A DNA stretch of 64,000 bases from Eledone cirrhosa (lineage: Eukaryota): contig OZ024740.1 in assembly GCA_964016885.1 (NCBI GenBank), positions 330,274,001 to 330,338,000 of the forward strand, in the 5' to 3' direction. The translations under genes were made by a program, and so were the position numbers. A model generated the notes under the pieces. That model saw nothing but the letters and a program-made list of their open reading frames with translations, had not been told where the DNA came from and ran no database searches. The first letter of the stretch is position 1. Every line of letters starts with the position of its first letter. Positions 1 through 64,000 of the stretch are shown piece by piece.

Positions 1-869
1 GGGGGGGAAAGATTTAACATCAAATGCAAATCTGCGAGTGACCCATCACATGTATGTGTTGCAATTCTAAAACTACTAACAACATGTTTCATGTGCTTAT
101 TTTAAATATATATATATGTCAATCAATTTCTAGTTGATATAAAATGCTCGGATCTATTCATTGGAATCTTTTAGCTTATTCTACTGTGAATATGGCGCAT
201 GTCTCGGACATGATTCCCTTAATTTAATTTAATTTAATTATTTTTGGATATATACAAGGCTCCTTAATTGTTGAGCTAAATCAGTTGAAAGGACTCGGCA
301 GCTATTTATAGCTGTCGATCACCTTATTCACGGCACTGGGATGACGCTAGCATGTTGTTAGTAGTTTTAGAATTTCAACACATGCGATGGGTCAGTCGCA
401 GATGTGCATTTGATGTGTAAACACAGATAGTTAAATCTTGCACCTTGCTGAAGATCCATGTTTTACTACTGTGACTTTACGGATTAATGCTGAAATATAT
501 TTCTTTAATGAAATATATACAAGGAGGATTAATCATTTTTTAAAAGGTAATATTTGAAGCTCTAGTTAAACTTTAATTAGTTACCTACCTAGCTATGTGT
601 GATTACACACATTACAAATTATCCCCTGTGATGTTTCATGTATTTATTTTAAATATATATATATGTCAATCAATTTCTAGTTGATATATATATGTCGAAA
701 CGGATTGAACTCTGCGGTCGCGGTCATACTTGTTCCTATTACCCACTCTACTACCCTAAGTATTGAGTACTTTGGTGCGTTATGGTCCATCTGGTTCCTT
801 ACCACATTTTCTTCGTTTTATATATATATATATATGGTGGCTGCCAACTTGTTTTCGAGTACGGCCACT

Positions 870-1440
870 ACTTTATATCCATGTAGGAGAACCCCTACCG
901 ATGCGCTGAACGAATGTGACTTTTTAGTCCAGTCAGCGACTTGAATACTCTAGTACAAACACTACACTTGTGACAATTATTGACACAGTACTGAGCCCAC
1001 GGTACCATGTGACGACAAGTGCAGAGAGATCTCCAGATATAAAGCAATGCCTGTGCCGTGAAGCTTTTATAGTGAGCAAAGGCACTGCACAAAGCCAGTC
1101 CCACTCTCTTAACCAAGATGATATTTACCAAAAAGAAGAACAAGTCAACATCATTGGATACCATCAGGGTTGCAGGTGTTATATCAGAGTTTTCCTTCTC
1201 CTAGAATTCTGCCTTGACAAAGGCTCAGGGGTCATCTCTCCCGGTGATTTTGGATGGCCATTGACTCTTAAGAGCTCCTTTGCCCTTTGACAGGTTTTGT
1301 TTTTAGTCCTGCAGTATGTCCAAAGTCACCCTCCTCACCAAGAAGCCTTGGTGGGGTTGCCAGTTCAGTCGCCAACGACCCGACCATGAGACAGGTTGTA
1401 CTGGGATACATATTACCAGTAGCACCAACTGGTGACCTGA
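870..1440 (-). mobile_element. Degenerate, internally deleted RTE-like LINE remnant
   Basis: Minus ORF 895-1164 ends in a C2H2 finger (CSVCTRVFKSLTGLKSHIRSAH) of the kind found at RTE ORF C-termini. The minus strand at 1340-1390 (ggtcgttggcgactgaactggcaacccca) resembles RTE 5'UTR sequence. Confidence 0.45.
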
Positions 1441-2892
1441 TATATATATTTATACTCACACAAACAGAAAAATATATCAATCCTCATTGTGAGAGCCATA
1501 CATGCTTTTCACATTAATTGACCTATTCTTGAAACAGAGGTCATGCATAAATATATTTTTAATTTTTTGATTATTTTTATAATAAGAACTTTCATTAATT
1601 GAGTTTTGATGAGAACTTTGCCTACGATTATTTGTTGAACACATGATATATTTGTTTCTTCATATCTTTCAATTAAATATTTGTTTATGTTAAAATCTTA
1701 GTAAATTTATGCTAGGAATGTGATCCATAATCTATTCATATTGTACATTTTCGCCATATTAGATATGAACCTGAAAAGAAGAAGAGGCGTCCATACAATA
1801 TAATGGCATCTTTCCTCGTTTGGCGAATGTAAGGTAAACTAATTCTTTCGGGATTCCATTAGGAAGTAAATCATTATAGACGTAAAGGCCAATTTATGCG
1901 TGATTCTGTTATTGATGAGCAGATTGAATGTCGTTACTGATGATGGTTGAAACAATATATACACAGGTTGTCATGAGACTATGTAGATCATCGGTCTAAC
2001 AACAATGGGATAAGGTTTATTAAAGTAGAATATATAGATATCGCTTTGGGGCAGAAAGAAATCAAAATATCGATAAATCTTTCCGTCATATTTTCATACG
2101 TATAGCCTTGCGGTTGATATTTTGTTATATCGCTCTTCCATCAAATTTGTATAAAACGATATCTAATATTTTGACAGAACCGTACACGTTCATATGCACA
2201 ATTTTCAGATACTGTAGAATAGAAATATCTATAGAATATGTTGGGTCAGATCTTGAAACTCCGGCAGAACGAGAGTCAACATTTAAGATTATCATGTCGA
2301 TTAATACGGTTTTATACCGTTATTATCTACGATAATATTATACTTAATGATTTACTGAGTCACACAGAGCAGTTTTAAATAGTAATGATTACGTACATAC
2401 AAACACACACACACTTTATTTACGTGCATAAACAGGGAGCACTACAATCTATTTTCTAAACGGACCGACTGTATGTGTTGGGCAGGTAGCTCAAATAGCA
2501 CGCACACCATGAAAATACCATCACATGCCAGAGAAGGAGAATCACCATCTCAGTCGTACCACCAAGAAGCAAGCATACTCAAATACCCACTATCGCTCGA
2601 TTCCAGTAATTTTATAAGCATAACCGAGGCGCAGACTTCATTGTGCTGACGATCTCATATCGACATCATCAACTAACCTGAAACAAGCTATGGTATTCCT
2701 GAGCCGCATGAGTCCAATCTCCATTCTTCAGCGTGTTAAACTTTTCTAAATATGTGTGGTGATTTCTACATATTGGAACAACTGGTTAAGTCATTGTGGT
2801 AACATATATGTAATATAACAAAACTGAAATAGAAAAAAATTCATTATTGTTTTATATTGTTCCACGTGTTGTTTTATCTTGTTGCAGTTTAT

Positions 2893-2894
<2 letters not shown>

Positions 2895-2944
<50 letters not shown>

Positions 2945-2956
2945 ACACACACACAC

Positions 2957-3010
<54 letters not shown>
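2895..3010. repeat. Compound (CA)n/(TA)n microsatellite
   Basis: Seen directly. Confidence 0.95.
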
Positions 3011-3012
<2 letters not shown>

Positions 3013-3639
3013 AACGAACACACTCACACAATATACAAACAATCTATATTTAGTACTGTTGACCGGTACGATGTTTTAAATTTGTAAGTTAATGTTTTTT
3101 TTACTATAAAAAATAGTGTAATGGGGTGGGAATATCGCACGTGAAGATCAGAAGAGTTTGTAAAGCGTCGATCATTGAACACGAAAACACACCTGCAATA
3201 TAACTTTTCAACGTGCTACAATTTACACACAAGCGGCATCTTACGAATTCTAACGTGAATTTACGTCTTATCTATGAGGAATATTTGAATTTGAAAGTTA
3301 AAAGCTTCAACTTTTTTGACTATGGAAAATAATCGAAAATTTTTGGCATATAAAGGCTAGTGACAGAAAGAAATTTTATAGTGACAGAAAGAAATGTTAT
3401 AGTGCCACCCTTAAAGTCTAATAAATTTAGCAAAGATATACAAATTGGTTAAGAAGCAAGTCTGATATTTGAAAGACACGTAGATCAATACTACGTAGCG
3501 TTAGTTGCTCGATTTCTTTTCCTGCCTGAGAGTGATTTACCTGATTTTCAAAGCGCTACAATTTCTAAGGATCCTCTATCTTTACAGTTATGTTGTGAGT
3601 ATTAAATCCCATATATCGATAGATTTATGTTTTCAAATC

Positions 3640-3850
3640 CACTAGTGGGAGGGATCGTCCTGATGAGGAATAGTTAATTTAGAAATGCAGTGACGATTGT
3701 CCCCCTTGCTTCAGCTGGATAACACCAGTGGGCGGTAGCCTCCATGTTTTTGACATAACTACGGCTTTCTAAATGTTTATCTATCTTTAGAAATACGAAA
3801 TTCCAATACATATCGGTATACAACTATGCTCGAAGCTAAATCCTAATTGT
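3640..3850 (+). mobile_element. Hammerhead-bearing repeat (Penelope pLTR/retrozyme-like), copy A
   Basis: atcgtc-CTGATGA-ggaat..attta-GAAA-tgcagt-gacgat at 3655-3697. The downstream sequence (gtttttgacataactacggctttctaaatg...gctcgaagctaaatcctaatt) matches the reverse complement of 55455-55700. Confidence 0.65.
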
Positions 3851-3884
3851 CTCTCTCTCTCTCCCTCACTCTCTCTATCTCTCT

Positions 3885-3952
<68 letters not shown>

Positions 3953-3979
3953 TGTGTGTGTGTGTATGTATGCATGGCC

Positions 3980-4290
3980 CCGTAACTCTTGATAGAGTCG
4001 TAGGGCGCCGTATTGTCATACGGCGTTTCTTAAGCATTTTTAGCTGGTTGGAGCCCATCCACCTGCAGGCCTTAGTACAGCAGATTTCCGCCAGAGAAAG
4101 ATAAAAAGTGAGAGAACAAATAAGAAAGAGATATAGGGGAACAATCGATCCCAATACTAGACTTGTACTTTTTTTTATCACCTCTAAAGGATGAAATGCA
4201 AAGATTACCTCGTCGGGATCTGAACTCAGAGACCAGTGAGCCAGAGCGAATATCATAAAGCATTCTATCAATATGCTAACGACTCCACGA
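3980..4290 (-). mobile_element. SINE (Octopus OK-like core, alternative tail)
   Basis: Minus strand ctgagttcagatcccgacgaggtaatctttgcatttcatcc matches the core of the SINEs at 19167 and 62812. The tail is shared with 8710-8950. Confidence 0.65.
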
Positions 4291-5713
4291 CATATATGTG
4301 GGTGTTCTTGTGTGTGTTAGTGCATGTGATCTCGCTTTTGTGTGAGTGTGCATGAGCTTACATAGAAACAAGAAAAATAATTAGTTTTTTATATAAAAAA
4401 GATGGCTAATTTATTATGAATCGTACCATATGATTCGTGTTTAAATTTGGACTCCAATCAAAATCTAGACGTGGAACCTAATCTAGTGTTATACAATTTA
4501 TATATAGTTCCAGATAAACGACATGGAAACATATATACAATAATAGAATATCTTATTAGTTTCACGCTACGTAGAATCGGAAAAATGATGTTTCAAGGCA
4601 TCCGGTATTAGTCGTTCATCAAAGAGGAGGCAGGTTCGGAGAAAGATAAACTTCTGAAGCTGTAGAAAAAATAACCGAGAAAGAAAAAATGTTTTATCGG
4701 GAAGGAGGGGTAGGCAAGTGGTTGGATGTTCAAGAGTAAGAGCCTAAAGGAGTGGCCATATCTATCATAGATGCTATTATGTGTGTGCAGATAAAGTGCA
4801 TTTCAAGGGTGCGCTTGACATAGATGTTATTTCTCCTGCGTGTGTGGGCGTTTTTATTTAATTGGGTAATTGCATGATGTGTAATGAGATTTGTCCTACA
4901 TTAACACACTTGATGTTCACTATATATAGCGCTTTCCTTTAAAATAGGACAATTGACTAACATGTAAATTTGTCTATTTATTATGATAGAAAATCACAGA
5001 TATTTTAGCCTGAAGTGGACATGTTTCTTGCAAGAAGTTAATTATTCTAGAACCCTCTGCTTATCTGACTGCTGATCCAATCGACGCATATGAAAATTAT
5101 GCAAATATATTCGGAATTAAAGACAAGATATTCCGCGAATGATTATACAATTTGAAGAATTATAGTTTTTTTTCAAACAGTAAAAAACATAAATCTGATT
5201 AAATATGAAAGATATGTGAAAATAGCTCAAATTTCTTGAGGATGAAATATCCATCGGGACAAAAAATTGAAATTTGGAAGAATAATTACTCAAGAGACGT
5301 CATATATCTTCAAGAATTCGATATCTAAATACGTCGCGTTTAATATCTCAACACTAATCAGTCTGAAGTATAAGGAAAATAGTTCATTACTTTACACGGC
5401 CATCAGGCATGCTATATTGTCTTTACTGTTTTTTAAAATTATCTATTTATGGAAATGTGTCAGAATGTTAATATAGCGAATTTTAGTTGACGGTAATTCA
5501 AATTGTCTCTTCGTATATATATATATACACTAGCTGGCCCGTCCGGCTAGTATATGTATATACCACACATCGTCCCGTTTCACATTGTCGTTCCGACTCT
5601 CTCTCTCTCTCTCTCTCAATAACCAACTCTTTAATTGTATCTCCTTCGTTCTTCTCTCCTCCCTCTGGTTTTCTCTCTCTCTCTCTCTGTAGATGTGTGT
5701 GTAGTTTTCCTAA

Positions 5714-5767
<54 letters not shown>

Positions 5768-5879
5768 CAGAGAGAGAGAGAGAAAATATATAGCTTTCAC
5801 CGTCGTATTTTTGACTAAAGGAATTTTAGCCTGATAATAGGGTTTAGAACCCTCAGATAAATGGAAAAAGATGAGTATT

Positions 5880-5949
5880 GACGTACATGGGAGTCGAACC
5901 CACATCTTTGGTTATCGTGACCACTGTGCTACCATTGCACCAACATCTC
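5880..5949 (-). pseudogene. tRNA-like sequence (pseudo-tRNA or SINE head)
   Basis: Minus strand has A-box TGGTGCAATGG, D-stem gtgc/gcac and T-arm gtggg-TTCGACT-cccat. The acceptor stem pairs poorly. Confidence 0.55.
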
Positions 5950-6266
5950 ACCCATCTCTTTCCATTCAAGTTAGAAACTACATTCTTAGCGAGTTTAAAT
6001 GGCAAGTAATTTCAAACCAGTGAGCAGGTTTGAAATTAGAAAATATATAGCTTATATATATATATATTAAAGGGAGGTACGGAAACTAAAACAGTGTTGT
6101 CATATAGAGAGTGAAGAGCGACAGAGAGAGTAAAGCAGTTACATTATAGAGAGGGGAAATGATCTATTATGTAGAGAGGGAAGAGCGACGAATAGAGTAA
6201 AGCTAAGAAACTATAGGGAGATGTGTAGGATACATACATAATACATACACACGACACTCAGCTTTA

Positions 6267-6720
<454 letters not shown>

Positions 6721-7446
6721 AGAGAAAAAGAGAGGGAGAAAGAGATTGGGGCTCCAACATAGTGTTATACACATGGACATACGTGTTATATATCGAATAA
6801 TATAATGGCTGTATATGAAAGACGTTTGTAATCCTTTTGCTATGAAATGTTAGGGTTGTAACGGATATCACAGACATCATCGCATCAAAACCAGTCAGAA
6901 ACAATTGATAATACTTTGTTTCTCACTCGTTAGTGGTTATCGTGACTACATATATCCCTGAATCTATTATGGTTAAGATAAATTAGTATCATGTACATGT
7001 TTTGCTTATCTATGTAGTCTGCTGAAATGTATTTGCACACGGAGCGGTACCGACTTGGTTTATAATTTAAGAAAAAAGTAGTATTGGTTCTCTAACCTAG
7101 CCTTATGCATAAGTATGTGAATGAAAAATATAAGCCTTTCTCTGTATATCTTTCAGGTAGCAACCAACAAGAGCTGGTGGAAATAATAAACAACACGTCA
7201 ATATTCACTTGCTAGCGTTTATCAACGCTAAATATCTTACAACTTCTGCTGAGGTTAATACACACACACGCACACACACACACACAGACACCCACACAGA
7301 CACACACACACACACGCACACCCACCCGTACATTCACACACACGCGCACACATACACACATATATATATATAAATGTGAACCTAATACAAATGTGTACAA
7401 ATTGCCTCCTCAATTTTGTTTGTTCCTTTCAACTATATATATATAA

Positions 7447-8220
7447 CAACCCTCGCCGATAAAGCCTGGCAGCTTCGGAGGAACAATCAAGCGTTCTCCC
7501 TTGATTGGCAAATTATTGCAGCTGCGCCTGCATATCAGCAGAATCATCGATTCTGCAAGTTATGCAATTTAGAGATATACTGCATTTTAACGTCGGTAAA
7601 CAAACTATTGAACAGCAAAATTGAACGTTCTCTATACTGTAACCATCGTTTGAAAACGACTTTTTCTTTTTTTAAATGCATATAATGTTACCTTTTTACA
7701 CCACCGTTTGCAAATTTCTGTCTTATATGTTTATACACAAGATATGGCTTTCTATAATAATAGTACTAAACACTGTTTTTCTGGACCCCTTTAGAAATAA
7801 CCTGCTACTATAATAGACCTAATAACTTGTCTGTGGCACTGTACCACTTTGACCCCTTTAACTAAATTTTGTCCAAACAACACCACTAGAAGAATCTACT
7901 TCCCCGCCAACCTTAGCACGCCTCATCAAGCTAACTGCTGCCAAAACATTCTCTCCTCACAATCTCTACTAGTCTGACAGTCTTAAATCCTAAGACTCCC
8001 TCCACCTTACTCACTTCCCTCTTCCCTTTCTCTTCCTACCTCCTTCTTTATCGTTTATCTAGTGTATAAAATATTTTCATATCATTCTAATACAAAGGTC
8101 TGAAGACATGGTGTGTGTGCTTACAGTGTACCTTCGGTTTATGATAATATTTGTATATTATTCAAATAGCGAGGTATAGGTAACCCATACTCTATAGAAA
8201 CAATTGTTACCTAATAAATT
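7447..8220 (+). mobile_element. 3' fragment of a Penelope-like element (GIY-YIG C-terminus plus 3' region with hammerhead)
   Basis: TLADKAWQLRR..LDWQII..Y..CKLCNLE..I..LLNSKIE..CNHRLK matches the C-terminal signature of PLE GIY-YIG endonucleases. A hammerhead motif lies downstream. Confidence 0.7.
8096..8212 (+). ncRNA. Type I hammerhead ribozyme motif with extended stem II
   Basis: aggt-CTGAAGA-[~90 nt; catggtgtgtg pairs with catactctata using GU pairs]-GAAA-caattg-TT-acct. Stem I is aggt/acct and stem III is palindromic. Confidence 0.6.
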
Positions 8221-8252
8221 CTATATACCCGCATTTCCATTTCGTAAACTTC

Positions 8253-8287
<35 letters not shown>

Positions 8288-8709
8288 AATATTCGTAAAA
8301 TGTGAGTATTGTCAGCGCGGAAGCTAGATAATAGCAGCTGCATACTATTTGCTTAGAAAACGTTTTTGGGTTAGATATAACAACAAATCGATGTTTATAT
8401 ATATATCTGTGTATGTGTGTGTGATATGTATCTGTGTTTGTGTCATGTGAATTCTGAAATAGGATATATCTAATACAGTGGCGGAAAAGATTGCACAGTT
8501 TTGGCTGCTTGCAATCTTCTCTGTCTAAACATTTCTGACGTGAGACGTAGGTTATCAGATGTTCCTAACTATTGTTTATGTTTGTCTATAATCACAACGA
8601 TTAATTCGGAACGCTACATGTGAAATTTAATATAAATGTTTTGCCAATGTTTCAGAATTCGCATGAATGGTCAACATACACACACACCCTCACAACATAT
8701 ATGCAAATT

Positions 8710-8950
8710 CGTTCCGGCTCTCCACTCTTTGAGTTCAAATCCCACCGAGATCAACTTTGCTTTGCATCTATTATTGGGGACAATTATTCCTCTATATTTC
8801 TTTCTCATTTCCGCTCTCACTTTATAGCCATCTGTGGAAGAAATCTTCTGTGACATGTAGAGTGATGGGCGCCGCCTGCCTTAAAATGACCTGGTATTGA
8901 TGTATGCCACTAATGCGTCGCTAAGGCACAATCAGGATTTGCGGGGTCAT
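8710..8950 (+). mobile_element. SINE fragment, same subfamily as 3980-4290
   Basis: gagttcaaatcccaccgagatcaactttgc core plus the shared tail. Confidence 0.6.
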
Positions 8951-8966
8951 ACATTATATATGTATG

Positions 8967-9023
<57 letters not shown>

Positions 9024-9479
9024 CAGTATATATATATATATACGATGATGTAGAGAATAAAGAAGAGAACAAGTTTGTGACTTACAGTTACGTCGTTATT
9101 TTGTTATTACCATCTTTTTAATGTTAACATCTATCTACCTCTAACTTATATATACTTCTGAATATCATATGTTTTAAAATATGTTTTCTTGTGAGATCGT
9201 AGATCACCCTTTAAATCATATCTCAATATATTAATATCTAGTAAAATTTACTCTCTTTGTGTTACGTACATATGTATTATTACACTTTGTTTAATAATCT
9301 AGTAGATTCATAAAGTGATGTCTTGATCACGCTGATAGAAAAAGACGGATCCTCATTATTGATTATATTCTAAATAAATTTCAATTTCTTAATAACGCCT
9401 ATATTGCTAAATAGGTTAATCTAAGTGGTCAATTAATATTGACATTGGCTTTAATTCTACAATCGCATATATTATATTA

Positions 9480-9600
9480 ATAACTGTTTCTACTTTTGGC
9501 CCAAGGCCAGCAATTATCCCAGTGTATCACTGGTGCTTTATTTCATCGACCCCGTAAGGATGAAAGGCAAAGTTAACTTCAGCGTGATATGATCTCAGAC
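9480..9600 (-). mobile_element. SINE 3' part (OK-like)
   Basis: Reverse complement of ctttgcctttcatccttacggggtcgat...gctggccttgggccaaaagtagaaac. Confidence 0.75.
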
Positions 9601-12600
9601 CGTTAATAGTATTGTAATGCAATTACATATTGCAAGTAATATATTTTTGATATTTCTTGTAATTTATGAAATTAAATTCGAAAAAATGATGCTTAAATTT
9701 AGCACCTTGCATTGCATTCACATGTTGAGCGATAAGTCAGTTCGTTATCCTCTGAAAACAAATATTTCTTCATTTTATACAGAACCTACGATAAGACAGA
9801 GATCAACATCAAAAAGTGTTTAACTAAGGATATAAATGAATATATAAATAAAATGAATAAATTTACTTTGTCTAACATCTACCCGATAATTTAATTTTAA
9901 AGTTTTAATGAAATAAAAGTAATAGTAATAAATAAAATATTACTTAATATATTTTCCACTGTACTTTACTCGTTGTATCAAGTCCGGAAGGGTAACAGTT
10001 TACATTGAATACCGGTAGTGTGTGAAATATTAACATGAATGAAATATTTCTTACGTTCAAGCATTTCTTCAATACACTCTTTGAATATATTAAATATTTC
10101 TGTTTACTCTATTTGATACGGTAATATACAGTGACATTTTGAGATATTTTTGTATGGTTTGTGGTAAAATGTTAACACAGTAGTACAAACAACTAAAGAA
10201 CACAATATGAGATTTTCATATGTATATTTTCAGTGATGCTCTAGCATAAGAGTGTAACATTTTTCTAAATTGTATTACTTTGTATCCTATAATAATTGTG
10301 GTAAGAAAAACGGCAACTATTGCATATAATTAGCAACATTTTGATTCAGTATTGGAAAAAACACTTAAGATTTATGTTAAATGATAGCAAAATGCACTCC
10401 CGACGATTTCGACGATGATAATTCGCACTTTCTCAATATACCAAGCAGAAAAATTGATTGCAAGGACCTAATTATTTCAAAGTGCATCCCAAATCTTTCG
10501 GCCATGCTACGAAGTAGCAAAAGTGATATCTGATTAAAAAAAATCAGTTCAAAGTATTTTGCTGTATTTAGATCTTAAATATTAATGATATTCTTATTTC
10601 TTACTTTTCGAGATTTGAACTTGAGAAATTGCATTCATCTTCTCCGTCCCAGGGAGACTGGGAAGACTGTCGAAGTTAAAGTTTCAATTGAAAATGTAAG
10701 AATATAGGTAAAACTGAAGAATAACACGTCGGGGCGGGCAAATATGATTAAATGTAGCAAGAGAGATGAGTAGGCCAGACCTATTTTTAAATTGAAATAT
10801 TAATTGGTTAAAGAGACGATATAGATAAGAACAAGTATGCATCAACGCGAAATTTCAAGCCTCCAAATATCCTATTCATATCTTTTTGTTTGAAAATAGA
10901 TGTTTCTGTTAAGCAGACCATTGAGTGGAACTGGCATAATAAACTGATATACTGTGTACATTCATGTTATTTCTCATCGTTCCAATGCTCCTAAGATTAA
11001 CTCGCTCATTTTACTTATATTGGGAGCATTAAGTACACATCTACTAAATTTTTGTAATCGATTGTGAAGACAATCATAACTTTTGGCTACATGCCAATGC
11101 TAGAATGGAGAACTACGCCACTGCACTTCAATTGAGTGATGGGAGACATTTGATATATGATGCCACTGCCATTTTGCACTTAAAGAAGGATCAGATATAT
11201 TTGATATATGTTGCTCTTTCAGTTATTAGTATATACTATTTTAAGTGTAATCATTTTATTCCGATTTGGTTAGATCAAACGTAAATTGCAGCAAATCGGC
11301 GAAGAAAAATATCTAATCATGATGAGAGTTATCGAATAATATAACTCTAGATGTATATGCTTTTATACATTTTCTAACAACATAGCTATAGTGTTTCAGC
11401 TGAAACTGTGAGTAGTTGCCCAAGCTTCCCTGATTACGTATTGCGGTATTTGGAAATTTAATCATGTCTATTTTCTGTTTAGGTCTATGATGATGTGTGA
11501 GATGAGTTAAGCGTAATGATTGACAGAGCGGTGTTGAAGGTATTGTAGTTGTAGCAATTTTATATTGGATGATGTTGTTCTTATTAGGGCTTAAATTAAA
11601 TTAATTAACAGGATGTATAAGCAATGTGTATAGATTTTTGTAATTAAGGTGTTACGTTGAGAAAATTAGATGCATAATTATTTTGTTGGGGTATGCTAAC
11701 TTCATTTACTAAATGTTATATTTAATTATTCTTGCTTTTGCTTGCCTTGAAGGTCATGGCGCAACCATTTCATTAATCAGTGACCTTGCTTTTCCCTGAA
11801 ATAACCTGACTCAGTTTGATTATGGATAATACCAAATGTTTGGAGAGTTGCTATGAGATATAGGGAACGCATCATAGAAAAAATATATTTTCAAACATTT
11901 GCAGCGTTACGAAAGCAGTGATTCATACCGTTCAGATGTGATGTGAAAATACATTTAATTACACACATATTAGCTGTGTATAATTAGCACAAAATTATAA
12001 CCTTAATATCTAAGGCAACGCTGGTATTTGGTTGCTAATTAAGCATATAAGCACTGAATGGAAAATGAACTCATACTTTTTAAGTATTGTCAGATAGCAT
12101 GACGTAGAGAACTTTATTTCACATAAGTAAAGTACTAAAATGTAAACACTTTATGCTGTGTTGAGATATACGTATGTTCCAGTATACGAAGATTGAATGA
12201 TGACCTGAAAATCACGTGGTACCCATTCCACGTCAATTGAGCTGACATTTTATAACTATATATAGATACTCTAACAAATAATATATTTGAAGGTGGTGGT
12301 TAACCAGATGAGCTTTGAAGAGTGTGTGTGAACCGGGGAGAAAGCGCATGGGGGGAGGCACTGGATTTGTATCCGAAAAAGGAATATAGGAGGCGTAGTA
12401 GGGGGAACATATAATATATGTGTGCAAACACATCAAGAAGGGTTCCGATGCTGAAATAATTGCGCTACAACAAAATATATCCGACAAGATATTTACCTTC
12501 AAGCACGGCAGCCGATAGATCAGCAGTATGGGGGCCAAGGAGGAGTCTCAACATTTAGGAACCTCGGAGATTTCTTCAGTAGAAATGTCTTCTTTTTTCT

Positions 12601-13179
12601 ATGTTTATCGTTTATTTCCGCTCGATCTGACATTCGAGTCTCTCGCCAAAGAGTTCTTTATTTCCCTAAAATGTAGGCAGGAGATGAGAGGGACCATCAG
12701 AATTACAGATAAGCACCCCTGAGCCGTTTAACTTTATAGAAAAGAACCCGCTGTCAATCGCGAGGAAACGATTTTTTATGAGTTTCTTCGTGTGTGTCAA
12801 ACTAATCTAACAAACATCGTACTATATTAACCGGTTTAGACGAACATTATGATACAGCTTTGATTGTGATTGAGCACTAGCAGAAATAAATGGAACTGCT
12901 CTGCATTTATTAGCCCATCATCGCAGCAATTGAACTAATATTTGTATGGCCTAAGGATTGAAGTTTTGCGAGAAACTTTACACAACGTAGAAGACCTCAT
13001 TTCCTGTGTTAACAAAAATGAGACCAATCTATGAGATGGTTAAAAATACAGTATATAACATTATATTTGAGTCAATTACGTAACAGAATGGTGGTCTATA
13101 TTTTACCGATGTTTCGGATACAATAGGTAAACGCTTCTTGAAAATTCTATTGTCTTATGTTAAGCAAGACCCAAATATA

Positions 13180-13600
13180 GCTATTCATCATGAACACTGA
13201 AAAGTATCTGGAACAGCACACCAATGAATGGAAGAATCACTGTCATTTCTTCAAGGGACTTTCAAGTAATATTATCTGTTATATGAAAGAGGTCTTGCGC
13301 CGATCAAGTTAGAGCTTGCCTAAAGTCGTCAAGTGTATAGCCACGTATCACCAAACTAATTTTAAAAACCAGCATGCTACACATCATCATGATGACAACA
13401 TTTTTGCAGAATTTGTTTCAAAGATTATGGAACGTGGCGGAGGCAAATTATCCCTTGACCCTGAAAGGTATCTTGATCCTTCATCATTTTGTACTGTTGT
13501 GGAAAGGGTTGCACACTTAATTAATCAAATGTTCCCCAATTTCGAAATCCAGTGTTCCAACGATGGGTGGCTGTGACCTTGCTCAAACAAACATCATAAT
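13180..13600 (+). pseudogene. Helitron Pif1-type helicase relic
   Basis: RDFQVILSV at ~13255 resembles GDFRQxLPV, and FAEFVSKIMERGGG..LINQMFPNFEIQCSNDGWL resembles the Helitron helicase segment that precedes RAILAP. The region has stops and frameshifts. Confidence 0.5.
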
Positions 13601-14199
13601 GAATGCTAGCAAAAGAATCTCTCACAAATGAATGCTAATATTTGTTTTTAATAACTATTCTGAAAATTATCAATCGGTTTACTTGTTTTTATACTGAAAT
13701 ATAATCATGGTTATCTAAAATTATTTGTATAGTATAGGTTTTCTGTGCACGGATTACGTTTAGTTTGTTTTTATAAGCACAATTTTATCCCCTAATGTTC
13801 GTCATTTCATAGACTAATATTTCTTTCATTCGTTTAACTCTAGTTATTTCAAATAAAGTTTCTGTAATAAGAGCATTTATTGAATTAAATGAATACAATT
13901 GAGACAAATACTACTATGTTTCTCCACTCTATTCCATTATTCCAAGCTTAAGCATTTGGTAATTCTTAGATATTGACAGTGAAGCGAAACGTTGTGTTGT
14001 TTCTTTTATCCTTCCTATCATTACCAATTCAAACAATAACTCAATATATCCTATACCTTTAGGGGTTTCTTGACTAAATTTTAAGACACAGCAATGTTAA
14101 TCTGTGTAGGCAAATTACTGATCATAAAATATGAAAATCCAGTAATGCTGTGCTATATAACATCGGATAATGTTGTAATCACAATTGAAAAACATCTCT

Positions 14200-14720
14200 A
14201 ACTGATCCAGCTGGATCCCAAAGCGTGATGTTATCCAATTATCTTGCTCAGGCTCTACTTCTGGGTCTCTTGCCAGTTGGTTTTGCCTGTAAAATGTGTC
14301 CAACGATTCTTTACGGAGACATTCTAACCACATGTTCATAATATCGGAGTTGTGATCTCAATTCGGAGAAGTAGCGGCTCTACCAGGAGAGACTCTCTGG
14401 TCTCTGAGCTATGCAATTTATCGAGTAACTTTACTCCAAAGACTCTTCGGAGGAATCCCATTTCTGCCACTCTTATTTGCAATTGCATTCTTTTGGTCAT
14501 TACTCAAGATTCATGATCCTCGGTAAGAGTTGGCAGGAATACCAGGAAGACAGCGAGTTTGGCTTTTACACATACCCTTCTTCTGATTGCTGAGGCTGGC
14601 GCATTAGTGCATCGGCTTTTACAATTCTTGCACTTCATTCAGCCTCCTGCATTCTATCACTCATGAACACGGCTCCAAGATACTTGAACTTCTCTAACTG
14701 CTTCAGTAGAACAGCATTCA
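14200..14720 (-). mobile_element. RTE-clade LINE RT/C-terminal remnant
   Basis: LKQLEKFKYLGAVF motif (ORF 14635-14868) followed by a decayed RTE-like C-terminal region. Confidence 0.6.
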
Positions 14721-15824
14721 CATGTATACACATTTGAGGGACTTCTGTCCACCCGTCCATCACACAATGTGTAATGTGTGTCTGTATGAATGCATGCGTG
14801 TGTAAAAGGAAGGGAACGGATACACACATATATATGTCTAACTTAAAAACAGCGACACACACACACACGTGTCTCTAATTTAAGAACGCCGACAAACTCA
14901 CGCGCGTGCACATACATAGACTGTCCTATTACCACTCAAGAGATTTGGCCCGGGCAAACATCCTCTCAATTTTGGAACCGTCTGGGTTGTTCTGAATTGT
15001 CTTACTCTGTGCTCCTAGTCAAGAGACAGGTGTCTTGCCTGGGACATCTCAGTTAGTGACTCTTTTGCTTCTTCCCACATCCTGGATGCAGCGGTAAGGG
15101 CGAGAGCTACAGCATCCGCAGCTGAACGGAACAAAATCCTAAAATGCCATGTTCTGTTATCTAACTACATTATCCAGTCTATGTGGTCTTAGATGTGTGT
15201 ATTACGTGCCTGTGCATTTTTTTCTCTTACTTCTTTTTTCCTTTCCCTTTCCTTTGTATATATTATATTTGTTAGTATTTTCGTTCTGTAACCATTATAT
15301 CGAAAAAATAAGAGTTAATAAAGAAATAAAGATTTAATAGATAAATAAAACGTTATACTTGTTTTACCCTCCCATTTCCAATTCACCGAACGCTGCTATC
15401 GTGACTCTATGACTGTATGTGTGTGAATGTATGTATGTGTTTGTGTGAAAGTATATGTGTGACAGTATGTGAATGTGTGTGAATATATGTCCGTGAGCAT
15501 GTATATTTACAAGTTTGTGTATATGACAGTTATATACTCATAATAGTTATATATACATACATACAGATGCACATACACATAGATACACGTCAGCGTGTAG
15601 AAAACGATAATCACTATATCTGTATCTCTCCCCCACACAGACTCTCTTTTCTATATAGGTGGTAGTTGAAGTGGTGGTGGTGGCGGCGATATACCGGAAG
15701 TGTAGAAATTCGAGACTTTGAAAAGAAGTCAATTTTATATAAGCAATAAAATTATTTGCATTCATATTTATATTGAATTTAATTTAGTACATACATTATG
15801 TAATATTCATTCATTATGTATTCA

Positions 15825-15945
15825 AAGTATAGTTAACTCCGAGGTTAACTTTGCCTTTCTTCCTTACGGGGTCGATAAAATAAAGTACCAATAATGCACT
15901 GTGTGATTGCTGGCCTTGTGCCAAAAGTAGAAACAATTATTTATT
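15825..15945 (+). mobile_element. 5'-truncated OK-like SINE
   Basis: ctttgcctttctccttacggggtcgataaaataaagtacc...ggccttgtgccaaaagtagaaacaattatt. Confidence 0.8.
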
Positions 15946-16638
15946 CAAAGTCATCCAACTTATTCTACTAACTGGATTAAAAGAAAGAAACTGTATGCAG
16001 TTTAGATTGACATTGATGATATTCATTTCTCTGAGCTATAATAAATCATCTATGAAACATTTCAACATATTTTTAGTGCTTAAAATGATAGTTGTCTTTG
16101 CTTTAGTGCATTTTCGTGTGCTGATATCATATAATGTGAACTGTATATTCTTTGCTACTTGTTAGTTTAGAAATTAAATATTTCTCGAAAATATAATTCA
16201 GACTTAGTTTGACCGAGGCATGAACCTCACAAAACCCTTGAATCTTCCAGAAAATACCATATAATTCCCCATATAATTTAGTTACATATCCCGCTGCCTA
16301 CAAAAGGAATGTGTACACATGACGTTTAATAGATATATGGATTATTATCTGCTTTTGAATATGCGACGCGAGTTATAAAGAACAATATATATACACCCCT
16401 AGTCCAAAATAACTGACCCGTAAATCTTGTTATAAAAATATGAAATATTTGTTGGCCCTCTTTCACTATCTAGAGAATGAATTAACAAGACACTTCAAAT
16501 AAAATCGATAAAATGTATACCGAGAAGATATTGTATGTATCTATATAGCACATACAAAAACAGCATTCGACGATTCTAGAGGCATGGTCAAATTTGGACC
16601 TTGAAACCTTTGTTCTGCGTATGAACATAAATAATATA

Positions 16639-16693
<55 letters not shown>

Positions 16694-19166
16694 ACGTGTG
16701 TGGGTGTGTGGGTGTGTGGGTGTGTGCGTGCGTGTGTATGTGTGTGCGTGTGTGCGTGTATGTGTGTGTATATATATATATATATGTGTTTGTGTATGAA
16801 AACATATGCCGGAATCTGTCTTAGCGATACATTAAAGCGTGTCAGTACCATTTTGACCTCCTCTATGCGTGATAACCCCAAATAATACACAATGATTTTA
16901 TTGTACAAGTGAATGCGTTGTCTTAATTTCATAGAAACCAGATACACTTTGAAATTTAAATTATAATGCATGCTACGTTGACTCTTCATTTCTTTGTGCA
17001 CTCACTGATCATATATCTTTAAAATAGGCGAGTAGTTTCAAATTACGGAACACAACTTTGCAGCTTACAATTAGATTGGATGGACAAGTTTCACTGGTAT
17101 ATTATATACTTATTTCTCTTCAAGGAGTGTTAAACCCGGCTTTTTCTCTGCTATTTTATACAAAACATATATGGTGGTTTGTGTTTAATTGCATGGTGAT
17201 ACAATATTCATTGAAATTTGAATAATACTACGTTCTTTGTAAAGGTTCCACGTATATAGATCTGCCCTTTTCTTTGGAGAGGATAAAGGTGTGGTTATCT
17301 CATTTTTTATGTTTTATTTATATTTTTATTTCAGTGTTTCATGTTTTATGTGACAAAAACAAGGAAGGTGTTAATATACGTTGGAGCCTGAATATCTGTA
17401 TTATATACAAACCAGATGAACGAGAGAGCATTAGAATCATTTATTCACCGTAAACGTTACTGCAACAAGAAAACATGTTTGGGACAAGGCATACTAATTG
17501 CCTCGCGAAACACTGTCCTAAACTACTTCTTTCACGAAATGTATGTCAGGTTTTAGAGATATCTGTTTGTGAAAGGTGGTGTCACTACACGTAGGTTATT
17601 CATTTAACAGTAGAATCGCAGGCATGCCTAATACAAAATATAAATCTCAACAGTAACAAATGGAATTTAACGCAGAAGATGTGCAACATGCTTAAAATTC
17701 TTGTTCGTGCAAGCTGTCACCGTTTGCAGTAATAACAACACAATATATCCTGCTGCAAATCAAGCTTATTGGTTTAAACCATCCATATATATGCCCCTTT
17801 ATTTTCGGGGTCTGGATCTACTCAACATTCTGAATCAACACATATACAAGATTTCTTTCGTGTACACTATTTCACACAGTTTAAATATCTAGAATGTAAT
17901 AGTAATTAGCATCGTAGATGATTCTCCCCTCATTGGGTTTTACACACTTAATACATAACATAGCAAATACAGAACGCAATTATAATTTTCATAAAGCTCC
18001 TATTAAAAATGAATATAATCTGTGATCCTGGATATTTGTGGCAACGTATCTCATTGAATATTCTTGAGCTTATAAATTTCACCAGGATGGATATGTAATT
18101 TTCCAGCATTGGAACTACGCAATAATATTTCATATTTATATTAGAAAATCTAACAGAATGTATATTGCCTATAGAGGCAATGATTTGTCAACATTCTAAC
18201 AAATAATCGTCAGAACTGCCTGATTATTTCCTTTTCAATTAATGTACTTTCGAAGTTTTTGCGTGTTATCCGTTCTGGTAGGGTAAACTGTAAATCATTT
18301 TCATAAACGAGAGGCAGGGAAAGTGTTCTGTGCAGAACAAATAAATCGTAGAAGAATACGTTAATTTAACAAATGCCTTCGATTCTGTGAATAGTTATTT
18401 TTGTGGGTTATACGCCCCTCATTTATATATATACAATCAATTGAAACGCCTAACCATAATGCAGACACAAACACAGATATGTGTGTGTATGCATGTCTGT
18501 GTATGCTTATGTAAGTAAGTCACTTTAACATTTTATTCCTCAAATTATTTTCTATTGTAATTGTGAAAAACAATCTGCTACAGGCACACTGGAAAACAAA
18601 TCAATCCGATTTTGTATAACTGACACAAATGAATACGACCATGCTTCTTATGCGTTTTGTTCCCAGCTTTCTTTTAAATCCCAGAGAATTAATTTATATT
18701 TCATATTAACTACCGTATATATATTAATAAAGTAAATACTTATGTTAGTAACAATTACATAAATATTTTAGACATTAGTGAAAATTTCGACAAACCCTAT
18801 TGTTATATCAAAGACCCTTCGTAAAATACATATTAACTTCATGACACGTAACTGAAGTTTTCAAATTATATCATTCTAAACCGGAGTTTTTTTTTCAGAA
18901 CATGAATTATATCTATCTTCAAACTAAATACAGAACTGAAACGTGATATCGAACAATGGGAACCTTTCATTTATTCATTCTAAGTTTTCAAATACTATCA
19001 CAATATGAGGAAATTGAAAGTAATATTGAAAGATTTGAAAGGATATTCGTCACGTAATAAACATGATTCTGCAGCAAATATTGCTATGAGGATGAATTCT
19101 CGATTCAAAATAAGCTTACATAAGTTTCTATAGTTTTCATAGGATGTATAGAAAGTGTATATAATG

Positions 19167-19356
19167 TTCGGTTTGGCAGTATCGGTCGAGGGTCGGACGC
19201 CATGCTTTGACGCATAGAGTTACGGTCCTTGCCATTCTGAGTTCAAATCCCGCCAAGGTTTACTTTGCCTTTCATCCTTACGGGGTCGATAAAATAAAGT
19301 ACCAGCAATGCACTGGTTAATTGCTGGCCTTGCGCCAAAAGTAGAAACAATTATTT
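19167..19356 (+). mobile_element. tRNA-derived SINE (OK-like), near full length
   Basis: A-box-like tggcagtatcgg, B-box gagttcaaatccc, core and tail. Closely similar to 62812-63012. Confidence 0.85.
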
Positions 19357-19935
19357 TAGTTAACACAACTCACGCTGCAGAGTTTTATGTAAAACTTACA
19401 GTTCATTACTAGAATGAATACCAGACATTCGAAAACCATTAGTCAATACGTAACTGATATCCCCATGAAATCGTATAAAACAAAATATTCTATCATAACG
19501 TATTCATGTATCTACAAAATCCAATATAGTGTTCAAAGGATATATTGTGAAATTACCTTGACCCAGTAAAAAGAGGATATGGTCGCTAGGTTGATATTAT
19601 ATGAGTTAAATTAATATTGACTTACGTAGTTCCATAGAAACGACTAGAAACTAACAGAAATATATAGATAACATTCCATTTGAGATATCGTTTAGATTTT
19701 GCATTAACGGTGCTACATTGTTCACTTATGGGAACAATATGTTTTGTTCACTTGACTGAAAATGAAAAGGATATTTTCAAAGATTAAAACACCGCCATCA
19801 TTATCAATCCAGTCGAAACTGCTACGCCTTCTTTTTTTTTCACCTGACCGCTCTCTCTTTCACCATTATTCACAAACACATAGAGAGACCACACTGATAT
19901 TAATCAAACACAATCCCACACCATGCGGATATGCA

Positions 19936-20009
<74 letters not shown>

Positions 20010-20438
20010 GTATATATATATGTATATATGTGTGTGTGTGTGTGTGTAATATAACAGTCAATTGACAAGATCCAAGTCTTCATTTGCTTAAGGAGTGAGA
20101 TGGAGCTCGTTGAATCGAACCCAGGAAACAATTTTCCATTAGGCTTCTCAATTGGTGATATTATCTAAGGAGCAACGTGTCTGGCTCAAGGATAGAGCAC
20201 AATCTCACGAATGTGAATCAAATATATATATATATACATTTGATTCACATTCGTAACATTGTGATAAGTCCGTATATATATATATATTGTTATACTTTGG
20301 GAGGGTCATGTTGCCAACAAGAAACACACGCACCAGTCGATTTCATTCCAATTTATTATAAATTAAATTATAAAATTAAACATTTATAAATTTCCGGTTG
20401 TTTGGTTGGTTACACAACCGGACGGTTGTTCATATATT

Positions 20439-20480
20439 GTCAAAGTTATTTCGTCACATATGCTGTGTCTCTTCAGTGAC
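20439..20480 (-). ncRNA. Minimal hammerhead motif in pLTR
   Basis: Minus strand: gtca-CTGAAGA-gacaca..tgtgac-GAAA-taac-TT-tgac. Confidence 0.65.
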
Positions 20481-22121
20481 TGGGGCACAAGACAAAGAAA
20501 AGAATTTCTTTGTTTTGTGCCTCTCCTTTGTTCTGTCCTATGCCATCTTGTTTCTGTGTGTGTTGTGTGCTTAGTTTGCGCATGTGTTACATCTGGGTGT
20601 CTGTGTGTGTTTTTATTTCTTTATTTATTTGTTTATTTACATGTTACTGGTTGGATGTTTGTTCTATGTGTGCGTGTTTTCATTTTGTCCTTAATTGTAA
20701 GTTGTGATGTGGCTATTCCATTCATGTTTTCTATTTAATTTGGTTGGAGTTCATTTATGTTTATTGCCTCTGTGATTTGTCTAAACATTGCGTCTTTTCT
20801 GTGTGTAGATTTTATTTTTATTGCTATGTTCTCTAATTTGCCACTATGTTCTATTTTAGCATGTTGGTGGAGTACTGATGATTCATTTCCACCTTGAAGT
20901 TCTCGCCAGTGTTCATTTAATCGTTCTTCTATACTACAAGTTGTCTCACCTATGTACACTATATTCTTATCTTTACATTGTCCTTCAATAAATCTTATGC
21001 TATATACTTTGTTTCTAGTTTTACAGTTAATATGGGGGCTTAGTTAACAGATTATGCATTTCTTATCTATACAGGGAGGTCTTTAAAACTGGTCATTCTA
21101 CTATCTTAATATTTAGTTTAAGTTTATCTAGGTCCCTTCTAAATTTGTAAGCTAGTTCACCTCTATGGGTTGTATTGATGAACAATTTATTGCTATCATA
21201 CCATGAGTTTATTCTATTAACCTTATTCCTAGTATTTCTATTCTATTCCAAAATTTGCTCCTATACAAGGTGCAGGTCCCATTTGTATCACTATTTACCA
21301 TTTTTTCCCATTTGGTCCTGGCTCCTCTAAATACTCTGATTTTATCTCTTTGATTGTAACCAGAGAACTGCATACGGTGGATGAAGTGTTGTATGTGTCT
21401 CTCTAGTTCTTCCGGGTTGCACATGCGGGACACGTTTCTCATCACCCGTACTAAATCCATAATCAGTATGTTGATTTTGGTGTGATCCGAACCAGATGAG
21501 TTTCGGTGGATCAGATATTTGGAAGTCATGGGTTTGGCATAATGGGAATGGAGGATTTGTTTTTTGTTATTAATGGTTTCTAACCAGAGCACTGTGTCTA
21601 GTACAGGTAATCGATGGTTGGGGTGTTTCCTTCGGTAGTCTATAGTAACTCTATTACTCTGGTGGATGGAGTTAGCCATTTGCTGGATGCTTTCCATGGT
21701 GTTTTTCTCTAATTCCTGTCTGTTCTCTAGTGGGGTGTTTTTACTATGATGTTTATATCATCAACGTAGCGAGAGTACATTATCAGGGTTAAGAGGTTGC
21801 TGTCTTCCAATTGTTCTTTAAGTTTATTGTCCCACCATACCATGAATAGGTTAGCTATGTCACCTGCAATGCTAACACAAATGGCTGCTCCCTCCTCTTG
21901 GGCATATATTTTTCCATTAAATTTGAACATATGTTCCTTAAGGGTTAATTTTATAAAACAACCAACCAGTAACATGTAAATAAACAAATAAATAAACAAA
22001 TAAAAACACACACGGACACCCAGATGTAACACATGCGCAAACTAAGCACACACCAAACACAAAAACAAGATGGCGCAGGCCAGAACAAAGGAAAGGCAGA
22101 ACACAAAGAAAATAATCCCCA

Positions 22122-22164
22122 GTCACTGAAGAGGTCACAGAATGTGTGACGAAAGAACTTTGAC
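22122..22164 (+). ncRNA. Minimal hammerhead motif in inverted pLTR
   Basis: gtca-CTGAAGA-g-gtcaca..tgtgac-GAAA-gaac-TT-tgac. Confidence 0.7.
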
Positions 22165-22384
22165 AATATATGAACAACCGTCCGGTTGTGTAACCAACCA
22201 GCCGGAAATTTATAAATTTTTAAATTTATAATTTAATTTATAATAAATTGTAGTGAAAGCAACTGGTGCGTGTGTTTCTTATTGGCAACATGACCCTCCC
22301 AACGTATAACAATATCGGTTTCAACAGACGTTTTCAGATAAGGAATCTTGCTAAACACATTCAGAAACGAAATATATTTATATG

Positions 22385-23110
22385 ATACCTAACTGTACGA
22401 GTTTAATTGGTTCCATGACCGATCTCGTTTAACGAATTACTCGTTTTACAAATTAATTGTCCCCATTGAAATTAATTGAAATATAAATAATCTGCTCCAC
22501 CCCCACACCTCAATTATCCAAATATCATTTTGTGTGGGTTTTAAAACAGGAACTGTGCAGTTACAAGGTAATAACAATTAAAAAACACAATAAAAAAAGA
22601 AAATACCAGAGAAATAAGTAAACTGGATTTACTAATTTAATAACATTAAAGATGGAGCGATTTGTGCTGAAGGAAGTCGATGAAGCTGAGAGGGGGAACA
22701 TTATTGTTTGGAAGGAGAATCTCCTTCCATTAAGGCCTCAGGAAAAACAATTTCTGCCGTTTTCTCTCCCGCTTCATTTAGGATTTTTGGACACACTTTC
22801 TCTGCACTTGTAGATAATTTCAGTAGAAACATATAAAGAGAAGTCTACATTTACCTGCATTTCAAAATGTTACGAAAATGCACCAGAACAATGTCATTAA
22901 ATAAAACTGCACGACATGCAGATACTTTTGCAGAATGATTTTTTTCTAAAAATTCCGAAACATCTTCCCACTTTGCCAAGACTGGTTTGATATCACACGG
23001 AAAGATAGTCTCTGCTAAAATGTCCTCCTCGGGGAACCATTCTCTTCCTCTAAATAATAGCAAAAACTGAACAAAACTAAAAAAATAACACTTGGAAAGA
23101 TATAATAGGG
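22385..23110 (-). mobile_element. Tigger/pogo-like DNA transposon 3' relic
   Basis: KWEDVSEFLEKNH..CRAVLFND..HFRNILKCR followed by PEALMEGDSPSKQ* resembles TIGD/Tigger transposase C-termini. A terminal-like sequence (tacgagtttaattggttcc) lies at ~22395. Confidence 0.65.
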
Positions 23111-23279
23111 ATTCTGCCACAATGAGATAAACACGCAAACTGAGCGAGAGGAGGCTACGCTTTTTGAGCGTCTGCTAGCTCAGAAAGGACTAGCGGAACG
23201 CTTGTTGGGCGTCTGCTAGCTCAGAAAGGACTAGAGGACACTTGTATGAAACTCGCTCGTACTGCGGAGACGGGGGGAG

Positions 23280-26200
23280 ACGGGGGGGGGGGGGTCGGAG
23301 CGGGGAGGGTTGAGGTGGTGTGTGTGTAAGTGTACGTGTGTGTGTGTGGATGTGAATGCGATAGTTGGGGAAAGAACGAGATTCCATGTTCGGGTAATAG
23401 GGAAACCGTTATGTACATGGGGTGGGGTAAAATCGGTGTGTGTGTGCGTGTGGCGGAGATAGAGGTGGTGAAATGGAGGAAGGCTGGAAGGAGCAGAAGA
23501 AGGAGAGAAAGGAGTCGAGCTGCTCTCAGGTGAGGATCGTGGCCCCAATACAGTCATCGATATAACGACCGTACAGTTCGAGCGTGGGAACGGTATATTG
23601 GGCAAAGATTTCGACTTCGACATGGCCAACGAAAAGGTTGCAATAGCTGGGACCCATTCTTGTGTCCATGGCTACCCCAATGACCTGCTGTTAAACCTCA
23701 CCCGAGAAGGAGAAGCAGTTAAAAGTGAGGACCAGCTCAGCGAGGCGATGGAAGGTGGGGGTGGAGGGGATGGGGTACGAGCGGAGGTGGTGCCGGAGGG
23801 CGCGTAGGCAGTCAGCGTGCGGGATGATGGTGTAAAGGGAGGGGGACTAGGGGGGCGAGAATGGAGCCAAGAAAGGCGGAGATGAGTTCTCAGGGGCAGT
23901 TGCAGCGGCGACAATGGGGCGGCCTGGGTTGTCGATTGTGGTCTTGGGGAAAAAGTAGATGGTGCGTGTGCGGGGTGTGCGGACGATGAGGTGGGAAGCG
24001 GTGGAGGGTGGAGTTAGGAGGAGACGAGGTGTTGGATGGTGGAGGATACTTGTTGGTAGAGGGGGTGGGGTCGGAAGGTAGAGGTTGGTAGAGGAGGGGG
24101 TTACGGAGTTGCCTGAGTGCTTCGGCCGTGTAGAGACCAGCGCGCCAACCACCACGGCGCCTCCCTTGTCCGCCGGTTTGATAACGATGTCGTCGCGGCG
24201 ACGGTGGGAGCGGAGAGGGAGGAGTTCACCCTGTATGATGCTATGCCGTTTGGAGCGGCGGCGGAGGTCGAAGCGATTTACTGCGCTCCGGCAGGCGTCG
24301 ACGAATGTGTCCACGATTCTAAATCGCCCGGGTGCCGGCCTCCAATATGAAGGTTGTCGGCCCAGGGCGAGAAAGGGGTCTAGGGCGTACGGAGCCGGTA
24401 GGGTGTTGTAGAAGTGTGCATGTAGCTTGGTGCGTCGCATACATCTCTCGACATCCGCTCGGGTGTGTAACTCGTCGCTGTACGGGGTGTGGGGTATGAA
24501 GCGCAGGCCTCTACTGAAGAGTGAGCGCTCAGGTGCGGAGAGCGGGAGGTCCGGGGATATGGTGACAACAAGTGGAGTGGGGAGTTGATGTGGGGGTAAG
24601 AAGCGGGGGGTAGGTCTGGGTGAGGGGGGTGTCGGTGGTTGTTTTGGAAGGGTGAGTGTAGCTTATGGGATTTAGTGGAGGTGAAGAAGGAGAAGAGGTC
24701 GTAGGCGAGGTTTTGGATGAAGAGGAAGGTGGAGTGGCAGGGAGTGGGTGACACGCGGAGTGGAAGTGGATGAGTGGTTGTGGTCGAGGTTGCAGATGGT
24801 GGAGAGGGAGGAAAGGGGGGAGCTGCGCATGAGGAGACGCGAGGAGCGGGTGAGGATACGTTGGGTGAAGGGTGAAGCGGAGGTGGAGATGTGGAAGTGC
24901 AGTCGGAAACCAAGGGAGATGAGGTGGAGGTAGAGGCAGCGGCTGAGGAAATGCCGTGTTTTTGCGAAGAGGAAATAGGAGAGTTGGAGGGCCGAGGGGA
25001 GATAGCATGGTGGGAGTTGGGGTGAGGAAGTGTTTAAGTCGGGTGTGGAGTTGGTGGAGAAAGGAATTTAGGCTGGGCATGGAGAAGTGGTCAAAAAGCA
25101 AGAGGGTGGTGGAAGAGAAGAGAAGTGTGTGGTGCGAGGAGGAAGTGGTACGAAAGGAGCGAATGCAAATAAGATAAACAGAGACGGGGCGGAAAGGGGA
25201 CGGAAAAATCAATACAAAATTATCATAAACAGGTGAAAATACAAACAGAAAAATCATAAACAAAACATCATAAGCAGAAAAATAAACAAATAAAATAATT
25301 AAAACATAATTTTAAAAAATGGCCAGAAAATCGGAGACTGAATGAGAATAGGTTTTGTGAGAGATTTTGAGGAAAAGTCAAGAGGTTGCTCACTGCGAAT
25401 TAAATCGGTGTTGAATCGGTGGTCGAAGGTGGTACTCGTGGGTGGCGTAGAAGCCGTGTAAGCGTGTATATATATTTTATGGTTGAGACTAAACAACGTG
25501 GAAGCGAAGAGGCAGTACAAATGTTAATATTAGTTTGGCACTTGATAGTGTGGTGTGGGGGACGACGTTTCGGGCACTAAGCCCTTCATCAGGAGAAAAA
25601 TGGGCAGGAAAATAGTTCCGAGTGTGTGAGGGGGAGTGGTGGAAAGACATTAAAATGGGAGGAGGGAGAAAACGGAGGAAAAACATTTTTTTAGAGGGTA
25701 AACAAAATTAAAATGAAACACGTCGTGAAAGGGTGTGAGGCATTTAGGGGTGATGGTGGGTGGAAACGGGAGAGGGAGACGGGGGATCAGAGCGGGGAGG
25801 GCTAAAGGTGGTGTGTGTGTATGTGTGTAGGTGTACGTGTGTGTGTGTGTGGATGTAAATGTGAGAGTTGGGGGAAGAACAAGGTTCTATGTTCGGGTAA
25901 TAGGGAAACCAGTGTGTACATGGGGTGGGGTGAAAGTCGGTGTGTGTGTGCGTGTGGATGGAGAGGAGTCAGAGGGCGTGGGGGGAGGGGGCATGTGGAG
26001 TTCGGAGGCTGATTGTGTGTATGTGAGGATACGCACGTGTGTGTGTGTGTGTGTTTTTGTGTGGAGTGGGTGTATTGTTGAGTGATGCGAAAATAGTGTA
26101 AGGTTTTGCGTGTGTGTGTGTGTGTTCTTGGGTGATTTTGCACAGAATATAGGGCCGGATGTTGCAGATTCTGAGTGTGACATGGTAGATAGTTGACGAT

Positions 26201-26640
26201 GTGGACAGGTAGCGTAAAATCCTAGTATGGTAGTGAGGAAGTGGTGAGTTGTGCGCGCGCAACAGGAAGTGGTCAGAGGGTGAATGCAGGGCGAAGGAAG
26301 TAGGAGATAGCAGTAGGAAGGTGACAGCAGGCAGGGTAGTGATAGGTTTAGAGATGGTCAGTGTGTGGTGTGCAATGTGTGTGTCTGTGCGGAGGTGCGG
26401 TGGACGGGGGAGGGATGGGTATGTGGGAAACGTTGTGGGAGAGGGTAGCGGTGCGGGGATGTATATTAGTGGGGGTTGTTGGTAGTGCGGGGAGCGAGAG
26501 AGGGAGAGAGAAGGTGCTGGGGACTGTCGGAGAGAGTGTAATGTACTGGTGTTTGTGCGCGCGTTTGGATTAACGCATATAACTATCGACAATCTCTCCA
26601 AAGTTTATTAGAATTACTCCACTCTGGTCGATGTTTCCCC
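23280..26640 (-). mobile_element. Decayed Penelope-like element with direct repeats and hammerhead
   Basis: Minus translations give IVIKPADKGGAVVV, YFFPK..NPGRPIV, GVAMDTRMGPSYCNLFVGHVE and RYIDD. A ~170 bp direct repeat lies at 23290-23455 and 25780-25960. Confidence 0.85.
25564..25592 (-). ncRNA. Minimal hammerhead core upstream of the PLE ORF
   Basis: Minus strand: CTGATGA-a-gggc-ttagt-gccc-GAAA-cg-TC. Stem I pairs weakly. Confidence 0.6.
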
Positions 26641-27059
26641 TCTCAGATATAAAATGAGAACCTTTTTCATACAAATGTAATTGAAGAACAAGTAATCATT
26701 CCCAAACAATTTCTTGGTAAATATACACTACAAATCTCAGATTCAGTGTAACACGTATCAGTTATGAGTCTCTTATTGCATCAAATGTATTAATGTACAC
26801 TTTCTCTACACCTAAAACAAAATAGCTATTGAAGTTAACGTAGGTTATGTTCGAAGTGGGAAAACACTTTTATTGAAAGGTGATTATTTTTTATAAGCGG
26901 AGATGGAGAGATAAGATGGTGAAACTCCGATATAAAGAGAAAATCATCTAAAAACAAAATGCAACCAGCTTCGGCAGCACATAGAGTTAATTCCCTGTGT
27001 CTCTGTGTACGCAGTGAATATAGAGAAACATTTACGTAATTTCGTAATTTCTTTTCCAC

Positions 27060-27330
27060 GTTGCTGATTCTATTTCAAACGTTCTTGGTACACTGCGCAC
27101 TTTTTTCAAATGACACTCACCTCTCAGCAGTGTTTCAGAGAGTGAAGCTATATCAATACTGTACCCAACCATTTCTTTTGCTATGAATCCCGATAGGCAT
27201 TCAGGATTAATTAACAATTGTTGTAGCATCTCTTGGTTTCTCCCTGATAATACGATCTACCACCAACCGCAGACTGCAGGTTACATTGTTGACTGAACAG
27301 GCTTTGTCTAGTTCACCTTTCTACACCGTT
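27060..27330 (-). mobile_element. RTE/BovB-like 5' remnant (AP endonuclease start)
   Basis: FIAKEMVGYSIDIASLSETLLRGECHL resembles the RTE motif ELxRYxIDIAALSETR. Confidence 0.6.
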
Positions 27331-27479
27331 GCTATGCGGTACTGGTTAGCAGTGCTTCTCTAAATATGGCAGCTGAGATGCTCAAGATTCCACCGAAATG
27401 GCAAAAACATGAAATATATATATATACATATATATATATATAACGCGGATTCGCTTTTTTCTGTGATATATATATACAC

Positions 27480-28156
27480 ATGTGTGTGTGTACAAATAAC
27501 ATATATATATATATATAAACGGAAAAAAATGAAACGAAATTTCATTTCTCACTCTTAGTACGTCTGTTACTTAAATATAAGTATCTATACGTACATACAT
27601 ATATGTATACAGACATACAGTAGTATATATATATATATATACATACATGCACACATATATATATATATGTACGTATGGATTCACCGAATATTTATTATAA
27701 TGCTCGGTGTGTTTGTAAACAAACATTCCGTATTAAGCCGTACAGTGTCTAGCAACCATCGTTGCACATTTGATCAACACTGATAAATGAACGATGTAGT
27801 AGTTTCAAGCTTATTAGCTATCGTCAGCAACGTATACCTTCCTGGCCGATGATTGGACGTCTGAAAGTATATACTTTCCTTATGCATATTAACGGCTGAG
27901 CAGCCTAATTTGCATATCGAGTGAGTTAATCGGACGGTTACTCGATGGTTGCTAGATACTGTACGGCTTCAAACACACCGAGCATTATAATAAATGTTCG
28001 ATGAATCCATACGTACATATATATGTGTGCATGTATGTATATATATATACATACTACTGTATGTCTGTATACATATATGTATGCACGTATACATACTTAT
28101 ATTTAAGTAACAGCCGTACTAAGAGTGATAAATGAAATTTCGTTTCATTTTTTCCG

Positions 28157-28201
<45 letters not shown>

Positions 28202-28237
28202 GAGTGCATGCGTATGTTATTTGTACACACACACACA

Positions 28238-28240
<3 letters not shown>
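27480..28240. repeat. Long inverted repeat / foldback (MITE-like), arms ~280 bp
   Basis: 27480-27761 is the reverse complement of 27943-28240 (e.g. aaatgaaacgaaatttcattt / aaatgaaatttcgtttcattt; ctagcaaccatcg / cgatggttgctag). Confidence 0.9.
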
Positions 28241-28272
<32 letters not shown>

Positions 28273-28845
28273 TAAACGGAATAGAAAATGCTGACAAATT
28301 GTTCACAGTTGAAAAATGGTTTAATTAGGAATAAAAGAGTATTCGTGATTGTATGGGTTAGTATTCAGTTGTGGTTTTAAGTTTTTAAGTTTTTACCGGT
28401 TGCGCATTTCTAAATGCTTTTCAAAAATAATTTTGAGATAGAGTGTCCGTGCTGTTTGCTCTGATCTGATTAGTTTTGGGAATTCTACCTGTTTTTATGT
28501 TAAAAAAATGGCTCCAGCGTTATTTTTGTGTTGTAAAAATGCTTGTGGTCAAAACAATTTTGATTGGTCGGTAGAGGTCATGTGAATGTAAAAAGTTGAT
28601 TTTGCGCCAAGACTGTTTTTATGTTAAAATGTTAGAAAAGTGGCTCCAGCAAAAATTATGGTCAAAACAATTTTGATTGGTCGGTAGAGGTCATGTGGAT
28701 AAAAAATTGGTTTTGCGCCAAGATTGAGAAATGACTCTTTCACAACAAATGTGTGTGTGTGTGTGTGTGTGTGTAGTAGTAGTAGTAAGGTGTTCGATGC
28801 TGCGACAATAGCCACCAGCGATGTGTGTCACATGGCTATTAAGAT

Positions 28846-28885
<40 letters not shown>

Positions 28886-28913
28886 ACATACACACAGCAG
28901 ACACACACACACA

Positions 28914-31900
28914 CAACTGCCCATAAGTGTTGAGGGCAAACGCCCGAAATGCTTCCGCTGTGGATCGAAGACTCACCTCAGGGCCTTCTGCAACGAGAAG
29001 ACCCTGAGAAAGGAGAAAACCCCCCTCCTTCTGAAACCGGCTCCACGGCTACCAGCAACAGCACAAGCGGCAACCAGGAAATCAAAAACAGCAGCAGCAG
29101 TGGAAGTATAAACAACAACAACAGCAATACCAAATGCAGCTGCAACAGAGACTCCAGTGCAAACATCACCAACAACAAGTGAAAGAGTGGAGCTGGTACC
29201 CCTCCCCGACCTCACAGAATCAGACATGGAGTGTGAGGTGGGAGAGGGATGGCAAAAGGTTGTAAGAAGGCACAAACGCAGAAGCAGCGCATCGGCGCCT
29301 TTGAAAAGGGAGGAAAGAAATGAAAAAAGGGTAAAGGCTACTGCAAAGAGACTCACAGCAGCAACACCACCAACACCATCACCACCCACACTAGCACCAC
29401 CATCACCACCGGCGACAACCCCACCGCCAACAACACCTTCAACACCACCACCACAAGCACCAACATCGCAAGCACAACAACAAAACACACACATCCAGCA
29501 ACAACGACAAGAAAATAGCAGCCCCCCCCCCCCGAAAAACAAATGCACGGCAATAAATACACACAACAAGAAACTAATGACTTACATAATTGAACACACA
29601 GACATTTCACAACACGACTACATAATACCAGCACCAATCAAAACGCCAACTAACATAAGACTGCTAAAAATAGCACAGAAACAATACACAAACATTAAAA
29701 CGAAATTCCCCAACGCAGTTGGTGAATTCAGAGACCTAGGAGGGACACTCAACCGAAGAGTATATTCAGACATACTCATAGAAGAGCCGACGACCAGCCG
29801 GAGGAACGATTCAACGGTCTCTTCACCAGACGATCAAGTGAAAAGGGATGGAAAAACCATCCCTCCTCTACGAAGAGTACGGTAAGTGGTCTTTCCCACC
29901 CTTTCCACTCTATTTTAAACATGACCTCACTCAGAATAGGCAGCATAAATGCGCGTGGCTTGGGGTCGTCATGGAAGTAGGGCCACCTGCTCAACGACCT
30001 CAGGTCACTAAACATAGATGGAGTGGCCATCAGCGAGACCAGAATCACCGAAGCACGGGCCTTCGCACCGATCTTCGGCGGCTACGAGTGTAAGCAACTA
30101 CCAGCCGTCCTGGATCGGGGGGAGAAGTTGCTGTGCTTTTTCGAAGAAGTTTGGATCTCGCCATACGGGCCATCTTCCTGGACCCAGAGGGTAAGTTGGT
30201 GGTGCTGGACGTGACCAGCGGAGACGAGCAAGCTTTCAGGCTAGTGGCCGTCTATGCCCCGACAGGAGCAGGGTGGCCTGATTTCTTCCGGCGTCTGGAG
30301 ACCTTTCTTGGAACGTCCCGCTCTTTAGAGTTAGTGGGCGACTGGAACGGGATCTTAGATGCACGATGGGACTGTGTGGGATTAGCGGATAGGGGTGGAG
30401 GGTGCAAGAGCCTCACCAACCTGCTCAGGCGTTTTGAACTGTCTGACTGGTACCGATTGGGTTTCCCGAATGTGCCAATGTGGACTTGGACAAATCGTAT
30501 AGGGTCATCCAGATCATATCTAGATAGAGTATTTTGTAGGGAAATAGATAGGTCTAGCATAGGCTGTCCACAATTCAAGATAGTCAGCTACACGGACCAC
30601 AAATTCGTGATCTGTGTGCTTGACTTAGATAGGCTTCATAGACGAGGACCCGGCTACTGGAAGCTAAACGCGTCCTTACCAGCGCACAATGCCTACAGAG
30701 ACCGGATTAGCGAACTAGTTAAGCAGGCGTTGACGCGGGCCATCGTCAACAGCAGGTGGTGGTTTGCTCTGAAAAGAACGATTAGAATAGAATCCATTAG
30801 GTTTAGTACGGCTTTAGCAATAGAGAAAAATAGAGCAGAGGGAGAACTAGTTAGAAAATTAGACGAGGCGCTTAGCAAAGGCATTGCGACCGACGTGCTA
30901 GCGGCGAAATTGGCCCTTGACCAATTCTTCAATGCAAAGCACGAAGGCTGCGTTGTCAGACCAAGGGTGCGTGCTCTCAGACACGAGGGGACGAAAGCCG
31001 TTCAATGGGCCCGAGTGGCGGAGGCGCGTCGTGGCAACAAAGTCATGATCCGGTCTTTGGTGGACCATGACGGGCGCATGCTACTCGATCCCGGGCAAAC
31101 GTGTGAAGCTTTTCAGCGACACTTTACTCAGCTGTTCGGGGGCAGCGGTGGGCCGGGTCGAGGGATGGACTTTAGTGTCTACCTCGACGGACTGCCGCGG
31201 CTCTCGGCCACTGAGGCGAAGTGTTGCGAAAAGCCGATAACAGCCGCTGAAGTAAGGGAGGCAATGACTGGCTGCACAAGGGGTAAATCGCCTGGTTTGG
31301 ATAGTCTGCCCTATGAACTTTACGTACAGATGCCAGACTTGTTCGGAGGCCTCTTGGCGGACGTCTACTGCAACTGGCAACAGAACGGGATAATTCCCAG
31401 TTCTGTGAGCCGAGGAGCGGTGGCACTGCTGAGAAAGGATCCGAACAAGGGGGATAACATAGATAATTTCCGGCCCAAAACTCTGCTAAACACAGAGTTC
31501 AAGATTTTGGCCAAGGTGCTAACAAAGAGGTTGGCGCTTGTCGTTGGTGGTCTGGTGGAAGAGGCGCAGACATCCGCCATTCCCGACAGATCCATCCACG
31601 ACAACCTCCACCACATGCGATACATCGTAGAGAGGGTAGCTAGGGAACCTCGCACGGGTGAGTGCTTGATAAATTTAGATCAGTCGAAAGCTTTCGATAG
31701 GGTCGACCATCGTTACCTAGCGGCAGTCCTGAGGGCGGCTGGCTTTGGGCCCGTCTTCAGAGGCTGGATGGCTGCCATGCACAGCGACTTCTGCTCTGTG
31801 GTGAGAGTGAACGGTCACCTGTCGGAACCGTTCAACATCATGCGCTCGGTCCGCCAAGGATGTCCCCTCTCGTCCCTTTTGTACGTTTTGACTCTCGAGC

Positions 31901-32826
31901 CATTACTGCACATACTGGAGAGGTTGAGGGGCGTCCCGCGCGAACTAGGATGCGGAAGATCCGTGTCAGCATATGCGGACGATGTCACCATAGTGGTGTC
32001 GAACGCCAAACACATCGAGGTGATCGGGACTACACTAAGAGAATACGAAGCGGTGACAGGAGCAATGATCAACCAGGAAAAGTCAGTGGGCCTGCAGCTC
32101 GGCACCTGGAGAGGCAGGTCCATGCCGCCTAACAGCGTCGTCGGACGCTGGACGGTGGACCGGTTAAATTGCCAGAAATGGGCGGAGAGGAAGCTATCCC
32201 TGAAAGGTCGAGCGGAGGTGGCTAACGCGTACATCGCGTCTGTCATCTGCTACCGCCTGACCGTCGTACCTTGTCCTAAGCCTCGCCTGACTGCGCTGGA
32301 GCGTTTGCTCTTTCGCTTTTTGTGGAAGGGACGCGCTCCGATGGTCAGGGGGTCCATCTGTTGTCAACACCCGCTACGTGGAGGGCTGGGCATGCCGTGG
32401 CTGATGATTCGTAGGCACACGCTCAGGCTACGACATCTCCACCTCTTCCTCGACGGTGATCAGGTGTGGTCACCGTTTGCGAGACACGTATTTCCCCAGC
32501 TCGTTTCCTTGGCGGAGCTGCAGTCCTGGGTCAAGCGAAGACCGAGAGGGAGCGCCTGGAGACTGGAATGTCTTCAGGCGCTCACAGCCCCCGACCAATC
32601 GGGCAATGTGATCGGCGGAAACTCCACCTCGGCGTTCTATAGAGGATTAGTGGAGGGGAAGAGCGACGACGTACTTGGGGAAACTCTAGGCGTCGACAAA
32701 AATCAACTAGCCAATCTCTTCGGAAGAACTTTCGGCCCATTTGTACCGTCCTGTATTGTCCTGCACTGTCCTTAATGTCTACTTTATGTAAACACTTGTG
32801 GTTAATAAAGAAATCATTATTATTAA
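28914..32826 (+). mobile_element. Tx1/L1-clade LINE copy 1 (5'-truncated, defective; type A ORF1)
   Basis: Starts inside ORF1 just before the CCHC knuckle. ORF2 (ATG 29921) has a TAG at ~29978, a frameshift at ~30090, a deletion at ~32170 and a ~700 bp deletion at ~32737 that jumps to the 3'UTR. Ends aataaagaaatc(att)n. Confidence 0.95.
29921..32740 (+). pseudogene. ORF2 (APE endonuclease-RT) of copy 1, disrupted
   Basis: VAVYAP, GDWN, SYLD, TDH (APE); LDQSKAFD, RQGCPLS, YADD (RT). Confidence 0.95.
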
Positions 32827-33154
32827 TATTTGTTGAAAGATGGGTGAGAGAAGCAAGTATGGCCCGAATGAATGGGCCTTCTCTGAGTATGTGTCTGTAA
32901 ATTAAAGGTGGAAAACTGGGAGAGGGCACTTGCCCTGGTGGTCAGGGCCACTGTGGTCTTTTAATGGGCTTTCTCCACAAATGTCCCTCGGAAGTCACCC
33001 CCCTATTGAGGAATTTTTCTTTGTTATTTTATTTCAACCTCTGTTTTTTTACACGCAGAGATGCCCATTTGTACCGTCCTGTATTGTCCTGTACTGTCCT
33101 TAATGTCTACTTTATGTAAACCCTTGTGGTTAATAAAGAAAACATTATTATTAA

Positions 33155-33183
<29 letters not shown>
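32827..33183 (+). mobile_element. Tx1 copy 1b: ~350 bp 5'-truncated 3' end of the type B subfamily
   Basis: Matches 53622-53957, including diagnostic gcaagtatggcccgaatgaatgggcctt and aaagaaaacatt. Begins directly after the (att)n tail of copy 1. Confidence 0.95.
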
Positions 33184-33185
<2 letters not shown>

Positions 33186-33207
33186 AATTAAATAATAATA
33201 AAGAAAT

Positions 33208-35990
33208 AGTTATTATTATTATTGTTATTGTTATTCCTTGAATCTCAGTCATTGATGTTGGTTAACTGGAAAGTCCGTTGGATTGAATATCAAGCCACTA
33301 CCTGCAGCCTCAGATATTCAGGACGTATCGGAGGGTTCTTGCCGTTCCAAGCAAGCATGCCTTTTGAAGCGTTCCAAAAAGGGGCCGATTTTCTTTAACC
33401 ATCCCTGGAAACCTTTGGAGATAGTCCCCAGTGCGCCTATGACAATCGGGATCACTTTGACTTCATGGCAGTTCCAAATCCTTTTCACCTCCCACTTTAG
33501 GTCCTGGTATCGGTTAATTTTCTCCCTCTCCTTCTCTTGCACTCTCGTGTCGAACGGGCAGGCCACATCCACAATCAGGCACGATCTTTTTTCTTTGTCC
33601 ACAACCACCAGGTCAGGTCTATTGTGTTCCAGTTTTTTGTCCGTCAGTATCCTAAAATCCCACAGCACCTTCACCTGACTGTTCTCCATCACCGCCTCTG
33701 GCCTATGCTCATACCATTTCTCAGAATGTGGTAGATTGTTTACTTTGCACAGGTGCCAGTGGATCACCCTGCCCATCACATCGTGTCTCCAGCCCTTATA
33801 GTGGGTCTGGGCTAGGTGTTTACACTCGGACACAATGTGAGCCACAGTCTCCTCTCTCTCTCCACGAGCCACAGTCTCCTCTCTCTCTCCACAGATCCTG
33901 CACAGTGGGCTAGCCTCCTCCTTGTAGATATGGTGCTTCAACCACTTCGTTTTGAGGGCCTGCTCCTGCGCAGCCATTAGCATTCCTTCTGTAGCCTTTT
34001 TGAGGTCTCCTCTTCTCAACCAGTTCCATGTCTGTGGATCTTTAAATTCAGTTTTCTCAAAGAAGGTACTATGAAGGGATTTTCCCTTAAGGCTGCTCTT
34101 CCTCCTTGATGTTATTTCCTCCTTGGGTATCCCCTGGCCTACTGTCCCCTCCTTCAGTACAGCTCTGAGCATTGGCTCCTTACTATAGGTCACGTATTTG
34201 TATAGGTTGTTTTTCTCCATCTGAACACAGTCCTCTATGCTGATAAGACCTCTTCCACCCTCAGATCTCCTTAGGTAGAGTCTATCGACATCACTCCTCT
34301 TGTGGAACATGTTGTAGATAGTCAATAGCTTCCTAGTCTTCCTATCCATTTCTTTTTGTTCAGCAACATTCCATCTCAGAATTCCCGCACTGTACCTAAT
34401 AATAGACACAGCTCGGGAATTTACTGCGCTTATGGCATTTCTGCTGTTCAGATGTGACTTCAATACGCTCCTTACTCTCCGAATGTATTCAGTTCTTAAC
34501 AATTCCTTCATTTTTTTGTTCTTGATGTCATCAGCCTCCAGAACGCCCAAATACTTGTATCCTTCCTCAGAGTCAATTTCCTTTATCATCTCACCTGTTG
34601 GTATCTGGATTCCGTTACTTCTGCTCAGCTTACCCCTCCTCATCACAATGACTCCACACTTACTAATACCAAATTGCATACATATATCATTGCTGAAAAT
34701 ACTGACAGTGTCAACAAGCACATCCACCTCCTTCTCACTCTTCCCGAAGAGCTTAAGAACGTCCATGAAGAGGAGGTGATTGATGGTAAGCCCTCCCTTT
34801 CCCAACCTGTATCCTGCTCTCACTTTTCGCAGCATAATGGTCAAGGGCATCAGGGCAAGGACAAACAACAGAGGGGACAGGCTATCTCCCTGGAAGATAC
34901 CTCTCTTGATCTTCACGCTTCCCAAGGATACTCCAGTTGATGTCAACTCTGTCTCCCAGGACCCCATACTCCTGCCCAGCAACTGTCTGATGTTATCTGC
35001 CACCCTGAAGATCTCCAGGCTTTTGGTGATCCAAGAATGAGGCACCATGTCAAATGCCTTTCTGTAGTCTATCCATCCCATGGCAAGATCAGTGTGTCTC
35101 CTCCTGCAATTCCCCATTACCATCTTATCAATAAGCAACTGGTCCTTTGTACCACGTGACTTCTTTCGGCATCCTTTCTGTTCGTCCGGCAACAAGTTGT
35201 TTGTGTGGAGGTGATGGTAGATTTCCTCAGACACAATGCTCGTCAACAGTTTCCACATTACAGGCAGACATGTGATAGGTCTATAGTTGGTAACATCATT
35301 ACCCTTGATTCGGTCTTTCATTATCAGAACTGTGGTACCTTTTGTCAACCACTCTGGCACCTCACCCGACACCAAGCAGTGATTGAACATGGCCGTCAGC
35401 TTCAGGTGGAGGGATGTTAAATGTTTAATCCAATACCCCTGCACACCATCTGGGCCTGGTGATTTCCAGTTGGTTAGTTTTTTGGCTTGCCCCTTAAGAG
35501 TTTCAACTGTGATACTCAAATCAGTCTGTTGCTGTGCCTGCTCACCGATCTCCCTCTGTACTGTCTCAATCCACCCTGCCTGGGCATTGTGTCTAACATC
35601 CTGCTCCCATATTCCTCTCCAGAATGTTTTAGCTTGTTCCGCCCCAGGGATCAAGTCGTTGCCTCTTTCTTTCCCCTCAAGCTGTCCAAACAGCATCTTC
35701 TGGTTGTTGTCGAACATGCGGTTCTGTTTATACTGACTGACTCTGTTCTCGTATCGCCTGATTTTGGCACTCTTTGCTACAATGCGTTGCTTCAATTCCT
35801 CTATGATAATATTTAGCTTTTTACTCCTAGTTTTGTATTTTATTTCCAGTCTATTTTTAGTGCCTATGTTTTTTAGTGTCCCATTCAGTAGTGACTCAAG
35901 CTTTCCTATGTCATTTCTCATTTCCCCGATTTGCCCACTCAGTCGCTTCTTCCACCACGGCTCTGCTCTTTCTTGTCTGTTGTTTCCTCA
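33208..35990 (-). mobile_element. R4/Dong-clade non-LTR retrotransposon (RLE type), 5'-truncated
   Basis: Flanked on both sides by (TAA)n on its own strand. Begins at EPWWKKRL and has a short 3'UTR and an (AAT)n tail. Confidence 0.9.
33318..35921 (-). pseudogene. RT + CCHC + restriction-like endonuclease ORF of the Dong-like element, probably inactive
   Basis: WKSPGPDG, NYRPITCL, IDYRKAFDMV, GIFQGDSLSP, FMDV (second catalytic Asp lost), CRIC..H..C, RHD, RPDLVVVD..DVACP..EK. A frameshift precedes the expected QKACLLGTARTLRYVL terminus. Confidence 0.92.
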
Positions 35991-36179
35991 TTATTATTAT
36001 TATTATTATTTTTAACCGTTAAAACAATTGTAAATTGTTTAAAACTTGAACCAAATTGTTGATAAAGACACCCTCCTCCTCGTGAGAGGGGTCTTTCTGT
36101 CCGTTATTTGGCCCTTCGGGGTTAAATAATCAGTTATTGGGGTTTTGTACCCAAAATTTCATTTTAAACAAAAAACAAC

Positions 36180-38277
36180 ATGGCTACGAAAAAGAAATTT
36201 CATACGTCACTCCCACTCATTCCGTCTTCTTCTTCCTCAATCATCACTACAGCAGAGAGAAGATTGTCTCTCTCCCTCCCTTCTTTAAATGTGTCTCTCT
36301 CCCTCCCTTCTCTTTCGCAAGTGACGAAAGAAAAGAAAAGTCTCGTGCAAAGCGTGCAAGGTTTCTCCACGACGACGACGACAGCGACGAAACAGGTGTG
36401 CGGGAAATACGAAAACCCAGTTCATTCGTCTGACGTCAGGAATAATAGCAGTAGCAGCCGTAATAACAACAGCAACAGTGACAATGAAAACAACAGTAGC
36501 AGCCGCAACAGCATCACCAGCAGCATAAACAACAACAGCATTAGCAGCAGCAACACCAACAACAACCACAGCAACAGCGGCGGAGGCAGTAGTCGTAGTA
36601 CCTGCAACAACAACAAAAGTACCAGCAGCTCTGACGACAACAACAACAGCAGAGAAAAACCAATCTCATTTGCAGGTATTGCGAAAAACTTGGAAACAAT
36701 CCTCATAACAAATGAGGAATTAGAGGAAGCGAAGAAGATGGTGACAAAGAACGGACACCGAGCAATCTGCAAGGCAGCGAAAATTTTTTTCGAAACCCAA
36801 GAGCACTGTACGGTCACGTACCGTACAGTAAGTACAAAATCCCGTAGGGTGGAAAGAGCCACAGAGGCCCAAATACAAAAAGCCTTGGGGTCTGTGTGGC
36901 AGCGGAAAACGCACATCACCCGAGGCAAAAAATATGCCACCGTAGACGTACTTTTTGCCACACCCCAGGAGGCAAAGGCCCAATCAGTAGTGACCCTAAG
37001 GAGCGAGGAAATGGTGTTGGTGCCCTCCTACTGTGGGCAAAAAATTGTGAGGGTCAAACTGACCCACGTCCCCCCCCGGAATGACCCCTTCTTGGCTGGC
37101 CGCGTCTGTCCTCGTCGGAATCGAGGACAAAACAATTGTACTGCAAGTACAGAAAAAAGTAAGAGAAGATTGGGTCGGCTCCTCCATTGAGATGCTAATC
37201 CAAACCAACCAGGAGTGCATCGAAGCTATCCCGGATGTGATAGACTTCTATAACGGCACTCAACTGCACATAAGTGTTGAGGGCAAACGCCCGAAATGCT
37301 TTCGCTGTGGATCGAAGACTCACCTCAGGGCCTTCTGCAACGAGAAGACCCTGAGAAAGGAGAAAACCCCCCTCCTTCCGAATCCGGCTCCACGGCTACC
37401 AGCAACAGGACAAGCGGCAACCAGGAACGATAGGCCCGTGGCACCCATACCCACTCCACGGAAATCAAAAACAGCAGCAGCAGTGGAAATACTAACAACA
37501 ACAACAGCAATACCAAATGCAGCTGCAACAGAGACTCCAGTGCAAACATCACCAACAACAACAAGTGAAAGAGTGGAGTTGGTACCCCTCCCCGACCTCA
37601 CAGAATCAGACATGGAGTGTGAGGTGGGAGAGAGATGGCAAAAGGTCGTAAGAAGGCACAAACGCAGAAGCAGCGCATCGTCGCCTTTGAAAAGGGAGGA
37701 AAGAAATGAGAAAAGGGTAAAGTCTACTGCAAAGAGACCCACAGCAGCAACAACACCAACACCATCACCACCCACACTAGCGCCACCATCACCACCGGCG
37801 ACAACCCCACCACCAACAACACCTTCAACACCACCACCACAAGCACCAACATCGCAAACACAACAACAAAATACACACACCCAGCAACAACGACAAGAAA
37901 ATAGCAGAACCACACCCCACCCCCAGAAAAACAAATGCACGGCAATAAACACACACAACAAGAAACTAATGACTTACATAATTGAACACACAGACATTTC
38001 ACAACAGGACTACATAATACCAGCACCAATCAAAACGCCAACTAACATAAGACTGCTAAAAATAGCACAGAAACAATACACAAACATTAAAACGAAATTC
38101 CCCAACGCAGTTGGTGATTTCAGGGACCAAGGAGGAACCATTAATCGAAGAGTATATTCAGACATTCTCTTAGAAGAGCCGACGACCAGCCGAAGGGACG
38201 ATTCAACGGTCCCTTCACCAGACGATCAAGTGAAAAGGGATGTAAAAACCATCCCTCCTCTACCAAAAGTACGGTAA
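36180..38277 (+). pseudogene. ORF1 type A of copy 2, +1 frameshift
   Basis: A C8 run at ~37070-37077 (C7 in copy 3) splits it into ORFs 36180-37190 and 37081-38277. Knuckle CFRCGSKTHLRAFC is present. Confidence 0.9.
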
Positions 38278-38312
38278 GTGGTCTTTCCCATCTTTTCCAC
38301 TCTATTTTAAAC

Positions 38313-41300
38313 ATGACCTCACTCAGAATAGGCAGCATAAATGCGCGTGGCTTGGGGTCGTCATGGAAGCAGGGTCACCTGCTCAACGACCTCAGGTCAC
38401 TAAACATAGATGTAGTGGCCATCAGCGAGACCAGAATCTCCGAAGCACGGGCCTTCGCACCGATCTTCGGCGGCTACGATGTGTACGCATCTCCCAGCCG
38501 TCCTGGATCGGGTGGAGGAGTTGCTGTGCTTTTTCGGAGAGGTTTGGATCTCGCCATACGGGCCATCTTCCTGGACCCAGAGGGTAAGCTGGTGGTGCTG
38601 GACGTGACCAGCGGAGACGGGCAAGCTTTCAGGCTAGTGGCCGTCTATGCCCCGACAGGAGCAGGGCGGCCTGATTTCTTCCGGCGTCTGGAGACCTTTC
38701 TTGGAACGTCCCGCTCTTTAGTGTTAGTGGGCGACTGGAACGGGATCTTAGATGCACGCTGGGACTGTGTGGGATTAGCGGATAGGGGTGGAGGGTGCAA
38801 GAGCCTCACCAACCTGCTCAGGCGTTTTGAACTGTCTGACAGGTACCGATTGGATTTCCCGAATGTGCCAATGTGGACTTGGACAAACCGCATAGGGTCA
38901 TCCAGATCATATCTAGATAGAGTATTTTGTAGGGAAATAGATAGGTCTAGCATAGGCTGTCCACAATTCAAGATAGTCAGCTACACGGACCACAAATTCG
39001 TGACCTGTGTGCTTGACTTAGATAGACTTCATAGACGAGGACCCGGCTACTGGAAGCAAAACGCGTCCTTACCAGCGCGCAAGGCCTACAGAGACCAGAT
39101 TAGCGAACTAGTTAAGCGGGCGTTGACGGGGGCCATCGTCAACAACAAGTGGTGGTTTGCTCTGAAAAGAGCGATTAGAATAGAATCGATTAGATTTAGT
39201 AAGGCTTTAGCAATAGAGAAAAATAGAGCAGAGGGAGAACTAGTTAGAAAATTAGACGAGGCGCTTAGCAAAGGCATTGCGACCGACGTGCTTGCGGCGA
39301 AATTGGCCCTTGACCAATTCTTCAATGCAAAGCACGAAGGCTGCGTTGTCAGAGCTAGGGTGCGTGCTCTCAGACACGAGGGGACGAAAGCCGTTCAATG
39401 GGCCCGAGTGGCGGAGGCGCGTCGTGGCAACAAAGCCACGATCCGGTCTTTGGTGGACCTCGACGGGCGCATGCTACTCGATCCCGGGCAAATGTGTGAA
39501 GCTTTTCAGCGACACTTCGCTCAGCTGTTCGGGGGCAGCGGGGGGCCGGGTAGAGGGATGGACTTTAGTGTCTACCTCGACGGACTGCCGCGGCTCTCGG
39601 CCACTGAGGCGAAGTGTTGCGAAAAGCCGATAACAGCCGCTGAAGTACGGGAGGCAATGACTGGCTGCACAAGGGGTAAATCGCCTGGTTTGGATGGTCT
39701 GCCCTATGAACTTTACGTACAGATGCCAGACTTGTTCGGAGGCCTCTTGGCGGACGTCTACTGCAACTGGCAACAGAACGGGAGAATTCCCAGTTCTGTG
39801 AGCCGAGGAGCGGTGGCACTGCTGAGAAAGGATCCGAACAAGGGGGATAACATAGACAATTTCCGGCCCATAACTCTGCTAAACACAGAGTTTAAGATTT
39901 TGGCCAAGGTGCTAGCAAAGAGGTTGGCGCTTGTCGTTGGTGGTCTGGTGGGAGAGGCGCAGACGTGCGCCATTCCCGACAGATCCATCCACGACAACCT
40001 CCACCTCATGCGATACATCGTAGAGAGGGTAGCTAGGGAACCTGGCACGGGTGGGTCCTTGATCAATTTAGATCAGTCGAAAGCTTTCGATAGGGTCGAC
40101 CATCGTTACCTAGCGGCAGTCCTGAGGGCGGCTGGCTTTGGGCCCGTCTTCAGAGGCTGGATCGCTGCCATGCACAGCGACATCTGCTCTGTAGTGAGAG
40201 TGAACGGTCACCTGTCGGAACCGTTCAACATCATGCGCTCGGTCCGCCAAGGATGTCCCCTCTCGTCCCTCTTGTACGTATTGACTCTCGAGCCATTACT
40301 GCACAAACTGGAGACGTTGAGGGGAGTCCCGCGCGAACTAGGATGCGGAAGATCCGTGTCAGCATATGCGGACGATGTCACCGTAGTGGTGTCGAACGCC
40401 AAACACATCGAGGCGATCGGCACTACACTAAGAGAATACGAAGCGGTGACAGGAGCAATGATCAACCAGGAAAAGTCAGTGGGCCTGCAGCTCGGCACCT
40501 GGAGAGGCAGGTCCATGCCGTCCAACAGCGTCGTCGGGCGCTGGACGGACGGACCGGTTAAATTGCTAGGGGTCTGGTTCGGTCCGGACCTCCAGACGGA
40601 CAAAAACTGGGACGAGGTGACGAGCAGGGTGGCTTCTCTCACCCAGAAATGGGCGGAGAGGAAGCTATCCCTGAAAGGTCGAGCGGAGGTGGCTAACGCG
40701 TACATCGCGTCTGTCATCTGCTACCGCCTAACCGTCGTACCTTGTCCTAAGCCTCGCCTGACTGCGCTGGAGCGTTTGCTCTTTCGCTTTTTGTGGAAGG
40801 GACGTGCTCCGATGGCCAGGCGGTCCATCTGTTGTCAACACCCGCTACGTGGAGGGCTGGGCATGCCGTGGCTGATGATGCGCAGGCACGCGCTCAGGCT
40901 ACGACATCTCCACCTCTTCCTCGACGGTGATCAGGTGTGGTCGCCGTTTGCTAGACGCGTTTTTCCCCAGCTCGTTTCCTTGACGGAGCTGCAGTCCTGG
41001 GTCAAGCGAAGACCGAGAGGGAGCGCCCGGAGACTGGAATGTCTTCAGGCGCTCACAGCCCTCGACCAATCGGGCAATGTGATCGGTGGAAACTCCACCT
41101 CGGCGTTCTATAGAGGATTAGTGGAGGGGAAGAGCGACGACGTACTTGGGGAAACTCTAGGCGTCGACGAAAATCAACTAGCCAATCTCTTCGGAAGGAC
41201 TTTCGGGCCAGGGCCTATGGACAACTTCCAGAAATCTCTGGCCTGGCAGTGCTACCGAGGAGCCTTGCCAGTTCGGGATAAACTCTACAGGCATGGAGGT

Positions 41301-41732
41301 GCCGTCAGCCGGGCATGTCCGAGATGCGCGCAGGGCGACGAAACCGTCCTGCACGCACTCGTCCAGTGTCCGAAAATTGCTGACTTGTGGGTTTATGTCG
41401 AACACCTGCTGTCGCGTTTAGGACGGATCCAGCTATCATCTGAGTCTATCGTGAGGATTGCCCCGCCCTCCTCCTTTAGCCGGGAAGGGCAGGCAGTTTT
41501 TATCCGTCTGGTGGCCATGGCGAAAGAGATAGTATGGTGGACACGTTTGAAAGGGCTGAAGACGAGCACTTACCTCTTCGGTGATGCTCTGATTGACTTT
41601 TTCAAATTTCATTTGAAAAGGAAAATCAGAGTAGAGAAGGAAGTGCTCTCTTCCCAGCATTTTGTTGAAAGATGGGTGAGAGAAGCAAGAATGGCCCGAG
41701 TGAATGGGCCGACTCTGAGTATATATCTGTAA
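38313..41732 (+). CDS. ORF2p: APE endonuclease, reverse transcriptase, C-terminal zinc finger (1139 aa, intact)
   Basis: SINARG, SET, GDWN, YLD, TDH; KSPGLDG, FRPITLLN, QGCPLS, YADD; CPRC..ETVLH....C. Confidence 0.97.
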   Translation: MTSLRIGSINARGLGSSWKQGHLLNDLRSLNIDVVAISETRISEARAFAPIFGGYDVYASPSRPGSGGGVAVLFRRGLDLAIRAIFLDPEGKLVVLDVTSGDGQAFRLVAVYAPTGAGRPDFFRRLETFLGTSRSLVLVGDWNGILDARWDCVGLADRGGGCKSLTNLLRRFELSDRYRLDFPNVPMWTWTNRIGSSRSYLDRVFCREIDRSSIGCPQFKIVSYTDHKFVTCVLDLDRLHRRGPGYWKQNASLPARKAYRDQISELVKRALTGAIVNNKWWFALKRAIRIESIRFSKALAIEKNRAEGELVRKLDEALSKGIATDVLAAKLALDQFFNAKHEGCVVRARVRALRHEGTKAVQWARVAEARRGNKATIRSLVDLDGRMLLDPGQMCEAFQRHFAQLFGGSGGPGRGMDFSVYLDGLPRLSATEAKCCEKPITAAEVREAMTGCTRGKSPGLDGLPYELYVQMPDLFGGLLADVYCNWQQNGRIPSSVSRGAVALLRKDPNKGDNIDNFRPITLLNTEFKILAKVLAKRLALVVGGLVGEAQTCAIPDRSIHDNLHLMRYIVERVAREPGTGGSLINLDQSKAFDRVDHRYLAAVLRAAGFGPVFRGWIAAMHSDICSVVRVNGHLSEPFNIMRSVRQGCPLSSLLYVLTLEPLLHKLETLRGVPRELGCGRSVSAYADDVTVVVSNAKHIEAIGTTLREYEAVTGAMINQEKSVGLQLGTWRGRSMPSNSVVGRWTDGPVKLLGVWFGPDLQTDKNWDEVTSRVASLTQKWAERKLSLKGRAEVANAYIASVICYRLTVVPCPKPRLTALERLLFRFLWKGRAPMARRSICCQHPLRGGLGMPWLMMRRHALRLRHLHLFLDGDQVWSPFARRVFPQLVSLTELQSWVKRRPRGSARRLECLQALTALDQSGNVIGGNSTSAFYRGLVEGKSDDVLGETLGVDENQLANLFGRTFGPGPMDNFQKSLAWQCYRGALPVRDKLYRHGGAVSRACPRCAQGDETVLHALVQCPKIADLWVYVEHLLSRLGRIQLSSESIVRIAPPSSFSREGQAVFIRLVAMAKEIVWWTRLKGLKTSTYLFGDALIDFFKFHLKRKIRVEKEVLSSQHFVERWVREARMARVNGPTLSIYL

Positions 41733-42228
41733 ACTAAAGGTGGAAAACTGGGAGAGGGCACTTGCCTTGGTGGTCAGGGTCATTGTGGCATTTTACTGGG
41801 CTTTCTCCACAAATGTCCCTCCGAAGTCTCCGCCCTATTGGGGAATTTTTCATTGTTATTTTCATTGTTATTTTTGTTACATCCTCTGTTTTTGTTTTTT
41901 TACACGCAGAAATGCCCATTTGTACCGTCCTGCATTGTCCTGCACTGTCCTTAATGTCTACTTTATGTAAACCCTTGTGGTTAATAAAGAAATCATTATT
42001 ATTATTATTATTATTGAATGCCATGGTTGACGGAGGCTCGGCTCTGTAAGGTATAGTAATTTTTAACCGTTAAAACAATTGTAAATTGTTTAAAACTTGA
42101 ACCAAATTGTTGATAAAGACACCCTCCTCCTCGTGAGAGGGGTCTTTCTGTCCGTTATTTGGCCCTTCGGGGTTAAATAGCCAGTTATTGGGGTTTTGTA
42201 CCCAAAATTTCATTTTAAACAAAAAAAC

Positions 42229-44322
42229 ATGGCTACCAAAAAAAAAAAATTTCATACGTCACTCCCACTCATTCCGTCTTCTTCTTCCTCAATCATCACT
42301 ACAGGAGAGAGAAGATTGTCTCTCTCCCTCCCTTCTTTAAATGTGTCTCTCTCCCTACCTTCTCTTTCGCAAGCGACGAAAGAAAAGAAAAGTCTCGTGC
42401 AAAGCGTGCAAGGTTTCTCCACGACGACGACGACAGCGACGAAACAGGTGTGCGGGAAATACGAAAACCCAGTTCATTCGTCTGACGTCAGGAATAATAG
42501 CAGTAACAGCCGTAATAACAACAGCAACAGTGACAATGAAAACAACAGTAGCAGCCGCAACAGCATCACCAGCAGCATAAACAACAACAGCATTAGCAGC
42601 AGCAACACCAACAACAACCACAGCAACAGCGGCGGAGGCAGTAGTCGTAGTACCTGCAGCAACAACAAAAGTACCAGCAGCTCTGACGACAACAACAACA
42701 GCAGAGAAAAACCAATCTCATTTGCAGGTATTGCGAAAAACCTGGAAACAATCCTCATAACAAATGAGGAATTAGAGGAAGCGAAGAAGATGGTGACAAA
42801 GAACGGACACCGAGCAATCTGCAAGGCAGCGAAAAATTTTTTCGAAACCCAAGAGCACTGTACGGTCACGTACCGTACAGTAAGTACAAAATCCCGTAGG
42901 GTGGAAAGAGCCACAGAGGCCCAAATACAAAAAGCCTTGGGGTCTGTGTGGCAGAGGAAAACGCACATCACCCGAGGCAAAAAATACGCCACCGTAGACG
43001 TACTTTTTGCCACACCCCAGGAGGCAAAGGCCCAATCAGTAGTGACCCTAAGGAGCGAGGAAATGGTGTTGGTGCCCTCCTACTGCGGGCAAAAAATTGT
43101 GAGGGTCAAACTGACCCACGTCCCCCCCGGAATGACCCCTTCTTGGCTGGCCGCGTCTGTCCTCGTCGGAATCGAGGACAAAACAACTGTACTGCAAGTA
43201 CAGAAAAAAGTAAGAGAAGATTGGGTCGGCTCCTCCATTGAGATGCTAATCCAAACCAACCAGGAGTGCATCGAAGCTATCCCGGATGTGATAGACTTCG
43301 ATAACGGCACTCAACTGCCCATAAGTGTTGAGGGCAAACGCCCGAAATGCTTTCGCTGTGGATCGAAGACTCACCTCAGGGCCTTCTGCAACGAGAAGAC
43401 CCTGAGAAAGGAGAAAACCCCCCTCCTCCCGAATCCGGTTCCACGGCTACCAGCAACAGGACAAGCGGCAACCAGGAACGATAGGTCCGTGGCACCCATA
43501 CCCACTCCACGGAAATCAAAGACAGCAGCAGCAGTGGAAATATTAACAACAACAACAGCAATACCAAATGCAGCTGCAACAGAGACTCCAGTGCAAACAT
43601 CACCAACAACAACAAGTGAAAGAGTGGAGCTGGTACCCCTCCCCGACCTTACAGAATCAGACATGGAGTGTGAGGTGGGAGAGGGATGGCAAAAGGTCTC
43701 AAGAAGGCACAAACGCAGAAGCAGCGCATCGTCGCCTTTGAAAAGGGAGGAAAGAAATGAGAAAAGGGTAAAGTCTACTGCAAAGAGACCCACAGCAGCA
43801 ACACCACCAACACCATCACCACCCACACCAGCACCACCATCACCACCGGCGACAACCCCACCGCCAACAACACCTTCAACACCACAAGCACCAACATCGC
43901 AAACACAACAACAAAACACACACACCCAGCAACAACGACAAGAAAATAGCAGAACCACACCCCACCCCCAGAAAAACAAATGCACGGCAATAAACACACA
44001 CAACAAGAAACTAATGACTTACATAATTGAACACACAGACATTTCACAACAGGACTACATAATACCAGCACCAATCAAAACGCCAACTAACATAAGACTG
44101 CTAAAAATAGCACAGAAACAATACACAAACATTAAAACGAAATTCCCCAACGCAGTTGGTGATTTCAGGGACCTAGGAGGAACCATTAATCGAAGAGTAT
44201 ATTCAGACATTCTCTTAGAAGAGCCGACGACCAGCCGAAGGGACGATTCAACGGTCCCTTCACCAGACGATCAAGTGAAAAGGGATGTAAAAACCATCCC
44301 TCCTCTACCAAAAATACGGTAA
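42229..44322 (+). CDS. ORF1p type A (N/S-rich N-terminus, RRM-like core, CCHC knuckle, P/T-rich linker, conserved C-terminal domain), intact
   Basis: Open frame from ATG 42229 (MATKKKKF) with CX2CX4HX4C. Confidence 0.93.
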   Translation: MATKKKKFHTSLPLIPSSSSSIITTGERRLSLSLPSLNVSLSLPSLSQATKEKKSLVQSVQGFSTTTTTATKQVCGKYENPVHSSDVRNNSSNSRNNNSNSDNENNSSSRNSITSSINNNSISSSNTNNNHSNSGGGSSRSTCSNNKSTSSSDDNNNSREKPISFAGIAKNLETILITNEELEEAKKMVTKNGHRAICKAAKNFFETQEHCTVTYRTVSTKSRRVERATEAQIQKALGSVWQRKTHITRGKKYATVDVLFATPQEAKAQSVVTLRSEEMVLVPSYCGQKIVRVKLTHVPPGMTPSWLAASVLVGIEDKTTVLQVQKKVREDWVGSSIEMLIQTNQECIEAIPDVIDFDNGTQLPISVEGKRPKCFRCGSKTHLRAFCNEKTLRKEKTPLLPNPVPRLPATGQAATRNDRSVAPIPTPRKSKTAAAVEILTTTTAIPNAAATETPVQTSPTTTSERVELVPLPDLTESDMECEVGEGWQKVSRRHKRRSSASSPLKREERNEKRVKSTAKRPTAATPPTPSPPTPAPPSPPATTPPPTTPSTPQAPTSQTQQQNTHTQQQRQENSRTTPHPQKNKCTAINTHNKKLMTYIIEHTDISQQDYIIPAPIKTPTNIRLLKIAQKQYTNIKTKFPNAVGDFRDLGGTINRRVYSDILLEEPTTSRRDDSTVPSPDDQVKRDVKTIPPLPKIR

Positions 44323-44357
44323 GTGGTCTTTCCCATCTTTTCCACTCTATTTTAAAC

Positions 44358-47300
44358 ATGACCTCACTCAGAATAGGCAGCATAAATGCGCGTGGCTTGG
44401 GGTCGTCATGGAAGCAGGGTCACCTGCTCAACGACCTCAGGTCACTAAACATAGATGTAGTGGCCATCAGCGAGACCAGAATCTCCGAAGCACGGGCCTT
44501 CGCACCGATCTTCGGCGGCTACGATGTGTACGCATCTCCCAGCCGTCCTGGATCCGGTGGAGGAGTTGCTGTGCTTTTTCGGAGAGGTTTGGATCTCGCC
44601 ATACGGGCCATCTTCCTGGACCCAGAGGGTAAGCTGGTGGTGCTGGACGTGACCAGCGGAGACGGGCAAGCTTTCAGGCTAGTGGCCGTCTATGCCCCGA
44701 CAGGAGCAGGGCGGCCTGATTTCTTCCGGCGTCTGGAGACCTTTCTTGGAACGTCGCGCTCTTTAGTGTTAGTGGGCGACTGGAACGGGATCTTAGATGC
44801 ACGCTGGGACTGTGTGGGATTAGCGGATAGGGGTGGAGGGTGCAAGAGCCTCACCAACCTGCTCAGGCGTTTTGAACTGTCTGACAGGTACCGATTGGAT
44901 TTCCCGAATGTGCCAATGTGGACTTGGACAAACCGCATAGGGTCATCCAGATCATATCTAGATAGAGTATTTTGTAGGGAAATAGATAGGTCTAGCATAG
45001 GCTGTCCACAATTCAAGATAGTCAGCTACACAGACCACAAATTCGTGATCTGTGTGCTTGACTTAGATAGGCTTCATAGACGAGGACCCGGCTACTGGAA
45101 GCTAAACGCGTCCTTACCAGCGCGCAAGGCCTACAGAGACCGGATTAGCGAACTAGTTAAGCGGGCGTTGACGGGGGCCATCGTCAACAACAAGTGGTGG
45201 TTTGCTCTGAAAAGAGCGATTAGAATAGAATCGATTAGGTTTAGTAAGGCTTTAGCAATAGAGAAAAATAGAGCAGAGGGAGAACTAGTTAGAAAATTAG
45301 ACGAGGCGCTTAGCAAAGGCATTGCGACCGACGTGCTTGCGGCGAAATTGGCCCTTGACCAATTCTTCAATGCAAAGCACGAAGGCTGCGTTGTCAGAGC
45401 TAGGGTGCGTGCTCTCAGACACGAGGGGACGAAAGCCGTTCAATGGGCCCGAGTGGCGGAGGCGCGTCGTGGCAACAAAGCCACGATCCGGTCTTTGGTG
45501 GACCACGACGGGCGCATGCTACTCGATCCCGGGCAAATGTGTGAAGCTTTTCAGCGACACTTCGCTCAGCTGTTCGGGGGCAGCGGGGGGCCGGGTAGAG
45601 GGATGGACTTTAGTGTCTACCTCGACGGACTGCCGCGGCTCTCGGCCACTGAGGCGAAGTGTTGCGAAAAGCCGATAACAGCCGCTGAAGTAAGGGAGGC
45701 AATGACTGGCTGCACAAGGGGTAAATCGCCTGGTTTGGATGGTCTGCCCTATGAACTTTACGTACAGATGCCAGACTTGTTCGGAGGCCTCTTGGCGGAC
45801 GTCTACTGCAACTGGCAACAGAACGGGAGAATTCCCAGTTCTGTGAGCCGAGGAGCGGTGGCACTGCTGAGAAAGGATCCGAACAAGGGGGATAACATAG
45901 ACAATTTCCGGCCCATAACTCTGCTAAACACAGAGTTTAAGATTTTGGCCAAGGTGCTAGCAAAGAGGTTGGCGCTTGTCGTTGGTGGTCTGGTGGGAGA
46001 GGCGCAGACATGCGCCATTCCCGACAGATCCATCCACGACAACCTCCACCTCATGCGATACATCGTAGAGAAGGTAGCTAGGGAACCTGGCACGGGTGGG
46101 TCCTTGATCAATTTAGATCAGTCGAAAGCTTTCGATAGGGTCGACCATCGTTACCTAGCGGCAGTCCTGAGGGCGGCTGGCTTTGGGCCCGTCTTCAGAG
46201 GCTGGATCGCTGCCATGCACAGCGACATCTGCTCTGTGGTGAGAGTGAACGGTCACCTGTCGGAACCGTTCAACATCATGCGCTCGGTCCGCCAAGGATG
46301 TCCCCTCTCGTCCCTCTTGTACGTATAGACTCTCGAGCCATTACTGCACAAACTGGAGACGTTGAGGGGAGTCCCGCGCGAACTAGGATGCGGAAGATCC
46401 GTGTCAGCATATGCGGACGATGTCACCGTAGTGGTGTCGAACGCCAAACACATCGAGGCGATCGGCACTACACTAAGAGAATACGAAGCGGTGACAGGAG
46501 CAATGATCAACCAGGAAAAGTCAGTGGGCCTGCAGCTCGGCACCTGGAGAGGCAGGTCCATGCCGTCCAACAGCGTCGTCGGGCGCTGGACGGACGGACC
46601 GGTTAAATTGCTAGGGGTCTGGTTCGGTCCGGACCTCCAGACGGACAAAAACTGGGACGAGGTGACGAGCAGGGTGGCTTCTCTCACCCAGAAATGGGCG
46701 GAGAGGAAGCTATCCCTGAAAGGTCGAGCGGAGGTGGCTAACGCGTACATCGCGTCTGTCATCTGCTACCGCCTAACCGTCGTACCTTGTCCTAAGCCTC
46801 GCCTGACTGCGCTGGAGCGTTTGCTCTTTCGCTTTTTGTGGAAGGGACGTGCTCCGATGGTCAGGCGGTCCATCTGTTGTCAACACCCGCTACGTGGAGG
46901 GCTGGGCATGCCGTGGCTGATGATGCGCAGGCACGCGCTCAGGCTACGACATCTCCACCTCTTCCTCGACGGTGATCAGGTGTGGTCGCCGTTTGCTAGA
47001 CGCGTTTTTCCCCAGCTCGTTTCCTTGACGGAGCTGCAGTCCTGGGTCAAGCGAAGACCGAGAGGGAGCGCCTGGAGACTGGAATGTCTTCAGGCGCTCA
47101 CAGCCCTCGACCAATCGGGCAATGTGATCGGTGGAAACTCCACCTCGGCGTTCTATAGAGGATTAGTGGAGGGGAAGAGCGACGACGTACTTGGGGAAAC
47201 TCTAGGCGTCGACGAAAATCAACTAGCCAATCTCTTCGGAAGAACTTTCGGGCCGGGGCCTATGGACAACTTCCAGAAATCTCTGGCCTGGCAGTGCTAC

Positions 47301-47777
47301 CGAGGAGCCTTGCCAGTTCGGGATAAACTCTACAGGCATGGAGGTGCCGTCAGCCGGGCATGTCCGAGATGCGCGCAGGGCGACGAAACCGTCCTGCACG
47401 CACTCGTCCAGTGTCCGAAAATTGCTGACTTGTGGGTTTATGTCGAACACCTGCTGTCGCGTTTAGGACGGATCCAGCTATCATCTGAGTCCATCGTGAG
47501 GATTGCCCCGCCCTCCTCCTTTAGCCGGGAAGGGCAGGCAGTTTTTATCTGTCTGGTGGCCATGGCGAAAGAGATAGTATGGTGGACACGTTTGAAAGGG
47601 CTGAAGACGAGCACTTACCTCTTCGGTGATGCTCTGATTGACTTTTTCAAATTTCATTTGAAAAGGAAAATCAGAGTAGAGAGGGAAGTGCTCTCTTCCC
47701 AGCATTTTGTTGAAAGATGGGTGAGAGAAGCAAGAATGGCCCGAGTGAATGGGCCGACTCTGAGTATATATCTGTAA
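44358..47777 (+). pseudogene. ORF2 of copy 3 with a single premature TAG
   Basis: gtaTAGact at 46326-46328 versus gtaTTGact in copies 2 and 4. Otherwise collinear. Confidence 0.95.
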
Positions 47778-48037
47778 ACTAAAGGTGGAAAACTGGGAGA
47801 GGGCACTTGCCTTGGTGGTCAGGGTCATTGTGGCTTTTTACTGGGCTTTCTCCACAAATGTCCCTCCGAAGTCTCCCCCCTATTGGGGAATTTTTCATTG
47901 TTATTTTCATTGTTATTTTTGTTACATCCTCTGTTTTTGTTTTTTTACACGCAGAAATGCCCATTTGTACCGTCCTGCATTGTCCTGCACTGTCCTTAAT
48001 GTCTACTTTATGTAAACCCTTGTGGTTAATAAAGAAA

Positions 48038-48072
<35 letters not shown>

Positions 48073-48281
48073 GGCGACCTACGTAGAAAATCGTTTTATC
48101 GTGAGCTCCGCAAAGGTTTGTTATTTCCGTTTGTTTAAAAATTGCCATTTATGGAAAATTTCATTGTAAACTGTTTATAAGCACACATACATTGTTTTCC
48201 GAAAAGGACACCCAAAAAGATTGGGGCCTTGTGCCCAAAATTTTAACTTTTATTATTATCCAAAAATTTCTTTGAAAAAAA

Positions 48282-50240
48282 ATGGCTAATTCCCCTCTGC
48301 ACGAAGCAGCTGAAAGCCTTCCTCACAAAATAACACCTCACACCGACACCACCATTGTAAATGTTACTACGTTTGCCAACACAAAAAAAAATATAAGCAA
48401 TAGCAATATTTTAAATTTGTCTCAGGCAGACATTCATTTCCCGCCATTACCAATGACTGCAGGTGTTAAACCCTCCACCACCACCACCACCGCGACAACA
48501 GAAACAAAAGAAGAAAAAAATAAAGTAACTCGTGACGTCGAAATGAAATCAAGCAAAATGGACTCTTCCCCACCAAAGACGACTGACGTCAGCACCACCA
48601 CAACTGAAAATAAAATTAATATTAACGCTAGCAACAACAACAACAATGACATTATAAAACCGACCCTCAGTTTCGCCATCGTAGCAAAACAATTCGAAGC
48701 GTTCACGGTAACTCAAGAAGATTTAGAAAATGCCAAACGAATGGTAAAGAAAGATGGGTACAGGGTCAGCCTCACCCCCCCACCTAATAAAATGGAGCAT
48801 CGGCGCCTATGCACCGTGTCGTATAGAACAATAAATGTAAAATCGCGCCGAGTGGAACGGGCATCCGAGTCCCAAATCCCAAAAGCTTTGGGACATGTGT
48901 GGGCAAGAAAAACCCACATCAGACGTGGGCAAAAGTATGGAACCGTGGATGTGTTCTTTGAAACACCAGAGGAGGCTAGAGAACACTCCATGGTCCCATT
49001 AAAAAGTGACGACTTCACACTCGTCCCAAGCTATTGTGGCCAGAGACTCGTAAAGATCAGGGTGACCCACGTTCCACCGGCCATCGAAATTCCCTGGCTA
49101 ATAGCGGCTGTCATCGCCGGCATCGAGGCCAACACGAAAATAATAACAATAGCAAAAGAAAAGCAGGAAAACTGGTCCGGATCTGGGATGGAGCTCCTGA
49201 TCCAAGCGGACCAAAAAAGCATTGAGGAGATCCCAGAGGTAATAGACCTCACTGACGGCAGCCACCTCACGGTAATTGTCGAGGGCAGAAGACCTAGGTG
49301 TGTCGTTTGTGGTGAAGGAACCCACCTAAGGGCTTTCTGCCCTCAGGCTAAAAGGTTGAGGCCACCTCTCCTACCCACCCCAGTGACACAACCATCAACA
49401 CCACCAGTAGCAGAGATGCCAGCAACAACTGTAGCAGCAACAACAGAAGCAACTATAACAGCAACAACCCCAGCAACAGTAGCAAAACCAACACCACTAC
49501 CACCACCAGCAAAACCAACACCACCACCACCCAACGCTTCAGAACTCGCACCAGCGCCTACACCATCCACCACACCACAACCAAAACTAACGGCTGTGGA
49601 GGATTTTCCACTCCCCGGCCTATCACAACTGGAGACAGATTGTGACGACGAGGAGTGGGAAACGATATCCGGAAAAAAAAAAAGAAACCAAAAAAGAAAA
49701 AATTCTCTTCCTTCCCCCTCCAAAAACAAAATACAGAGGGAAACAAATAAACTAAGAAACAAAAAAGTTAGGACAGATATGCCACCATCCACACCAGCAT
49801 CACCAACCCCATCAACCCAAACACCAACACCATCACCATCATTAACTCCAACACCACCATCACCTACACCACAAAAGTCACCAAAATGCGAAACAGAAAC
49901 AAACCCACAACAAACGCAAACAAAACAAAACAACCAAAACGATACACACTACACAGCATTAAATTTGAACAACAAGCAATTATTGCACTACATCCAACAC
50001 AACACCAGCATCACAGAAAAAGACTACACAACAACCCCAAAATTCACACCACCTCCACACATACAAATCACTCGCATCACACAGAAAACGTACATGACAC
50101 TAAAACAAAAATTCCCCAAAGACATCGGAGACTTCCGACAAGCACTCTCCAGGAGGATTTATAAGGACATCCTTCCTGAGGAGGCCACAAGCAGTGAAAA
50201 GGATGGAAAAACCGTCCTTCCCCTACGAGAAGTAAGGTAA
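48282..50240 (+). CDS. ORF1p type B (652 aa), diverged homolog of type A
   Basis: Shares CTVxYRT..KSRRVERA, W.RKTHI.RG.KY.TVDV and LVPSYCGQ with type A. Knuckle CVVCGEGTHLRAFC. Confidence 0.95.
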   Translation: MANSPLHEAAESLPHKITPHTDTTIVNVTTFANTKKNISNSNILNLSQADIHFPPLPMTAGVKPSTTTTTATTETKEEKNKVTRDVEMKSSKMDSSPPKTTDVSTTTTENKININASNNNNNDIIKPTLSFAIVAKQFEAFTVTQEDLENAKRMVKKDGYRVSLTPPPNKMEHRRLCTVSYRTINVKSRRVERASESQIPKALGHVWARKTHIRRGQKYGTVDVFFETPEEAREHSMVPLKSDDFTLVPSYCGQRLVKIRVTHVPPAIEIPWLIAAVIAGIEANTKIITIAKEKQENWSGSGMELLIQADQKSIEEIPEVIDLTDGSHLTVIVEGRRPRCVVCGEGTHLRAFCPQAKRLRPPLLPTPVTQPSTPPVAEMPATTVAATTEATITATTPATVAKPTPLPPPAKPTPPPPNASELAPAPTPSTTPQPKLTAVEDFPLPGLSQLETDCDDEEWETISGKKKRNQKRKNSLPSPSKNKIQRETNKLRNKKVRTDMPPSTPASPTPSTQTPTPSPSLTPTPPSPTPQKSPKCETETNPQQTQTKQNNQNDTHYTALNLNNKQLLHYIQHNTSITEKDYTTTPKFTPPPHIQITRITQKTYMTLKQKFPKDIGDFRQALSRRIYKDILPEEATSSEKDGKTVLPLREVR

Positions 50241-50274
50241 GTGGTCTTTCCCATCTTTTCCACTCCTTTTCAAC

Positions 50275-53200
50275 ATGACCTCACTCAGAATAGGCAGCAT
50301 AAATGCGCGTGGCTTGAGGTCGTCATGGAAGCAGGGCCACCTGCTCAACGACCTCAGGTCACTAAACATAGATGTAGTGGCCATCAGCGAGACCAGAATC
50401 TCCGAAGCACAGGCTTTCGCACCGATCTTCGGCGGCTACGATGTGTACGCATCTCCCAGCCGTCCGGGATCGGGGGGAGGAGTTGCTGTGCTTTTTCGGA
50501 GAGGTTTGGATCTTGCCATACGGGCCATCTTCCTGGACCCAGAAGGTAAGTTGGTGGTGCTGGACGTGACCAGCGGAGACGGGCAAGCTTTCAGGTTAGT
50601 GGCCGTCTATGCCCCGACAGGAGCAGGGCGGCCTGATTTCTTCCGGCGTCTGGAGACCTTTCTTGGAACGTCCCGCTCTTTAGTGTTAGTGGGCGACTGG
50701 AACGGGATCTTAGATGCACGCTGGGATTGTGTGGGATTAGTGGATAGGGAAGGAGGGTGCAAGAGTCTCACCAACCTGCTCAGACGTTTTGAACTGTCTG
50801 ACAGGTACCGAATGGATTTCCCGAATGTACCAATGTGGACTTGGACAAATCGCATAGGGTCATCCAGATCATATCTAGATAGAGTATTTTGTAGGGAAAT
50901 AGATAGGTCTAGCATAGGCTGTCCACAATTCAAGATAGTAAGCTACACGGACCACAAATTCGTGATCTGTGTGCTTGACTTAGATAGGCTTCAAAGACGA
51001 GGACCCGGCTACTGGAAGTTAAACGCGTCCTTACCAGCGCGCAAGGCCTACAGAGACCGGATTAGCGAACTAGTTAAGCGGGCGTTGACGGGGGCCATCG
51101 TCAACAACAAGTGGTGGTTTGCTCTGAAAAGAGCAATTAGAATAGAGTCCATTAGGTTTAGTAAGACTTTAGCAATAGAGAAAAATAGAGCAGAGGGAGA
51201 ATTAGTTAGAAAATTAGATGAGGCGCTTAGCAAAGGCATCGCGACCGGCGTACTAGCGGCGAAATTGGCCCTTGACCAATTCTTCAATGCAAAGCACGAA
51301 GGCTGCGTTGTCAGAGCTATGGTGCGTGCTCTCAGACACGAGGGGACGAAAGCCGTTCAATGGGCCCGAGTGGCGGAGGCGCGTCGTGGCAACAAAGCCA
51401 CGATCCGGTCTTTGGTGGACCACGACGGGCGCATGCTACTCGATCCCGGGCAAATGTGTGAAGCTTTTCAGCGACACTTCGCTCAACTGTTCGGGGGCAG
51501 TGGCGGGCCGGATCGAGGGATGGACTTTAGTGTCTACCTCGACGGACTGCCGCGGCTTTCGGCCACTGAGGCGGAGTGTTGCGAAAAGCCGATAACAACC
51601 GCTGAAGTACGGGATGCAATGACTAGTTGCACAAGGGGTAAATCGCCTGGTTTGGATGGTCTGCCCTATGAACTTTACGTACAAATGCCAAACTTGTTCG
51701 GAGGCCTCTTGGCGGACGTCTACTGCAACTGGCAACAGAACGGGAGAATTCCCAGCTCTGTGAGCCGAGGAGCGGTGGCTCTGCTGAGAAAGGATCCGAA
51801 CAAGGGGGATAACATAGATAATTTTAGGCCCATAACTCTGCTAAACACAGAGTTCAAGATTTTGGCCAAGGTGCTAGCAAAGAGGTTGGCGCTTGTCGTT
51901 GGTGGTCTGGTGGGAGAGGCACAGACATGCGCCATTCCCGACAGATCCATCCACGACAACCTCCACCTCATGCGATACATCGTAGAGAGGGTAGCTAGGG
52001 AACCTGGCACGGGTGGGTCTTTGATCAATTTAGATCAGTCGAAAGCCTTCGATAGGGTCGACCATCGTTACCTAGCGGCAGTCCTGAGGGCGGCTGGCTT
52101 TGGGCCCGTCTTCAGAGGCTGGATCGCTGCCAGGCACAGCGACATCTGCTCTGTAGTGAGAGTGAACGGTCACCTTTCGGAACCGTTCAACATCATGCGC
52201 TCGGTCCGCCAAGGATGTCCCCTCTCGTCCCTATTGTACGTATTGACTCTCGAGCCATTACTGCACAAACTGGAGACGTTGAGGGGCATCCCGCGCGAAC
52301 TAGGATGCGGAAGATCCGTGTCAGCATATGCCGACGATGTCACCGTAGTGGTGTCGAACGCCAAACAAATCGAGGCGATCGGCACTACACTAAGAGAATA
52401 CGAAGCAGTGACAGGAGCAATGATCAACCAGGAAAAGTCAGTGGGCCTGCAGCTCGGCACCTGGAGAGGCAGGTCCATGCCGTCCAACAGCGTCGTCGGG
52501 CGCTGGACGGACGGACCGGTTAAATTGCTAGGGGTCTGGTTCGGTCCAGACCTCCAGACGGACAAAAACTGGGACGAGGTGACGAGCAGGGTGGCTTCTC
52601 TCACCCAGAAATGGGCCGAGAGGAAGCTATCCCTGAAAGGTCGAGCGGAGGTGGCGAATGCGTACATCGCATCCGTCATCTACTACCGCCTGACCGTCGT
52701 ACCTTGTCCTAAGCCCCGCCTGACTGCGCTGGAGCGTTTGCTCTTTCGCTTCTTGTGGAAGGGACGCGCTCCGATGGTCAGGCGGTCCATCTGCTGTCAA
52801 CACCCGCTACGTGGAGGGCTGGGCATGCCGTGGCTGATGATGCGCAGACACGCGCTCAGGCTACGACACCTCCACCTCTTCCTCGACGGTGATCAGGTGT
52901 GGTCGCCGTTTGCAAGACACGTTTTTCCCCAGCTCGTCTCCTTGACGGAGCTGCAGTCCTGGGTCAAGCGAAGACCGAGAGGGAGCGCTTGGAGACTGGA
53001 ATGTCTTCAGGCGCTCACAGCCCTCGACCAATCGGGCAATGTGATCGGTGGAAACTCCACCTTGGCGTTCTATAGAGGATTAGTGGAGGGGAAGAGCGAC
53101 GACGTACTTGGAGAAACTCTAGGCGTCGACGAAAATCAACTAGCCAATCTCTTCGGAAGGACTTTCGGGCCGGGGCCTATGGACAACTTCCAGAAATCCC

Positions 53201-53694
53201 TGGCCTGGCAGTGCTACCGAGGAGCTTTGCCAGTTCGGGATAAACTCTACAGGCATGGAGGTGCCGTCAGCCGGGCATGTCCGAGATGCGCGCAGGGCGA
53301 CGAAACCGTCCTGCACGCACTCGTCCAGTGTCCGAGCATTGCTGACTTGTGGGTTTATGTCGAACACCTGCTGTCACGTGTAGGACCTATCCAGCTATCA
53401 GCTGAGTCCATCGTGAGGATTGCCCCGCCCCCTTCCTTTAGCCTGGAAGGGCAGGCAGTGTTTATCTGTCTGGTGGCCATGGCGAAAGAGATAGTATGGT
53501 GGACACGTTTGAAAGGGCTGAAGACGAGCACTTACCTCTTCGGTGATGCCCTGATTAACTTTTTCAAATTTCATTTGAAAAGGAAAGTCAGGGTAGAGAG
53601 GGAAGTGCTCTCTTCCCAGCATTTTGTTGAAAGATGGGTGAGAGAAGCAAGTATGGCCCGAATGAATGGGCCTTCTCTGAGTATGTGTCTGTAA
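50275..53694 (+). CDS. ORF2p (APE-RT-zinc finger, 1139 aa, intact)
   Basis: Same length as copy 2 ORF2 with only scattered substitutions. Confidence 0.97.
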   Translation: MTSLRIGSINARGLRSSWKQGHLLNDLRSLNIDVVAISETRISEAQAFAPIFGGYDVYASPSRPGSGGGVAVLFRRGLDLAIRAIFLDPEGKLVVLDVTSGDGQAFRLVAVYAPTGAGRPDFFRRLETFLGTSRSLVLVGDWNGILDARWDCVGLVDREGGCKSLTNLLRRFELSDRYRMDFPNVPMWTWTNRIGSSRSYLDRVFCREIDRSSIGCPQFKIVSYTDHKFVICVLDLDRLQRRGPGYWKLNASLPARKAYRDRISELVKRALTGAIVNNKWWFALKRAIRIESIRFSKTLAIEKNRAEGELVRKLDEALSKGIATGVLAAKLALDQFFNAKHEGCVVRAMVRALRHEGTKAVQWARVAEARRGNKATIRSLVDHDGRMLLDPGQMCEAFQRHFAQLFGGSGGPDRGMDFSVYLDGLPRLSATEAECCEKPITTAEVRDAMTSCTRGKSPGLDGLPYELYVQMPNLFGGLLADVYCNWQQNGRIPSSVSRGAVALLRKDPNKGDNIDNFRPITLLNTEFKILAKVLAKRLALVVGGLVGEAQTCAIPDRSIHDNLHLMRYIVERVAREPGTGGSLINLDQSKAFDRVDHRYLAAVLRAAGFGPVFRGWIAARHSDICSVVRVNGHLSEPFNIMRSVRQGCPLSSLLYVLTLEPLLHKLETLRGIPRELGCGRSVSAYADDVTVVVSNAKQIEAIGTTLREYEAVTGAMINQEKSVGLQLGTWRGRSMPSNSVVGRWTDGPVKLLGVWFGPDLQTDKNWDEVTSRVASLTQKWAERKLSLKGRAEVANAYIASVIYYRLTVVPCPKPRLTALERLLFRFLWKGRAPMVRRSICCQHPLRGGLGMPWLMMRRHALRLRHLHLFLDGDQVWSPFARHVFPQLVSLTELQSWVKRRPRGSAWRLECLQALTALDQSGNVIGGNSTLAFYRGLVEGKSDDVLGETLGVDENQLANLFGRTFGPGPMDNFQKSLAWQCYRGALPVRDKLYRHGGAVSRACPRCAQGDETVLHALVQCPSIADLWVYVEHLLSRVGPIQLSAESIVRIAPPPSFSLEGQAVFICLVAMAKEIVWWTRLKGLKTSTYLFGDALINFFKFHLKRKVRVEREVLSSQHFVERWVREASMARMNGPSLSMCL

Positions 53695-54174
53695 ATTAAA
53701 GGTGGAAAACTGGGAGAGGGCACTTGCCCTGGTGGTCAGGGCCACTGTGGTCTTTTAATGGGCTTTCTCCACAAATGTCCCTTGGAAGTCTCCCCCCTAT
53801 TGGGGAATTTTTCTTTGTTATTTTATTTCAACCTCTGTTTTTTTACACGCAGAAATGCCCATTTGTACCGTCCTGTATTGTCCTGTACTGTCCTTAATGT
53901 CTACTTTATGTGAACCCTTGTGGTTAATAAAGAAAACATTATTATTATTATTATTATTTTTATTTTTTTTCATTATTGTTTCTGAGATATATGCCGAGTG
54001 TCTTCCTGATACATAGGGCAAAGAAATTCACAGTGTGCATTGGTAAGCCAGTTAATACAGCACACTGATTATAATAAAACAAAATAAAAACAGTATACAT
54101 ATAAACACTTGTGCATGTGCATATGTAAATACAAGGAGGGTTATCAATATTACAGAGATAGTGCTCTTCTCAAT

Positions 54175-55195
54175 TCACCTGGAATTTTGCCAGGCACTCA
54201 CTGCTCACTACCAATCGGGCAATGCGATCAGTTGAACTTCCACTCTTGAGTTCTATAGAGGATTAGTGGAGGGCAAGTGCGATGACGCACTCGGAGAAGT
54301 TTGGGCCTCGACGAAGTCGAACTGACCAGTCTGTACCGGAGGACTTTTGAGCCGGGGACGATGGACAATTTCCAGAAATCCCTCGCTTGGCAGTGCTACC
54401 GGCGGGCACCTCTGGTTCGGGATAAACTCTACGGGCACGGAAGTGCTGTCAGACGGAGCTGCCCAAGATGCGCACAGAACGACGAAACCGTTCTGCACGC
54501 ACTTGTCCCATGTCCGTGCATTACTGACTTGTGGAGTTATATCGAACAGCTACTGTCGCGTGTGGAACGAATCCGGCTATCGGCCGAGTCCATAGTGAAG
54601 ATCGATCCACCGCCTTCCTTAGGTCAGGAAGAGCAGGAAATTTTCCTCTGTCTGGTGGCAGTTGCGAAAGAGATTATATGGTGAACCAGGTTAAAAGGAC
54701 CTAAGACAGACACTTTTCTCTTCGGCCAATCCCTCATCAACTTCTTCAAGTTTCACCTGGAAAGGAAGGTGAGGGTGGAGAAAGAAGTGCTGCCCCCCAG
54801 TACATTTGCTAAAAGGTGGGTGAATGTGGCGAGAATGGCTCGTGTGAATGGGCCTACTCTGACCATGCGCCTATAGGCTAGCTAATTTGAGGAGAGGGGT
54901 GCTCTCCTTGGGTGCCCTAGAAGCGCAGGGTGGTTCGAGATTGGTGGGGTACCTGAAGCACCCCAGGGTCGTACACCCCCTATCGGGGAATTTATTTTGT
55001 TATATTTATGCATAGTTTATTTTATATTTTTATATTTTCATTGTTAAATTAGTCTTGCCATTGTGCACTTTGACTCGACCTTATTGTAAACCCCCACTGT
55101 CCCTGTCTTTGTATTGTCCACTACATGTCGGCCCTGGTGGCTAATAAATGAAATCATTATTATTATTATTACTATTGTTATTATTATCATTACTA
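54175..55195 (+). mobile_element. Diverged, 5'-truncated Tx1 relative (copy 5)
   Basis: MDNFQKSLAWQCY..CPRC..ETVLH is homologous to the ORF2 C-terminus, with stops. Its 3'UTR differs and ends gtggctaataaatgaaatc(att)n. Confidence 0.92.
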
Positions 55196-55207
55196 TTTTA
55201 TATATAT

Positions 55208-55700
55208 AGAAAGCATTAGCTACGCAAAAACACCGGCGGCTAACGCCATCTGGCGATGTCCAGCAGAAGCAAGGGAGACAATCATCGATGCATTTCTAAC
55301 TGAACTGGCTCTCATCGGGAAAGTCCCCTTGCGCTTGCAACTGCTGGACTTGAAAACAGGTTGGAATATATAGTTTTCTCGTCTGTGTAAATCAGGTATA
55401 TTAATCTCATTTACATATGAAGCTTAATAAGTTGGTTCAACTTATAACAGACTAGAATTAGGATTTAGCTTCGAGCATAGTCGCATACCGATATTGTTTC
55501 GTATTTCTAAAGAAATACGGTATGTTTATAAGTAAACATTTAGAAAGCCGTAGCTATGCAAAAACACCAGAGGCAATCGCCACATGGCGGTGTATTGCGG
55601 AAGGAGGGAGCACAATCGTCGATGCATTTCGAACAGAACTGGTTCTTATCAGGATGTTCCCTCCTGCTCTTGTAACTACAAGACTTGAAAACAGGCGAGG
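55208..55700 (-). mobile_element. Tandem pair of hammerhead-bearing repeats (copies B, C; period ~335 bp)
   Basis: 55208-55360 resembles 55543-55697. Minus-strand cores are CCGATGA-gagc..gtta-GAAA-tgca-TC (55283-55320) and catc-CTGATAA-gaac..gttc-GAAA-tgca-TC-gacg (55617-55656). Confidence 0.7.
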
Positions 55701-56179
55701 ATATATGTATATGTGTGTGTATACATGTTTTTGTGTGTGTGTACATGTGTGTGTATGTATATATGGAGGTTGGTATGATAAAATAAGAAATTTAGATGGC
55801 ATAAACACTGACATTTACAAAGAGTAAATGAGAAAGACTTTAAGATAAATACATAATTTACAAATGTTTCAAAACTGTTGAATCACGTCATAAATAATGA
55901 CAGACGCTCCAATGAGATTCACAACTATTATTTTTTTGCATTGTATTCATTGGTTTACGTTTCATTTCCAAGTTATCACACGGAATTTGACATGTTATGT
56001 ATAAAATATCTCCTACTATAACAATATCTATTTTTTTAGCTTCATCTAAAATCAATAATATTTACTAAACTATTAAATCTGAATTCTGCGTATTAGCATG
56101 CAAAAAGCAAACAAACAAAAACCAATGAATTATATATATACGTGTGTAAGAGTGATTGTTTCAGTTTGTGTGTGTGAGC

Positions 56180-56400
56180 GAAGGTGTATGGCTAAGTGGT
56201 TAGATTCTGGTATTACCAATCAGGAAGTTATGGGTTAGATTCGGGGCTCCGGAGATAGGTTCTGTCCTCAGGAGGCTACTTATTTCCCCTTGTTCCAGAT
56301 CACTTAGATGTACCAGCCTTTGTATTTCGCTTCGATAACATCGGAGGCGTGGAGAGGGGAAAAACATTTCATCAAAATGTATTCGTCTGACCTGAATTGT
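56180..56400 (+). mobile_element. Decayed tRNA-derived SINE
   Basis: A-box tggctaagtgg, degenerate B-box gggttagattc, then tgtcctcagga..acttatttcccc..ttccag. Confidence 0.5.
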
Positions 56401-56515
56401 CTGTTAACGATCATGCTGAGGTTGATATTAATGTTGATGATATATATATATACAGAGAAGGCGGGTATATACACACATATACATACATATACATATATAT
56501 ATATAGCACGTTTAT

Positions 56516-56657
<142 letters not shown>

Positions 56658-57043
56658 TGTTATATAATGGATGATCGCATTTAAAGTCCGTTAACGGTTC
56701 TTGGCACTACCATTGTTACCATCGCTTTATTTTTAGCCATGGGGCTTGAATGCTACCATTCTATTTTATATTAATGTGAACTGCTATTTCTAATAGCCAT
56801 CTTTTCACCCCTTGATGCTTTGTATGTGAGACACGTCGGCTGTGATCTTCTGACAGGAACTAAAAGATTGATTCTTTTTAGCTTTCCGTCCACACGTAAC
56901 ATTTTAAATCAGTGGCTAGTTGAGAGATACAGTCCTATCGGTTGCCAGTTGCTAATCGCTTTACCCTGTCGGTTGTCACAAACAGTCATGACCGGCATGG
57001 GCCGGTGTTTGGATTCTGTAGATCGATTGGTTATTGATTAGGC

Positions 57044-57160
57044 GTTACCATCTGATGAAGCCGCATATGCCGATTGTGCATTGTTGCACAATATATGCAG
57101 ACAGATGATGCAGTTCACCTTACTGCTGCATTAGTGCGGCAGAAACTCGAGTCCGGGAAC
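57044..57160 (+). ncRNA. Hammerhead ribozyme motif with branched, extended stem II
   Basis: CTGATGA-a-GCCGCA-[~69 nt]-TGCGGC-a-GAAA-ctcgag-TC. Stem III is palindromic and stem I is imperfect. Confidence 0.6.
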
Positions 57161-57309
57161 CTTATAGGCACCCGTTTTACGTGTGTTGTGTCGAGGCAAA
57201 TAACTATGTGTATACTCTGGTAATGTATCTTACATTGCCCAATGAGTGCGCTGAGATACAGTCGGTACTGACATTGATAAATATGGTGGGTCCGTCAACC
57301 CTTATTATA

Positions 57310-58745
57310 TATATATATATTAAAATATAGAGAAAAATACTGCAGGTAGCACATGGTAACATGTAATAAAATACGTCCCTCATCAGTGATTTGCCGAAGA
57401 TCATAGATATTTCATTGCATTAAAAATCATATATCTCACTTCGGTGCAATAATAACCAAAATAAGTTATTAGGACAATTAAAACGCGTAAAGCGAGTGAG
57501 ACAGGAGAACAACAGAAAAGATAGCATACCGTGGGAGAGAAACAAGCTTCAAAAATTATTCTGTTAGCGTAAGCTAGGTGAATATATGAGCGCTAGGGAA
57601 AGAATAGTCCAGCACGAACGAAGGTCATTGAGCAGAGAGAGAAAAAATAGCGTCCATGAGTGCAGGATGAAATGAAGAGAAGAGGGAGAAAAACAGTGAG
57701 TGAGTGAAAGTGTGAGGAAGAGTTAACGGACAAGACAGAGGGGGAGAAACAGAGAGAATGGGGGAACAGTAAGAGGGAGAGAAAAAACACAGAATCGCAG
57801 TGGTAAATATATGTATTAAAATATAGAGAAAAATACTGCAGGTAGCACATGGTAACATGTAATAAAATACGTCCCTCATCAGTGATTTGCCGAAGATCAT
57901 AGATATTTCATTGCATTAAAAATCATATATCTCACTATATATATATATATATATATATGTAATAAAATATAGAGAAAAATACTGCAGGTAGCACATGGAT
58001 AACATGTAATAAAATGAGTCCCTCATCAGTGATTTGCCGACGGTCATAGATATTTCATTGCATTAAAAATCACATACCTCACGTCGGTGCAATAATAACC
58101 AAAATAAGTTATTAGGACAATTGAAACGCGTAAAGCGAGTGAGAGAGGAGAACAACAAAGAGTATAGCTAACCGTAGGGGAAAGAAACAAGCTTCAACAA
58201 TTATTCTGTTTAGCATAAGCTAGGTGAACATATGAGCGCTTTTAGAACAGACCCGACACGAGCGAAGGCTATGTGAGAAGAGAGAAAAATAGCCTTCGTG
58301 GTGTACAGGTTGAAATGAAGAGAAGAGAAACAGTGAGTGAGTGAAAGTGTGAGGAAGAGTTAACTGAAATGACAGAGGGGGAGAAGCAGAGAGAAAGGGG
58401 GAACAGTAAGAGAGAGAGAGAAAAAAACACAGAATCGCAGTGGTAAATATATGTAATAAAATATAGAGAAAAATACTGCAGGTAGCACATGGATAACATG
58501 TAATAAAATGAGTCCCTCATCAGTGATTTGCCGACGATTATAGATATTTCATTGCATTAAAAATCATATACCTCACGTCGGTGCAATAATAACCAAAATA
58601 AGTTATTAGGACAATTGAAACGCGTAAAGCGAGTGAGAGAGGAGAACAACAAAGAGTATAGCTAACCGTAGGGGAAAGAAACAAGCTTCAAAAATTATTC
58701 TGTTTAGCATAAGCTAGGTGAATATATGAGCGCTGTTAGAACAGA
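57310..58745. repeat. Tandem repeat, ~495 bp unit, about 3 units
   Basis: aaaatatagagaaaaatactgcaggtagcacatgg recurs at ~57322, 57818, 57965 and 58459. Confidence 0.92.
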
Positions 58746-60297
58746 CATGCAAAAGTTTTATTTAAAATTGTTGGGTTACAACGAGTAAATATTTTATAAC
58801 TGATATAAAAGCACTCAACAGATTTTGGAGTAGGTTTACGATATTAAACAAATGGAAACTATATTTATAAAACCATATTTATTTCATTATATATATTTCA
58901 GGGATATCATATTAAAAATATGGTATGCCTTCCTCAGACAAAATACAATATATAAGCCGTTTTATAAATAAATTTGACATACCTTAAAATAATGCAACTT
59001 CCATTTAAAAAGTTGATTTGGTAGTGAAACTGTTAAGGACAGTTATAAGACGAAGAAAAACGAAGAGAAAAAAACGAAGAGAAAGAAAAAAAGAAAAAAA
59101 AGAAGGAAAGTATATAGTGCTAAGGACGAAGAGAAGAAGAAAGAGAGTGTATAGTGCTAAGGACAGTTAGAGAAGAAGATGAAGAGATGTATGTAAAGAA
59201 AAACAACAGAACGAGATAGAGAGAGAAGGAGATATGGGAGAGAGAAATATATTGAGGAAGTGAAAATGGTAGGCAGCTTGGGGACAGATGATCAGCGTAC
59301 AGTGAGCGGTTAAGGAGGGAAGAGTGTACTGTAATTATTTATTTATCTATTTATTTAGTTATAGTGTTAAGGATACGGAGAGAAATAAATAGATAAATAA
59401 AGAGAGGTAGAGAGAGATATAGGTGGTGGGAGAAAAGAGGTAGATCGAGTAAATATCTATCATACGAGGTGGGAGAGATACAGTTAAAACAGCCGACACA
59501 TAAATCCCGTCAAGTGTAGAGGAGAAAAAGAAAGAAAGATGATATATTTAAAATATTATGTCTCATCCATTTGAATTATCAATTTTTATGAATTAGGTAT
59601 TATAATGTAAATATCAATATTCATGAATGAGACACATATCCATAATGTGTGAAAAATGAAAAAATAATGACCCCATGTTTAGTTTAAAAATTCTTAGGTT
59701 TATAAGCAAAATCTGAGACAAAACTTCAAAAATACATAAGTATATATGCATTTTCATGAAAAAAGGAAAAAGAGAAAAGAGAAGGTTATCTCAAATTCAA
59801 GTTGACAATTATATACACACATGTGAACTTACGTGATCTGCTCTGCAAATTCTTATTTTTCATGAAAATCTTCTTCTTTCTTTACGGATCGGAAGTGGGG
59901 GTCGCTGACTTGTTGTTCTGATTGTTCTGTACGATTGCCCGAAAATGTGTGATAGGAGAAATGGTGCAAAACAGAAACCATTTTATGTGGTTGTCTGTTT
60001 CCGCTAAGGGTGCGTACTCTCACTTCTGTCCATTATTTTCATGAACAGGATTAACAAGCGCCACCGGGTTGGGAGTGGTATCATGACAGTCAGGTGCAAA
60101 TTTTGTCGGCTGCAATGTGCAGATTATATGGTTTCACATACCCTAACTGAAGGTGATTTCCAAAAGCATATTGATGAAACAAAATTTACCTGTGATATTT
60201 CGATATTTTGTCCCAAAGTCTGGTGTTGTTTTCTCAAAGAACTGGTGTCATATGTATATATATATACAAAAAGATTGTATGTGTGTGTATGTATATG

Positions 60298-60592
<295 letters not shown>

Positions 60593-61070
60593 ATAGTAGA
60601 CCGGTATACTAAGAGACAGAGCAGACCAGAGGCCCAACAACTTGGGAAGAAACCTGTAGAAGGCTTGGTTAGCCTCAAGCAGCGCACAAGGGATGGTGAG
60701 GTAGTATGTCTACCCACGAATAAGTCTGGTAGGATGTCAATAGATAGCATGCCGAACTACATCAATGCTATGCAACCCCACATCACGAACACGAGCGAAA
60801 TTGCACAGCAAACACATGATGGGAGAGAGAAAATCCTCAACGCTCACATGATGATGTGGACTGACATCCTAAAGCCAAGCAGACGCACTGCCAACAGCTT
60901 CCAGGCGTCTAACAATGGCATACCACCCTTGTATGGGCTCCGCAAAGACCAAAAGACAGTCGACGACCCGACAACAGGACCACCAACAAGACCCGTATGC
61001 GGAGCTAATATAGCTAGCAACTACAGGATCTCCTACTTCCTCCCAATGGTTATACGCCCCATAATCCTAA
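60593..61070 (+). mobile_element. Penelope-like RT N-terminal fragment
   Basis: [23 protein letters not shown] and PPTRPVCGA resemble the PLE motifs PTDKSG, YGLxKxHK and RPV. Confidence 0.75.
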
Positions 61071-62204
61071 ACACGCGTTTTGTATGTATTCTTTAAGGAA
61101 TTGATTCAACACGATTATAATCGGCAATTTCATCTTTCTGTGGCTCAAAATATCGAATAACTTTTTCCCTTATGGGGTGAACTAATAGTAGAAACTAATC
61201 TTCATATGTTAAAATTAATAATATATAAAAGAGAGACACACTTTCAACATTGCGTCTCTTACAATATGTGAGATTTCTTTAATAAATTATTTTAAAACAT
61301 CTCTTTAAATGACATTCCACAGTGAATTTGCATCGACTCCTTTAATTGGAATAGTTTTCTTTTGTAGGATTCTAAATGTGTACTGTATATTGTGGGTGTT
61401 CACACGGAGAACACCCCCGCAATACAGTTTTCCATAGACTAACTACGTACTACAATATATTTAGGCATTTAAATAGTTCGAAAACCTGTTTATTACCATA
61501 ACGCACAAAGAATCATAACGACATCAGTATTGCACGTCTTTAAAAATACAGAACAGCCCACAAATAATTGTAGTCATATCCTCTTATAATTGACAAACAA
61601 CTTGGAAACAAATAATTAAGAATTTATGCATATTGCATTTTCTAAATGAAAGATTAGAATGAAAGATTCGCGAATAATATCAATTGTGAAAGTAGTTAAT
61701 TTTGACTCCTTTTACTCTTAGTATATATCTAGTTAGAATTGATTTAAAATATGGAATATTTATTAAGTTTCATTGCTATAAACTTTCTACTACGGAACAC
61801 TCTTTAGAGCGTTATGCATTTGCTCCGATTCTCCATATTCTGAGTTAAAATCTCAAAGTGTATACATTTCTTTAAAATCATCTGGAAATCGATGAAGATG
61901 TACCAAGACGTTATTGGTGAATGTCTCTATTCTTCCAGCTGGCAAATCCTGAATGTCCTTCCTGAATGTGCTGCTAGATCAAGTGAAGTTGTCAAGGGAG
62001 TGACCGTCCGCTCCCGATTGCACGGGTACTTAAAGAATGGTACATACTTCCAAATCATAAGCAAGTGTAGTGCAGATGGTTTCATATCTCTTCTGACCTT
62101 ATCATTTCATGCTTCTGTCACAACCAATTTTCAGCACGGACGTAAGCCACATGATTCCGCCTAGCTCATATCCCTCATCTCTCCCTCAACTATAAAATCT
62201 GCCG

Positions 62205-62310
62205 TTTTATTTCCAAAACACCATTCTCACAAAGGACCTTCCAATATCCACCAATACTTCATTTGCACATCCATCAACCTTGCCTATGCTCTTCGGTGTT
62301 CCTAATATCA
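62205..62310 (+). mobile_element. Small Penelope-like linker/GIY fragment
   Basis: NIHQYFICTSINLAYALRCS resembles the PLE motif FTCxSxNxIYxIxC. Confidence 0.45.
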
Positions 62311-62766
62311 CAACGTTACAACTACCTCAAATAACCCATCACTAGGATAAGTATAATTAAATGCTCACTCACACACATTACTAAGTTTTGCAAGCACAAC
62401 GTAAGACACTAACAATAAGATTAATAAAATAAACACAAAATTAACAAAATACGTATTATATGTTCATTGAAGTTGAACACCTAAGCTGCTTGTCACATAG
62501 TAAGCAGTAGTTCATGTGGCGACGATCATTTTAATTAGATGACATCGGTCTCGTAAACATCAGTGGCATCGCAGATGATCGATCATTAATTTGGAAATAG
62601 GTTGGCAAAACTTCTCCAGATAGTGGAGAAATATATGAGTATGGAGGTGTGGCGAGCTACATATATTCTAGCCATTAAAAAAAAAGCTAAATGCTTCAGT
62701 TTTTTTAGAGGCATGGCTCAAGAAAATGTAGAGTCTATGGGCGTGCAGGAGAGATTATGTATTCGC

Positions 62767-62805
<39 letters not shown>

Positions 62806-62811
62806 ATTATT

Positions 62812-63012
62812 AGGGCGGTGGATTGGCAGTATCGGTAGAGGGTCGGACGCCATGCTTTGACGTATAGAGTTACGACCCTTGTCATTCTGAGTTCAAATCC
62901 CGCCGAGGTAAACTTTGCCTTTCATTCTTACGGGGTCGATAAAATAAAGTACCAGTAATGTACTGGTTAATTGTGGCCTTGTGCCAAAAGTAGAAACAAT
63001 TATTATTATTAA
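62812..63012 (+). mobile_element. Full-length tRNA-derived SINE (OK-like) inside a (TTA)n tract
   Basis: Preceded by (tta)~14. Has A and B boxes and the core, and ends agaaaca(att)n. Confidence 0.88.
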
Positions 63013-63919
63013 TATTTTTTTTATTTTTATATAGTTCTTTATCCTGAAAAACTATACTGAAATGTATTCTACTTAAAAGAACGCAGTTTCTTTTGTATAT
63101 AGTAGATTATATATTATTAAATTGATCCTTCATTGTGCAGGACAGTACTTAATGATTTGATGAATTATGTTAGCAATTTCAAAAGGATGACGTCACTGCT
63201 TTAGGCTGAAAATATTCTACTCTTCTTTCTTGATGTGGTTTCTATTTAGTGAATAGCAAAGCAGCAGTTATAACTGTGTTTGAGCATGACAAAGAGGCAA
63301 AGGCATCGCCGTGAGTAATTGGCAGCAACACCAGCTGTAAAAAGCATCCCATCTCACGCGGCTCCTTCCTCAAATGGTATGCTGCCATTCCAATTGTTCC
63401 GCCTAGTAATGTAATTTATCATATTTTCAATTATTTTCTTATATTTTATTTCATATTAATTCAATTTAGAATCAGAAGTTGCAATCAGGAGATGCGAATG
63501 TTTGATGTCCTCTAGAAAAAATATAGGTGTTTCCTTTTCATGAAACATTTATATAGCCTGATCTGTGAAAATTAATCAAATTTTTGAAATTCAGAAGTAA
63601 ATTCAATTCCTGGGATATTATTGAGAAACATATTTGCATCGCGATAAAGCATTTTGAAGGGAATTGCAATAAATACTTGAAATAATTCGTGGCACATTGA
63701 AATAAATTCATAGAGGTATAAATAGAAATCTTATATAAATCATAACCGAATCGATTTTGATTTTAGAATCCTGGTCGGGTTTGGCGCTCAATATTAAAAG
63801 AACCAAAGGAAGCTAATAATAAGCAATGCCATCTGAAAGAATATTTTTCAGACAATCATGTAAAAAAACCTTGCAATCATGAACATCAACACAATCATTC
63901 TCATCCTAATCTCCGTTAT

Positions 63920-64000
<81 letters not shown>

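Follow-up and report, generated by a model that had tools for sequence, protein, structure and literature searches.

Recombination that joins the ORF1 of one LINE lineage to the ORF2 of another has been described in several groups of elements. In the mouse, L1MdTf and L1MdGf combine the ORF2 body of one lineage with an ORF1 and 5' part taken from a second, and these recombinants were amplified as families (PMC3600994); in the horse, a single L1 recombination, located in mid-ORF2, is reported (PMC5872511). Among CR1/L2 elements, ORF1 is described as evolving reticulately, whole ORF1s moving between ORF2 lineages, for which a route by truncated insertion is proposed (Metcalfe and Casane 2014, PMC4120745), and such whole-ORF1 transfer is restated elsewhere (PMC13343379). 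Most of the evidence for LINE ORF1 shuffling comes from deep trees, and the recent recombinants on record belong largely to rodent L1 families. Within the Tx1 group, families that target microsatellites include Kibi at (TC)n, Koshi at (TTC)n and crocodilian families at (TTCC)n (PMC4494074), and ORF1 of type I, with one or more RRMs and a CCHC knuckle, is tied to Tx1 elements (PMC5203782). In O. vulgaris, 13 L1-Tx1 and 5 Dong-R4 families are reported to be recently active (PMC13282606). Here we describe two families of a Tx1-like element in the octopus Eledone cirrhosa, termed A and B, that differ almost solely in their 5'UTR and ORF1 and between which the junction is still readable.

Self-comparison of the window, the whole 64,000-nucleotide stretch that was analysed, revealed one element in four long copies, which lie between 28910 and 53970; a 3' fragment of a more distant family follows at 54179 (Table 1). 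Copy 4 is the sole copy in the window with both ORFs open, ORF1 of copy 2 being frameshifted at 37070 and ORF2 of copy 3 carrying a stop at 46326. The two internal deletions of copy 1 lie at 32172 and 32735-32738; the second, which leaves the (TTA)n tail in place, fuses ORF2 through a short common stretch to a 3'UTR reduced to its final ~90 nt. The 3'UTRs of type A (47778-48043) and type B (53695-53941) are distinguished by a 19-nt indel and linked substitutions, and the stub designated copy 1b has the B form, matching copy 4 at 241/247 and copy 3 at 230/266 positions. Copy 5 agrees with copy 4 at 163 of 232 amino acids (70%) and at 41 of 78 4-fold sites.

Table 1. Positions of the element copies and of their parts within the window.
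Feature	Position	Strand	Remarks
Copy 1, type A	28910..32825	+	5'-truncated, two internal deletions
Copy 1b, short 3' stub, B-form 3'UTR	32829..33183	+	within (TTA)n tail of copy 1
Copy 2, type A, full length	36008..42013	+	ORF1 frameshift near 37070; ORF2 38313-41732 open
Copy 3, type A, full length	42059..48070	+	ORF1 42229-44322 open; ORF2 44358-47777, TAG at 46326
Type A double tail (copy 3)	44232..44322	+	tail 1 with predicted hairpin 44237-44261; B-like tail from 44274
Copy 4, type B 5'UTR	48073..48281	+	directly 3' of the (TTA)10 tail of copy 3
Copy 4 ORF1-B, 652 aa	48282..50240	+	open
ORF1-B core	48657..49361	+	predicted tandem RRM-like domains and CX2CX4HX4C knuckle (49299-49340)
End of ORF1-B, 48 nt	50193..50240	+	opens block common to type A; predicted 8-bp hairpin 50199-50219
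Copy 4 inter-ORF spacer	50241..50274	+	predicted pairing with 50195-50213 around ORF1 stop
Copy 4 ORF2, 1,139 aa	50275..53694	+	APE + RT + zf-RVT, open
Copy 4 3'UTR (B form) and (TTA)n tail	53695..53956	+	
Copy 5, distant family, 3' part	54179..55171	+	5'-truncated, without ORF1

The Pfam domains Exo_endo_phos, RVT_1 and zf-RVT all score above their cut-offs in ORF2, which therefore combines, in L1 fashion, APE and RT with a zinc-binding domain at the C-terminus; among solved structures human L1 ORF2p is the nearest (E 1e-52), with R2 at E 5e-20. ORF1 has no match to the Pfam domain Transposase_22, and weak Pfam matches to MBD, which fell below the cut-off, were disregarded. A structure model of the ORF1-B core (pLDDT 90.5) found its top PDB matches among tandem RRM proteins (E 9e-5, at a TM of just ~0.3), and the CX2CX4HX4C knuckle can be read in both ORF1-A and ORF1-B. 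On the basis of its ORF2 domains, its RRM/CCHC ORF1 and its (TTA)n tails, the element is assigned as a Tx1-like LINE, and identity with mammalian L1 was rejected because its ORF1 is of the RRM and CCHC type. It resembles the published Kibi, Koshi and crocodilian Tx1 families in an APE-RT ORF2 nearest to L1 ORF2p, an RRM and CCHC ORF1 and an association with a microsatellite; it differs in that the repeat is (TTA)n, with a putative targeting that is seen in one window. The sole named close match to ORF2 is a short ORF2 fragment within an Octopus sinensis gene model.

The ORF2s of copies 2, 3 and 4 are each 3,420 nt long and align without gaps, as stated in an earlier note on this DNA, which had described copy 4 as differing from its neighbors in this ORF by substitutions only. 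Between copies 4 and 2, 1,097 of 1,139 amino acids are alike, with a dS of 0.097 and a dN of 0.017, and dS is flat over six segments (0.06-0.12). ORF1-A and ORF1-B, by contrast, share 40% amino acid identity overall and 122/227 residues in the core, where pS is 0.80 and synonymous sites are saturated. At 4-fold sites, 10 of 55 positions are alike in the ORF1 core versus 518 of 561 in ORF2 (Fisher p 6e-34). The two sides of the break thus have different histories, and the contrast in dS proposed in the earlier note as a check proved to be large, saturation in ORF1 standing against near-identity in ORF2. Between the type A copies 2 and 3, the two ORFs have diverged to a similar degree (2,056/2,101 columns alike in ORF1; ORF2 dS 0.013).

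The divergence of the two front halves is deep but has left traces of common descent. The ORF1 cores had been described as similar at the protein level only, which needs qualification: they also align as DNA, at 65% over 525 nt (E 4e-22). They are sisters, with support 96/98, in a tree of 17 rows comprising A, B and 15 of the 150 listed profile matches, picked for covering most of the core. The 5'UTRs, described as impossible to align, have indeed mostly diverged, yet a pairwise search detects a 24-nt motif common to both (21/24, E 2.7e-5), which identifies them as remote homologues and argues that an old paralogous module was moved, rather than a new promoter recruited. Recruitment of a new 5'UTR in the manner of mammalian L1, which the earlier note had invoked, is therefore not supported here, as the UTRs are homologous, the ORF1 core was replaced with them and that ORF1 is of the RRM and CCHC type. 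On these comparisons A and B share one ORF2 lineage under two long-diverged 5'UTR and ORF1 modules, and the modules themselves are, by the same alignments, old paralogues.

The branch that leads to copy 4 has accumulated 28 synonymous and 18 non-synonymous codon changes in ORF2, and the stem of copies 2 and 3 has 10 and 0 (p<1e-6 versus neutrality in each case); the 8 synonymous and 41 non-synonymous changes private to copy 1 represent neutral decay. Purifying selection has acted on ORF2 since A and B split. No mosaic signal was seen within ORF2, where informative sites divide 15 : 0 : 3 and a single tree holds along its length. This tree and the pattern of selection argue that the ORF2 of copy 4 was not taken from its neighbors, and hence that adjacency in the array did not make the chimera; help from adjacency had been suggested earlier, and is likewise not supported by the presence of both junctions in contigs of another study. 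With a calibration in which a distance of 0.09 equals 25 My (PMC13282606), 0.05 per lineage and an octopus host, the split would date very roughly to ~14 My ago or less.

A global alignment of copy 4 with type A, divided into bins of 100 columns, has 30-71 matches per bin as far as ~50197, then one bin with 88 and, from there on, 92-99, through ORF2 and into the start of the 3'UTR; the end bins are gap-rich, the first with 14 matches and the last with 71. The transition in identity is thus sharp and not gradual, as the earlier note had described. Common sequence begins at 50193 in copy 4, corresponding to 44274 in copy 3, so that the start formerly placed near 50194 stands; its abruptness has to be qualified, as the step has two stages. 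In the first, 50193-50240, copy 4 agrees with the A copies at 40-42 of 48 positions, which is far above the background of 50% (p<2e-6), below the 96.5% of ORF2 (p 0.0002-0.006) and compatible with the synonymous rate of ORF2 (p 0.06-0.26). A model with a single change-point puts the break at 50230-50240, preferring the stop codon over 50193.

The ORF1-A end is 14 codons longer than that of ORF1-B. The end of ORF1-B is colinear and in codon register with the first of two tails in A, at a background level of identity (18-20/39 nt, compared with 41-46/93 upstream), and the second tail of A matches B at 31-33/39 nt after 9 identical bases, which A reads in another frame than B because of one extra base. 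The ORF1 stop and the ORF2 start are 34-35 nt apart and do not overlap. ORF1 tails of outgroups vary in length and give no direction for a swap.

In copy 4 a predicted stem begins at the break and pairs with the inter-ORF spacer (z -3.57, equaled by 0 of 200 shuffles), in agreement with the breakpoint at an inter-ORF hairpin proposed in the earlier note. The best predicted fold of copies 4 and 1 is a longer stem that begins no more than 2 bases from the start of the common block and pairs with the spacer around the stop; in copies 2 and 3 local hairpins beat the long stem as the best predicted fold. The B tail and the second and first tails of A each have a predicted hairpin in the same register, which is poor in the first tail of copy 1 (-3.9 kcal/mol); the two hairpins of A have a common G-C pair where B has A-U. 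Two of the 8 hairpin pairs change on both sides, among 5 distinct rows, a weak sign of covariation that 37 of 500 shuffles equal. The UGGGA motif (TURBS motif 1) is absent from 50140-50280 and from 44180-44362. By its predicted pairing with the spacer, the 48-nt segment kept from B may have a role in translation of ORF2, and such a putative role would account for a surviving junction that falls within ORF1.

Twenty sequencing runs contain part of the region 42060-50600; they bear 16 organism labels, which are not taken as a host range, as relatives, mixed samples and carry-over look alike. RNA runs are not represented among the 20, which thus have no bearing on expression. Four runs were compared, those with small shares of the region being set aside: X1, of study P1, where X1-X3 possibly derive from the source sample and so are not independent; X6, of study P3; X10; and X14, in which only short pieces of low depth occur. 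In X6, a contig of 1,516 nt (depth 44.1) crosses from ORF1-A into ORF2 and reaches 74 nt beyond the junction, with 13 other letters and 6 gaps; a second, of 488 nt (depth 33.7), spans the B junction and extends 73 nt beyond it, with 5 other letters. Both junctions are therefore bridged in a separate study, which argues that A and B are real families rather than an artefact of assembly or of the array. At 50214 and 50222, two of the junction differences of copy 4, the B contig agrees with type A, so the families are closer at the junction than copy 4 suggests. ORF2 contigs of X6 have a depth of 74.5-82.4, approximately the sum of A and B; the same pattern occurs in X10 (7.0, 7.5 and 13.2 for A, B and ORF2), where the junctions are not bridged. 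Contig depth, which is not copy number, hints that A and B constitute most close copies. In X1, ORF2 depth (486k-1,014k) exceeds the sum of A (105k-249k) and B (82k-245k), so that truncated copies or further lineages exist. Among the 24 listed of 5,472 loose-end rows, none lies at the A or the B junction, and no third module was seen in them. Three A copies in the window, the two junctions in X6 and the deep coverage of each module in X1 show that the recombinant was amplified as a family.

That a 5'UTR and ORF1 module was swapped between lineages we regard as highly probable. The A module was likely grafted in a single event onto a B backbone, at a point where 48 nt of the B ORF1 remained. 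We infer a one-way transfer, with A as the graft, from its double tail, the first in codon register with B and the second B-like and out of frame. On the simplest reading, A would have retained its original ORF1 end and acquired from B the final 48 nt of ORF1 together with spacer, ORF2 and 3'UTR. The earlier note had postulated a recent exchange of whole promoter and ORF1 cassettes; the contrast in dS upholds the change of partners by a whole module, but with one ORF2 lineage in evidence, a reciprocal exchange is not supported. Template switching by RT generates chimeric retrocopies, and we think it reasonably probable that A arose by one such switch. During target-primed reverse transcription, RT would start on an RNA of the B lineage, copy ORF2, spacer and the hairpin at the ORF1 end, then switch, next to the homologous hairpin, to an RNA of the A-donor family, just 3' of that RNA's own hairpin. 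One extra base would restore the frame of the B-derived tail, the chimera would amplify as family A, and the kept 48 nt, with the predicted spacer stem, may serve ORF2 translation, by analogy with SART1 and calicivirus reinitiation.

The same chimera could have been made as DNA, by insertion of a 5'-truncated B copy with its ORF2 complete into, or its recombination with, the ORF1 end of a resident A-donor copy, the hybrid then being transcribed and amplified. Template switching and a DNA-level join have the same sequence product, so the double tail is expected of either; the DNA route has a published model (Metcalfe and Casane, PMC4120745), and both 5'-truncated copies (1, 1b and 5) and nested insertions are common in the window. 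We nevertheless consider it unlikely: the insertion would have to fall within a window of a few codons, and the junction is not in (TTA)n, which counts mildly against it given the frequency of that repeat at the 5' flanks. Quite unlikely, in our view, is a graft in the opposite direction, in which A would be the old partner of ORF2, with a tail duplicated long ago, and the B module would have joined at the second hairpin. The G-C pair common to the two hairpins of A and the predominance of A among ORF1-bearing copies of the window (3/4) would fit, but an additional ancient duplication of the tail is needed, and it is the B frame at the junction that fits the first tail of A, A reading the same 9 nt out of frame.

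Two further explanations dispense with a family-level recombination. Very fast evolution of ORF1 and 5'UTR, for instance in an arms race with the host, has precedent in mammalian L1 (PMC5872511, PMC5381506) but is scarcely credible here, as selection on protein cannot saturate 4-fold sites and as ORF1 and ORF2 diverge alike between copies 2 and 3. A local artefact, whether from chimeric assembly or from a single event in which neighbors converted the ORF2 of copy 4, is suggested by the adjoining copies and by the possible origin of X1-X3 from the source sample; it is rendered very improbable by the contigs of study P3, by an ORF2 in copy 4 that is no copy of its neighbors and has been under purifying selection, and by the B-form 3'UTR borne separately by stub 1b. 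Template switching onto the A-donor RNA stays our preferred reading. A broader model, based on the predicted stem, is unlikely: the functional ORF2 unit would start 48 nt inside ORF1, at an RNA stem by which ORF2 translation is coupled to termination of ORF1, the 5'UTR and ORF1 would be an exchangeable cassette, swaps would recur there and a new front half would open a new transcriptional or silencing niche, akin to the escape from host silencing that the earlier note raised as a possibility.

No donor of the A module, with ORF1-A on another ORF2, appeared in metagenome scans, in which the spacer motif yielded 0 matches and a two-row ORF1 alignment 598 pattern matches, of which 0 were confirmed. 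Word-index protein searches returned 0 of 7,994 candidates for ORF1-B and 0 of 871 for the ORF1-A core. An ORF1 profile search retrieved 538 relatives at E<=0.001, which come without genomic context; over at least 80 residues, identity among the 150 best of these does not rise above 42% to A or 48% to B. A more distant ORF2 lineage is represented by protein P0001, 79% identical to copy 4 and 73% to copy 5 and without ORF1; the lineage of copy 5 or of P0001 could be the native ORF2 of the donor. Host-like predicted proteins (P0075, P0100, P0116, P0149 and P0059) bear pieces of the element's ORF1 or ORF2, which may have been exonised or may reflect faulty gene models.

All six 3' ends (copies 1, 1b, 2, 3, 4 and 5) carry (TTA)n. 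Of the six 5' flanks in the window, three directly follow (TTA)n, one begins 45 nt after it and two are of other sequence; for comparison, the published definition of a target-specific Tx1 is that >20% of flanks genome-wide have a common target (PMC4494074). The array most likely arose as one copy after another inserted into (TTA)n; rather than the cause of the swap, it would be a by-product. The 45 nt at 42014-42058, between the (TTA)n tail of copy 2 and the 5' end of copy 3, are single-copy in the window and have no notable fold; this spacer may represent a 5' extension or an RNA that was captured. The microsatellite also holds, between copies 1b and 2 and in the opposite direction, an element of a different class that is truncated at its 5' end (33184-35990, minus strand; ORF 33318-35987). 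It has an RT, a C-terminal CCHC and a PD..D nuclease motif, and we take it to be an R4/Dong-like element. A tandem array with a period of ~640 nt, its sub-blocks 89-98% alike, lies at 57306-58746.

The kind of recombination is already known. The likeness to mouse L1MdTf and L1MdGf lies in a foreign ORF1 and 5' part on an ORF2 body, with recombinants amplified as families. There, however, breakpoints are within ORF2 and both parents are known, whereas here the join is inside the end of ORF1 with a doubled tail, and the two ORF1s, at 40% identity, have reached saturation at synonymous sites. The CR1/L2 cases were inferred from trees of distant groups; the present one is recent (dS 0.10), belongs to the L1/Tx1 group and has a junction defined at base level. 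Mammalian L1 lineages that recruit 5'UTRs are similar in that related backbones coexist under differing 5' ends, but those 5'UTRs are non-homologous and ~1.5 kb on average (PMC5381506), while the ones described here measure 170-209 nt, are remotely homologous and move with the whole ORF1. Signals for termination-reinitiation, namely calicivirus TURBS and the coupling in SART1, likewise involve structure at the ORF1 end near the ORF2 start (PMC5972666); in A and B the structure is predicted only, the UGGGA core is lacking and stop and start are separated by the spacer. No report of an ORF1 swap in a Tx1 or cephalopod element was found in the literature covered, Repbase, where the families may be listed, and most subscription journals being outside it, nor in the available parts of PMC9115989 and PMC11203168. 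What is distinctive is the deep divergence between the modules, the recency of the event and the readable doubled tail.

For annotation, the pair implies that family calls based on RT would merge A and B. Biologically, it makes testable the need for ORF1 and ORF2 to co-evolve and the place of the ORF2 translation signal, as well as whether different 5' ends permit families to coexist, an idea described as not yet experimentally validated (PMC5872511). If the cassette reading is true, ORF1s only 40% alike work with the same ORF2, and A and B would provide a naturally controlled test of ORF1-ORF2 compatibility and of the reasons why LINE families coexist.
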